Below are positions 1-32,000 of a stretch of DNA of 32,000 nucleotides, piece by piece. The notes under the pieces are model-generated. The model saw only the letters and a list, made by a program, of their open reading frames with translations. It had not been told where the DNA came from and did not search any database. Made by a program: the position numbers and the translations under genes. How positions within the stretch are numbered: position 1 is the first letter of the stretch; each line of letters starts with the position of its first letter. This stretch comes from Patescibacteria group bacterium (GTDB taxonomy: Bacteria > Patescibacteriota > UBA1384 > XYA2-FULL-43-10), in assembly GCA_041674405.1 (NCBI GenBank), contig JBAYVT010000005.1, positions 30,001-62,000 on the forward strand, read 5' to 3'.

Positions 1-2391
1 AAAATCAAAACCCCAAAGGGGTCCCTTCGGGATCACAAGTTTGATGATCCGACAGGTGCAGAAAAAACGCTCGAACTTGCCCATGCCTACCAGAGATATT
101 GTGATCTCATGATTCAGGCGGGAAATCTTGATTATGGGGATCAGATTTTCTTAAGCTACAAATTACTCTCGGAAAATAAAAAAGTTCTCGCCGAATGCCA
201 AACAAGATTTAGACATATTCTCGTTGATGAATATCAAGACACAAATCATGCTCAAAATGAGATTATAAAGCTGCTGGCATCCAAGGATAAAAATATTACG
301 GTCGTTGGTGATGACGATCAATCAATTTATCGTTTTCGCGGAGCCTCAATCTCAAACATTTTGGACTTTGCCGAAACTTACAAAAACACCACCCAAGTAG
401 TTCTAAATACAAATTATCGTTCAACTCAAGAAATTTTGGATTCATCATACAAACTCATACAAAACAACAATCCAGATCGCCTGGAAGTTAAGAATAAAAT
501 TAACAAACGTTTAATTTCTAAAACACACGGGGTAAGTCCAGAACTTTTGTTTTGTGATACACTTTCGTGTGAAGCTGATACCTTGGTCAAAAAAATTACT
601 AATCTTAAAGCCCAAGAAGGTTATAAATATAATGATTTTGCTATTTTAGTTCGCGCCAATAATCAAGCAGAGCCATTTATTCAATCTCTGAACATGTCGG
701 GGATTCCCTACATGTTTTCCGGTGCATCCGGGCTGTTTGAGCAGCCAGAGATCAAAATGCTCGTCTCATTTCTGAAATGTCTAGTTTACACTGATGACAA
801 TCTTGCATTTTATCAGCTTGCCACCAGTGAATTATATGGAATCTCACATGACTCAATTGCCGATTTTTACACTTTGGCAAAGAGGGGAAACAGATATTTA
901 AAATCACTCATTAAATCATATATAAGTAAGCCAGCTGAGCTCAATTTTGGCGAATCCGAGAGAGATAAATTAGTAGAATTGATTTACGATATTGACAATT
1001 TTGCCAATCGTAAAAATGATCCTGTGGGCGAAGTTTTATATGAATATTTAACAGAAAAAAAATATCTAAAGAAGCTGAGTAAAAATCCAAGCGTTGAGGA
1101 CGAGCTTAAAATACATAATATTGCCAAATTTTTTGATCGAATCTCCGAATTCAATCATTCATCAAACGAGAGGGGAGTGCTGAAATTTTTGGAAAACCTC
1201 GAATTGATTCTTGAGGTTGGAGACGAGGTCATTTCTTCTGACATTGATCCCGATATTGATGCGGTTAATATTTTAACCGCACATGCCGCTAAAGGATTGG
1301 AGTGGCCAGTGGTTTTCATTGTAAATTGCGTTGCCGACCGATTTCCATCTCGCAACAAGCGCGATCCACTACCGATACCCGAGGATCTTATTCACGAACA
1401 TCTACCGGAAGGCGATTTTCACCTCGAAGAAGAACGAAGGCTGTTTTATGTTGCTGCAACAAGAGCTAAAGAATATCTCTACCTCACAGCCGGCGAGGAT
1501 TATGGCGGCAAAAGAGCAAAAAAATTATCCCAATTTGCACTCGAACTTCTTGATGAACCAAATTCGGGAAAATTAAAAAACAAACTTAAACCGTTGGAAA
1601 AAATTGAACGATTCAAAAAGTTGGAGTTAAATCACGCTAAATTACCCAATAAATTTAAATCTGAAATTATTAAACTTTCTCGTCAGCAAATTGACGACTA
1701 TTACTCTTGTCCAAAGAAATTTTATTATGCCCACATTATTAAAATACCACTTTTGGAAAATCACTATTTAATGTACGGCACAGCGGTTCATGCCGCACTC
1801 GACCATTATTTCAGCCGCAAAATTTCAGGAGAAAACCCGACGCTCTCACAGCTTCTCGAAGATTATAATCAGGCATTCCGCAATGTCGGCTTCATAACTC
1901 GCGAACAGGAAGAACTGCGTAAGAAGCAGGGGATAGAGACGCTTTCCAAATTCTACGATGAAGATCGAGCGGAGAATTTGATCCCGACCGAGGTTGAAAA
2001 GATTTTTGAGTTTTGCGAAAACAATGTCAAAATAAATGGACGCTATGACCTTGTTTATAGAACAGGTGATAATGCCGAAATCCGCGATTTCAAGACCTCG
2101 AGTGTCCTTACACAGAAAGACGCCGATCGCAGAATCAAAGATTCTACCCAGATGATGATTTATGCCTTGGCTTGGTATGAAAAATATAAAACCATCCCAA
2201 AAACAACTCTTCACTTCATCGAATCAGGGCTGAAAGGAGAAATATTCTTCAAAGAAGCGGATCTTACAAAAACCAAGGACATGATTTTTGATGTTGCCGA
2301 CGGAATCCGCAAGAATATCATGAACGCCAAGCCTGATTATAACAACTGCAAAAACTGCCCCTATAAGGATATCTGTCCGGATGCGATTTGA
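1..2391 (+). CDS. SF1 (UvrD/PcrA/AddA-type) helicase fused to a C-terminal PD-(D/E)XK nuclease domain with a 4-Cys cluster (AddB/Cas4-like). The 5' end is cut by the window edge.
   Basis: The frame is open from base 1, with no stop before the listed Met at 109. Helicase motifs: ILVDEYQDTN (II), VVGDDDQSIYRFRGA (III), NTNYRS (IV), TAHAAKGLEWPVVF and LFYVAATRAKEYLYL (VI). C-terminal nuclease-like signature: CPKKFYY ... GTAVHAALD ... GRYDLVY ... IRDFKTS ... QMMIYALA ... CKNCPYKDIC. TGA stop. Confidence 0.8.
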   Translation, partial: KIKTPKGSLRDHKFDDPTGAEKTLELAHAYQRYCDLMIQAGNLDYGDQIFLSYKLLSENKKVLAECQTRFRHILVDEYQDTNHAQNEIIKLLASKDKNITVVGDDDQSIYRFRGASISNILDFAETYKNTTQVVLNTNYRSTQEILDSSYKLIQNNNPDRLEVKNKINKRLISKTHGVSPELLFCDTLSCEADTLVKKITNLKAQEGYKYNDFAILVRANNQAEPFIQSLNMSGIPYMFSGASGLFEQPEIKMLVSFLKCLVYTDDNLAFYQLATSELYGISHDSIADFYTLAKRGNRYLKSLIKSYISKPAELNFGESERDKLVELIYDIDNFANRKNDPVGEVLYEYLTEKKYLKKLSKNPSVEDELKIHNIAKFFDRISEFNHSSNERGVLKFLENLELILEVGDEVISSDIDPDIDAVNILTAHAAKGLEWPVVFIVNCVADRFPSRNKRDPLPIPEDLIHEHLPEGDFHLEEERRLFYVAATRAKEYLYLTAGEDYGGKRAKKLSQFALELLDEPNSGKLKNKLKPLEKIERFKKLELNHAKLPNKFKSEIIKLSRQQIDDYYSCPKKFYYAHIIKIPLLENHYLMYGTAVHAALDHYFSRKISGENPTLSQLLEDYNQAFRNVGFITREQEELRKKQGIETLSKFYDEDRAENLIPTEVEKIFEFCENNVKINGRYDLVYRTGDNAEIRDFKTSSVLTQKDADRRIKDSTQMMIYALAWYEKYKTIPKTTLHFIESGLKGEIFFKEADLTKTKDMIFDVADGIRKNIMNAKPDYNNCKNCPYKDICPDAI

Positions 2392-2512
2392 CTTTAAATA
2401 CTTTATGGACTTGACGAACTTCATAGACTTTTGACTATTATGTGTTTGGTATTTGTTCGGGATTATTTATCTGATATAATTACTTTGTTTGTAATTAAAT
2501 TCCGAAGGAAAT

Positions 2513-3658
2513 ATGACCAACACAATCTTAATAATCATAGCCGTATTTCTTGCCGCAATAATTGGTACCGTTATTGCTAATGTTTTGATTAGAAAACGCA
2601 ATTCTATACACGATTCAAGCCTTGACGATAGAATATCCAGGCTGGCAAATGAAGCACTCGACATGAATTCCAAAAGGCTTATCGAATTATCAAAAGAAAT
2701 GCTCAATGCTGAAAAAAATGAGATCAAAACCGACCTTGAGGGCAAAAAATCGGCCATTTCAAGCCTAATCGATGAAATTCGCAAAGATATCCGCAAGAAC
2801 GAAGAACGGATTACAAAAAGCGATGATGAACGTTTAAGATCATTTTCCGCACTGCAGAACGAGCTTAAGTCTTATAAAGAAATTACTGGAGACCTGAAGC
2901 TTTCAACCGACAAACTAAAGGAGCTCCTATCCAACAACCAGATGAGGGGAGCTTTCGGCGAACAAGTTGCCGAAGATCTCTTAAAGATGGCTGGGTTTGT
3001 GATTGGGCAAAGCTATACTCGCAATGAAACACAAAAAACGGAATCTACCCGGCCGGATTTTACGATATTATTGCCTGATAAAACAAAAATTAATATCGAT
3101 GCCAAGTTTCCGTATAATTCACTTGTTAAATACGTTGAGGCGCAGTCCAAAACCGAGAAAGAACGCTTTATGCGGGATTTCAAACAGGATGTCAAAAATA
3201 AAATTAAACAAGTATGCACGCGTGACTACATCAACCCCGCAGAAAAAACAGTTGATTTTGTCATTCTTTTTATTCCCAACGAAATGATATTTTCATTAAT
3301 ATATGACAAGATGAACGATGTTTGGGAAGAGGCAATGAGGAAAAAGGTCGTGCTAGCCGGGCCATTCAGCTTTACGGCAATTTTGCGTATGGTGAAGCAA
3401 GCATATCAAAATTTTCAATATCAAGAGAATCTGCAACATATTATCGGTTTAATTCAACAATTCGACAGCGAATATCAAAAATATTCGGCTGCCGTGGATA
3501 CACTGGGCGATCGCATATCTTCGACCTCAAGGCAATTTGATTTAGTAGCAAATACACGGGATAAAAAATTATCAAGCGTAGTCGATAAAATTAAAAGCCA
3601 TAATATCATCGAGGCAGGGGATACAGATATTAAGAAAATAGCTTCCGATGAAGAATAA
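2513..3658 (+). CDS. rmuC: DNA recombination protein RmuC
   Basis: N-terminal TM helix (ILIIIAVFLAAIIGTVIANVLI), a long coiled-coil, then the RmuC-type core (MRGAFGEQVAEDLL ... RPDFTILLPD ... INIDAKFP ... DFVILFIPNE). RBS gaagga lies 4 nt before the ATG. Confidence 0.85.
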   Translation: MTNTILIIIAVFLAAIIGTVIANVLIRKRNSIHDSSLDDRISRLANEALDMNSKRLIELSKEMLNAEKNEIKTDLEGKKSAISSLIDEIRKDIRKNEERITKSDDERLRSFSALQNELKSYKEITGDLKLSTDKLKELLSNNQMRGAFGEQVAEDLLKMAGFVIGQSYTRNETQKTESTRPDFTILLPDKTKINIDAKFPYNSLVKYVEAQSKTEKERFMRDFKQDVKNKIKQVCTRDYINPAEKTVDFVILFIPNEMIFSLIYDKMNDVWEEAMRKKVVLAGPFSFTAILRMVKQAYQNFQYQENLQHIIGLIQQFDSEYQKYSAAVDTLGDRISSTSRQFDLVANTRDKKLSSVVDKIKSHNIIEAGDTDIKKIASDEE

Positions 3659-4610
3659 AGTTTTTATCAATTTTGATAATTCTCATAGCAAAAGGGCTGA
3701 TGCTTTTCTTGCTGACAAGTACCCGGAATACTCACGGGCTTATTTTCAGAATCTTATTACATCGGGAAAAGTATTTGTCAATGGTGAACAAATTAAACCA
3801 AGCCACAAACTGATTTCTAGCGATCTAATAGAAATCGATTTTATTGAATCCAGTGCTGAATATGACCTAAAACCGGCTGATATTAAGCTCGACATTTTAT
3901 TTGAGAATGATGACGTGATCGTGATAAATAAACAGCCCGGCCTCGTGGTCCATCCTGCCGCCGGAAATAAAGAAGGAACTCTGGTTAATGCGCTTATTTA
4001 TCATTTTCCTATGATCAAAAAGGCTGTATATGACAAGAATTCTGAAGTTTCGAAGATACGCCCAGGGCTCGTTCATCGGCTAGACAAGGACACTTCGGGA
4101 GTTTTGATTGTTGCAAAAAATACGAAAGCAATGCATTCGCTTTCACGGCAAATCCAAAACAGAAATGTTGTAAAGAAGTACTGGGCACTATGTTTTGGTT
4201 GGCCGAAAAACGAAAAAGGAGTGCTCATAAATTATCTCGGGCGACACCCCAAAAACAGAAAGCTCATTGCTGATGTAGGGGAGACCAAAGGCAAACAAGC
4301 CATATCTAATTTTTGTCTGATACATTCTTATAGGCACCTAAAGGAACAAATCTCTCTGATTGAATTTGATATCAAAACTGGCCGAACCCACCAAATCCGG
4401 GTGCAAGCGAAGGAAATGGGTAACCCCGTGATGGGAGACGCAGTCTATGGAAACAAAAGTAGTATTACTTTATCACACGAATTAAATATTCAACGCCAAA
4501 TGCTCCATGCAAAAGAGCTTTCAATTACATTGCCCGGTGATGCTAAGGCCAGGACCTTCTCCGCTCCAATTCCAGACGACTTCCAGTCTGTAATTGATAA
4601 ATTGAGCTAA
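3648..4610 (+). CDS. rluD: 23S rRNA pseudouridine synthase, RluA/RluD family, with an N-terminal S4-like domain
   Basis: Catalytic motif HRLDKDTSGVLIVAKN; also GRTHQIRVQ and QMLHA motifs. The start overlaps the rmuC stop by 11 nt, suggesting translational coupling. Confidence 0.85.
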   Translation: MKNKVFINFDNSHSKRADAFLADKYPEYSRAYFQNLITSGKVFVNGEQIKPSHKLISSDLIEIDFIESSAEYDLKPADIKLDILFENDDVIVINKQPGLVVHPAAGNKEGTLVNALIYHFPMIKKAVYDKNSEVSKIRPGLVHRLDKDTSGVLIVAKNTKAMHSLSRQIQNRNVVKKYWALCFGWPKNEKGVLINYLGRHPKNRKLIADVGETKGKQAISNFCLIHSYRHLKEQISLIEFDIKTGRTHQIRVQAKEMGNPVMGDAVYGNKSSITLSHELNIQRQMLHAKELSITLPGDAKARTFSAPIPDDFQSVIDKLS

Positions 4611-4691
4611 TATCATATTTTTTCATACTCTATTTGACCGCCAAAAAGGTATATGCTATCCTTTTGTTATCTAATCAAGAAAGGATTTTTT

Positions 4692-5324
4692 ATGAATCGA
4701 GAAAGAATTACGATCTCAATAAAAGAAGATATTCTTAAAGCGATTGATAAGAGAATTGATGGCGTCAGGCTTCGAAACCGATCTCATGCAATCGAATCCC
4801 TAATCTCAGATATTTTGGGCCTTGATACAATATCGGATGCAATTATTTTGGCCGGTGGAGATAAACCGGAAAAATCACTGCCTGCAATAAAAGATTCATT
4901 ACTGCGATTGAAAAAAATTGGGCTCAAAGATGTAATTATTGCAATTGGGTATCAAGGAGAAAAAGTAAAAGCCGAACTAAAAGATGGCAAGGATTTCGGT
5001 CTGAAATTAACATATCTTGATAAAGGTGAAGGTACCGGTGGAGCTATTTTGCCCCTAAAGCCTGCTATAAAAAAGAATTTTATTGTTATTAACCTAAAAA
5101 ATAAAATGGAGCTAGATTACAAGATGTTCCTTGATTTCCACAAAGCCGGAAATTCATCGGTAACCATCGCCACAAATGACATCAAATCTTTTGAGGGGGT
5201 TTATCTTCTCGAACCCGAAATATTTTCATATATTCCAAAGGGATTTTCCATGCTCGAAGAAGATATTTTCCCTAAGATTTTAAGGGAAGGTAAACTTTCT
5301 ATTTATCCAGTGATAGGAAACTAG
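4692..5324 (+). CDS. Ribbon-helix-helix (CopG-like) domain fused to a sugar-phosphate nucleotidyltransferase-like domain whose signature is degenerate
   Basis: I chose the start at the internal ATG 4692, which is preceded by aaagga; the listed ORF starts at 4653. N-terminus RITISIKEDILKAIDKRI ... RNRSHAIESLI looks RHH-like. It is followed by ILAGGDKPEKSL ... IAIGYQGEKV ... GEGTGGAI, which resembles the NTP-transferase fold but lacks the usual GxGTRL loop. Confidence 0.5.
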   Translation: MNRERITISIKEDILKAIDKRIDGVRLRNRSHAIESLISDILGLDTISDAIILAGGDKPEKSLPAIKDSLLRLKKIGLKDVIIAIGYQGEKVKAELKDGKDFGLKLTYLDKGEGTGGAILPLKPAIKKNFIVINLKNKMELDYKMFLDFHKAGNSSVTIATNDIKSFEGVYLLEPEIFSYIPKGFSMLEEDIFPKILREGKLSIYPVIGN

Positions 5325-5340
5325 TACTTCAAACTAGTTA

Positions 5341-5369
5341 TTGATTCAATTTTAGCAATAAGGTAAAAT
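5341..5369 (+). promoter_or_regulatory. Candidate sigma-70-type promoter for secDF (TTGATT-17 nt-TAAAAT)
   Basis: ttgatt at 5341-5346, a 17-nt spacer, taaaat at 5364-5369. The predicted transcription start would fall within a few nt of the secD ATG (5377), which implies a very short or absent leader. Confidence 0.4.
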
Positions 5370-5376
5370 ATTTTTG

Positions 5377-6672
5377 ATGAGAAAAAATCTTTGGATTATC
5401 TTCGGGTTTATTATCGCATTAACTGCTCTGGCAGTTTTTATTGATATTCCAAAAAGCGCACTTTCGGGTGAAAAAGTTAAAGCTCTCCTTGGCTTGGATT
5501 TGCAAGGCGGCACGGAGCTAATTTATCAGGCTGACCTATCACAATCTACAAACAAGACTACCGACCTTACGAATTTAAAAAATGTCTTTCGCAATCGAAT
5601 TGACCGCCTCGGAGTAGGAGAGCCCACAATTCAGACCACCGGAACCGACCGGATTCTTATTGAACTTCCAGGAATAAGAAATATTGACGAAGCCGTCCAA
5701 AAAATCGGCGAGACTTACGAATTGGTGTTTATGACCCAGTCAACTGCTGAAGAAGGAGGCCTTCAACTCCAAGCTTATTCCGAAGACTATACTTATCCCG
5801 GATATTGGAAAGCTACCGATTTAACCGGCCGTAATCTTATTGCCTCTAAGACGGATGCTACTTTTCAAAATTCTCAAAGCTCTGTTCAGTCCGAGCCGGT
5901 TGTGTCATTAACATTTGATAGTGCGGGCAAAGAAAAATTTGCCAAACTAACAAAAGAGAATTTAAATAAGCAAATTGCTATAGTCCTAGACAATCGTATA
6001 ATTTCTGCCCCAAATGTCCAAGTAGAAATTACCGACGGACAGGCAATAATTACCGGCCAAAAAGACATCAAGGAAGCACAGGAGCTTGCTAGCCGATTAA
6101 AAGAAGGTTCACTCCCAATCTCTGCTCAACTCGTCGCCCAGAAAAACATTGGTGCATCCCTAGGGGAAGGCAGCTTGAAAAAAAGCATTGTTGCCGCAAT
6201 AATCGGTTTTTTGGTTCTGACACTCTTTATGTTAATTTATTACAAATTTCCCGGACTTTTGGCAATTGTCGCCTTGGCAATTTATGCCACCCTGTCGATG
6301 GCCTTGTTTAAAATTATTCCGGTAACATTGAGCCTTGCGGGTATTGCCGGTTTTATTCTTTCAGTCGGTATGGCTGTTGATGCCAACATTTTGATTTTTG
6401 AAAGGATGAAGGAGGAACTAAAATCAGGTAAAGACAACAATCTGGCGATTCGCGACGGCTTTGTCCGCGCCTGGTCTTCGATCAGAGACTCAAACTTTTC
6501 TTCAATCATCACTTGTATTATCCTTTATGTATTTGGTTCCGGCTCGGTTCGCGGCTTTGCGCTCACTCTTTTAATTGGCGTTATTGTCAGCATGTTTACC
6601 GCTGTTACCGTCACTAGAACATTTATGCTTTTAATTTCACAAACGAACGCAAGAAGGTGGCTAAATGTTTAA
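5377..6672 (+). CDS. secD: Protein translocase subunit SecD
   Basis: N-terminal TM, a large periplasmic-type domain (LGLDLQGGTELIYQ, DRLGVGEPTIQ, IAIVLDNRIISAPNV), and a C-terminal 5-TM bundle (GMAVDANILIFERMKEE). An alternative TTG start lies at 5374. Confidence 0.9.
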   Translation: MRKNLWIIFGFIIALTALAVFIDIPKSALSGEKVKALLGLDLQGGTELIYQADLSQSTNKTTDLTNLKNVFRNRIDRLGVGEPTIQTTGTDRILIELPGIRNIDEAVQKIGETYELVFMTQSTAEEGGLQLQAYSEDYTYPGYWKATDLTGRNLIASKTDATFQNSQSSVQSEPVVSLTFDSAGKEKFAKLTKENLNKQIAIVLDNRIISAPNVQVEITDGQAIITGQKDIKEAQELASRLKEGSLPISAQLVAQKNIGASLGEGSLKKSIVAAIIGFLVLTLFMLIYYKFPGLLAIVALAIYATLSMALFKIIPVTLSLAGIAGFILSVGMAVDANILIFERMKEELKSGKDNNLAIRDGFVRAWSSIRDSNFSSIITCIILYVFGSGSVRGFALTLLIGVIVSMFTAVTVTRTFMLLISQTNARRWLNV

Positions 6673-7558
6673 AATTATTAGAGATAGAAAACTTTGGTAT
6701 ATAATTTCCGGGCTGATGATTGTTTTAGCCATCATTTTTTTGTTTGTTTTTAAACTGCGTGTCGGCATTGATTTTACCGGTGGTTCGATTGCAGTATTCA
6801 AAACAAACGACCCGTCAGCGGAAAATTTGATCGCCGAGGAATACAAAGCTGCTGGAATTGATTCCCCACAAATTGCAAAAAGCGGAGATAATGAAATTAC
6901 TGTCAAGGCGCCAGCAATGGAGCAGGGGACAGAATCAAACATTTTGTCTAAATTACAAACGAAAATTTCTGACATTCAAGAGACTAGCTTCGATACTATT
7001 GGACCAACAATTGGCCGAGATCTAACAAACAAGGCGGTCCTGGCAGTTATTTTTGCCTCTTTGGGTATCATTTTCTACATCGCTTACGCCTTCAGAAGAT
7101 TGCCAAAGCCACTAAGCCCCTGGAAGTTCGGCGTTCTCGCTGTTTTGGCAATTATTCATGACCTTTTAATTACCGTCGGAATTTTTGCTTTGATAGGACA
7201 CTTTTTTACATGGATGCAGGTCGACTCGTTGTTTATTACTGCCCTCCTTACAGTGATGGGCTTTTCTGTTCATGACACTATTGTTATCTATGACAGATTG
7301 CGAGAGAATTTTATTAAAAATCCACACGAATCTTTTGGTTTAATTGCCGAGAAATCTGTTAATCAAACTCTGGCGCGGTCGATCAATACTTCACTCACAG
7401 CAATCCTGGTCCTTCTGGCACTATTTTTGCTTGGGGCCGAATCAGTCCGCCATTTGGTGCTTACGCTCTTGATCGGAATGTTCATTGGAACATATTCCTC
7501 GATTTTCGTTGCCGCCCCACTTGCAGTTTCGTGGCACAAAGTTAACCAAGAAAGTTAA
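6665..7558 (+). CDS. secF: Protein translocase subunit SecF
   Basis: GIDFTGGS motif and the SecF TM core (GFSVHDTIVIYDRLREN). The start overlaps the secD stop by 8 nt. Confidence 0.9.
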   Translation: MFKIIRDRKLWYIISGLMIVLAIIFLFVFKLRVGIDFTGGSIAVFKTNDPSAENLIAEEYKAAGIDSPQIAKSGDNEITVKAPAMEQGTESNILSKLQTKISDIQETSFDTIGPTIGRDLTNKAVLAVIFASLGIIFYIAYAFRRLPKPLSPWKFGVLAVLAIIHDLLITVGIFALIGHFFTWMQVDSLFITALLTVMGFSVHDTIVIYDRLRENFIKNPHESFGLIAEKSVNQTLARSINTSLTAILVLLALFLLGAESVRHLVLTLLIGMFIGTYSSIFVAAPLAVSWHKVNQES

Positions 7559-7648
7559 TCTCAGTATCCCAAAATAGGGGAGTGGTGAAGAAAATCGAGC
7601 AAAATATATTATTATTTATTTTTCGTAAGTTTTTGCACCTGCCGATGA

Positions 7649-7672
7649 AATATATTAGGAAATATATTAGGA
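7649..7672. repeat. Perfect tandem duplication of the 12-mer aatatattagga
   Basis: aatatattagga occurs at 7649-7660 and again at 7661-7672, about 30 nt upstream of the next start codon. Confidence 0.8.
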
Positions 7673-7703
7673 AAAATATTTTGTAAAATATTTGCGGAGA
7701 AAA

Positions 7704-8063
7704 ATGTACTTAATAATTCTTGGTTTAATTCTTGGTCTCGTATTCGGAGCATTCCTCAAAATTGATATTCCGACCGAATATGCCAGATATACTGCTGTAG
7801 CAATTCTCGGAATGCTTGATTCTGTTTTCGGTGCTATTCGCGCTCAGGTGGAAGGAAAATACGATACAATTATTTTTATTACTGGCCTTGCTTTCAATAT
7901 GGCTATGGCTGTCCTTATTACATACTTCGGTGACAAGCTCAATCTTGATCTCTACCTGGCAATACTTATTGCCTTTACGATTCGCATTTTCCTAAACCTT
8001 GGCATTATTAGAACTACCACAATAGACCATTGGCGCGCAAGCAAGCGAAACAAGAGCGAATAA
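7704..8063 (+). CDS. Small membrane protein resembling the Bacillus Sbp / DUF1290 'small basic protein' family
   Basis: Start taken at ATG 7704, preceded by ggag plus 4 nt; the listed ORF begins at a TTG at 7692. The sequence MYLIILGLILGLVFGAFL ... YTAVAILGMLDSVFGAIRA ... matches my recollection of DUF1290. I cannot confirm this without a search. Confidence 0.55.
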   Translation: MYLIILGLILGLVFGAFLKIDIPTEYARYTAVAILGMLDSVFGAIRAQVEGKYDTIIFITGLAFNMAMAVLITYFGDKLNLDLYLAILIAFTIRIFLNLGIIRTTTIDHWRASKRNKSE

Positions 8064-8182
8064 GGTATAATTTACCATCATTAATCTATTAATTCATCCT
8101 GGGGCATTCTAGGGGTTTTTGATCGTATTTTGTGCTTTTTTTGAGGCATGAATAGGGTAGATTTGAAGCTAAAAAGTATATT

Positions 8183-8215
8183 ACGACGCATTATGTATGT
8201 TATGCGTCGTTTATT
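8183..8215 (+). terminator. Candidate intrinsic terminator downstream of the DUF1290-like gene
   Basis: A 9-bp perfect stem, acgacgcat (8183-8191) with atgcgtcgt (8202-8210), a 10-nt loop, then ttatt. Confidence 0.45.
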
Positions 8216-8425
8216 GAAATTTAATCCAATCCGTTTAAGTGCACCGCGAATTTCAATAATTAAAAATATTTCATAAAAACTACAAAAAAAACTTGAAAAA
8301 ATTCAGCAATCTATTTTCCCTTTTATATTTCAATTTTCTTTTTCCGGAAGGAAAACATTTCGGTCAAGAATAAATAAAAAAATATCCGTCGATTTTGAGC
8401 ACTCCCCCGCCATTACCTAAAAAAT

Positions 8426-8449
8426 TAAAAAACGCCATTTTTCAGGCGC
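8426..8449 (-). terminator. Weak candidate terminator for the 1053-aa ATPase gene
   Basis: On the minus strand: gcgcc-tgaaaaat-ggcgt followed by tttttt. The stem is short. Confidence 0.3.
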
Positions 8450-8501
8450 TACCACTTTGGGCTATTCAAAGAACTAAGGACTACAAACTACAAACTGAGA
8501 A

Positions 8502-11500
8502 TTAGAGTTGTACAGCTTTGCCCTCTTCTAGATCATCTGCGCTACTATTGTCTTTGCTTGCGGTTAAGCTCCCGTCATCTTTTTCGTCGACGACAGAGGT
8601 CCTAGTCGGTACTGGTTTTATTTCCGGAGCAATTTCAAGGCTGGTACTCTCCCCGACCGGTACCACAGAATTCTCTTCTTTCAAAATGCCAACATTATTT
8701 ACAACGGAGACATCCTTTTTTGTAGAATTTCCACCCTTGTTATTTTGGGGCTTATTTTTTTCTTTTTTCTTTTTTCCAGTCCCCTCTTTTTTATCTTCTT
8801 TTTTCAAGGAATCTTTTATCTTCTCATTCAATTCAATCATTTTGAGGCCGGCGGGTGTAATTTCCACCCCTGTTTCTGCCATTTTTTCTTCATCAATATC
8901 TTCACCCATGTACCATTTCACTCCGCCCCTGGCGGTTTGCTCTTTATAGATTTTATCTCCGATAATGTTTTGATATCTAAAAATGCGAGGTTTGCTTTCC
9001 TTCGCCTCAGCTGAATCAGCCTCCTCCTCTTTGGGTTCGGATTGCTCAACAACTTTCTCCGGTAATTCTTTTTCAATAACAGGCTCTGCTGAGACGGGTT
9101 TTGGTGCTACTTTTGTTTCCGTCGGTTTTTCCTCGGCCTTTTCTGCGGGTTTATATTCTTCAATACCTGGGGCAGTGATCGGTTTTTCTTCTGGTTTTTT
9201 CATTGTCAAAAGAGCTTCAAGGCCGCCTTCTTTAAACGCTTCGGCCTCTTTCTTTGCCTCCTCCTGTTCCTTTTTTCCGCGGTCTTCTATCGCCTGCTCC
9301 ACCTCCCCTCGTGTTGCAGAATATTTTTTATGGGACAGATCAATAATTTTCTCGGCATTGCCAGTAAGTTCCATCCGTGGAGGCAAAGTTCTGGCAGAAA
9401 ACGCTGGAGCAGAAACACCATCTATTAAAAGCTTGATGTATATGTTGAACTTATCCAAATTCACCAAATCATTAGCATCAAAAACCGGTTCGAATTCTTT
9501 TACTAGATAATCGGCGTCTGTCCCGCCAACCCTAAAGGAAATAATCGTACCAGCATTGCCGAAAACCGCGTCTCTCACCTCTTCCGGCATTTGGGTAATG
9601 TATTGGTTGGCGATATTTAGGTTAAGATGATATTTTCGAGCTTCAGACAAGATCACAGCGAAAGACTCAGTCGCAAAATTCTGAAACTCATCAACATAAA
9701 GATAGCAATCAGGTCTTTTGTCAACAGTGACATCGGCGCGGCTCATTGCAGCAAGCTGAATTTTTGTAATAAGCATTGCCCCCAGTAGCGCAGAGTTATC
9801 CTCACCTATTTTACCTCGAGACAAATTGACCACCATTATTTTTTCTTCATCCATAATTTGTCGGATATCTAGCGTAGATTTAGGCTGGCCAACGATATTT
9901 CTAATTGTAGCTGTTGACAAAAACTGGCCGACTTTATTCAAAATCGGCGAAACCGCCTCGGTCCTGAACTTGCTGTCGTATTGTGCAAATTCCATAGTCC
10001 AGAACTCGCGAATAACGGGGTCCTTCACCGCCTCAACAACTCTTTCGCGAAATCTTGTTTCAGTAAGCATTTTTGGAATATCAAGCATTGTTGAGTTCGG
10101 ATAATCAAGAAGAGCAAGGACAGTATTGCGAAGTATATGTTCAAGCCTCGGTCCCCAGGAATTTCCAAAGATCTTTTTGAAAATACCGACGAATCCGGAT
10201 GCGACCATTCCCTTAAAATCATCTTCCACATGTTCCAGAAGGTTAAATGCAATCGGGTAAGCTCTATCAGCCGGATCAAACACAACCACATCTTCAACTC
10301 GATTATCGGGGACGCAAGCTAATACTTTTTCTGCAAACTCACCATGTGGATCGACGATTATTACTCCCCTATTTTCAAGAACATCATCAACCGCCATATT
10401 CTCTAAAAATACTGATTTACCCGTACCAGACTTACCAATTACATATATGTGTCGCCTGCGATCATCCCGTTTGATACCAAAACGCCGATGGATATTTCGA
10501 AAAGTTGTCTCCCCTATTACTGTCAAATCTTCAGGAGGGGTATTTTCCGAAAGTGGCAAATTCGCTGGCGGCTCCCCTTTCTTTGATCCGGACCAGACAA
10601 TATTGGGCGTCTCTACCGATTTGTGGGGAAAGTGATAAAGAGATGCGAGTTCTCCGATATTGAAAACATATCCCTCATCCTCAAACACTCTGCCACAATA
10701 ATCTTGCCAAAATTCATGGTGATCGATTTCGATATCGCCGCTCTTGAACCCATTTAGATTTGTGGTGTTAAACTGCTTGAAAGCCGCAGCAATGCTCTGG
10801 GTTTTAACCTTCGCCGATACTTCATCTTGCGAAATCGACATAATTCTAATCTTGGTAGCAAATCCGAGTTTCATGATTTTCATTTCGATGGACTTAAGGG
10901 CATCTTCGACAGTTCCTGGGAGCTCTACCTTATTTTCACCGGGAGCCGCGATTTCCGCTCCAGGGGTAACGGCCTGAACAAAAATCATTTTCAAAACGTT
11001 GCCGAACATACCAAAGATCTTAGAGATTACACCACCTGCTCCCTGTTTCTTGCCGGAGCGCACAGCTGAAATTAACTTATTTCCCCTATCCTGCCACTCA
11101 TCCCCCACCGGACGAATCAAAATTTGCATCCAGACTTGTTCGCCAGGGTTCAATTTTGACATTACCGAGGTAATACCAGATATCGGGTCAACTTCAAAAT
11201 CAGAGAAAAGCTTAATCGGATAAACATCTGGCTTGGTCACTTTTAGCTCCGTTCCGGCAAAATGCACCTTGCCATCTCCAATTTCGGAAATATAATCAGA
11301 AACTTCATGAATTTCAACCGTCGGATATTGAGCATAAACTTGTCCCTCCACAAATTCCTTTAAGTGTTTCGGGACAAATACATAAAACTGAATATATTTA
11401 TCCTTTGCAACAATCTCAAAAGACATATGGTTTTGAAAGAGAGCATTCTCCGAATAAATGCCATGAATCGAAGCAAACATTTGCTCAGCAGCAAGCGGTG

Positions 11501-11663
11501 CTTTTTCATTGTTTCTAGGAACATCAATTCTGATTATTGTGTATTCCTGGGACGAAAGCCACGAAAGGCGCCGTTCATTTTGGCGAATCTTAAAAAACTG
11601 CAAGAGTGTATATACTCCCCCCAGAATTAGCACTAAATATAAGAAATATAAAAATATTGCCAT
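8502..11663 (-). CDS. Membrane-anchored VirD4/TraD/TraG-like (type IV coupling protein-like) P-loop ATPase, paralog 1. It has a roughly 380-aa N-terminal domain of unknown function and a roughly 280-aa E/K/P-rich C-terminal tail.
   Basis: One N-terminal TM (IFLYFLYLVLILGGVYTLL). Walker A IGKSGTGKSVF; DPHGEF; Walker B CYLYVDEFQNF (the DEF-type box is typical of T4CP/TraG); NQY...; RVGGTDADYL. It is collinear with the 847-aa paralog over the N-domain and the ATPase. The tail carries a poly-Lys block. Confidence 0.75.
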   Translation of the reverse strand: MAIFLYFLYLVLILGGVYTLLQFFKIRQNERRLSWLSSQEYTIIRIDVPRNNEKAPLAAEQMFASIHGIYSENALFQNHMSFEIVAKDKYIQFYVFVPKHLKEFVEGQVYAQYPTVEIHEVSDYISEIGDGKVHFAGTELKVTKPDVYPIKLFSDFEVDPISGITSVMSKLNPGEQVWMQILIRPVGDEWQDRGNKLISAVRSGKKQGAGGVISKIFGMFGNVLKMIFVQAVTPGAEIAAPGENKVELPGTVEDALKSIEMKIMKLGFATKIRIMSISQDEVSAKVKTQSIAAAFKQFNTTNLNGFKSGDIEIDHHEFWQDYCGRVFEDEGYVFNIGELASLYHFPHKSVETPNIVWSGSKKGEPPANLPLSENTPPEDLTVIGETTFRNIHRRFGIKRDDRRRHIYVIGKSGTGKSVFLENMAVDDVLENRGVIIVDPHGEFAEKVLACVPDNRVEDVVVFDPADRAYPIAFNLLEHVEDDFKGMVASGFVGIFKKIFGNSWGPRLEHILRNTVLALLDYPNSTMLDIPKMLTETRFRERVVEAVKDPVIREFWTMEFAQYDSKFRTEAVSPILNKVGQFLSTATIRNIVGQPKSTLDIRQIMDEEKIMVVNLSRGKIGEDNSALLGAMLITKIQLAAMSRADVTVDKRPDCYLYVDEFQNFATESFAVILSEARKYHLNLNIANQYITQMPEEVRDAVFGNAGTIISFRVGGTDADYLVKEFEPVFDANDLVNLDKFNIYIKLLIDGVSAPAFSARTLPPRMELTGNAEKIIDLSHKKYSATRGEVEQAIEDRGKKEQEEAKKEAEAFKEGGLEALLTMKKPEEKPITAPGIEEYKPAEKAEEKPTETKVAPKPVSAEPVIEKELPEKVVEQSEPKEEEADSAEAKESKPRIFRYQNIIGDKIYKEQTARGGVKWYMGEDIDEEKMAETGVEITPAGLKMIELNEKIKDSLKKEDKKEGTGKKKKEKNKPQNNKGGNSTKKDVSVVNNVGILKEENSVVPVGESTSLEIAPEIKPVPTRTSVVDEKDDGSLTASKDNSSADDLEEGKAVQL

Positions 11664-11708
11664 CCTGATACCAATTTTATCATGAATTGCACTTTAATTA
11701 AAAGTGAA

Positions 11709-12731
11709 TTATGCCAGGATATATTTACTTGATCCAATTTTCTTAAATTCGCTTTGGTTTTGCAGATTGATAAGAACTGTATTTTTTCTTACTTGGCGTT
11801 GTTTCAAAACTTCCTTGTAAATATCTGAGAAATCCATAGCGCCGTCTTCCTGCTTCAAAACGGCAATTATGATATCTTTAACCGTTCCCGGGGCGTATCC
11901 CCACTCTTTTAGTGCGTATATGCCGCGGCCAATCAACACAAAACGAGCGTCGGCAATGAGTTCGTTGTGAACAGTTGCGGGAACTACTTTTTTCTTATCA
12001 AATTGTTCTTCTGAGATTACCTTTGCAATATCGGTAAAATGCATCGGTTTTTTATTTTTGCGAAGAACGTAGTAAATTTTATCCCTGACCGTTCTTGGGT
12101 TGACTTCCGGCCATTCGGAAAGACCAAGAGATCCTTCGTAGTCCTCAACAATTTTTTTTGAAATTCTCGGCAAATATGACAAAAATGAAATTTTATGAAC
12201 TTTGTGATTCGGGTGTGCATCAATTAATATATCTAACTTTTGGGGGCTTTTCTGTTTCTTTAAATAATTTGCCCAATCGCGAAGAATTTTAATTACTTCA
12301 TCTTTGGATAAATCATTCAAAATCCAGCTTTCATGTAATTCGTCATGTTTTTCGATTGCTTGAACTTCGGGAACAACTTTAATAATCAAGTTCAACGAGT
12401 TTATTTCCTCGTCTTTTGCAAGAGCCTGGCTTTCTAGTACTTTCGCCGCTATATCCTCTTTGTGAATAATACCTTGTGTTTTGATTTCTCCCAAAATGTC
12501 ACCGGCAAGAGCAGAGTTCTCTTCGGCAATATACTTAGCAACTTTTTTAAGCCCTTCTTTTTCAATTTGCCTGATTCTTTCTCGCGATAGGTGCAAATCT
12601 CTGCCAATAGATGATAGAGTTCTCCCCCTGCCATCAATTCCGAAACGACCACGAATGACCAGGGCTTCTTTTTCTTTAAGCCCTGATGTCGCCTTGTCAA
12701 TAATAGTTTTTGCCGACCTGATTTTTTCCAT
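11709..12731 (-). CDS. Sigma-70 region-4-like HTH followed by two HARE-HTH-like modules (putative transcription factor / RNAP-associated protein)
   Basis: N-terminus LKEKEALVIRGRFGIDGRGRTLSSIGRDLHLSRERIRQIEKEGLKKV is a region 4.2 signature. C-terminal MHFTDIAKVI ... HNELIADARFVLIGRGIYALKEWGY resembles the HARE-HTH of RpoE (delta subunit). A second, weaker copy is MDFSDIYKEV ... NQSEFKKIGSSKYIL. Confidence 0.65.
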   Translation of the reverse strand: MEKIRSAKTIIDKATSGLKEKEALVIRGRFGIDGRGRTLSSIGRDLHLSRERIRQIEKEGLKKVAKYIAEENSALAGDILGEIKTQGIIHKEDIAAKVLESQALAKDEEINSLNLIIKVVPEVQAIEKHDELHESWILNDLSKDEVIKILRDWANYLKKQKSPQKLDILIDAHPNHKVHKISFLSYLPRISKKIVEDYEGSLGLSEWPEVNPRTVRDKIYYVLRKNKKPMHFTDIAKVISEEQFDKKKVVPATVHNELIADARFVLIGRGIYALKEWGYAPGTVKDIIIAVLKQEDGAMDFSDIYKEVLKQRQVRKNTVLINLQNQSEFKKIGSSKYILA

Positions 12732-12742
12732 CTTGTTTCTTT

Positions 12743-13240
12743 CTAGATTAGATTATCAACCGCAGCCCAGACTGATTCCTGGTCTTTTGGAACAATTATT
12801 CCAAGGCTGTCCCCTGTTTTGGCTTTAAAATATGTTACGGAAGCTAAAAGAACTTTGTACTTTTTTCCTTCAACATCGACTTGATATTCGCCGTCACCAG
12901 TTTCTTCCAATGTGCCAATCAAGTTCTTTCTGGGAACGGGACCGATTTGCTTGTAAACAAACTTGCCATCCTCAGAAATGGTTAGCTTGAGAATATCTCC
13001 CTCAATGAGCTTTGATTTTGACGCATAATTTGGCGGAACTTGATAGGTTTTTTTATCAGAAGAAATCATTTTTTCACCATCAAAAACTCCCTGAATTACC
13101 TCCCCATCATCTTCTGTTTCAAGTAGTGTCGCTTTTTTGTTTATTTCTGATGCGAAAAGTTTCGATTTGATAGCCCTGATCTGGTTCTCACAGGAATCAA
13201 GCAATTTCCTTATTTCTTCAAGATCGTTTTTGGCGACCAT
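12743..13240 (-). CDS. Hypothetical protein with an N-terminal helix and two beta-rich (SH3/KOW-like?) modules
   Basis: Start moved to Met25 (ATG 13240, preceded by gaaagg). The first 24 listed codons overlap a near-consensus promoter. I recognise no family. Confidence 0.55.
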   Translation of the reverse strand: MVAKNDLEEIRKLLDSCENQIRAIKSKLFASEINKKATLLETEDDGEVIQGVFDGEKMISSDKKTYQVPPNYASKSKLIEGDILKLTISEDGKFVYKQIGPVPRKNLIGTLEETGDGEYQVDVEGKKYKVLLASVTYFKAKTGDSLGIIVPKDQESVWAAVDNLI

Positions 13241-13283
13241 ATTGGCCTTTCGTTTTATTTCAGTTTTGCTATTCTCAGCTATC

Positions 13284-13312
13284 ACATTACCACAATAATG
13301 AACTTGAGTCAA
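13284..13312 (-). promoter_or_regulatory. Candidate internal promoter (TTGACT-17 nt-TAATGT)
   Basis: Minus-strand ttgact at 13312-13307, a 17-nt spacer, taatgt at 13289-13284. It sits about 45 nt upstream of ATG 13240. Confidence 0.5.
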
Positions 13313-13330
13313 CGTTTTTGCCGCTAGTTG

Positions 13331-13393
13331 TTAGTTTCTAGTTTCAGGAAAAACTCAATAATAAAATCAAGCCTTCTACAAACTAGAAACTGG
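13331..13393. repeat. 12-bp perfect inverted repeat (agtttctagttt / aaactagaaact) with a 35-nt spacer
   Basis: Arms at 13333-13344 and 13380-13391, extendable by two G-U pairs. It lies between the stop of the 847-aa ATPase (13411) and the promoter at 13284-13312. Confidence 0.85.
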
Positions 13394-13410
13394 CTACTAG
13401 AAGCTATCTG

Positions 13411-15954
13411 CTATCCCAATACTCCCTTAATGTTTCCCTCACCAATACCAGGAAGATCAATTACATCTACTTTTGACCTATCGCGAATTTCTTGGTCAAC
13501 TATTTCGCGGGGTTTGCCATACTTTAATCGGGACAATTCAACCATAGCACTTCCCAATTTCTTGTTTTCGTTTTGATCAGGAGCAACGCTTGCCGCGTTA
13601 AACGGCCTCGTTGGCGCTCCGTCAATAAGCATTTTGATATAAAAATTGTATTTATCAATTGTCGTCATGTCGTCGATTTTTAATGGATCAAACTCTTTGA
13701 TAAGAAATTCAGCATCGACGGCCCCGATCCGGAAAGCCACCAACGTGCCGGCGTTTCCCATAACAGCATCTCTGATTTTTTCATCCAATTGCGCCACATA
13801 CTGGTTTGTAATATTGAGCGAAAGTTTATATTTTCTAGATTCAGAAAGGATAGTTGCAAACACATCCGTGATAAAGTTTTGAAACTCGTCCACATAAAGA
13901 TAAAACGGGGTTCTGTCTTTTTCATTTGTGTCCTGCCGCGAAAATGCTCCCATTGCAATTTTGGATACAATTATCATTCCAAGAAGAAAAGCATTTATCT
14001 CCCCTATCAATCCCTTTGATAGATTGCAAATCAATATCTTTTTTCCATCCATAACTTCTCGAAAGTCGAAGGCTGATTTATTTTGGCCAATAATATTTCT
14101 CATCATGTCATTGGTCATAAATCGTCCAAATTTCGAAGTAAAATAGTTCAACATTTCTGACTTGTGAAAATCTGAAGTTTTTGCCATTTGTTTTTGCCAA
14201 AACGCCTTAACGACAGGATCTGTAACATTTTTCACGCACTCTTTTTCAAAATCCGGATCAGTAAACAGCCTAGGAATGTCAACGATTGTGCCCCCTTCTG
14301 GCTGAACCATTAAGGTAAGGGCGGCATTCCTCATCCAATGTTCGAATTGCGGGCCCACAATGCCGGTTTGGCCCGGATCAAACAATTTATAAAACATCTG
14401 AATTGTTTCCTGAACCAAGAAATCTCTCTGCTCCGGTGTCTTCCACTCAAGCATATTAAGCCCCATCGGCCGTTCAATATCCGCCGGGTTAAAATAGATG
14501 ACGTCTTCCGCCCGTTCTTTGGGGATGCGGTTTAATATGTATTCAGCAGCGTCGCCATTCGGGTCAAGATATGCCACTCCCCGGCCTTCGCGGATGTCTT
14601 GCATAATCATGTTTTCAAAAAGAACGGTTTTACCAACGCCGGTTTTACCAATCATATATATATGGCGTAGCCGATCTTCTTCTTTTATTCTGACCGGCTT
14701 TGTTTCTCCACGATAAATGCTGTTGCCAATAATCGTTCCTTCGTCTGGCAGATTTGAAGGCGGAGCCTGTCTTTTTGCCAAAAGCCAAGCGACATTTGGC
14801 GTTTCGACAAATCTATTTGGCATGTGAATTATCGAGGCCAACTCTTCTGTGTTTAAAATCATTTTCAAACCAGCGCCGAAAATCCTAAAAATATAATTTC
14901 CCACTTCCCTACCCTTGTTTTTAGCTTTTTTGGGAAGAATGTTATTTGAGTCCGGTGCATTAAATTGGGAAAACGCACTAGCAATATTCTTTGCATTTAG
15001 CTTCGCTTCTTCGGCCGTTTTTGCAACCGCCACAATCCTAACTTGAACATCAAACCCTATCTTTGCCGCTTTTTCTCCTAAAAGTTTTACCTGCGCTTCT
15101 TGCATCGGCGTCTGCTTATACGGGTTCTGTGGGTTATACATTGGATCATGCTGGCCATCTTTGTCACCAGGTTTTACCGCATTGTTGCCAACTTTTCCAA
15201 TAAAATTAAAGAAGGTTTCTGTCGCCCTTACGGTTTTATTATTAGAATACGAAAGCCTGGTTTTGCCTTGTTGGATATTGTAGGCCGCTTTCTCTGAACC
15301 CACTCGCCAAACCTGATTGTTTGGACGGATCATGACTTGTATTCCCGCTGACTCATCTTCGGACAATTTGGAAAGCGAATTGGTGATTGCATTCAGGGGG
15401 TCTTCCTCCAGATTTTTATATGTCCGAATTGGAAAAATATATCTGCGAGCAAGGATCAGTGTTAGAATTTCGATAGGCAGGGGCTTATCTGGAAAAATCG
15501 AGTAATCAAGATCGCGATCGATATTTGCTTCAGGATATTGCGCATGCAGGTTTTTCTCCACAATCTCAGCAATTGTCGTAGGGCAACCGATATAGAAAAA
15601 TATTTTGCCGTTTTTTGCAATTATCTCCATAGAAATGTGGTCTTGGCCCGTAATGGATTTTTTTAAATCTTTGTCAAACAAAGAGTTTATGCTGGCATAG
15701 AAAGGTTCAATCACAGAAAGCATCTCCTGAAAATTTTTGCGCTGGTCATCTTCACTGGCGTGTGGCTCCTTCGGCACGGAAACTCTAAGCATAGTCCAAT
15801 CTTCAACCAATTCAAGCTGTTTTCTGTGCAAAAATGCATTACGAATTTTTTTATACAGAAAACTGATTACAATGATGATTGCTATTATTGCGAGAGGCCA
15901 AATCCACCAAGGCGCCCCTCCTCCGGTATCGTAATAATTGGGATCTGAATACAT
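13411..15954 (-). CDS. Membrane-anchored VirD4/TraD/TraG-like P-loop ATPase, paralog 2
   Basis: One TM (WWIWPLAIIAIIIVISFLY). N-domain matches to paralog 1 include SMEIIAKNGKIFFYIG vs SFEIVAKDKYIQFYVF, and ELASIIHMPNRFVETPNV vs ELASLYHFPHKSVETPNI. Walker A IGKTGVGKTVL; DPNGD; Walker B FYLYVDEFQNF; NQY; RIGAVDAEFL. Confidence 0.75.
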   Translation of the reverse strand: MYSDPNYYDTGGGAPWWIWPLAIIAIIIVISFLYKKIRNAFLHRKQLELVEDWTMLRVSVPKEPHASEDDQRKNFQEMLSVIEPFYASINSLFDKDLKKSITGQDHISMEIIAKNGKIFFYIGCPTTIAEIVEKNLHAQYPEANIDRDLDYSIFPDKPLPIEILTLILARRYIFPIRTYKNLEEDPLNAITNSLSKLSEDESAGIQVMIRPNNQVWRVGSEKAAYNIQQGKTRLSYSNNKTVRATETFFNFIGKVGNNAVKPGDKDGQHDPMYNPQNPYKQTPMQEAQVKLLGEKAAKIGFDVQVRIVAVAKTAEEAKLNAKNIASAFSQFNAPDSNNILPKKAKNKGREVGNYIFRIFGAGLKMILNTEELASIIHMPNRFVETPNVAWLLAKRQAPPSNLPDEGTIIGNSIYRGETKPVRIKEEDRLRHIYMIGKTGVGKTVLFENMIMQDIREGRGVAYLDPNGDAAEYILNRIPKERAEDVIYFNPADIERPMGLNMLEWKTPEQRDFLVQETIQMFYKLFDPGQTGIVGPQFEHWMRNAALTLMVQPEGGTIVDIPRLFTDPDFEKECVKNVTDPVVKAFWQKQMAKTSDFHKSEMLNYFTSKFGRFMTNDMMRNIIGQNKSAFDFREVMDGKKILICNLSKGLIGEINAFLLGMIIVSKIAMGAFSRQDTNEKDRTPFYLYVDEFQNFITDVFATILSESRKYKLSLNITNQYVAQLDEKIRDAVMGNAGTLVAFRIGAVDAEFLIKEFDPLKIDDMTTIDKYNFYIKMLIDGAPTRPFNAASVAPDQNENKKLGSAMVELSRLKYGKPREIVDQEIRDRSKVDVIDLPGIGEGNIKGVLG

Positions 15955-16039
15955 TCGGAAATTTCTAATTTCTAATGACCAATTTTTTAATCCCTAAATT
16001 TTTTAGTTATTAGATTTTAGTTATTAATTATTAACTAAA

Positions 16040-17635
16040 TTATGCCGCTTTTCTCAGTTGCTCTTCTTCCGATGCTTCGCGTCTTGCATCCGCCGCCATT
16101 TCTTCAATATCATGAACCTGTTTTGATGACACTTCGGAAGAACGAGCTAGGCCAGCCGCCCAATTTCTGAACCGGGCAGATAACGGCAATTTCGGCCCGC
16201 TAGCTTGTTTCTGTGTGCCTATGGGAATTTCACGGCTAGACTGAGAAGAAATATCCACCGGCTGAATCTCCCCTATGACACCTTCTTTCTTTTTATCTTC
16301 TGTCGGCTCAATAATTTTAGCATGCGGTTCTTTTTCAAGGGTAGGCAGGGGCCCCGGTTCCGCTTCAACGCTGGCCACAATATGATCTTGCGGTACCTCT
16401 ACCAATTTTACTTCATCCTTTTTAGCCTGAATGTCTCCACTTTCCACTTGTTCATGTCCTTCTGCTTCTGTCTGATTTGGCAATACGGGCTGTGTTTCAA
16501 TAACAGGGGCTTCTGTTCTTGGCAGAGGTTCTTCTTCTACATTATCAATTGTAATATTACCACCGGTATTATTTGCCTCATTTATTAACTTAAGGGCCTT
16601 TTCTCTTGCCGGATTTACAAATTCTGGAGCGCTGGCCTTTATGCGACCGCTAGCTGCCGGTTTTTCTCCGCGCAATATTCTAATTTCTTTGCCCCCATCA
16701 AGTGTTTCCGCGTCTAACTCTTTTTTTGGTTTTAAGGTCGGATCCAAAGGTTTGGCCGCTGGAGCTTCTGCTAACGGCTGATCCATAAGGCCATCAAGTT
16801 CTTCCACGACCACTGCCGCAGAATCATCAGCCCCACTGGCTGCATCCTTTGCTTGTTGTTCTGGATCAAGATTTCTGGCCCCTGAAACAGGCTCGTCTTC
16901 ATCACGAAGTTCAATTGCTGAAACTTTGGGAGCTTGGGGCAACGAGTTTTTTATTGCTTTAACGGCGATCTCCAAATTTTTACTATGGTCCAATCCCCTT
17001 TTGTTAAGATCGCGCCTAGCAAGATCCTTGTTTACAACATCGCTTTTCGGAGGCAAGTCTTGGTCAAATTTCTCTATTCCTCCGGAAACGTTTCTGCCCT
17101 GCTCACTTAGCACTCCCCCATCTGGACCAATTGAAACAATTTCCTCCACTTTGGCTGGGCCTTTGGGTAATTCTTCACGAGCGACCTCAGGCTCAACCGC
17201 AGGCTTTGCAACCTCTGGTTCCAATTCATCTGGACCGAGATATTCCAATTTGGGCCGCGAAATCTCTTCGGCTGGCTTAGCTTCTTCAGGTTCTATTCTC
17301 GTCGAAGCAACTGGCTCCGGATCAATTTTTTTTCTTCCCGCCATCCTTTCAAGCCGCAATCTAACCCTCTCCGGAACGGATATCGGAGTTTTCGCCTCAG
17401 CGTGCACGTCTGTTTCAGCCATAGAAATCGTGACATCTGTACCTTCAGTTGTATCGTCTGGGCCAATCATATATTCATTCAGTAAGGCTCTTTTTTCCTC
17501 AGGTGAAGCACTTGCCAATCTCTCTTTGAGATGCAAAAACAAACCAACATCAGGCTCTTGATGTTCGGAATTTGAAAATGCCTGGGCAATGCCGATTAAA
17601 CTTCCATCCTTCTTCTCGGGGTCACTACTTGCCAT
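16040..17635 (-). CDS. Acidic, Pro/Glu/Lys/Ala-rich low-complexity protein, predicted to be largely disordered, with no TM or signal peptide
   Basis: A 531-aa ORF in the operon orientation whose start overlaps the upstream stop by 11 nt. It has repetitive EPEVAKPAVEPEVAREE-type segments. I recognise no family. Confidence 0.6.
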   Translation of the reverse strand: MASSDPEKKDGSLIGIAQAFSNSEHQEPDVGLFLHLKERLASASPEEKRALLNEYMIGPDDTTEGTDVTISMAETDVHAEAKTPISVPERVRLRLERMAGRKKIDPEPVASTRIEPEEAKPAEEISRPKLEYLGPDELEPEVAKPAVEPEVAREELPKGPAKVEEIVSIGPDGGVLSEQGRNVSGGIEKFDQDLPPKSDVVNKDLARRDLNKRGLDHSKNLEIAVKAIKNSLPQAPKVSAIELRDEDEPVSGARNLDPEQQAKDAASGADDSAAVVVEELDGLMDQPLAEAPAAKPLDPTLKPKKELDAETLDGGKEIRILRGEKPAASGRIKASAPEFVNPAREKALKLINEANNTGGNITIDNVEEEPLPRTEAPVIETQPVLPNQTEAEGHEQVESGDIQAKKDEVKLVEVPQDHIVASVEAEPGPLPTLEKEPHAKIIEPTEDKKKEGVIGEIQPVDISSQSSREIPIGTQKQASGPKLPLSARFRNWAAGLARSSEVSSKQVHDIEEMAADARREASEEEQLRKAA

Positions 17636-18029
17636 CTTTGACAGGTGCCTTTCTTAAAAGCTCGTCCTTAATATCCATGAGCTCTTTTAGGATTTTATCT
17701 TCATATCCCGGAATATTTGCTTTCACAAAATCGTTAATCTCAGCCGCATCCGCTTTTTGGGCAATTTCCGAAAATTCCGCAACTTTGCCCTCCGGCAGAT
17801 AAAGCATAATTACATTGAGAATTCTCGCGTTAACGAGCTCCTCCATCTTCTTTTCTACCTGTTCTCTTTCAACATCTGAGATACCGGAGTTCTTGCCAAA
17901 TCCAAGATCCTCCATTAATCTCTCTTTGTACATTTGAATGGTGGCAGCAACATCGGCCTTATCGCCGCTAGATTGGTCCGAATTTGCATCGTTCATATTT
18001 GTTTGTAGATTGTCATCCAAATCGGCCAT
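17625..18029 (-). CDS. Small acidic helical protein, reminiscent of the short acidic ORFan families common in CPR genomes
   Basis: Strong RBS (ggaggg, then 3 nt, then ATG). The core LMEDLGFG ... ISDVEREQVEKKMEELVNARILNVIMLYLPEGKVAEFSEI ... INDFVKANIPGYEDKILKEL resembles a family I recall as a Patescibacteria DUF. This is unverified. Confidence 0.6.
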   Translation of the reverse strand: MADLDDNLQTNMNDANSDQSSGDKADVAATIQMYKERLMEDLGFGKNSGISDVEREQVEKKMEELVNARILNVIMLYLPEGKVAEFSEIAQKADAAEINDFVKANIPGYEDKILKELMDIKDELLRKAPVKDGK

Positions 18030-18047
18030 ATTCCCTCCAATATATAA

Positions 18048-20516
18048 TTATAATGTGACTTTGCTAAAATATGAAAATTCCATCGCCTTAAGGGAAGACT
18101 CGTCAAGACTGACAGGGGTTCCAAAAGTTCCGGTAGCCGGGTCAAACGGCTTGAATTCGAAATTTGGGGCAGTAAAACTATCAAGTTGCAAGAATCTTCC
18201 AAATGAGCTTGCATACAACACACAATTACTCGCATAACCAGCGCCAGCTAAAGATTTTAAACTATCGACGAACTTATCCTTCTTTTTGTCTGTAATTCCG
18301 AATTTACCCTCAAGATTGTAATCATCCCCGCTCACATTTATATATGCATCAACTTCCCAGATTAGATCTTTGCCATCTTTATCGACATCTAGAATAACTA
18401 CATCAATATCTGCACCCGAAGGCAACATTGCAAGTTCGGCGATCCTTGGTGATTTGACAATCATCTTTTTGCTCGGAGCACCTTTGCTTACGCCAGTAAG
18501 GATATAATCACCGCCGAGCCTCTTTAGCTTTCCGGTAAACTTCTTGCCCAGATATTTTTCATAAGCTTCTTTATCAAATTCTTCTTCTGGCTCTATTTCT
18601 GGTGACGAACCTCTCCCTCTTGAAACAACATTGACTAAATTCCTATCAATAGTTCCTTCGGCAGTAAGTATGTCATCAAGTGAAAATTCCGGATGCGGAT
18701 TTACAGGCGTTGGCCCAGATAATTTTTTCCTATCCGCTTCCGTCATCTTAAATACAAGCCTGCCACTTGCATCAATATCGGTAATTTCAAATCTTCGGTC
18801 TCTTGTACCGATAACATATCCGGCAGGCAATGTGGTAAACATGACTGTCGCCCCGATCAGTTCTTGCTTTACATTTTCTTTATTTTCTTTAGTCTTGTCT
18901 CGCTTTTCTGCCTGCTTTTCCGACCGGTTCTCGGCATTTTCTTTGCGCCGGACATCTTTTGCTTCATCTGTAAGCCTTCTTTGCGCCTTTTCATTGCCCC
19001 TTTGGGCTTTATCAATACCCAAATATCCGGCAACAGCAGCCACTCCTACGCCTCCGGCAATTTTCGCCATAAGAGAAGCAGAAGCTGCATCAGCTGAAGA
19101 ATTGTGTGCTAAATCCAAGAAATCGGTGGCAAGCGAAGGATGGGAAAGAATAAAATGTTGAATATCAGGCGGGAAGGAAAGAAAGGTTTCCTTGTTGTCC
19201 ACAAGAAACTGGCCAAATTGTCCGCCATCCGGCATCGCCACTGACAAGTCTAAATTCGAATGGTCGGCAAGATTAAACATTTCGTGCAGATTGCCGGATT
19301 GAAGATATTGATTGAATGTGGCCTCATAGGTCGGGCCTAGTCCGGTGGCCTGATCAAACCCAAACAGAGCTCGATCCCCGCCAAATTCTTTAATTGCATT
19401 TATGTGTCCAACCATATCGATATGCTCAGGCGGAACCATGCCTTGTCCCATATCTTGGTTGTAAACATCAAAATTATTTTGCATCGTTTGGAAGTGTTGT
19501 AAATCTTCTTGGTATGCGGCATCAGTTAGTGATGCTCTCTTCGCATCCAATGCGTCATGGAGCACTTGCTCGTGAGACTGGGTGTGCAAAATATGCTCCG
19601 AAATCCAATCGTTCACCCCATGCATGCCGCCATGGTGTTGAGCATAGTCAACGACTGTTCCAATTACGCCTCCAAACGCCGCGCCAACCATTGCGCCCTT
19701 GACCGCAGTCATAATTTCCGCTTTGCGCTTTAATGCAAATATTTGATCATAGGTTTCTCTCGTCTCTTCTGAAGCCATTCTGGCTATCTCTTTAGATTCA
19801 TCTCCCGCATCAGCTAAAGCTTGGTCTATGCGCGACATAACCGGATTTAGCTCTTTATTCTCGGCCAATCTTTCGTTTCTACGATCTCTTAGAACTTCCT
19901 TCATCAATCGATATTTTGAAATATATTCGAGTTTGGCTTGTGCATTTCCACGCACATTTCTCGCATCCATCGCATTTTTCATAATACCAAGAGCAGTGTA
20001 TAAATCAGCTTCAGTCATCTTGGACATATCTGTTTTGCTCTTCGAAAGTATATCAAGGTTTGCCATCCAGGTAGCTGCAGATTCCTGCTGATTTCGGCCT
20101 CGCATCCAACCCCAAAATCCGCCGGCAGCACCACCACCAACTGCACTTGCAGCAGGGCCTGCGAGATGTAGTCCGGCACGCACACCTGTCCGTATTGCCA
20201 TACCCACGCCAACAGAGCCGACCATTCTGCCTGCCCAGTTGTTCCATACACCATTCCAAGCACCACGAATACCGCGCCGGGATGCGATTACTTGCAAAAG
20301 AATATTTGCATCAGAGTCCATTTCGGTCAAAATCGCCCTTACTGCCTCAGGATTGCGCAGCATCTCTGCGTGTTCTTTGGCAGCATCTTGCTCCACTAGG
20401 GTTCTTGGCTTCGCAAAACCATAGCTCGATCCCCAATCGTCTCGGTCGATAATACTACCGACTCGCTCGGCAATATCTTCGTTTACATCGGTGCGCCTTT
20501 CACCTCGTGTAGCCAA
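18048..20516 (-). CDS. Large hypothetical protein with three Gly/Ala-rich hydrophobic (glycine-zipper-like) segments, a K/E/R-rich linker and a beta-rich C-terminal domain
   Basis: The ORF is open from GTG 20534. However, agGGAGGgaaaTTG places a strong SD 4 nt before TTG 20516, the same geometry as the next gene's GGAGGgaatATG. Hydrophobic segments: GSVGVGMAIRTGVRAGLHLAGPAASAVGGGAAGGFWGW; AVKGAMVGAAFGGVIGTVV; IAGGVGVAAVAGYLGI. Confidence 0.6.
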   Translation of the reverse strand: MATRGERRTDVNEDIAERVGSIIDRDDWGSSYGFAKPRTLVEQDAAKEHAEMLRNPEAVRAILTEMDSDANILLQVIASRRGIRGAWNGVWNNWAGRMVGSVGVGMAIRTGVRAGLHLAGPAASAVGGGAAGGFWGWMRGRNQQESAATWMANLDILSKSKTDMSKMTEADLYTALGIMKNAMDARNVRGNAQAKLEYISKYRLMKEVLRDRRNERLAENKELNPVMSRIDQALADAGDESKEIARMASEETRETYDQIFALKRKAEIMTAVKGAMVGAAFGGVIGTVVDYAQHHGGMHGVNDWISEHILHTQSHEQVLHDALDAKRASLTDAAYQEDLQHFQTMQNNFDVYNQDMGQGMVPPEHIDMVGHINAIKEFGGDRALFGFDQATGLGPTYEATFNQYLQSGNLHEMFNLADHSNLDLSVAMPDGGQFGQFLVDNKETFLSFPPDIQHFILSHPSLATDFLDLAHNSSADAASASLMAKIAGGVGVAAVAGYLGIDKAQRGNEKAQRRLTDEAKDVRRKENAENRSEKQAEKRDKTKENKENVKQELIGATVMFTTLPAGYVIGTRDRRFEITDIDASGRLVFKMTEADRKKLSGPTPVNPHPEFSLDDILTAEGTIDRNLVNVVSRGRGSSPEIEPEEEFDKEAYEKYLGKKFTGKLKRLGGDYILTGVSKGAPSKKMIVKSPRIAELAMLPSGADIDVVILDVDKDGKDLIWEVDAYINVSGDDYNLEGKFGITDKKKDKFVDSLKSLAGAGYASNCVLYASSFGRFLQLDSFTAPNFEFKPFDPATGTFGTPVSLDESSLKAMEFSYFSKVTL

Positions 20517-20544
20517 TTTCCCTCCCTTATTCACGCATAGAATA

Positions 20545-20603
20545 ATTATAGCAAAAACAATTGGGAATGAAACCCGATTCTTTGTACAAAATTATTGTAG
20601 CAA
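20545..20603 (-). promoter_or_regulatory. Two tandem extended -10 elements (TGcTATAAT and TGcTACAAT) upstream of the 828-aa gene
   Basis: Minus-strand tgctataat at 20553-20545 and tgctacaat at 20602-20594. Both -35 regions are weak (tttcat / ttgttt). Confidence 0.45.
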
Positions 20604-20624
20604 ACATATTTGCAAAACAAAAGC

Positions 20625-20651
20625 AAAAAACGGCCGCCCGGAGGGCAACCG
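20625..20651 (-). terminator. Intrinsic terminator of the GC-rich cassette gene
   Basis: Minus-strand cggttgccc-tcc-gggcggccg is a 9-bp stem with two G-U pairs, which are mismatches on the plus strand. It is followed by tttttt (20630-20625). Confidence 0.65.
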
Positions 20652-20712
20652 CTTTTGCGTGCGATCATTTTGTACTTCTTCCCAGTATGATCAAACTGGG
20701 GAATGTAGCACG

Positions 20713-21555
20713 TTACGGTCTCGTACCAGTGCTTCGGAAGCGAATGCCCCCGATGCGAACGCGGAACTCGTAGTTAGTCCCGGCAGGAGCCTGCTGTTCC
20801 CACTCTTCCCACAGGTTACCAGCCATGCGAACGATATTCGGCCAGAACAACCATACCAGCAGGCCGATAACACCTCCGATGACCAGGACCAGGACCGCCC
20901 AGCGCCAGACCTCCCCTCTGACCTGAGCGCCCGTCATAGGCGGCGCAGCCGGGGCCTGGACGGCCGGCATGATCGTAGCAGGAGCGACAGGTACCGGCAC
21001 GGACGGAAGCGGCGCGATCTGCGGCTGGGCCGCAGGGGGCGCCAAGGGGGCGGCGGCCGGGGCCTGCGGAGTCTGGACCGGCGCAGGTGTCGTGGCAGTG
21101 GGCGGGGCGGTGGGAGCAGAAGCAGGATCGGTCTTGGTCGGCGCATCCGTCGTCTTGAGGACATAGCGCTTGTCCAGCTGGCCCTGCGTCTTGTAGCCCC
21201 AATCCTGCAACCAGGCGTTGGAAGCGGTCTGTCCCGCAGGGGGCAGCCCGTTAATCCCATGCTGCTCCAGGTTATCTACCCGGCCACCCAGGGCGTTGAG
21301 CTGCCCCTGGAGGTGGCTGATGTTCCCAGACGCCCGGCGGGCACGGGGAACATCGCGGTGGATCGTGGCCTGAGCTAGCTCCTGCCTTGCGGTGGCAAGC
21401 TGGCCCTGCAGGCTGGCGATCTCGGCGTCCTTCGCCGCGATCTGCGCGGCGTTGTTGGTCGGAGCCGGAATCGGCCCCTGTGCCAAGACGGCGCAAGCAG
21501 ACAAAACGACCAGGAACAAAACGGCTATCAGGTTGTGGGTGGTGAAGTTTTTCAC
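20713..21555 (-). CDS. GC-rich foreign-looking envelope protein: lipoprotein-type signal peptide, coiled-coil, Pro/Ala-rich linker, C-terminal TM helix and a short basic tail
   Basis: GTG start preceded by agagagg plus 5 nt. N-terminus MKNFTTHNLIAVLFLVVLSAC contains an LSAC lipobox-like motif. Coiled-coil AKDAEIASLQGQLATARQELAQA ... LQGQLNALGGRVDNLEQ. A PA-rich stretch follows. TM WRWAVLVLVIGGVIGLLVWLFW. Third codon positions are strongly G/C-biased, unlike all neighbouring genes. Confidence 0.6.
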   Translation of the reverse strand: MKNFTTHNLIAVLFLVVLSACAVLAQGPIPAPTNNAAQIAAKDAEIASLQGQLATARQELAQATIHRDVPRARRASGNISHLQGQLNALGGRVDNLEQHGINGLPPAGQTASNAWLQDWGYKTQGQLDKRYVLKTTDAPTKTDPASAPTAPPTATTPAPVQTPQAPAAAPLAPPAAQPQIAPLPSVPVPVAPATIMPAVQAPAAPPMTGAQVRGEVWRWAVLVLVIGGVIGLLVWLFWPNIVRMAGNLWEEWEQQAPAGTNYEFRVRIGGIRFRSTGTRP

Positions 21556-21577
21556 TTCAACCTCTCTTTCTGCCCTT

Positions 21578-21605
21578 CTCGAGGGCTATCGCAATAGCGC
21601 TCGAG
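21578..21605 (-). promoter_or_regulatory. Stable hairpin with a UGCG (UNCG-class) tetraloop, about 20 nt upstream of the cassette gene's SD
   Basis: Minus strand: cucgagcgcuau-UGCG-auagcccucgag. This is a 12-bp stem with one mismatch. Confidence 0.4.
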
Positions 21606-21797
21606 GTCGGACAGGTATTTGTCTTCCTCGGAGCAATGTATCTGCCAGCATTCGCGCCAGAATAATGATCACGCCAGAATTACGCTGATCTTGCATTCAC
21701 ATTGCTTCGAAGAAGTATATATTGTTAAGGTGCCATCGCTCTCAGTATCCCACTTCGCTACGCTCCGCGGGATTATTAGGCTAAAGCCTAATAAAAA

Positions 21798-22011
21798 GTG
21801 CGATAAGGTGCTGTACAACAACACGGGTGGAGGGGGAACCCATGGCTCAAACGACGAATCGTTTGAATGTCATACAGCACGCTACCGCACTAATATTTCA
21901 GGAAAGTGTGCGACATTGTGCCGGATAGCAGTCACAGGCGGAGGGGGAACCTGTGTCTCGATATGTTTCCGAAGAAACAATCAAGAAAGCTATCCAGCAC
22001 GATGTCGCACA
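21798..22011 (-). ncRNA. Tandem pair of three-way-junction structured RNA elements in the 5' leader of the GC-rich cassette. I recognise no family, and the strand assignment is tentative.
   Basis: Unit 1: closing helix 21798-21820 with 21868-21890; hairpin A 21822-21844; hairpin B 21848-21865. Unit 2: closing helix 21907-21927 with 21991-22011 (21 positions, 1 wobble, 1 mismatch); hairpin A 21933-21955; hairpin B 21965-21978. Plus-strand loops are conserved (A = GGAGGGGGAA, B = CGAA) while the stems differ with compensation. On the minus strand the B loops read UUCG, and a TTGACA-17-TGcTACAAT promoter points into the region. Confidence 0.55.
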
Positions 22012-22068
22012 ATGTTGTAATTTCCCTTCCAAGAGCTTAAGATCCCTCTCTCACCCTCGGAACACGCT

Positions 22069-22097
22069 ATTGTAGCATATACTATAAATTTTGTCAA
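22069..22097 (-). promoter_or_regulatory. Near-consensus sigma-70 promoter (TTGACA-17 nt-TGcTACAAT) driving the GC-rich cassette
   Basis: Minus-strand ttgaca at 22097-22092, a 17-nt spacer ending in tgc, tacaat at 22074-22069. It lies in AT-rich sequence at the cassette edge. Confidence 0.6.
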
Positions 22098-22196
22098 GAC
22101 CTTTAATTTATTACTTTCTAAAATAAATTGTAGTGTGATAAAATATTGATGTAATTATAAAAAGCTCTATTTTGAAAGAATAAAAGAAAGGAAGAT

Positions 22197-23660
22197 ATGG
22201 GAATATTTGACCGATTCCGCGGCGGCGGAAAACCAAGTGATCCAACGATAAATATTGAAAAAGAAGATTTGCAGCCGACAGACAAAGAAATTAAAGAAGC
22301 CAATAAGACCAAAATGGATGAGGCTCTCAATGACCCCAAATTTACGGCGTTTCTTGAAAAATTTGGCGATACTGAAACAGTTGATGTAGGTGAAGATAGT
22401 TCGGAAATTCTTGAACGTTATGAAATGTATCAGACAATCGGTTCTGCTTCAAAAGAAATTAAGTCAGTATTGCGCGAAGAAATATTTGCCGACACCCAAA
22501 TAAATCTCACTGACAAGGAGTTGGAATGTGTTAATGAGTTCATGGAAAGCTTGGCAGTCGAAGGCGGCAAAGGCACAATAGAGACTATCACCAAGACTAT
22601 GGCCGAATTTAGAGAACTCAAGCGGCAAATTGAAACAGAAGAACAAGGTCTATCTCAACGATCCGAGGCATTTGAAAAGAGAAAAGCCGCATTTGACGCA
22701 GCCAAAGATATCAAGCCCTATAAACGTGTATTGGAAAGATTTTTAAGCAAAGACGAAGCTGGGGCAATTCAGGAAGCGAGAAAAGCCGGCGTTGAGGTAG
22801 CCGGTTTCGGCAATCGTAATTTGGCGGCTAAGGAAGAAGAATTTAAAACCGAAGGATCCACCATAGACAATCTCAAATCTGCACAGGAAGCGAGGCGCAA
22901 ACAATGTGCCGAAGCAAGAGAAGTGCTTCTTGGGCAGTTTGCCGAAGATTCCGGAGCAATGAACGCAATACGGCAAAAGATTGCTGACCGCCTCACCGGC
23001 ATGGTGACCGAAGAAAGCAAGGCGGGCAAACTCGATGACGCACAATCACAGCTCGAACAATTCAAGTCAGTAGATAGCCGCTATGTCGACGAGGAAAGAT
23101 TGGGCGAAGATTTTCAGAAAGAATTGGATAAATACTTAAAAGAACGCCTCGGTGAAATGATCAAAACCACCCTAGGAAAACTAAAATCTGAGCGCGGTCA
23201 GCTAGATACGGCAAGAAGAAATTTAGACCAATTCTTCAAACGCGAGGTGATGGGTTCTGCTTCCGGTGAAGAAGTAAAGGAATTTGTCGGCCAAACCATC
23301 ACAGAGGCTTATAAAGATTTGAGCTATCCACAAAAGCTTCTGGTACGAAAAGTTTGTGCAGAAAATGGGATCGATTTAGCAAATTATGTTACAAAGACAG
23401 AACCTAAGCCTGAAGATGATGAAGAAACCAAAGGTGGTTCGAAGGATTCCGAATCCTCTGTAACAGGGTCTGTGGAAGCCGAAAAACAGGAATCACCTGC
23501 TGGATGGCATGTTGAAGATGGAGTTTGGGTTCGCGATACAGCTCCTGCTTCAGCAGAAAATCCAGGCGCGGATGGTCCAAAAATTATTAACCCGACAAAA
23601 GCTTCTACTCCTGAAACATCAGCAGAAAATCCTGATGCCGGCCATGATCAAGCTATTTAA
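22197..23660 (+). CDS. Acidic coiled-coil hypothetical protein (487 aa)
   Basis: RBS aaggaag before the ATG. It has long helical/coiled-coil-type K/E/A/Q-rich segments and a low-complexity P/E/S/T C-terminus. There is no TM or signal peptide, and I recognise no family. A possible extended -10 (tgataaaat) lies at 22136-22144. Confidence 0.6.
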   Translation: MGIFDRFRGGGKPSDPTINIEKEDLQPTDKEIKEANKTKMDEALNDPKFTAFLEKFGDTETVDVGEDSSEILERYEMYQTIGSASKEIKSVLREEIFADTQINLTDKELECVNEFMESLAVEGGKGTIETITKTMAEFRELKRQIETEEQGLSQRSEAFEKRKAAFDAAKDIKPYKRVLERFLSKDEAGAIQEARKAGVEVAGFGNRNLAAKEEEFKTEGSTIDNLKSAQEARRKQCAEAREVLLGQFAEDSGAMNAIRQKIADRLTGMVTEESKAGKLDDAQSQLEQFKSVDSRYVDEERLGEDFQKELDKYLKERLGEMIKTTLGKLKSERGQLDTARRNLDQFFKREVMGSASGEEVKEFVGQTITEAYKDLSYPQKLLVRKVCAENGIDLANYVTKTEPKPEDDEETKGGSKDSESSVTGSVEAEKQESPAGWHVEDGVWVRDTAPASAENPGADGPKIINPTKASTPETSAENPDAGHDQAI

Positions 23661-23680
23661 TTAATTTTTGAAGGAAAATT

Positions 23681-23971
23681 ATGGCAAATAACATTGAAGA
23701 AATTGAAAAATTGCTAAAAGAAGGCAAGAAAGACGAAGCTAAAAAATTGATCACCGATCTCGTCTCTCAAGACATGAGCGACAAAGAAAGAGGCTCAGTA
23801 TATACCGATCTAGCCCTTGCTTACATGGAGATCAGCAATGAAATTAATCGAAAATATCTGGAAGAATTGCGAGAAATTTCTGCCGGTTTAAAAGAAATTG
23901 ACCAAATCGATACAGCTAACAACTCCGAGTTCGAAAAAGCTCAGGCACGCAAGAATATTTTAGACTCGTAA
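23681..23971 (+). CDS. Small acidic helical hypothetical protein (96 aa)
   Basis: RBS gaagga before the ATG, 20 nt after the upstream stop. I recognise no family. Confidence 0.5.
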   Translation: MANNIEEIEKLLKEGKKDEAKKLITDLVSQDMSDKERGSVYTDLALAYMEISNEINRKYLEELREISAGLKEIDQIDTANNSEFEKAQARKNILDS

Positions 23972-23973
23972 AT

Positions 23974-25155
23974 TTATTTTTCTTTCAAAGATCGCATTAG
24001 TTCTAAATATGCCCAAAGGTTGTGGAGTGTTGCAAGCCGCAGCCCCAGTATTTCGTTTTCACGCAAAAGATGTGAAATATATGCTCTCGAAAATCCGCCA
24101 ATACATGCCAAACAGCCGCAATTTTTGTCAATCGGCATAGGATCGGTACGGAACTTCGAATTCATCAGATTTACCAATGAATAGCTTCCGGAGTCATTAT
24201 TTTTTTGTTTTTCGTTATTAGCTTTGATGTAGACGCTTCCGTGGCGGGCTAATCTTGTTGGTAAGACACAGTCGAACATATCCATGCCCAGCTTTGTTGC
24301 TTTTATAATATCATCCGGCGTTCCCACACCCATGAGATATCTGGGCTTATTTACCGGCAATATCTCCCCCATTAGTTTTACAGTTTTCCACATGTTGCGA
24401 GTTTCATGATCAACTGCTAATCCACCCACAGAATAACCATCGAAACCAAGGGCAATCATTTCTTTGGCACATTGCCTGCGCAGGTCAAGGTCAAGCCCAC
24501 CCTGGACAATGCCAAATAGCGCGGGCTTCGCCCGCTCATTGTTGTATTGTTGTATTGTTGTATTGTTTTCATCAGCAATTTGACAATTTGACAATTTAGC
24601 CATTTGACTATCGAAATATTTTTTCGATCGTCTTGCCCATTCGATTGAAAGGAGCGAAGCCTTCTCGACTTCCTTTGCACTCGCCTTTCCGCTTGGACAC
24701 CAGTCGAGCGGCATCATAATATCCACCCCGAGATCAAGCTGAATCTGGACAACCTTCTCTGGAGTAAAAAAATGTTTCGAACCATCTAAAAAAGAGGTGA
24801 ATTCGACGCCATCATCTTTTATTTTGACGAGTGAATTTCTTCCTTCTCCGCGCTCTCCCAGAGAAAAAACCTGATATCCGCCGGAATCAGTAAGGATCGG
24901 CTTATTCCAACCCATGAACTTGTGAATTCCGCCGAGCTTCTTAATCAGTTTCTCGCCCGGACGCAAATAAAGATGGTAAGTATTGGCAAGTACAATCTGT
25001 GCACCAAGACTTTTAAGCTCTTCCGGTGAAACTCCTTTTACACTGGCTTTCGTGCCAACAGGCATAAAAAAAGGAGTCGAGATCTCGCCATGCGCCGTCT
25101 CAATTTCGCCGACTCTCACACCGCTCTTTAGTTTTTCTTTTAACTTAAATTTCAT
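23974..25155 (-). CDS. tgt: Queuine tRNA-ribosyltransferase
   Basis: MKFKLKEK ... TPFFMPVGT, LANTYHL, TDSGGYQVFSL, LFGIVQGG, GYSVGGLAV, PRYLMGVGTP, DMFDCVLPTR and the Zn site CGCLAC. I prefer the start at Met14 (ATG 25155) by N-terminal alignment to canonical Tgt. The listed ORF begins at TTG 25194. Confidence 0.9.
   Translation of the reverse strand: MKFKLKEKLKSGVRVGEIETAHGEISTPFFMPVGTKASVKGVSPEELKSLGAQIVLANTYHLYLRPGEKLIKKLGGIHKFMGWNKPILTDSGGYQVFSLGERGEGRNSLVKIKDDGVEFTSFLDGSKHFFTPEKVVQIQLDLGVDIMMPLDWCPSGKASAKEVEKASLLSIEWARRSKKYFDSQMAKLSNCQIADENNTTIQQYNNERAKPALFGIVQGGLDLDLRRQCAKEMIALGFDGYSVGGLAVDHETRNMWKTVKLMGEILPVNKPRYLMGVGTPDDIIKATKLGMDMFDCVLPTRLARHGSVYIKANNEKQKNNDSGSYSLVNLMNSKFRTDPMPIDKNCGCLACIGGFSRAYISHLLRENEILGLRLATLHNLWAYLELMRSLKEK
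24538..24567. repeat. Octanucleotide tandem repeat (attgttgt) x3.75 inside the tgt coding sequence
   Basis: Perfect copies at 24538-45, 24546-53 and 24554-61, plus a partial copy at 24562-67. Confidence 0.9.
24576..24598. repeat. Octanucleotide tandem repeat (caatttga) x2.9 inside the tgt coding sequence
   Basis: Perfect copies at 24576-83 and 24584-91, plus a partial copy at 24592-98. It lies 8 nt from the first repeat block. Confidence 0.9.
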
Positions 25156-25289
25156 GCTTTTAGAATCAAATTCAACGATACGATATATTATCAAAATTTA
25201 TCTTGAAGATTGTATCAAAAACGACCCAAACTCTCAAGAGAGCGGGCCGTTTTTGTTTACAATACCTTAGCTATAACTAGATATCGTAA

Positions 25290-25832
25290 TTATTTCAATT
25301 CAACTGTTGCGCCGGCTTCTTCAAGCTTCTTCTTGGCGGCTTCAGCATCTTCTTTTTTCATGCCTTTAGCAAGCTCTTTTGGAGCGCCGTCAACTAAATC
25401 TTTGGCTTCTTTAAGACCAAGATCGGGCTTGATTTCACGCACAGCCTTAATAACTTGGATTTTCTTGTCTCCGGCTGAAGCAAGAATTACGTCGTATTCC
25501 GACTTCTCTTCCGCTGCTTCTGCTGCACCGGCACCACCAGCTGCTACTGCGCCGGCCATTGCGACTGGGGCAGCTGCAGAGACACCAAATCTCTCTTCAA
25601 GCTCTTTGACAAGTTCTGAAAGCTCAAGCACGGAAAGATTCTCAATCTCTTTAATAAGATCTTTAAATTTGCCGGATGGAGCTGGTTTTTCAGCTTTTTC
25701 TTCCGCTTTTGGCTCTTCTTCTTTGGCCTCTTCTTTAGCTTCCTCTTTGACTTCCTCGGCCGGGGCTTCGGTAGTCTCGGTTTCTTGCGTTGCCTCGACG
25801 GCAACTTCTTCTTTTTTCTCTTCGTCTGCCAT
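25290..25832 (-). CDS. rplL: 50S ribosomal protein L7/L12 with a roughly 50-aa acidic N-terminal extension
   Basis: The canonical L12 sequence begins at [30 protein letters not shown] ... and ends at [14 protein letters not shown]. It is preceded by [54 protein letters not shown]. Strong RBS (aggag, then 5 nt, then ATG) at 25832, and no in-frame start near the canonical N-terminus. Confidence 0.9.
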
Positions 25833-25886
25833 GTTAACTCCTATAAAATTTAACTAAGAACTAATAATTAAAAACCGACAACCAAT

Positions 25887-26408
25887 TTAACTTATTTTTT
25901 CTCTGTATTGCGAAAGCACATTTACAAGCCCGCGGATATTGCCGAGAAGGACATTGACCATACCAGAAAGTGGAGCGGCGAGTGAGCCAACCACCTTGGC
26001 ATACAACTCTTCTTTTGAAGGAAGCGATGCCAATTGCTTAATCGCTCTCTCGTCGATGTATTCGTTTTCCAAAATTCCACCCAAAACTTCAATTGCTTCA
26101 TGCTCTTTGGCAAAAAGATCAATTTCTTTAGCGGGAGCAACTTCGTCTTCTGTCGCAAATGCGATTGCTAAGGGCTTATCTAAAAGCTCGGGGGCAACTT
26201 TGATTCCAGTATTCGACAGCGCAATTTTAAAAAGCGTGTTTTTGGTCACATGAAAATGGACTTTTTTCTCTCGAAGCCTGTTTCGAAGCTCTTCGGTTTC
26301 AGTTACTTTAAGCCCTTTGTAGCCGACCAAAACCGCACTTTTCGACTGCTTTAAGTGCTCGGTCAAAGTCTCAATCAATTTTTCTTTGTATTCTCGTGTT
26401 TTTGGCAT
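25887..26408 (-). CDS. rplJ: 50S ribosomal protein L10
   Basis: Start taken at Met16 (ATG 26408, with ggag 5 nt upstream). MPKTREYKEKLIETLTEHLKQSKSAVLVGYKGLKVTETEELRNRLRE is typical of L10. Confidence 0.85.
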   Translation of the reverse strand: MPKTREYKEKLIETLTEHLKQSKSAVLVGYKGLKVTETEELRNRLREKKVHFHVTKNTLFKIALSNTGIKVAPELLDKPLAIAFATEDEVAPAKEIDLFAKEHEAIEVLGGILENEYIDERAIKQLASLPSKEELYAKVVGSLAAPLSGMVNVLLGNIRGLVNVLSQYREKIS

Positions 26409-26545
26409 TGTTGCTCCGATGATATTAAAAATATCTGCGTAAACCGCAGACAAATATCAAACTTAAAAAGTTTGAGGTTATCCTACACAAGATATTTAAT
26501 CTCGCCCCGACAGGACGGAACTTGTGGTCTGCGGATTACCTGTTT
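26409..26545 (-). promoter_or_regulatory. Structured rplJ 5' leader, a candidate L10(L12)4 autoregulatory leader
   Basis: The 137-nt leader has a long-range 8-bp helix, ccgcagac (26444-26451) with gtctgcgg (26527-26534). That helix encloses smaller hairpins such as caaac-N7-gtttg. The assignment rests on position and known r-protein leader biology, not on a model match. Confidence 0.35.
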
Positions 26546-26574
26546 AATTTAGCAAATTTCTCGAAATACGTCAA
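26546..26574 (-). promoter_or_regulatory. Candidate rplJL promoter (TTGACG-17 nt-TAAATT)
   Basis: Minus-strand ttgacg at 26574-26569, immediately after the rplA stop, a 17-nt spacer, taaatt at 26551-26546. Confidence 0.5.
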
Positions 26575-27366
26575 CTATTTTTTCGAAACGGCGAATCGGA
26601 CGCTTGGACCCATTGTGGAGGCAAGATATGCCGAAACAATTTTGCCCTTAGGAAGCGCGGAAAGAATTGCGTCAATGTTTGCTTGAATATCTTCATCTTT
26701 GAATGAAACCCTGCCAACCAAAACATGGACAATATTCGTTTTATCAGCTTTGAATTCCAGTTTTCCACCCTTGAATTCAGCCGCAACTTTTGTGACATCA
26801 TCAGTCACGGTTCCTGTTTTCGGGTTCGGCATCATACCCTTCGGCCCGAGAATTTTAGCTAGTTGCGCCAATTTTGGCATCATAGCCGGGCTTGTAACCA
26901 CTAGATCAAAATCGATTTTTCCAGACTTTACTTTTTCAACAAATTCATCAATATTTTTTTCTGTTACTTCTGCAACATTTTTTTGCTTTGCAGCGCCGCC
27001 CGGCAAATTCACTGTGCCGCGAATGTTTTCTGTTTTTTTATCTATTCGAACATGTAGTTCGATTGAAGAATCAAATTTGGTAGTCGACGTTTCTTTAACC
27101 AATTTAATAGCATCGATTTCTTCGTATGTCTCACTTTTTTCAATCTTTGTTTCAACTTCACGATATTTTTTGCCGTGACGAGGAGCTTTTCGGATATTTT
27201 TAATAACCGCTTCGGCTTTTTTTTCTGCTTTAGCTTCTGCTTTGGCTTCTTCAATTTCCTTCTTGATTTCTCGCTCTCGCTCTTCTGCAGCCTTCAAAAT
27301 CTTTTTTTCGTCAATGATTTCTTCTTCAGTGACTTCGCTTACTTTTTCTTCTTTTTCTTTCGCCAT
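26575..27366 (-). CDS. rplA: 50S ribosomal protein L1 with a roughly 58-aa Lys/Glu-rich N-terminal extension
   Basis: The L1 core starts at HGKKYREVETKI ... and includes IELHVRI, RGTVNLP, DLVVTSPAMMPKLAQLAKILGPKGMMPNPKTGTV. Start taken at ATG 27366 (aaggag, then 4 nt, then ATG). The listed N-terminus from 27459 runs through the promoter region and is rejected. Confidence 0.9.
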   Translation of the reverse strand: MAKEKEEKVSEVTEEEIIDEKKILKAAEEREREIKKEIEEAKAEAKAEKKAEAVIKNIRKAPRHGKKYREVETKIEKSETYEEIDAIKLVKETSTTKFDSSIELHVRIDKKTENIRGTVNLPGGAAKQKNVAEVTEKNIDEFVEKVKSGKIDFDLVVTSPAMMPKLAQLAKILGPKGMMPNPKTGTVTDDVTKVAAEFKGGKLEFKADKTNIVHVLVGRVSFKDEDIQANIDAILSALPKGKIVSAYLASTMGPSVRFAVSKK

Positions 27367-27430
27367 TTTTCTCCTTATGTGGTCAAGCGACCGCCCGAGG
27401 CGGCCTCCCACTAAATTAATTAACACAAAA

Positions 27431-27459
27431 TTTATATCAAAAAAAACAAGAATGTTCAA
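27431..27459 (-). promoter_or_regulatory. Candidate rplA promoter (TTGAAC-17 nt-TATAAA)
   Basis: Minus-strand ttgaac at 27459-27454, a 17-nt spacer, tataaa at 27436-27431. It is followed by a GC hairpin (ggccgcc-tcg-ggcggtc, about 27383-27401) in the leader, which might be an L1-binding element. Confidence 0.45.
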
Positions 27460-27468
27460 CCTTTTTCA

Positions 27469-27497
27469 TTGACTGTATTGAAAAAACATTGTATATT
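27469..27497 (+). promoter_or_regulatory. Near-consensus promoter (TTGACT-17 nt-TATATT) of the second GC-rich mini-cassette, divergent from the rplA promoter
   Basis: ttgact at 27469-27474, a 17-nt spacer, tatatt at 27492-27497. Confidence 0.55.
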
Positions 27498-27540
27498 CTT
27501 CCTACCCCTTGCGATACTCCCAAAGAGAGGAGGTGGCAAC

Positions 27541-27792
27541 ATGTTGGATCAGATGCCGGCAGAAACAAGCGCCGCTGCCAAGCAACTCGATGAGGCAATA
27601 TTGGCAACACTCTCTGCTGAAGCTGGTCTCCCCTATCCAGTGCTGGCCATACTGGATTCTGTTCGACATCGTACCCAGTCAAGGATAGAAGAACATGCCT
27701 TGCTCAGACGACTAGGCCACTTAGTGCAGATGGGCACAATCAAGCAAGACCGGGACCGCCGCTCCGGCTCACCAAGATGGCGAATCCGATAG
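27541..27792 (+). CDS. Small (83 aa) GC-rich foreign-looking protein, with a winged-helix-like DNA-binding fold suspected
   Basis: Start taken at ATG 27541, preceded by agaGGAGGtggcaac. The listed ORF start at 27469 coincides with the promoter. The sequence LDEAILATLSAEAGLPYPVLAILDSV ... IEEHALLRRLGHLVQMGTIKQDRDRRSGSPRWRI has a helix-helix-helix-wing pattern. I recognise no family. Confidence 0.5.
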   Translation: MLDQMPAETSAAAKQLDEAILATLSAEAGLPYPVLAILDSVRHRTQSRIEEHALLRRLGHLVQMGTIKQDRDRRSGSPRWRIR

Positions 27793-27832
27793 GGGGAGGT
27801 GATCGTGTTGCCTCACACGATCAATAGCCGAT

Positions 27833-27868
27833 GACGGCCCGCATCCCCGCGGGCCGTCAAAGCTTTTT
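27833..27868 (+). terminator. Intrinsic terminator (10-bp perfect GC stem) shared by the convergent mini-cassette and pth
   Basis: gacggcccgc (27833-42), loop atcccc, gcgggccgtc (27849-58), then aaagcttttt. The T-run overlaps the pth stop codon. Confidence 0.65.
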
Positions 27869-28490
27869 AATCAGACATTTTAGTACTCAAGGTCGTTGCC
27901 TTTATCGGCTCTTTTGATCCGATAAAATTTAGAATATATTCGTTCGCAATATCTATGGCTGAATCGATAATTTTTTTTTCGCGATCACTAAATTTTGATA
28001 GAACAAAATCCTTTGTATCGATTGGTCCGTCAACTTTTTCGACAACCTGTTCCCCGCCGTTAATTGGCAAAATTCCAATTCTAACACGAATAAAACCGTC
28101 AGACCCAAGCGTATCAATAATGTTTTGAATCCCATTATGTCCGGCACTGCCGCCTTTTAATTTAATTTGGGCATGGCCAACAGGGATATCGATATCATCA
28201 TGATAAACAATAAGCTGGCCTATCCCAGCCTTGTAAAACTGCAGTATTTTATTTACAGCCTCACCCGATAAATTCATAAATGTATTAGGCTTTACAAAGA
28301 TTACTTTTTCGCCTTTTGTGCTGACTTGGCATATTTCAGCGTTAAACTTTTTATCAAAATGAAGTTCATTTTCATTCTCAACGCATAACTCCTTTTCTTT
28401 AAGCAGCGCATCTATGGCAAAAAAACCCGCATTGTGGCGAGTGCCTTCGTACTCTTTGCCATGGTTACCAAGGCCTACAATAATTTTCAT
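27867..28490 (-). CDS. pth: Peptidyl-tRNA hydrolase
   Basis: MKIIVGLGNHGKEYEGTRHNAGF ... KPNTFMNLSGEAV ... VYHDDIDIPVG ... GGSAGHNGIQ. RBS gaggaag. Confidence 0.9.
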   Translation of the reverse strand: MKIIVGLGNHGKEYEGTRHNAGFFAIDALLKEKELCVENENELHFDKKFNAEICQVSTKGEKVIFVKPNTFMNLSGEAVNKILQFYKAGIGQLIVYHDDIDIPVGHAQIKLKGGSAGHNGIQNIIDTLGSDGFIRVRIGILPINGGEQVVEKVDGPIDTKDFVLSKFSDREKKIIDSAIDIANEYILNFIGSKEPIKATTLSTKMSD

Positions 28491-28503
28491 ACTTCCTCAT
28501 ACT

Positions 28504-28809
28504 TTAAAGGCCAGGAATATTCAAACTTCCCGCAATAGCCTTCATCTTTTCAGCAGCATGGGCCTGAGATCGTGAAACAGCCTGTGAAACTGCATTTTTT
28601 AAATCATTCTCCAATGCCCTCTTGTTTTCCGGCTTCAAGGATTCCTCGTCAATATCAATATCGGTTAAATGCTGTTCTCCATTGAACACAACTGTAACCC
28701 AACCATCATTGCTTTTGGCTTCAATCTCGGTATTTTTAAGTTCTTTCTGAATTGCTCTCGCTTTCTTCTGAAGTTCGTACAATTCTTTTGCTTTGGAAAA
28801 ATCTACCAT
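28504..28809 (-). CDS. ybaB: Nucleoid-associated protein, YbaB/EbfC family
   Basis: KELYELQKKARAIQKELKNTEIEAKSNDGWVTVVFNGEQHLTDIDIDEESL ... LENDLKNAVSQA ... IPGL. Start taken at ATG 28809 (aaagga upstream); the listed ORF starts at TTG 28824. Confidence 0.8.
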   Translation of the reverse strand: MVDFSKAKELYELQKKARAIQKELKNTEIEAKSNDGWVTVVFNGEQHLTDIDIDEESLKPENKRALENDLKNAVSQAVSRSQAHAAEKMKAIAGSLNIPGL

Positions 28810-28855
28810 ATAATCCTTTCTCAAATTAGAAGTTTGAATTTGATTTTTTAATGTT

Positions 28856-29530
28856 TTATGCAGAAAACATATTTTTTATTGCGAAGATAAATATACTCAA
28901 AATAAATGCAAGTATCAATAGAGCAAGAACCGTAACCAAAATCGAGATAAGCTCAGGTGTCGCCAGAAACCCTAAAGAAGGCCTAAAATGTGTATAACGG
29001 AAAATAATAAAAACCACAAATAGTATCACCAAAATTGAAACAAGAATATTTCTCATATCCACTACTGATGGTGTCATCGTGACAGCGATAGATAAAATTA
29101 AGTAAAAAGCCACAATTGTTGATATGCTGGTAAAATTGAGGGACTTCATCGAATCAATGAACCAATGAAAGATGCTTTGAGCATTAAATGTGACCTCGCT
29201 GACATTCAGCGTTTTGAAACCAATAAATTTTGACAAAAAATAGATTGCCAAAGCGCCGATCACAAAAGGAGAAAGAGAAATCAATATTGGGCCAATTATT
29301 GGTATTTTGGAGTGGCCATGTTTAACCTCGCCGCCATCAGATTTAAAAAAATTAATTGAGACAACTTTTGCACCAGTTAACAAGCAAAAGAAAGCATGAG
29401 AAAGTTCGTGAAGGATTATTCCTGGAGCAACAAAAATTCGGTAAAAACCGCCAGTAGCGTATGACAACATCATATTAATCCCAAAAGATAGCACAAGAAT
29501 CGATAATATTATGATTGTAAATTGCAGCAC
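28856..29530 (-). CDS. Polytopic membrane protein with an HExxH motif (putative M50-like intramembrane metalloprotease)
   Basis: There are 5-6 predicted TM helices. The motif GIILHELSHAFFCLLTG sits in or at TM2. GTG start preceded by gagggg. Confidence 0.5.
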   Translation of the reverse strand: MLQFTIIILSILVLSFGINMMLSYATGGFYRIFVAPGIILHELSHAFFCLLTGAKVVSINFFKSDGGEVKHGHSKIPIIGPILISLSPFVIGALAIYFLSKFIGFKTLNVSEVTFNAQSIFHWFIDSMKSLNFTSISTIVAFYLILSIAVTMTPSVVDMRNILVSILVILFVVFIIFRYTHFRPSLGFLATPELISILVTVLALLILAFILSIFIFAIKNMFSA

Positions 29531-29546
29531 TTCACCCCTCTTAAAA

Positions 29547-30584
29547 TTAATTATCTACAATACTTTTATCTTTATTGAAATATTTTAATTCAGCTTCGAT
29601 AAATCCATCTAAATTCCCACCTAGGACGGAATCAGGATCTTTTGATTCGTATTCAGTCCGATGATCTTTTACCATTTTGTAGGGATGGAGTATATATGAT
29701 CTAATTTGGCTCCCCCATTCAGGTTCCATGCTTTCACCACGCAGCTCCTCGATTTTTTCTTTGTGTTGAGACTCGAGCATCTTTGCCAGGCGCGCTTTTA
29801 GCACGCTCATTGCATTTTCTTTGTTTTGCAGTTGCGATCTTTCATTTTGGCAAGTAGCCACAATTCCAGTTGAAATATGAGTTATTCGGACAGCCGAATC
29901 AGTAGTATTTACTCCTTGACCACCCTTACCACTGGAACGAAAAGTGTCAATTTTCAGATCGCTTTCTTTTATCTCAAGTTCTTTATTGTTTTCAACTTTG
30001 GGCATCACCTCAACGAGAGAAAAAGAAGTTTGTCGCAGAGCTTTGGCATTAAATGGCGATTGCCTGACAAGCCGATGCACACCGCCTTCACCTTTTAGCT
30101 TTCCGTATACATAAGAGCCATCAATTTCCAATGTTGCGCTTTTTATTCCAGCAATACCACCTCTGGATTCATCGATGATCTTTACATCATACCCATTAGA
30201 CTCCGCCCACCTAATATACATCCGCATGAGCATTTCCGTCCAATCTTGGGCATCGTCTCCTCCAGCTCCGGCATAGAAATTTAGTATAGCTGAGTGGTCA
30301 TCATATTTGCCCGAAAAGAGTGCAAGGAGCTCCAATTTTTCAATTTCAGGAATCAGGGAATTCAGTTCGTTTTCGTCCGCTATTTCAGCCAATTCAGATA
30401 ATTCATCAAATTTTTCGGCCAGCTCTTTAAGATCTTTAAGCTCTCTTGCTTTCTCGTTTGACAAATTCTCGTCTGCCCAAAAAGAAGGAGAGCTCATTTC
30501 TTCTTCGATTTGTTTAATTCTATCCTTTTTTTCTCCGATATGAAGCAAGGTCTCCAAATCGAATAATCGTTTTTTTGCACCCAT
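29547..30584 (-). CDS. prfB: Peptide chain release factor 2, encoded as a single uninterrupted ORF
   Basis: SPF tripeptide (VRQSPFNA), GGQ motif (SGKGGQGVN), and [19 protein letters not shown]. An in-frame TAA lies 9 nt upstream of the ATG. No CTT-TGA frameshift site was found upstream. Confidence 0.9.
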
Positions 30585-30617
30585 AAGTTCATATTACCAG
30601 ATTCTTGTTTTTCCGAG

Positions 30618-30659
30618 AATAAGAAAACCAGCCCATTGTATCGGGCTGGTTTTCTTATT
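30618..30659 (-). terminator. Strong hairpin terminator (17-bp perfect stem) after the LPXTG protein gene, upstream of prfB
   Basis: aataagaaaaccagccc (30618-34), an 8-nt loop, gggctggttttcttatt (30643-59). It is T-rich on both sides and so could work in both directions. Confidence 0.7.
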
Positions 30660-30662
30660 TAT

Positions 30663-32000
30663 TTAATTCACACTTTTTCTGGAGGCCTTAGTGAGTAATT
30701 TTTTTTGCTTGAGATAAGTCAAGTTTACTCCCGCAAACAAAGATCCAAGAAGGCTCAAAACCCCACCGGCTGCAGCGCCGGTCTTGGGAAGAGGGGTGCT
30801 TGCTGGCACAACTTTGGTCAAAATCACGGTTTGGGCAGTCGAAGAAATAGTATTTCCGCCCATAGACAAATATCCCGTATTTATCAGTTGTTCCCCAGCG
30901 GCAATATTTGCAGAAGTGATCACCCTGAATCTTACATAGCCTGATTGTCCAGGAGCTAAGGTGTTGATGATAAATCCCTTGGTGACATCTTCAGAAATTA
31001 CATGTTCAGTGCCATCCAAGTTAATTATCGCAGGAACCGAAGTATCCAGGGCAACATTGGCTGGAAGGACATCGGAAATCTTCACCTGGTCAGCTGGCCC
31101 ATCTCCAGTGTTTGCAAAATCAATTTTGTATTCCAGCATGTCTCCAGGAAAGGCTGTATTTGATTTGGAAAATTCCAATTCATTGCTGGTGATATTTCTA
31201 ACAACTTTATTGATCGACAAGACAGGCTCTCTGTGTGGTCTTAGAATTATAATCGTGATTGTATTTCCATACTCGTTAAATAATTTATCATCGAAATGAA
31301 AACCATTTTGCGGGTTATCAGGCAATGGGTCCATCACCTTAACCGTAAATTTCCTAACCACATTTTGCCCCGGATCAATTCGAACTTCCGGCCAAATTAC
31401 TTCTTTGGAATTATTACCTTCCTCTGGATTATCTTTGACAATACCCCCATTACTTATACTGACAATGTTTGATTCCTCTAACACATCGCCGATACCATCC
31501 GAAACCACAAAGTTAGTAGCAATGGTTCCGGTGTTTTTGGTGTTCAAGGTATAAATAATAACATCGCCAGGCCTGGCAGGAGTAGATGTCGCATCAACTT
31601 TCAAAGTATCATTATAAGCAGACTTTGAACGATGAATATTAACAACTCCGGCTTTCAAGTCAACAATGGCTTCATCGTTAACGTTAATATTACCTGAAAT
31701 TGCATAGGCAACATTCGTTACAGATTTTGCAACCAATATGTAAGAAGGCGCTTTTGCACGAAATTTAATCACCGCGCCATTTTCCGCGCCAACCTTAAGG
31801 CTGCCAATACTTACTCCACTAGCAAAAAATCCGGCTGCGTCAAGATTGGTTGTGCTGTCCTCTTTGGTCATCGTAAGGGAATTATCCACATAGGTTAAAT
31901 CCGAAGGCAGGCCATCAGAAGCTGTAACTTCCTCAAGCGTTGATTCTCCAGGATTGGTAATATTTATTTTGTATTCCACTGACTCGTTTTGATCTACAGA
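30663..32000 (-). CDS. Cell-surface protein with DUF11-type repeats and a C-terminal LPXTG sortase anchor. The 5' end lies beyond the window edge.
   Basis: The C-terminus is LPKTG, then hydrophobic AAAGGVLSLLGSLFAGV, then a basic tail KQKKLLTKASRKS. Repeated segments of the type YTLNTKNTG..A.N..VSD and YKIDFANTGDGPADQVKISDVLP are DUF11-like. The frame stays open past the listed GTG at 31979 to base 32000. Confidence 0.75.
   Translation of the reverse strand, partial: SVDQNESVEYKINITNPGESTLEEVTASDGLPSDLTYVDNSLTMTKEDSTTNLDAAGFFASGVSIGSLKVGAENGAVIKFRAKAPSYILVAKSVTNVAYAISGNINVNDEAIVDLKAGVVNIHRSKSAYNDTLKVDATSTPARPGDVIIYTLNTKNTGTIATNFVVSDGIGDVLEESNIVSISNGGIVKDNPEEGNNSKEVIWPEVRIDPGQNVVRKFTVKVMDPLPDNPQNGFHFDDKLFNEYGNTITIIILRPHREPVLSINKVVRNITSNELEFSKSNTAFPGDMLEYKIDFANTGDGPADQVKISDVLPANVALDTSVPAIINLDGTEHVISEDVTKGFIINTLAPGQSGYVRFRVITSANIAAGEQLINTGYLSMGGNTISSTAQTVILTKVVPASTPLPKTGAAAGGVLSLLGSLFAGVNLTYLKQKKLLTKASRKSVN

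Follow-up and report, generated by a model that had tools for sequence, protein, structure and literature searches.

A train of seven co-oriented genes in a Patescibacteria genome encodes two ATPases that resemble type IV coupling proteins (T4CPs). It raises the question of what machine these motors serve. An earlier note proposed an undescribed envelope translocation or DNA-transfer system. We found no description of the seven-gene combination in the literature, but the ATPase family is already catalogued and has relatives in clusters resembling type IV secretion systems (T4SS).

Organization of the locus

The window, 32,000 nucleotides of a 395.7 kb contig (JBAYVT010000005.1), contains all seven minus-strand open reading frames as previously described, and ORF listing with translation gave the positions shown in Table 1. 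Most intergenic gaps are small (18, -11, 85, 170, 11 and 45 nt), and the weak terminator placed near 8430 was found. Pfam scans identified no VirB4, VirB6, relaxase, pilin or secretin in the window, in agreement with the earlier note, and none were present in the ~8–10 kb past each window end on the same contig. There is no T4SS channel gene within ~48 kb around the locus.

Table 1: Positions (in the window) of the genes and signals of the block.
Feature	Position	Strand	Basis
Weak intrinsic-terminator-like hairpin after ATPase 1	8431..8450	-	6-bp stem, 4 GC pairs, then T-run; consensus match only
ATPase 1 (A1 type), 1053 aa	8502..11663	-	TrwB_AAD_bind, DUF87, PF26449, phrog_5156
340-aa sigma-70 region 4/HARE-HTH protein	11709..12731	-	Pfam matches and linkage to A1
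165-aa protein	12743..13240	-	Family common to 39 loci
ATPase 2 (A2 type), 847 aa	13411..15954	-	Pfam, AF2 model, Foldseek, phrog_5156
531-aa acidic disordered protein	16040..17635	-	Positional orthologues directly upstream of A2
134-aa acidic helical DUF5663 protein	17625..18029	-	Pfam PF18908
822/828-aa glycine-zipper-like protein	18048..20516 (828-aa ORF 18048-20534)	-	Translated ORF
Two extended -10-like boxes ahead of the 822-aa gene (putative)	20545..20602	-	Read from sequence; inferred
Strong intrinsic-terminator-like hairpin closing the upstream unit	20626..20656	-	14 pairs, 7 GC, then T-run
280-aa Pro/Ala-rich protein	20713..21555	-	Sequence; positional analogues in related loci
Two tandem structured RNA copies	21789..22014	-	Fold z-score, covariance
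Sigma-70-like promoter match upstream of the RNA elements	22069..22097	-	11/12 consensus positions; consensus match only

The two ATPases

ATPase 1 and ATPase 2 align at 36% identity over 793 columns (E 7e-166) and, judged from their sequences, are membrane-anchored paralogues. Both contain the motifs GK[ST]G.GK[ST] and YLYVDEFQNF, and each has a single N-terminal hydrophobic helix (residues 18–49 in the AF2 model of ATPase 2, pLDDT 80.5). ATPase 2 begins with a short external N-terminus, followed by the transmembrane (TM) helix, a DUF8128 domain and a T4CP-like motor with an all-alpha domain. In ATPase 1 the order from the N-terminal TM helix onward is the same, and the motor is followed by a charged, disordered tail of ~260 aa that ends in the motif LEEGKAVQL, which is kept in distant orthologues. 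This tail with its conserved terminal peptide is reminiscent of that of F TraD, which binds TraM. In the deposited annotation, ATPase 1 is called with 1033 aa and loses the membrane helix; the 1053-aa start is supported because the helix is retained in the alignment with orthologues.

Among diverse members of the family, Pfam models for T4CPs were matched by 50 of 50 (TrwB_AAD_bind), 49 of 50 (TraG-D_C) and 31 of 50 (T4SS-DNA_transf). ATPase 1 itself scores 24.1 bits for TrwB_AAD_bind (cut-off 20.5) and 33.7 for DUF87. The family profile finds TrwB (5e-9) and DotL (3e-7) in the PDB, and Foldseek aligns the full ATPase 2 model with TrwB (TM 0.63 over ~430 columns). As in T4CPs (VirD4, TrwB, TraD and TraG; PF02534, PF10412 and PF12696), there is a Walker A and a DEF-type Walker B motif, an inserted all-alpha domain, a TraG-D_C region, a TrwB-like fold and an N-terminal membrane anchor. 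Unlike T4CPs, the train ATPases have one TM helix instead of two, carry a ~350-aa domain resembling the VirB4 N-terminal domain between anchor and motor, lack relaxase or channel genes nearby, and occur here as two chromosomal, vertically inherited paralogues per genome. Both score far below the curated NCBIfam equivalog cut-offs for TraD and CD1115.

The domain shared by both proteins, whose unusual nature had been noted together with the single TM helix, comprises ~350 aa (residues ~45–400) and corresponds to Pfam PF26449/DUF8128 (precomputed for ATPase 1). When this domain was modelled alone, its only significant structural matches in the PDB were 14 TrwK/VirB4 chains (Foldseek E 6.5e-6 to 2e-4, probability 1.0, TM 0.41–0.49); the next matches have E values of at least 1e-2. 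The full-length ATPase 2 model is collinear with VirB4 over ~940 columns. In these models the domain folds like the N-terminal domain of VirB4. As in VirB4/TrwK of R388, the order is N-terminal domain then C-terminal P-loop motor. In contrast to VirB4/TrwK, the ATPases do not match VirB4 families by sequence, carry T4CP signatures and the all-alpha domain in the motor, and possess a TM helix of their own. Besides the VirD4 homologues, Patescibacteria encode a bona fide VirB4 as a separate protein (PMC12102498).

By these matches the family consists of DUF8128 plus a VirD4/TrwB-like motor, and it also corresponds to PHROG 5156 (6e-93 for ATPase 1 and 4e-100 for ATPase 2). It is catalogued, with NCBI names that include 'type IV secretion system DNA-binding domain-containing protein', although it is uncharacterised.

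Partners of the ATPases

The 340-aa protein upstream of ATPase 1 combines a sigma-70 region 4 HTH (Sigma70_r4, 1.3e-13) with two winged helices of the HARE-HTH type (1.7e-14), both assignments being those of the earlier note, and its central region is helical; residues 217–277 also match TIGR04567 (45.3 bits, cut-off 42). Region 4 is shared with sigma-70, and HARE-HTH with the RNA polymerase delta subunit (RpoE). Unlike sigma-70, the protein lacks sigma region 2 and therefore cannot be a sigma factor. It differs from RpoE in having two HARE-HTH copies and the unassigned central region and no acidic delta-type tail, and from both in that its gene is tied to a membrane ATPase. The gene lies directly upstream of A1 in 27 of 36 loci (in two further loci it is hidden by spurious ORFs), including four in which A1 stands alone (L115, L117, L118 and L119). 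Thus, we conclude that it encodes a conserved partner of A1 and not an operon-specific regulator, contrary to the suggestion of a dedicated transcription factor.

The 165-aa protein begins with a helix, followed by two small beta domains (its mechanical ORF extends to 13312), and has no sequence match in Pfam or the PDB. It is not the ORFan that it had seemed: the family occurs in 39 loci, in 36 of which it is the first gene after A2. A count restricted to the 94 loci with enough downstream flank likewise gave 36, from 26 of 29 close and 10 of 65 distant loci. The protein is a conserved downstream partner of A2-type ATPases.

On the other side of ATPase 2, the 531-aa protein is disordered (20% acidic residues, 9% Pro), and an iterated search gave no sequence homologues. 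Its positional orthologues upstream of A2 have only a short C-proximal amphipathic motif in common (FRNWAAGLA here). Across 28 Berkelbacteria-type loci this motif takes the form G[FW][FWL]x[KR][LI]FGG, ~45 aa from the C-terminus, and 12 of the 28 proteins directly upstream of A2 end in -AA. The 134-aa protein belongs to DUF5663 (local Pfam E 0.0028; PF18908 precomputed), a family with members ahead of A2 in 26 loci, where their gene position ranges from -2 to -7.

Distribution and relatives

The gene order is kept in the Berkelbacteria-type lineage only, and more distant lineages have the two ATPases at unlinked sites. In the Berkelbacteria lineage, two older modules have come to lie side by side and make up the train: the sigma-region-4/HARE-HTH protein followed by ATPase 1, and a small or disordered protein followed by ATPase 2 and the 165-aa protein. 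Both are preceded by fast-evolving acidic or membrane proteins. One of these is the 822/828-aa protein (822 aa in public gene calls, which use a TTG start at 20516 behind a GGGAGG Shine-Dalgarno sequence), in which three hydrophobic segments are rich in Gly and Ala and resemble glycine zippers, and the C-terminal part is beta-rich. A database search returned only the protein itself, and Pfam, NCBIfam, PADLOC and PHROG gave no match; the fast-evolving family comprises only 11 loci (27–34% identity).

A 2025 survey reported 5,713 VirD4 homologues in 2,918 Patescibacteria genomes, ~2 per genome, compared with 2,417 genomes with VirB4; only 148 of the 5,713 are near virB4 (PMC12102498). The two deep paralogue clades in our tree of the ATPase family fit this number per genome. 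The large genes of the train encode the two ancient paralogous DUF8128-type coupling ATPases of almost every Patescibacteria genome. Given these counts and the existing DUF8128 and PHROG 5156 entries, the motors are a known orphan class and not a new system. The VirD4 homologue of S. epibionticum is non-essential, in contrast to its T4SS (PMC12102498), a difference that might be explained by redundancy between the paralogues or by an independent function.

Members of the family are also found in phages of Bacillaceae and in plasmids of haloarchaea. In phage G, the homologue gp156 (25% identity over 779 aa, E 1e-56) is accompanied by gp153 (TrbL-like) and gp155 (a VirB4-like ATPase). A VirB2/TrbC-like membrane protein lies directly upstream of the homologue in phage TP-84, and phage vB_BcoS-136 encodes, in order, a LytM hydrolase, the homologue and a Replic_Relax protein. 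In a Halorussus plasmid a T4SS pilin is followed by a stand-alone DUF8128 protein and a true T4CP. The phage proteins are collinear with the train ATPases over their full length (phrog_5156 at 1e-93 to 1e-100), and all of these relatives share the pairing of N-domain and motor; none has a known function. They adjoin VirB4-, VirB6-, pilin- or relaxase-like genes on mobile elements, whereas the train ATPases are chromosomal, duplicated, unlinked from such genes, and paired with the sigma-region-4/HARE-HTH protein and the 165-aa family. The location of relatives within T4SS-like clusters argues for the world of type IV secretion over an unrelated translocation system.

Possible functions

We lean, with modest confidence, toward two substrate-specific coupling motors with dedicated adaptors that serve a T4SS encoded elsewhere in the genome. 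Each ATPase is anchored by its N-terminal helix, with the remainder in the cytoplasm, including a TrwB/VirD4-like hexameric motor with intact Walker A and B motifs and an all-alpha substrate-binding domain. ATPase 1 is paired with a protein of the DNA- or RNA-polymerase-binding type (sigma region 4 and two HARE-HTH domains), and ATPase 2 with the 165-aa protein downstream and the small or disordered protein with the C-proximal motif upstream. Gene linkage suggests that these are adaptors, or substrates themselves, and they might be recognized via the all-alpha domain or the tail. The VirB4-like domain could dock the motor onto an inner-membrane translocon, most likely a chromosomal T4SS whose own cluster lacks a coupling protein, and ATP hydrolysis would then drive transfer of nucleic-acid-bound cargo (ATPase 1) or protein (ATPase 2). 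In the Berkelbacteria-type lineage, the two modules have been joined, and upstream of them are the fast-evolving acidic or membrane proteins and a small membrane protein whose gene is led by the RNA.

Consistent with a T4SS-serving role are the T4CP Pfam matches, the VirB4-like domain, the relatives beside T4SS parts, the two clades, the partner linkage, the conserved terminal peptides, and a Patescibacteria T4SS cluster without a recognizable coupling protein (PMC10633639). The absence of a channel gene nearby, the rarity of virB4 linkage, the occurrence of homologues in more genomes than VirB4, the non-essential homologue in S. epibionticum and the low TraD and CD1115 scores count against it. 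The private partners and the VirB4-like domain provide leads on how the secretion machine of epibiotic Patescibacteria chooses its cargo.

It is unlikely, though deserving of consideration, that the motors form a T4SS-independent envelope translocon with the glycine-zipper protein, the small two-TM protein and DUF5663, through which the rapidly evolving proteins of the adjacent upstream genes, acidic and disordered or giant, would be exported as effectors destined for the surface or the host. Fast-evolving acidic proteins (180–2040 aa) and membrane proteins are always found upstream of ATPase 2, the C-proximal motif and frequent -AA end resemble a secretion signal, the homologues are commoner than VirB4 and almost never linked to virB4 (PMC12102498), and the N-domain fold is the one that contacts the membrane complex in VirB4. 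However, the membrane proteins are not conserved beyond the 11 loci, ATPase 2 of most lineages lies among housekeeping genes with one small partner only, no channel-forming family was recognized, and relatives elsewhere accompany classical T4SS parts. These relatives also weigh against FtsK-like DNA translocases that handle the chromosome at the division septum, with the 340-aa protein as the DNA-recognition subunit of ATPase 1, a role that we find rather less plausible still. The ATPases are members of the FtsK-HerA superfamily, and the domains of the ATPase 1 partner are entirely of the DNA-binding HTH type. Lone A1-type genes adjoin genes of division and the cell wall, those for FtsQ, Ddl, MurB and MurC, or MurG, FtsW, MraY, PBP and MraZ; many A2-type loci have an XerC-like recombinase, FtsB-like protein and GyrBA within a few genes; and FtsA and FtsZ are encoded ~12 kb to the left on this contig. 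Yet genomes of this small size are packed with housekeeping genes, and few lineages account for the recurring neighborhoods. Moreover, FtsK_SpoIIIE matches are marginal (best E 0.0045) compared with the T4CP families that match every member, strain TM7x has a separately annotated ftsK, and the ATPase 2 partners lack a DNA-binding signature.

The PADLOC mad8 model matches both motor domains (1.9e-16 and 1.9e-10; HerA models more weakly), and full-length homologues occur in phages and plasmids, as might be expected for a HerA/MADS-like anti-phage defense system or for an integrated conjugative element or prophage module that has decayed. We consider either very improbable: the same flanks (TGT and ribosomal protein genes on one side, SecDF on the other) are found in dozens of genomes, both paralogues have been inherited throughout the phylum, no integrase, nuclease, methyltransferase or relaxase is present in the window or the ~8–10 kb past each end, and the base composition of the block is that of its surroundings, except for the Pro/Ala-rich 280-aa gene, which causes a local G+C peak.

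Upstream end of the block

The block had been taken to start at the promoter region at 20545–20603, but it extends further upstream (20626–22097), where a structured RNA precedes a small membrane protein. This 280-aa protein starts with a signal-like helix, contains a coiled coil and ends in a TM segment. Sequence homologues occur only in loci L015 and L018, whereas the block of most related loci is headed by a positional analogue of 200–400 aa that has two hydrophobic segments. The RNA (~105 nt; copies at 22014–21899 and 21894–21789) has a basal stem of 22 bp and two hairpins, one of them variable and the other with the invariant loop GGUUCCCCCUCCGCC; a U-run is usually present. The leader has a fold z-score of -10, and compensatory changes were found in 18 of 30 pairs. 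The motif has no Rfam match and is present, often in tandem, in 12 other loci; its covariance model gave 24 same-strand matches in 18 loci.

Two extended -10-like boxes, TGcTACAAT (20602–20594) and TGCTATAAT (20553–20545), are readable ahead of the 822-aa gene, within the extended -10 promoter region of the earlier note. They are absent from the consensus scan, which demands a -35 hexamer, and are for this reason considered only plausible promoter elements. The best sigma-70-like match of the region (TTGACA-17-TACAAT with TG) lies ahead of the RNA copies.

Gene predictions and genomic context

The window comes from a Patescibacteria MAG (ENA ERZ27247358, contig k141_1464549, 395,669 bp) and is unremarkable chromosomal DNA with a G+C content of ~40%. 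An ORF check recovered all seven of the co-oriented minus-strand genes that the earlier note had assigned to one train, and the intergenic distances (18, -11, 85, 170, 11 and 45 nt) agree with its description of most gaps as tiny or overlapping. The two large ATPases are paralogous, as had been proposed (36% identity over 793 columns, E 7e-166). Both have the YLYVDEFQNF Walker B motif, an intact Walker A motif, a single N-terminal hydrophobic helix and a common N-terminal domain (N-domain). The extended -10 promoter region suggested for the head of the train contains two readable boxes and a hairpin occurs where a weak terminator had been suggested, near 8430, but these are pattern matches only.

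For the first gene, predicted at 828 aa, a TTG start preceded by GGGAGG and giving a protein of 822 aa is more likely than the GTG. The 1053-aa version of ATPase 1 is supported because orthologues in two comparison loci (L003 and L005; L numbers denote loci in other genomes or replicons) retain the N-terminal membrane helix, which is cut off in the deposited call of 1033 aa that begins 20 codons after the ATG.

The earlier note saw no VirB4, VirB6, relaxase, pilin or secretin gene in the window, and we likewise did not find channel or relaxase genes there. No type IV secretion system (T4SS) channel gene or relaxase was identified within ~48 kb (the window plus ~8-10 kb past each end).

Coordinates of features in the window and of features in comparison loci
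Feature	Locus	Positions	Strand	Remark
Seven-gene train	window	8502-20603	minus	
ATPase 1	window	8502-11663	minus	1053 aa; ATG at 11663
ATPase 1 tail	window	8502-9290		
ATPase 1 codons before deposited start	window	11604-11663		
ATPase 2	window	13411-15954	minus	847 aa
Hairpin, possible weak terminator	window	8450-8431		
Extended -10 boxes	window	20602-20594; 20553-20545		
Alternative starts of first gene	window	20516; 20534		TTG; GTG
Strong terminator	window	20656-20626		
280-aa protein	window	20713-21555	minus	
Y-shaped RNA	window	21789-22014	minus	two tandem copies, ~105 nt each, within leader
Best promoter match of region	window	22097-22069		upstream unit
L7/L12 ORF	window	25290-25832	minus	180 aa
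L1 ORF	window	26575-27459	minus	294 aa
Y-shaped RNA (L003 to L025 are among the loci with copies; there are others)	L003	4549-4756		
Y-shaped RNA	L004	3964-4234		
Y-shaped RNA	L013	310-584		
Y-shaped RNA	L015	4205-4565		
Y-shaped RNA	L018	2131-2236; 3562-3666		
Y-shaped RNA	L025	786-1246		
DUF8128 and coupling-protein genes	L127	11788-15931		Halorussus limi plasmid
DUF8128, pilin-like and DUF87 genes	L128	9845-15156		Pontibacillus plasmid

Coupling-protein motors

The ATPases are members of DUF8128/PHROG 5156, a family without assigned function. In precomputed assignments, PF26449 (DUF8128) covers the N-domain of both ATPases and of every listed homologue. The phrog_5156 profile, annotated as 'unknown function', matches both proteins nearly end to end (6e-93 for ATPase 1 and 4e-100 for ATPase 2, over ~770 of 824 profile positions). 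Searched against 1.84 billion library representatives (E <= 1e-3), the N-domain defines ~1,700 clusters at 50% identity. It always occupies residues ~40-400, in proteins whose complete forms measure ~780-1,100 aa or longer.

We identified signatures of type IV coupling proteins (T4CPs) in both ATPases. ATPase 1 exceeds the cut-off for TrwB_AAD_bind (24.1 vs 20.5) and ATPase 2 that for TraG-D_C (23.1 vs 22). Matches to TrwB_AAD_bind, TraG-D_C and T4SS-DNA_transf were found in 50, 49 and 31, respectively, of 50 diverse family members. When the family profile was compared with solved structures in the PDB, TrwB (5e-9) and DotL (3e-7) were recovered and VirB4 chains were absent. Structure models were made for ATPase 2 only (full length, and the N-domain by itself). 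The full-length AlphaFold (AF2) model (pLDDT 80.5) places a helical insert, residues 507-636, at the position of the TrwB all-alpha domain, and aligns with TrwB in Foldseek at E ~4e-11 (TM 0.60-0.64, normalised to TrwB). Judged by sequence, the C-terminal halves of ATPase 1 and ATPase 2 are coupling-protein motors.

There are also differences from known T4CPs. The T4CP anchor classically consists of two TM helices, whereas the DUF8128 ATPases here have one hydrophobic helix followed by basic residues; they are still membrane-anchored, in another topology. T4CPs accompany genes for a T4SS channel and/or relaxase, but none are near these ATPases in the ~48 kb covered. The best scores against curated NCBIfam equivalogs are far below the cut-offs (CD1115, 47.8 vs 250; SXT_TraD, 59.4 vs 366). 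The ATPases therefore resemble T4CPs in sequence and fold and depart from them in local gene context and at the equivalog cut-offs; VirB4 they resemble in fold alone.

A VirB4-like fold in the N-terminal domain

The predicted VirB4-like fold of the N-domain is the main new point of the ATPase analysis. The best PDB matches of the full-length ATPase 2 model in Foldseek are TrwK/VirB4 chains, not TrwB, and the alignment with full-length TrwK/VirB4 is collinear over ~940 columns (E 1e-14). Only TrwK/VirB4 chains, 14 in number, match the isolated N-domain model (pLDDT 80.6, pTM 0.81) significantly in the PDB (E 6.5e-6 to 2e-4, probability 1.0, TM 0.41-0.49). The next matches have E >= 1e-2 and TM ~0.19. 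The models point to a VirB4-type N-terminal domain in DUF8128 ATPases at the level of fold only: the VirB4 sequence signature CagE_TrbE_VirB has no match in the ATPases, and AAA_10, also a VirB4 signature, matches weakly in 13 of 50 family members.

Two modules and their gene order

Searches of genome contigs with a single protein returned only close relatives of Berkelbacteria type. In these the core of the train (ATPase 2, the 165-aa protein, the 340-aa sigma-r4/HARE-HTH protein and ATPase 1) is nearly invariant, and lies between the TGT/ribosomal genes and DUF1290-SecFD. Both middle genes are missing in five loci, where ATPase 2 is followed directly by ATPase 1 (L027, L034, L035, L038 and L114), and the sigma-r4/HARE-HTH gene is missing in three (L028, L036 and L037).

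A2-type ATPases (the type of ATPase 2) are solitary among housekeeping genes in 80 distant metagenomic loci (37-51% identity), with neighbours that include GyrBA, NrdR-RNR, an XerC-like recombinase and an FtsB-like protein. The gene directly upstream encodes a small protein. Several lineage-specific families occur at this position, and in each of them a C-terminal amphipathic helix is conserved. A gene of the 165-aa family, which has no match in the PDB or Pfam, is recognisable downstream in 10 of the 65 distant loci with enough flanking sequence. Distant A1-type ATPases (the type of ATPase 1; 45-52% identity) are also solitary and have genes for division and the cell wall as neighbours. The four loci of this kind (L115, L117, L118 and L119) all have the sigma-r4/HARE-HTH gene immediately upstream, 1-98 nt away. 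Overall, it precedes the A1 gene in 27 of 36 loci, and in two more it is masked by spurious ORFs.

In a neighbour-joining tree of 50 representatives, the A1-type and A2-type ATPases form two deep clades, which fits the roughly two VirD4-homologue copies per genome reported for Patescibacteria (PMC12102498). As the A1 and A2 modules are unlinked in distant lineages, we conclude that the seven-gene train is a lineage-specific juxtaposition of two older modules. Gene-order conservation, which the earlier note had wanted examined across Patescibacteria, thus extends to the core in Berkelbacteria-type relatives but not to the distant lineages.

The solitary A1-type genes in the four distant loci adjoin genes either for FtsQ, Ddl, MurB and MurC or for MurG, FtsW, MraY, PBP and MraZ. 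Many A2-type genes (L055-L106) are within a few genes of those for an XerC-like recombinase, an FtsB-like protein or GyrBA. These division-gene neighbourhoods could reflect the density of housekeeping genes alone, or a division-linked role.

Partner proteins and terminal peptides

The 340-aa protein is not a complete sigma-70 factor, as region 4 alone was detected (residues 17-64) and region 2 is absent.

Two layouts occur upstream of ATPase 2 in Berkelbacteria-type loci. One consists of a small two-TM protein, a member of the 828-aa family, a DUF5663 protein and an acidic disordered protein. The other has the small two-TM and DUF5663 proteins, a giant acidic protein of 740-2,040 aa with a single TM helix, and more acidic proteins. 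The 828-aa family occurs in only 11 loci, at 27-34% identity, and the 828-aa protein matched nothing except itself in a word-indexed database of 5.8 billion proteins. Sequence homologues of the 531-aa protein were not found. However, proteins at its position in 28 loci are always acidic (11-23% D+E) and disordered. They have in common a motif, G[FW][FWL]x[KR][LI]FGG, ~45 residues from the C-terminus (FRNWAAGLA in the window), and 12 of the 28 end in -AA. Profile-profile comparisons detected no relationship across lineages among the small proteins upstream of A2, or among the large ones. Only position and short motifs suggest that the proteins upstream of A2 are one family.

The tail of ATPase 1 (~260 aa) is disordered. 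Its conservation is poor, with the last ~nine residues as the exception. We examined it in L115, L117, L118, L119 and L027. The terminal peptide [LI][EK]xG[EKQ]x[IV]x[LF] (LEEGKAVQL in the window) is kept in the most distant A1 loci, and close relatives have a common internal block, FRYQNIIGDKIYKEQTARGGVKWY. The conserved C-terminal motifs of the ATPase 1 tail and of the proteins at the 531-aa position are features that would be expected of recognition peptides.

RNA and small membrane protein at the head of the block

A strong terminator separates the train from a co-oriented upstream unit, which has the best promoter match of the region. Compared with shuffled controls, the 500-nt leader of this unit shows a far stronger fold (z-score -10), and it contains a Y-shaped RNA (Table). 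Each copy has a basal stem of 22 bp, one variable hairpin and a second hairpin whose C-rich loop, GGUUCCCCCUCCGCC (also given as CCCCCUCC), is invariant; a terminal U-run is usual. The loop motif is present in 12 other loci, and compensatory changes occur at 18 of 30 pairs in an alignment of 17 copies. A covariance model identified 24 same-strand copies in 18 Berkelbacteria-type loci and none in the distant loci L034-L100. In each of the ~ten of these 18 loci for which gene maps were read, the copies are upstream of the block, just before the small membrane-protein gene at its head. There is no match in Rfam. The RNA may be an sRNA, its C-rich loop resembling an anti-Shine-Dalgarno sequence, or it may be a leader that acts by attenuation; its conservation at the head of the block provides a further handle on regulation.

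The upstream unit encodes a protein of 280 aa, rich in Pro and Ala, that combines a signal-like N-terminus with a coiled coil and a C-terminal TM helix. The gene has its own promoter match as well as the strong terminator. The rise in G+C content at 20.5-22 kb, from 40% to 53-59%, is due to the coding of this protein. We identified sequence homologues in L015 and L018 only; in most related loci the position is occupied by a protein that is 200-400 aa long and contains two hydrophobic segments.

Relatives outside Patescibacteria

The DUF8128 family is not confined to Patescibacteria. A tblastn search with the N-domain identified 29 plasmid records, chiefly haloarchaeal megaplasmids but including Priestia and Pontibacillus replicons, and three Bacillaceae phages. 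The gp156 protein of phage G (L125) is 25% identical over 779 residues (E 1e-56), and genes for a TrbL/VirB6-like protein (gp153) and a VirB4-like ATPase (gp155; P-loop_TraG, AAA_10) are just upstream. In Geobacillus phage TP-84 (L122), a gene for a VirB2/TrbC-like membrane protein, which scores below the Pfam cut-off, is directly upstream of the ATPase gene. In Bacillus phage vB_BcoS-136 (L126), the ATPase follows a LytM hydrolase and precedes a Replic_Relax protein and a tyrosine recombinase. One cluster on a Halorussus limi plasmid encodes a T4SS pilin, several unknown proteins, a 1092-aa ATPase, a DUF8128 protein and a T4CP. Here the stand-alone DUF8128 gene (376 aa) overlaps the start of the gene for a true T4CP of 1007 aa, and this haloarchaeal pair is a natural split form of the fused Patescibacteria protein.

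These phage and plasmid contexts indicate that DUF8128 is a module that accompanies T4CPs in T4SS-like systems of monoderm bacteria and archaea. Its taxonomic footprint is identical to that of the MPF-FATA class, from which the Patescibacteria T4SS is derived in PMC12102498. The distribution of DUF8128 in Bacillaceae phages, haloarchaeal plasmids and Patescibacteria independently mirrors the proposed monoderm/archaeal origin of that system.

The three Bacillaceae phages, large and small, harbour a T4SS-like mini-module. The Pontibacillus plasmid encodes a stand-alone DUF8128 protein, an Mbov_0395-type pilin-like conjugal protein and a large DUF87 ATPase. The same region encodes an HTH protein of 277 aa that resembles a sigma factor (regions 2 and 4) and loosely parallels the sigma-r4/HARE-HTH partner of ATPase 1.

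Possible functions

The earlier note had proposed an uncharacterised translocation or DNA-transfer system. The block does appear to be undescribed in the literature, but its motors belong to a catalogued family and the system is not a new class. We found no published description of the VirB4-like nature of the DUF8128 N-domain, of the A1/A2 split with private partners, or of the Berkelbacteria block or the Y-shaped RNA. Nothing directly relevant was found in the literature on DUF8128, on HARE-HTH with sigma or on FtsK in CPR.

The T4SS cluster of Patescibacteria is without a recognisable coupling protein (PMC10633639), and VirD4 homologues are nearly universal in the group and unlinked from virB4 (PMC12102498). 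S. epibionticum can do without one VirD4 homologue, and according to PMC12102498 exaptation 'cannot be ruled out'. The two ATPases of the train are ancient, membrane-anchored paralogues in which a VirD4-like motor follows an N-domain of VirB4-like predicted fold. Each has its own genetically linked partner or partners, and relatives elsewhere are embedded in T4SS-like clusters. On balance, we lean towards the interpretation that a distant T4SS is served by the two motors as substrate-specific coupling proteins, with the help of adaptor or cargo partners. DUF8128 would be the docking domain of both. The sigma-r4/HARE-HTH protein may be a nucleic-acid-binding adaptor of ATPase 1, by analogy with the relaxosome accessory proteins bound by TraD, and the 165-aa protein and the upstream proteins with C-terminal motifs may be adaptors or cargo of ATPase 2. 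Redundancy between paralogues could account for the dispensability of one copy.

Several other roles were considered. The fast-evolving acidic proteins may be exported by an autonomous apparatus that the motors form; we regard this as unlikely. A related and rather improbable proposal combines two claims: that DUF8128 ATPases are a third T4S motor branch and that, in Patescibacteria, they constitute a self-sufficient cargo apparatus without a classical T4SS channel. A VirB4-type docking domain would have been kept on a VirD4-type motor, and the paralogues with their private adaptors would perform both cargo selection and translocation. The cargo of ATPase 1 would be nucleic acid to which the sigma-r4/HARE-HTH protein is bound, and that of ATPase 2 fast-evolving acidic proteins with a C-terminal signal. 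If so, exchange with the host cell would rest on this apparatus.

An FtsK-like role at division is suggested by the dcw, XerC and FtsB neighbourhoods. However, TM7x has a separately annotated ftsK and the signatures of the ATPases are predominantly those of T4CPs, so replacement of FtsK is only a minor rival, and quite improbable. FtsK_SpoIIIE matches are marginal (30 of 50 members, best E 0.0045), and FtsK/SpoIIIE proteins have a multi-TM N-domain and a gamma winged-helix domain, whereas the ATPases here have a single TM helix and no gamma domain. It is very improbable that the locus is a mobile-element remnant or a defence system. The motors match the mad8 and HerA models of PADLOC, but no NurA, nuclease or methyltransferase gene was found near the locus, where the flanks consist of conserved housekeeping genes. 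Despite the PADLOC matches, we rejected a defence function on gene context.

These findings overturn nothing. They make specific experiments of an acknowledged question, namely the cargo of the essential Patescibacteria T4SS and the role of the orphan VirD4 homologues. For these orphan genes, present at about two per genome without an assigned role, the locus supplies testable leads: a VirB4-like docking domain (as predicted), two ancient classes and a dedicated partner for each class. The partners are a protein of DNA- or RNA-polymerase-binding type, a small protein rich in beta structure and disordered proteins in which a C-terminal motif is conserved. Thus, the locus yields candidate adaptors, substrates and interaction surfaces.

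Flanking genes

Housekeeping genes flank the train. On one side are genes for an AddA-like helicase, RmuC, an RluD-like protein, SecD/SecF and DUF1290, and on the other those for TGT, L7/L12, L10, L1, Pth, YbaB and a release factor. Two of the ribosomal protein ORFs are longer than their relatives. Pfam domains begin at residue 57 in the L7/L12 ORF (relatives 121-138 aa), and the domain of the L1 ORF begins at residue 121 (relatives 263-288 aa). Either both proteins are extended at the N-terminus or their start codons have been placed wrongly.

Follow-up and report, generated by a model that had tools for sequence, protein, structure and literature searches.

The DNA analysed here, referred to as the window, is a stretch of 32,000 nucleotides from a Patescibacteria group bacterium (contig JBAYVT010000005.1, positions 30,001 to 62,000), and carries genes for TGT, L7/L12, SecDF and VirD4/VirB4-like proteins. 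On its minus strand, the leader of a gene with a GTG start contains a lineage-specific structured RNA module, present twice in tandem, that displays a C-rich loop. A promoter lies upstream of both copies, and a hairpin with the appearance of an intrinsic terminator lies behind the gene (Table 1).

The gene that follows the leader is monocistronic, and its GTG start lies approximately 240 nt past a U-run at the end of the second module. It has a GC content of 57-79%, against about 40% for the genome. Its origin as a foreign GC-rich island was considered and rejected, as the GC-rich gene is syntenic in the relatives. Its 280-aa product is highly divergent, with homologs detectable in just two of the related loci (L029 and L024; related loci are given by L numbers), where they occupy the same position, and terminators equivalent to that of the window are found after the gene in L029, L022, and L019. 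In all loci, the RNA precedes a gene of the signal-peptide/transmembrane or prepilin type. The encoded proteins possess a signal peptide together with a Pro/Ala-rich or coiled-coil region and, in most loci, a C-terminal membrane anchor; in L019, the N-terminus of the protein is a prepilin-type methylation motif. The gene is fast-evolving and often far richer in GC than the genome in which it resides.

Beyond this surface-protein gene lie genes for a protein of approximately 830-1270 aa, a DUF5663 protein, a VirD4-like protein, a sigma70_r4+HARE-HTH protein and a VirB4-like protein. The DUF5663 gene sits between the surface-protein gene and that of the 830-1270 aa protein in several loci, with L104 being more rearranged. 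The order of genes from TGT to the RNA is variable (in the window, a 487-aa/96-aa pair is inverted), whereas the linkage of the RNA to its gene is constant. Two surface-protein genes follow one another in L101, and a separate promoter and RNA belong to each of them. A cluster of this kind has been described as a Patescibacteria type IV secretion system, which is reported to include arrays of variable secreted pilins, and such clusters are reported to be widespread (PMC12102498). In one Saccharibacteria strain, TrsD, VirB3, VirB6, and the pilin array were reported to be essential for epibiotic growth (PMC12102498).

Table 1. Features of the leader, its RNA units and the gene behind them, in coordinates of the window.
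Feature	Position	Strand	Remarks
Promoter TTGACA-17-TACAAT, TG before second hexamer	22069..22097	minus	11/12 match; sigma-70-type, near-consensus
5' leader start GUUCCGAGGGUGAGAGAGG: G-rich SD-like hairpin, then GGAAGGGAAAUU	22013..22062	minus	predicted hairpin; conserved initial transcript
Unit 1 (upstream)	21903..22012	minus	R1 model 83.0 bits, E 2e-15; folds; repeats
Unit 1 closing helix	22011-21989 / 21929-21907	minus	
Unit 1 hairpin A loop UCCCCCUCC	21948-21940	minus	
Unit 2 (downstream)	21793..21892	minus	R1 model 89.5 bits, E 8e-17; folds; U-run
Unit 2 closing helix	21891-21868 / 21820-21797	minus	
Unit 2 hairpin A loop UCCCCCUCC	21837-21829	minus	
Small hairpin UUAUUAGGC-UUU-GCCUAAUAA	21773..21794	minus	5' strand overlaps U-run; predicted fold
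'GCGAAG' hairpin AAUCCCGCGGAGCGUAGCGAAGUGGGAU	21745..21772	minus	predicted; near-identical and in the same place in L100, L105, L022, L028
Conserved single-stranded box CACCUUAACAAUAUAUAC	21715..21732	minus	consensus ACCUURACAAnWAAAUAG
Long imperfect 3'-leader hairpin	21623..21715	minus	arms 21715-21690 / 21648-21623
GC-rich hairpin	21578..21605	minus	just upstream of RBS AGAGAGG (21567-21561)
Downstream gene, GTG start, 280-aa product	20713..21555	minus	signal peptide, coiled coil, Pro/Ala/Thr-rich linker, C-terminal membrane anchor
Intrinsic-terminator-like hairpin + U-run	20626..20656	minus	closes transcription unit

Each of the two units is composed of a closing helix of approximately 22-25 bp with a small internal loop, a hairpin B and a hairpin A, the latter having in the window a stem of 7 bp and a 9-nt loop UCCCCCUCC. 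A first-pass annotation of the window had described two tandem units of one architecture, with conserved A loops and a CAGCACG...CGCAC block shared between their closing strands, and all of these features are present in both units. The sequence GGTTCCCCCTCC is common to the two (minus strand 21951-21940 and 21840-21829) and occurs at these sites only within the 32 kb, and the blocks GUGCG...CGUGCUG / CAGCAC...UCGCAC are likewise shared. The closing helices, said to remain paired despite their different sequences, were both recovered as inverted repeats, one at 21907-21929/21989-22011 (23 nt, 91% complementary) and the other at 21797-21820/21868-21891 (24 nt, 79% Watson-Crick and higher when G-U pairs are counted). 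The compensated changes that had been noted in the stems are also real. Hairpin B is wholly different in sequence between the units with its pairing kept, the same being true of parts of the closing helices, while hairpin A changes from A-U to G-C at its fourth pair and from C-G to U-G at its third. A coding origin of the units was rejected: they measure 94-114 nt, with length differences that are not multiples of three, and their substitutions are pair-compensatory, from which it follows that the open reading frames at 21619-22020 (plus strand) and 21898-22032 (minus strand) are not genes.

Folding of the minus strand of 21780-22030 gives -113.8 kcal/mol (z = -12.5), a value matched by none of 200 dinucleotide shuffles, compared to -97.1 kcal/mol (z = -7.2) for the plus strand. 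The predicted minus-strand fold is that of two adjacent three-way junctions with the 9-nt A loops UCCCCCUCC, which carry CCUCC, and with UUCG as the B loop of both units, that of unit 1 being the C(UUCG)G type. This agrees with the loops that the first-pass annotation had assigned to this strand.

A search with TGT retrieved 80 loci, the closest of which (57-65% identity) derive from Patescibacteria MAGs labelled Saccharibacteria or Berkelbacteria. The first finding tool was a regular expression describing hairpins that have YCCCCYCC as their loop, and this has matches in nearly all of the close TGT loci, on the TGT strand and 0.1-5 kb downstream of TGT. Two close loci have no such match (L023 and L027), both of which stop approximately 100 nt or less past TGT. 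A covariance model built on 14 units then gave 15 strong matches in the window and nine close TGT loci, with a weaker match in L028 and none in the more distant Patescibacteria loci; the stems of the units so matched covary. The VirD4-like protein has hundreds of relatives that are 62-87% identical, several of them named Berkelbacteria. Eleven loci were fetched by means of this protein, and all that include the region upstream of the cluster carry the RNA. In total, the family comprises 29 units in 19 arrays at 18 loci of related Patescibacteria/Berkelbacteria. Chance could not be excluded as the source of the pattern by the two copies of the window alone, but it is excluded by these homologues. 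Among the loci found, the RNA is confined to Patescibacteria/Berkelbacteria-like MAGs, and the genes whose leaders contain it are always of one kind.

Other searches added little to this distribution. A blastn search of the leader against phage and plasmid collections was empty, and a pattern scan of metagenomes with CANNGGTTCCCCCTCCNCCNGTG, in a collection from which the contig of the window is absent, gave chance coding matches and one phage. As queries in a word-indexed protein database, the 280-aa and 828-aa products retrieved nothing besides themselves, and a genome scan identified no relative of the 487-aa neighbour among GTDB species genomes.

Covariation was assessed on 23 strong units in a model-fitted alignment. 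Standard pairs are present in 96.3% of cells over the 28 modelled pairs, and pairing falls to 26-45% when the 3' partner is slid by one to three columns. Both-sided (compensatory) changes are found in 25 of the 28 pairs, and none of 500 column shuffles attains any of the observed pairing measures. As the alignment was fitted to a model, it is worth mentioning that the result is corroborated by two independent approaches. RNAalifold applied to a MAFFT alignment finds 28 pairs, of which 24 are compensatory, and each of the 23 units when folded alone adopts the same architecture. The selection on RNA structure that had been read from the two units of the window is therefore apparent across the family. 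With respect to strand, family-model scores are 54-90 bits for the sense and 24-41 bits for the antisense orientation, and the many G-U pairs together with the low antisense scores indicate that the structure belongs to the transcribed strand. The minus strand is thus supported as the functional one by its better fold, its higher scores, its G-U pairs and a conserved consensus promoter that reads it in every locus.

All 23 strong units carry the 8-nt loop CCCCCUCC without variation, and the anti-SD core CCUCC lies within it. In the most distant units, the loop is relaxed to YCCCCUCC, examples being UAUCCCCUCCA in L176, UUCCCCUCCUCC in L178 and CUCCCCUCC in the first unit of L101. Any SD sequence pairs with CCUCC. 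The closing helix is also partly conserved in sequence (GUGCGG...GUGCUG / CAGCAC...CCGCAC). The loops of hairpin B are variable and of generic types (UUCG, UUUA, GCAA, and GUAA), and the nucleotides of the junction are not conserved across the family. Hairpin B is missing altogether from L028, L176, L177, L178, and the first units of L100 and L101, all of which are plain long hairpins, while L025 has an extra hairpin in its place. The three-way junction, which was initially taken to define the element, is therefore not a defining feature. Since the distant relatives have just a long hairpin and a loop of the same kind, the ancestral module is a stalk displaying a C-rich loop, and both the junction of the window and its tandem duplication are derived. 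Hairpin B is an inserted and purely structural element in the subclade to which the window belongs.

The near-consensus promoter reading the minus strand, already recognised in the first-pass annotation, has counterparts throughout the family. TTGACA-N17/18-TAnnAT precedes the first unit in each of the 16 arrays examined and also in L176-L178, and a second consensus promoter lies between the units in L029, L104, and L106. In the window, L029, L022, and L019, no sigma-70-like promoter was detected in the interval that separates the RNA from the gene. From the position of the promoter, transcription of the window's leader would begin near 22062. The modules are situated approximately 50 nt downstream of the promoter within a multi-domain leader of approximately 500 nt, and the whole 533-nt leader of the window is strongly structured (z = -11.4). 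The initial transcript GUUCYGAGGGUGAG(A/C)GAGG is present in the window, L019, L020, L022, L029, and L100, with looser forms in L026 and L104. Many arrays begin their transcript with this G-rich tract, and an SD-like (C)AGGAGGAA that has no ORF after it frequently comes next. In the window, the SD-like GAGGGUGAGAGAGG and GGAAGGGAAAUU are found at 22055-22019, again with no conserved ORF behind, and variants of the SD-like 5' sequence are CAGGAGGAA in L029, L104, and L106 and CAGGAGG in L101.

Past the last unit, the leader continues for approximately 110-400 nt and contains a number of recurrent elements. A U-rich/A-rich hairpin analogous to the small hairpin of the window is located past the last unit in L100, L105, L022, L029, and L020, and the box ACCUURACAAnWAAAUAG was identified in 12 of 16 leaders as well as in L177 and L178. 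The TTRACA within this box was considered as a possible -35 element and rejected, as no -10 occurs at a fixed spacing from it. The long hairpin has counterparts with the base (Y)CGAGCAAG...CUUGCUCG(R) in L022, L024, L029, L101 (both cassettes) and L104, its base being GAGCAAG/CUUGCUC in several loci. A GC-rich hairpin shortly before the ribosome-binding site is also found in several loci.

Directly after the closing helix of unit 2 is UUUUU (21797-21793), with which this unit ends. The window thus has, between promoter and ORF, the stable G+C-containing helix followed by a U-run that characterises a leader terminator. When a U-run is counted as at least four U after the closing helix, the last unit has a full one in 13 of the 19 arrays, a partial one in three and none in three (L021, L026, and L176). 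Units that are not the last of their array have it in two of ten cases, both of them far from the next unit. The first units of L021 and L025 possess their own U-run, 250-600 nt from the next unit. The simple-hairpin forms of L177 and L178 resemble a textbook intrinsic terminator, apart from their conserved loop of 9-12 nt. The earlier hint at an attenuator is reasonable in view of these counts. A riboswitch-like ligand pocket is disfavoured, as the junction is variable.

One phage (loci L002, L015, and L017) possesses an identical 23-nt hairpin A, CACAGGUUCCCCCUCCGCCUGUG, which is followed by UUCCUUUUUUU. The phage encodes terminase, portal, and major head proteins. Its hairpin lies approximately 60 nt downstream of a TTGACA-17-TATAAT promoter and has a U-run behind it. 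A chance match is unlikely, as six bases match beyond the search pattern (roughly 4 x 1/4096). A second viral scan with GGTTCCCCCTCCGCC in IMG/VR gave 70 matches, with no credible hairpin among them besides that of L002. The phage copy suggests that the function of the loop hairpin may be transplantable out of the leader.

The interpretation favoured here, held tentatively and with somewhat less than even confidence, is that of a leader element, possibly a terminated small RNA, with anti-SD-like loops that pair with G-rich sequences. The C-rich loops would be its active part and would base-pair with G-rich, SD-like sequences. Candidate partners are the SD-like tract at the 5' end of the same transcript, the ribosome-binding sites of the downstream gene or of genes in the cluster, and, in trans, further mRNAs. 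A leader terminator acting on part of the transcripts may be formed by the last module's closing helix with its U-run, in which case one promoter would give rise to an abundant short RNA, made up of the leader and its modules, and by read-through to the mRNA. The RNA ends, the termination and the read-through are all predictions from sequence. The outcome might be a tuning of the translation or stability of the surface-protein mRNA, by analogy with the repression of G-rich ribosome-binding sites by 6C and sX13.

Candidate pairing partners were sought in several ways. Sites complementary to the loop are enriched in the 5' leaders when same-locus background is the reference (median rank of 0.086; Fisher combined p 4e-6, from loci that are not independent of one another). 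When compared with dinucleotide shuffles of the leaders themselves, complementarity of loop to leader is no better, which indicates that the signal is one of G-rich composition and not of a specific covarying duplex, and pairing with the 5' tract is retained as a weak lead. The invariance of the loop makes covariation uninformative on intermolecular or long-range pairing. Ribosome-binding sites of the GGAGGGG type do exist in L100, L021, L022, and L105, but with six of nine falling within the cluster there is no clear enrichment, and wider scans for duplexes and targets gave noise dominated by generic SD-like sites.

Pure pairing of the loop does not account for the strongly conserved sequence in the closing helix, which would fit a protein-binding site. 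This leads to the main rival of loop pairing, unlikely but deserving of serious consideration, which is that of a leader attenuator under the control of a protein. The loop and the GUGCGG/CAGCAC helix would be read by a host protein that binds RNA, for which antiterminators, proteins of the KH/S1 type and RNA polymerase are possible examples, and its binding would decide termination at the U-run ahead of the surface-protein gene. The conserved helix fits such recognition at least as well as it fits pairing, as sequence is kept in the loop and in part of the closing helix while other pairs covary freely. The terminator-like tail, the constant position in the leader and the presence of one or two copies, as in dual-hairpin antiterminator sites, also point in this direction, and through its own copy the phage might exploit this factor as well. 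However, no candidate RNA-binding protein is present among the neighbours, which encode VirD4/VirB4-like ATPases, the sigma70_r4+HARE-HTH protein and the DUF5663 protein. Three arrays lack the U-run, and no conserved antiterminator pairing was identified, although this was not the object of a systematic search. It is rather improbable that the units are instead one or more stand-alone genes for trans-acting sRNAs of approximately 100-250 nt that control distant mRNAs by way of their C-rich loops, with the downstream gene using a non-canonical promoter of its own. The units are indeed framed by a strong promoter and a terminator-like end, some first units (L021 and L025) have a U-run to themselves at 250-600 nt from the next, and promoters between units are known from three loci (L029, L104, and L106). 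The mini version in the phage and the TTRACA-containing box between RNA and gene could be read in the same way. Such genes would nevertheless not be expected to remain strictly linked to one gene despite a variable gene order, or to be duplicated with it as a whole cassette in L101, and the space before the gene offers neither a -10 at fixed distance from the TTRACA box nor a detectable sigma-70-like promoter. Given a similarly small chance is a Berkelbacteria-specific riboregulator with one or two mimics of the 16S anti-SD on rigid stalks, which would couple ribosome availability to termination in the leader. Its loops would capture the SD-like tract at the 5' end of the transcript or vie with 30S subunits for that tract, the amount of a host-contact protein being set in this manner, and the phage would have copied the hairpin to tap the same circuit.

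The remaining explanations account for less of the conservation. A stabiliser of the STAB-SD type consists of an SD-like sequence near the 5' end without a start codon at the distance needed for translation initiation. A passive role of this type, in which the helices and the SD-like tract shield a highly expressed mRNA from 5' exonucleases with no switching involved, as in STAB-SD or the leader of an S-layer gene, would suit the very stable structure, the SD-like 5' tract with no start codon behind it and the consensus promoter, which suggests high expression. It is nonetheless quite improbable, as it leaves unexplained an 8-nt loop that is invariant across loci with TGT proteins 57-65% identical to that of the window, as well as the conserved helix sequence and the U-run. 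A small-molecule riboswitch is scarcely credible. The three-way junction, tandem layout and closing helix with a U-run behind it do resemble tandem aptamers with an expression platform, but the junction nucleotides vary, hairpin B carries generic loops (UUCG, GNRA, and UUUA) and is dispensable, being absent in six units, the sole invariant nucleotides are those of an exposed apical loop and no riboswitch model matches. Equally little credence is given to an element acting at the level of DNA, be it an oriT or single-strand hairpin for type IV secretion or a dispersed repeat (REP/MITE), which is brought to mind by the long inverted repeats and the adjoining VirD4/VirB4-like genes. The pairing is strand-specific and depends on G-U pairs, with far lower scores in the antisense orientation, and a promoter of the same orientation always precedes the element. 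In each stretch of approximately 9-32 kb that was searched, the element is confined to this locus and is therefore not a dispersed repeat, and relaxases are reported to be absent from most type IV secretion clusters of Patescibacteria (PMC12102498).

With regard to known families, Rfam 15 at gathering thresholds gives no match on the whole window, in line with the first-pass annotation, which had been unable to match it to an RNA family, and on seven related loci it gives only a tRNA elsewhere. At E-values up to 10, the window, L029, and L177 yield unrelated sub-threshold noise with nothing shared between them, and even there the 6C model is absent. The modules constitute a new RNA family outside Rfam, so far restricted to a Berkelbacteria-like clade. 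The kind of module is known, being that of a regulatory RNA with C-rich loops or of a leader terminator, while the architecture, the context and the phylum are new. The interpretation first given to the region is supported as essentially right, and its core claims hold. Patescibacteria (CPR) are mostly uncultured and have tiny genomes with few recognisable regulators, and to our knowledge no regulatory RNA has been characterised in them so far. An RNA fixed before the fast-evolving surface-protein gene that heads the cluster provides a testable handle on control of the host-contact apparatus. Its clean consensus is suited to an Rfam entry and adds a family to the small set of RNAs with C-rich loops, a principle which would be extended to Patescibacteria.

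Among the RNAs of this set, 6C of Actinobacteria (6C/B11 in M. tuberculosis) functions through C-rich apical loops, typically two in number, which pair with G-rich single-stranded segments of mRNAs without a chaperone (PMC6486639). The present family resembles it in kind, with one or two hairpins that have a C-rich loop of the CCCCCUCC type. In contrast to 6C, which is a free-standing sRNA gene from another phylum, the present loop is borne on a stalk of 22-25 bp, often within a three-way junction, and forms part of a particular gene's 5' leader. In the sX13 RNA of Xanthomonas, each of three stems ends in an apical C-rich (4C) loop, and these loops repress mRNAs whose start site or ribosome-binding site bears G-rich motifs; the RNA acts independently of Hfq and is linked to the expression of secretion-system and type IV pilus genes (PMC3771888). 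It differs in being a non-homologous, trans-acting sRNA from the proteobacterial polA locus, with no long closing helix, and in not being a leader. Leader-terminator attenuators share with the family the stable helix and U-run between promoter and start codon and a conserved recognition loop. However, the stem in the position of a terminator is here the closing helix of a branched domain of approximately 100 nt, and neither an alternative antiterminator fold nor a regulator came to light. C- or C/U-rich loops which pair with SD or G-repeat sequences also occur in the hairpins of RNAIII, in RsaE/RoxS and in RepG. These regulators of Firmicutes and Helicobacter differ from the present family in phylogenetic group, size and leader context, and Rfam gave no match, RsaE included provided that its model is in the library. 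In RepG of Helicobacter, the pairing loop is the loop of the terminator itself, and it is this type that the mini version of the phage and the forms of L177 and L178 resemble, as in them, too, the C-rich loop caps a hairpin with the look of a terminator.

Downstream of the two tandem C-loop units (structured leader units with C-rich apical loops) and ahead of the gene lie several further domains that are likewise conserved, namely an apparently single-stranded box (ACCUURACAAnWAAAUAG), a 'GCGAAG' hairpin and a long hairpin, and the entire leader of ~500 nt may be a single multi-domain RNA. The box resembles a -35 element (TTGACA/TTAACA), and no -10 element was found at constant spacing from it.

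Coordinates of the features in the window and in related loci (L numbers)
Feature	Position	Strand	Remarks
ACCUURACAAnWAAAUAG box	window 21715-21732	minus	equivalents in L029, L100, L101, L104, L020, L021, L022, L177, L178
'GCGAAG' hairpin	window 21745-21772	minus	also L100, L105, L022, L028
Long hairpin	window 21623-21715	minus	GAGCAAG/CUUGCUC base in several relatives
12-nt direct repeat AATTTCCCTCCC / AATTTCCCTTCC	window 20515-20526 and 22019-22030		
GC-rich gene 3' of the RNA	window 20713-21555	minus	counterparts L019 10961-12172, L100 3227-4579, L177 3655-4812, L178 3470-4876
Two successive cassettes	L101 2070-5014		proteins of 294 aa and 355 aa
487-aa and 96-aa genes	window 22197-23971	plus	strand opposite to TGT and RNA
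Type IV secretion-like cluster	window 8502-20534	minus	
Hairpin A in a phage	L015 10048-10071, L002 5880-5902, L017 56-78		23 nt identical; loop UUCCCCCUCCG, then U-run

The 5′ leader of the RNA also holds one copy of a 12-nt direct repeat, which reads GGAAGGGAAAUU on the minus strand and has no ORF after it. The other copy, GGGAGGGAAAUU on the same strand, serves as ribosome-binding site for the 828-aa gene, whose start codon is probably UUG; a sequence very close to a genuine Shine-Dalgarno region is therefore present in the leader of the RNA.

The gene behind the RNA has a GC content of 57-79% (100-nt windows) versus ~40% for the genome, and its counterparts in most relatives reach 54-69% overall, with L106 at 44%. 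A recent foreign insert as the origin of this gene was ruled out, since the relatives have it at the same position. The products are very divergent, Pro/Ala-rich signal-peptide proteins, most of them with a C-terminal membrane anchor, while that of L019 has a prepilin-type N-terminus. In L101 the whole unit is duplicated, so that a consensus promoter followed by a C-loop RNA and a gene for a signal-peptide protein occurs twice in a row. This arrangement is reminiscent of the variable arrays of pilin/secreted-protein genes that have been reported close to virB4 in Patescibacteria.

On the other side of the RNA promoter, the 487-aa and 96-aa genes differ in strand from their L029 counterparts and from the genes occupying their position in L101 and L106, all of which lie on the strand of TGT, a gene used to retrieve relatives. 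This suggests a local inversion beside the promoter, in the AT-rich spacer (22100-22196, 20-28% GC).

The type IV secretion-like cluster encodes, by rising coordinate and all on the minus strand, VirB4/HerA-like (1053 aa), sigma70_r4+HARE-HTH (340 aa) and VirD4/TraD-like (847 aa, DUF8128) proteins, a protein of 531 aa, a DUF5663-like protein (134 aa) and a protein of 828 aa. This gene order is largely kept among the relatives retrieved, and no relaxase was seen among the scanned proteins.

Hairpin A, the apical hairpin of each C-loop unit, recurs with identical sequence in a phage (L002, L015 and L017) encoding terminase, portal and major head protein. The phage hairpin is placed between structural genes, ~60 nt 3′ of its own consensus promoter, and could be a mini-copy of the loop hairpin of the host RNA.
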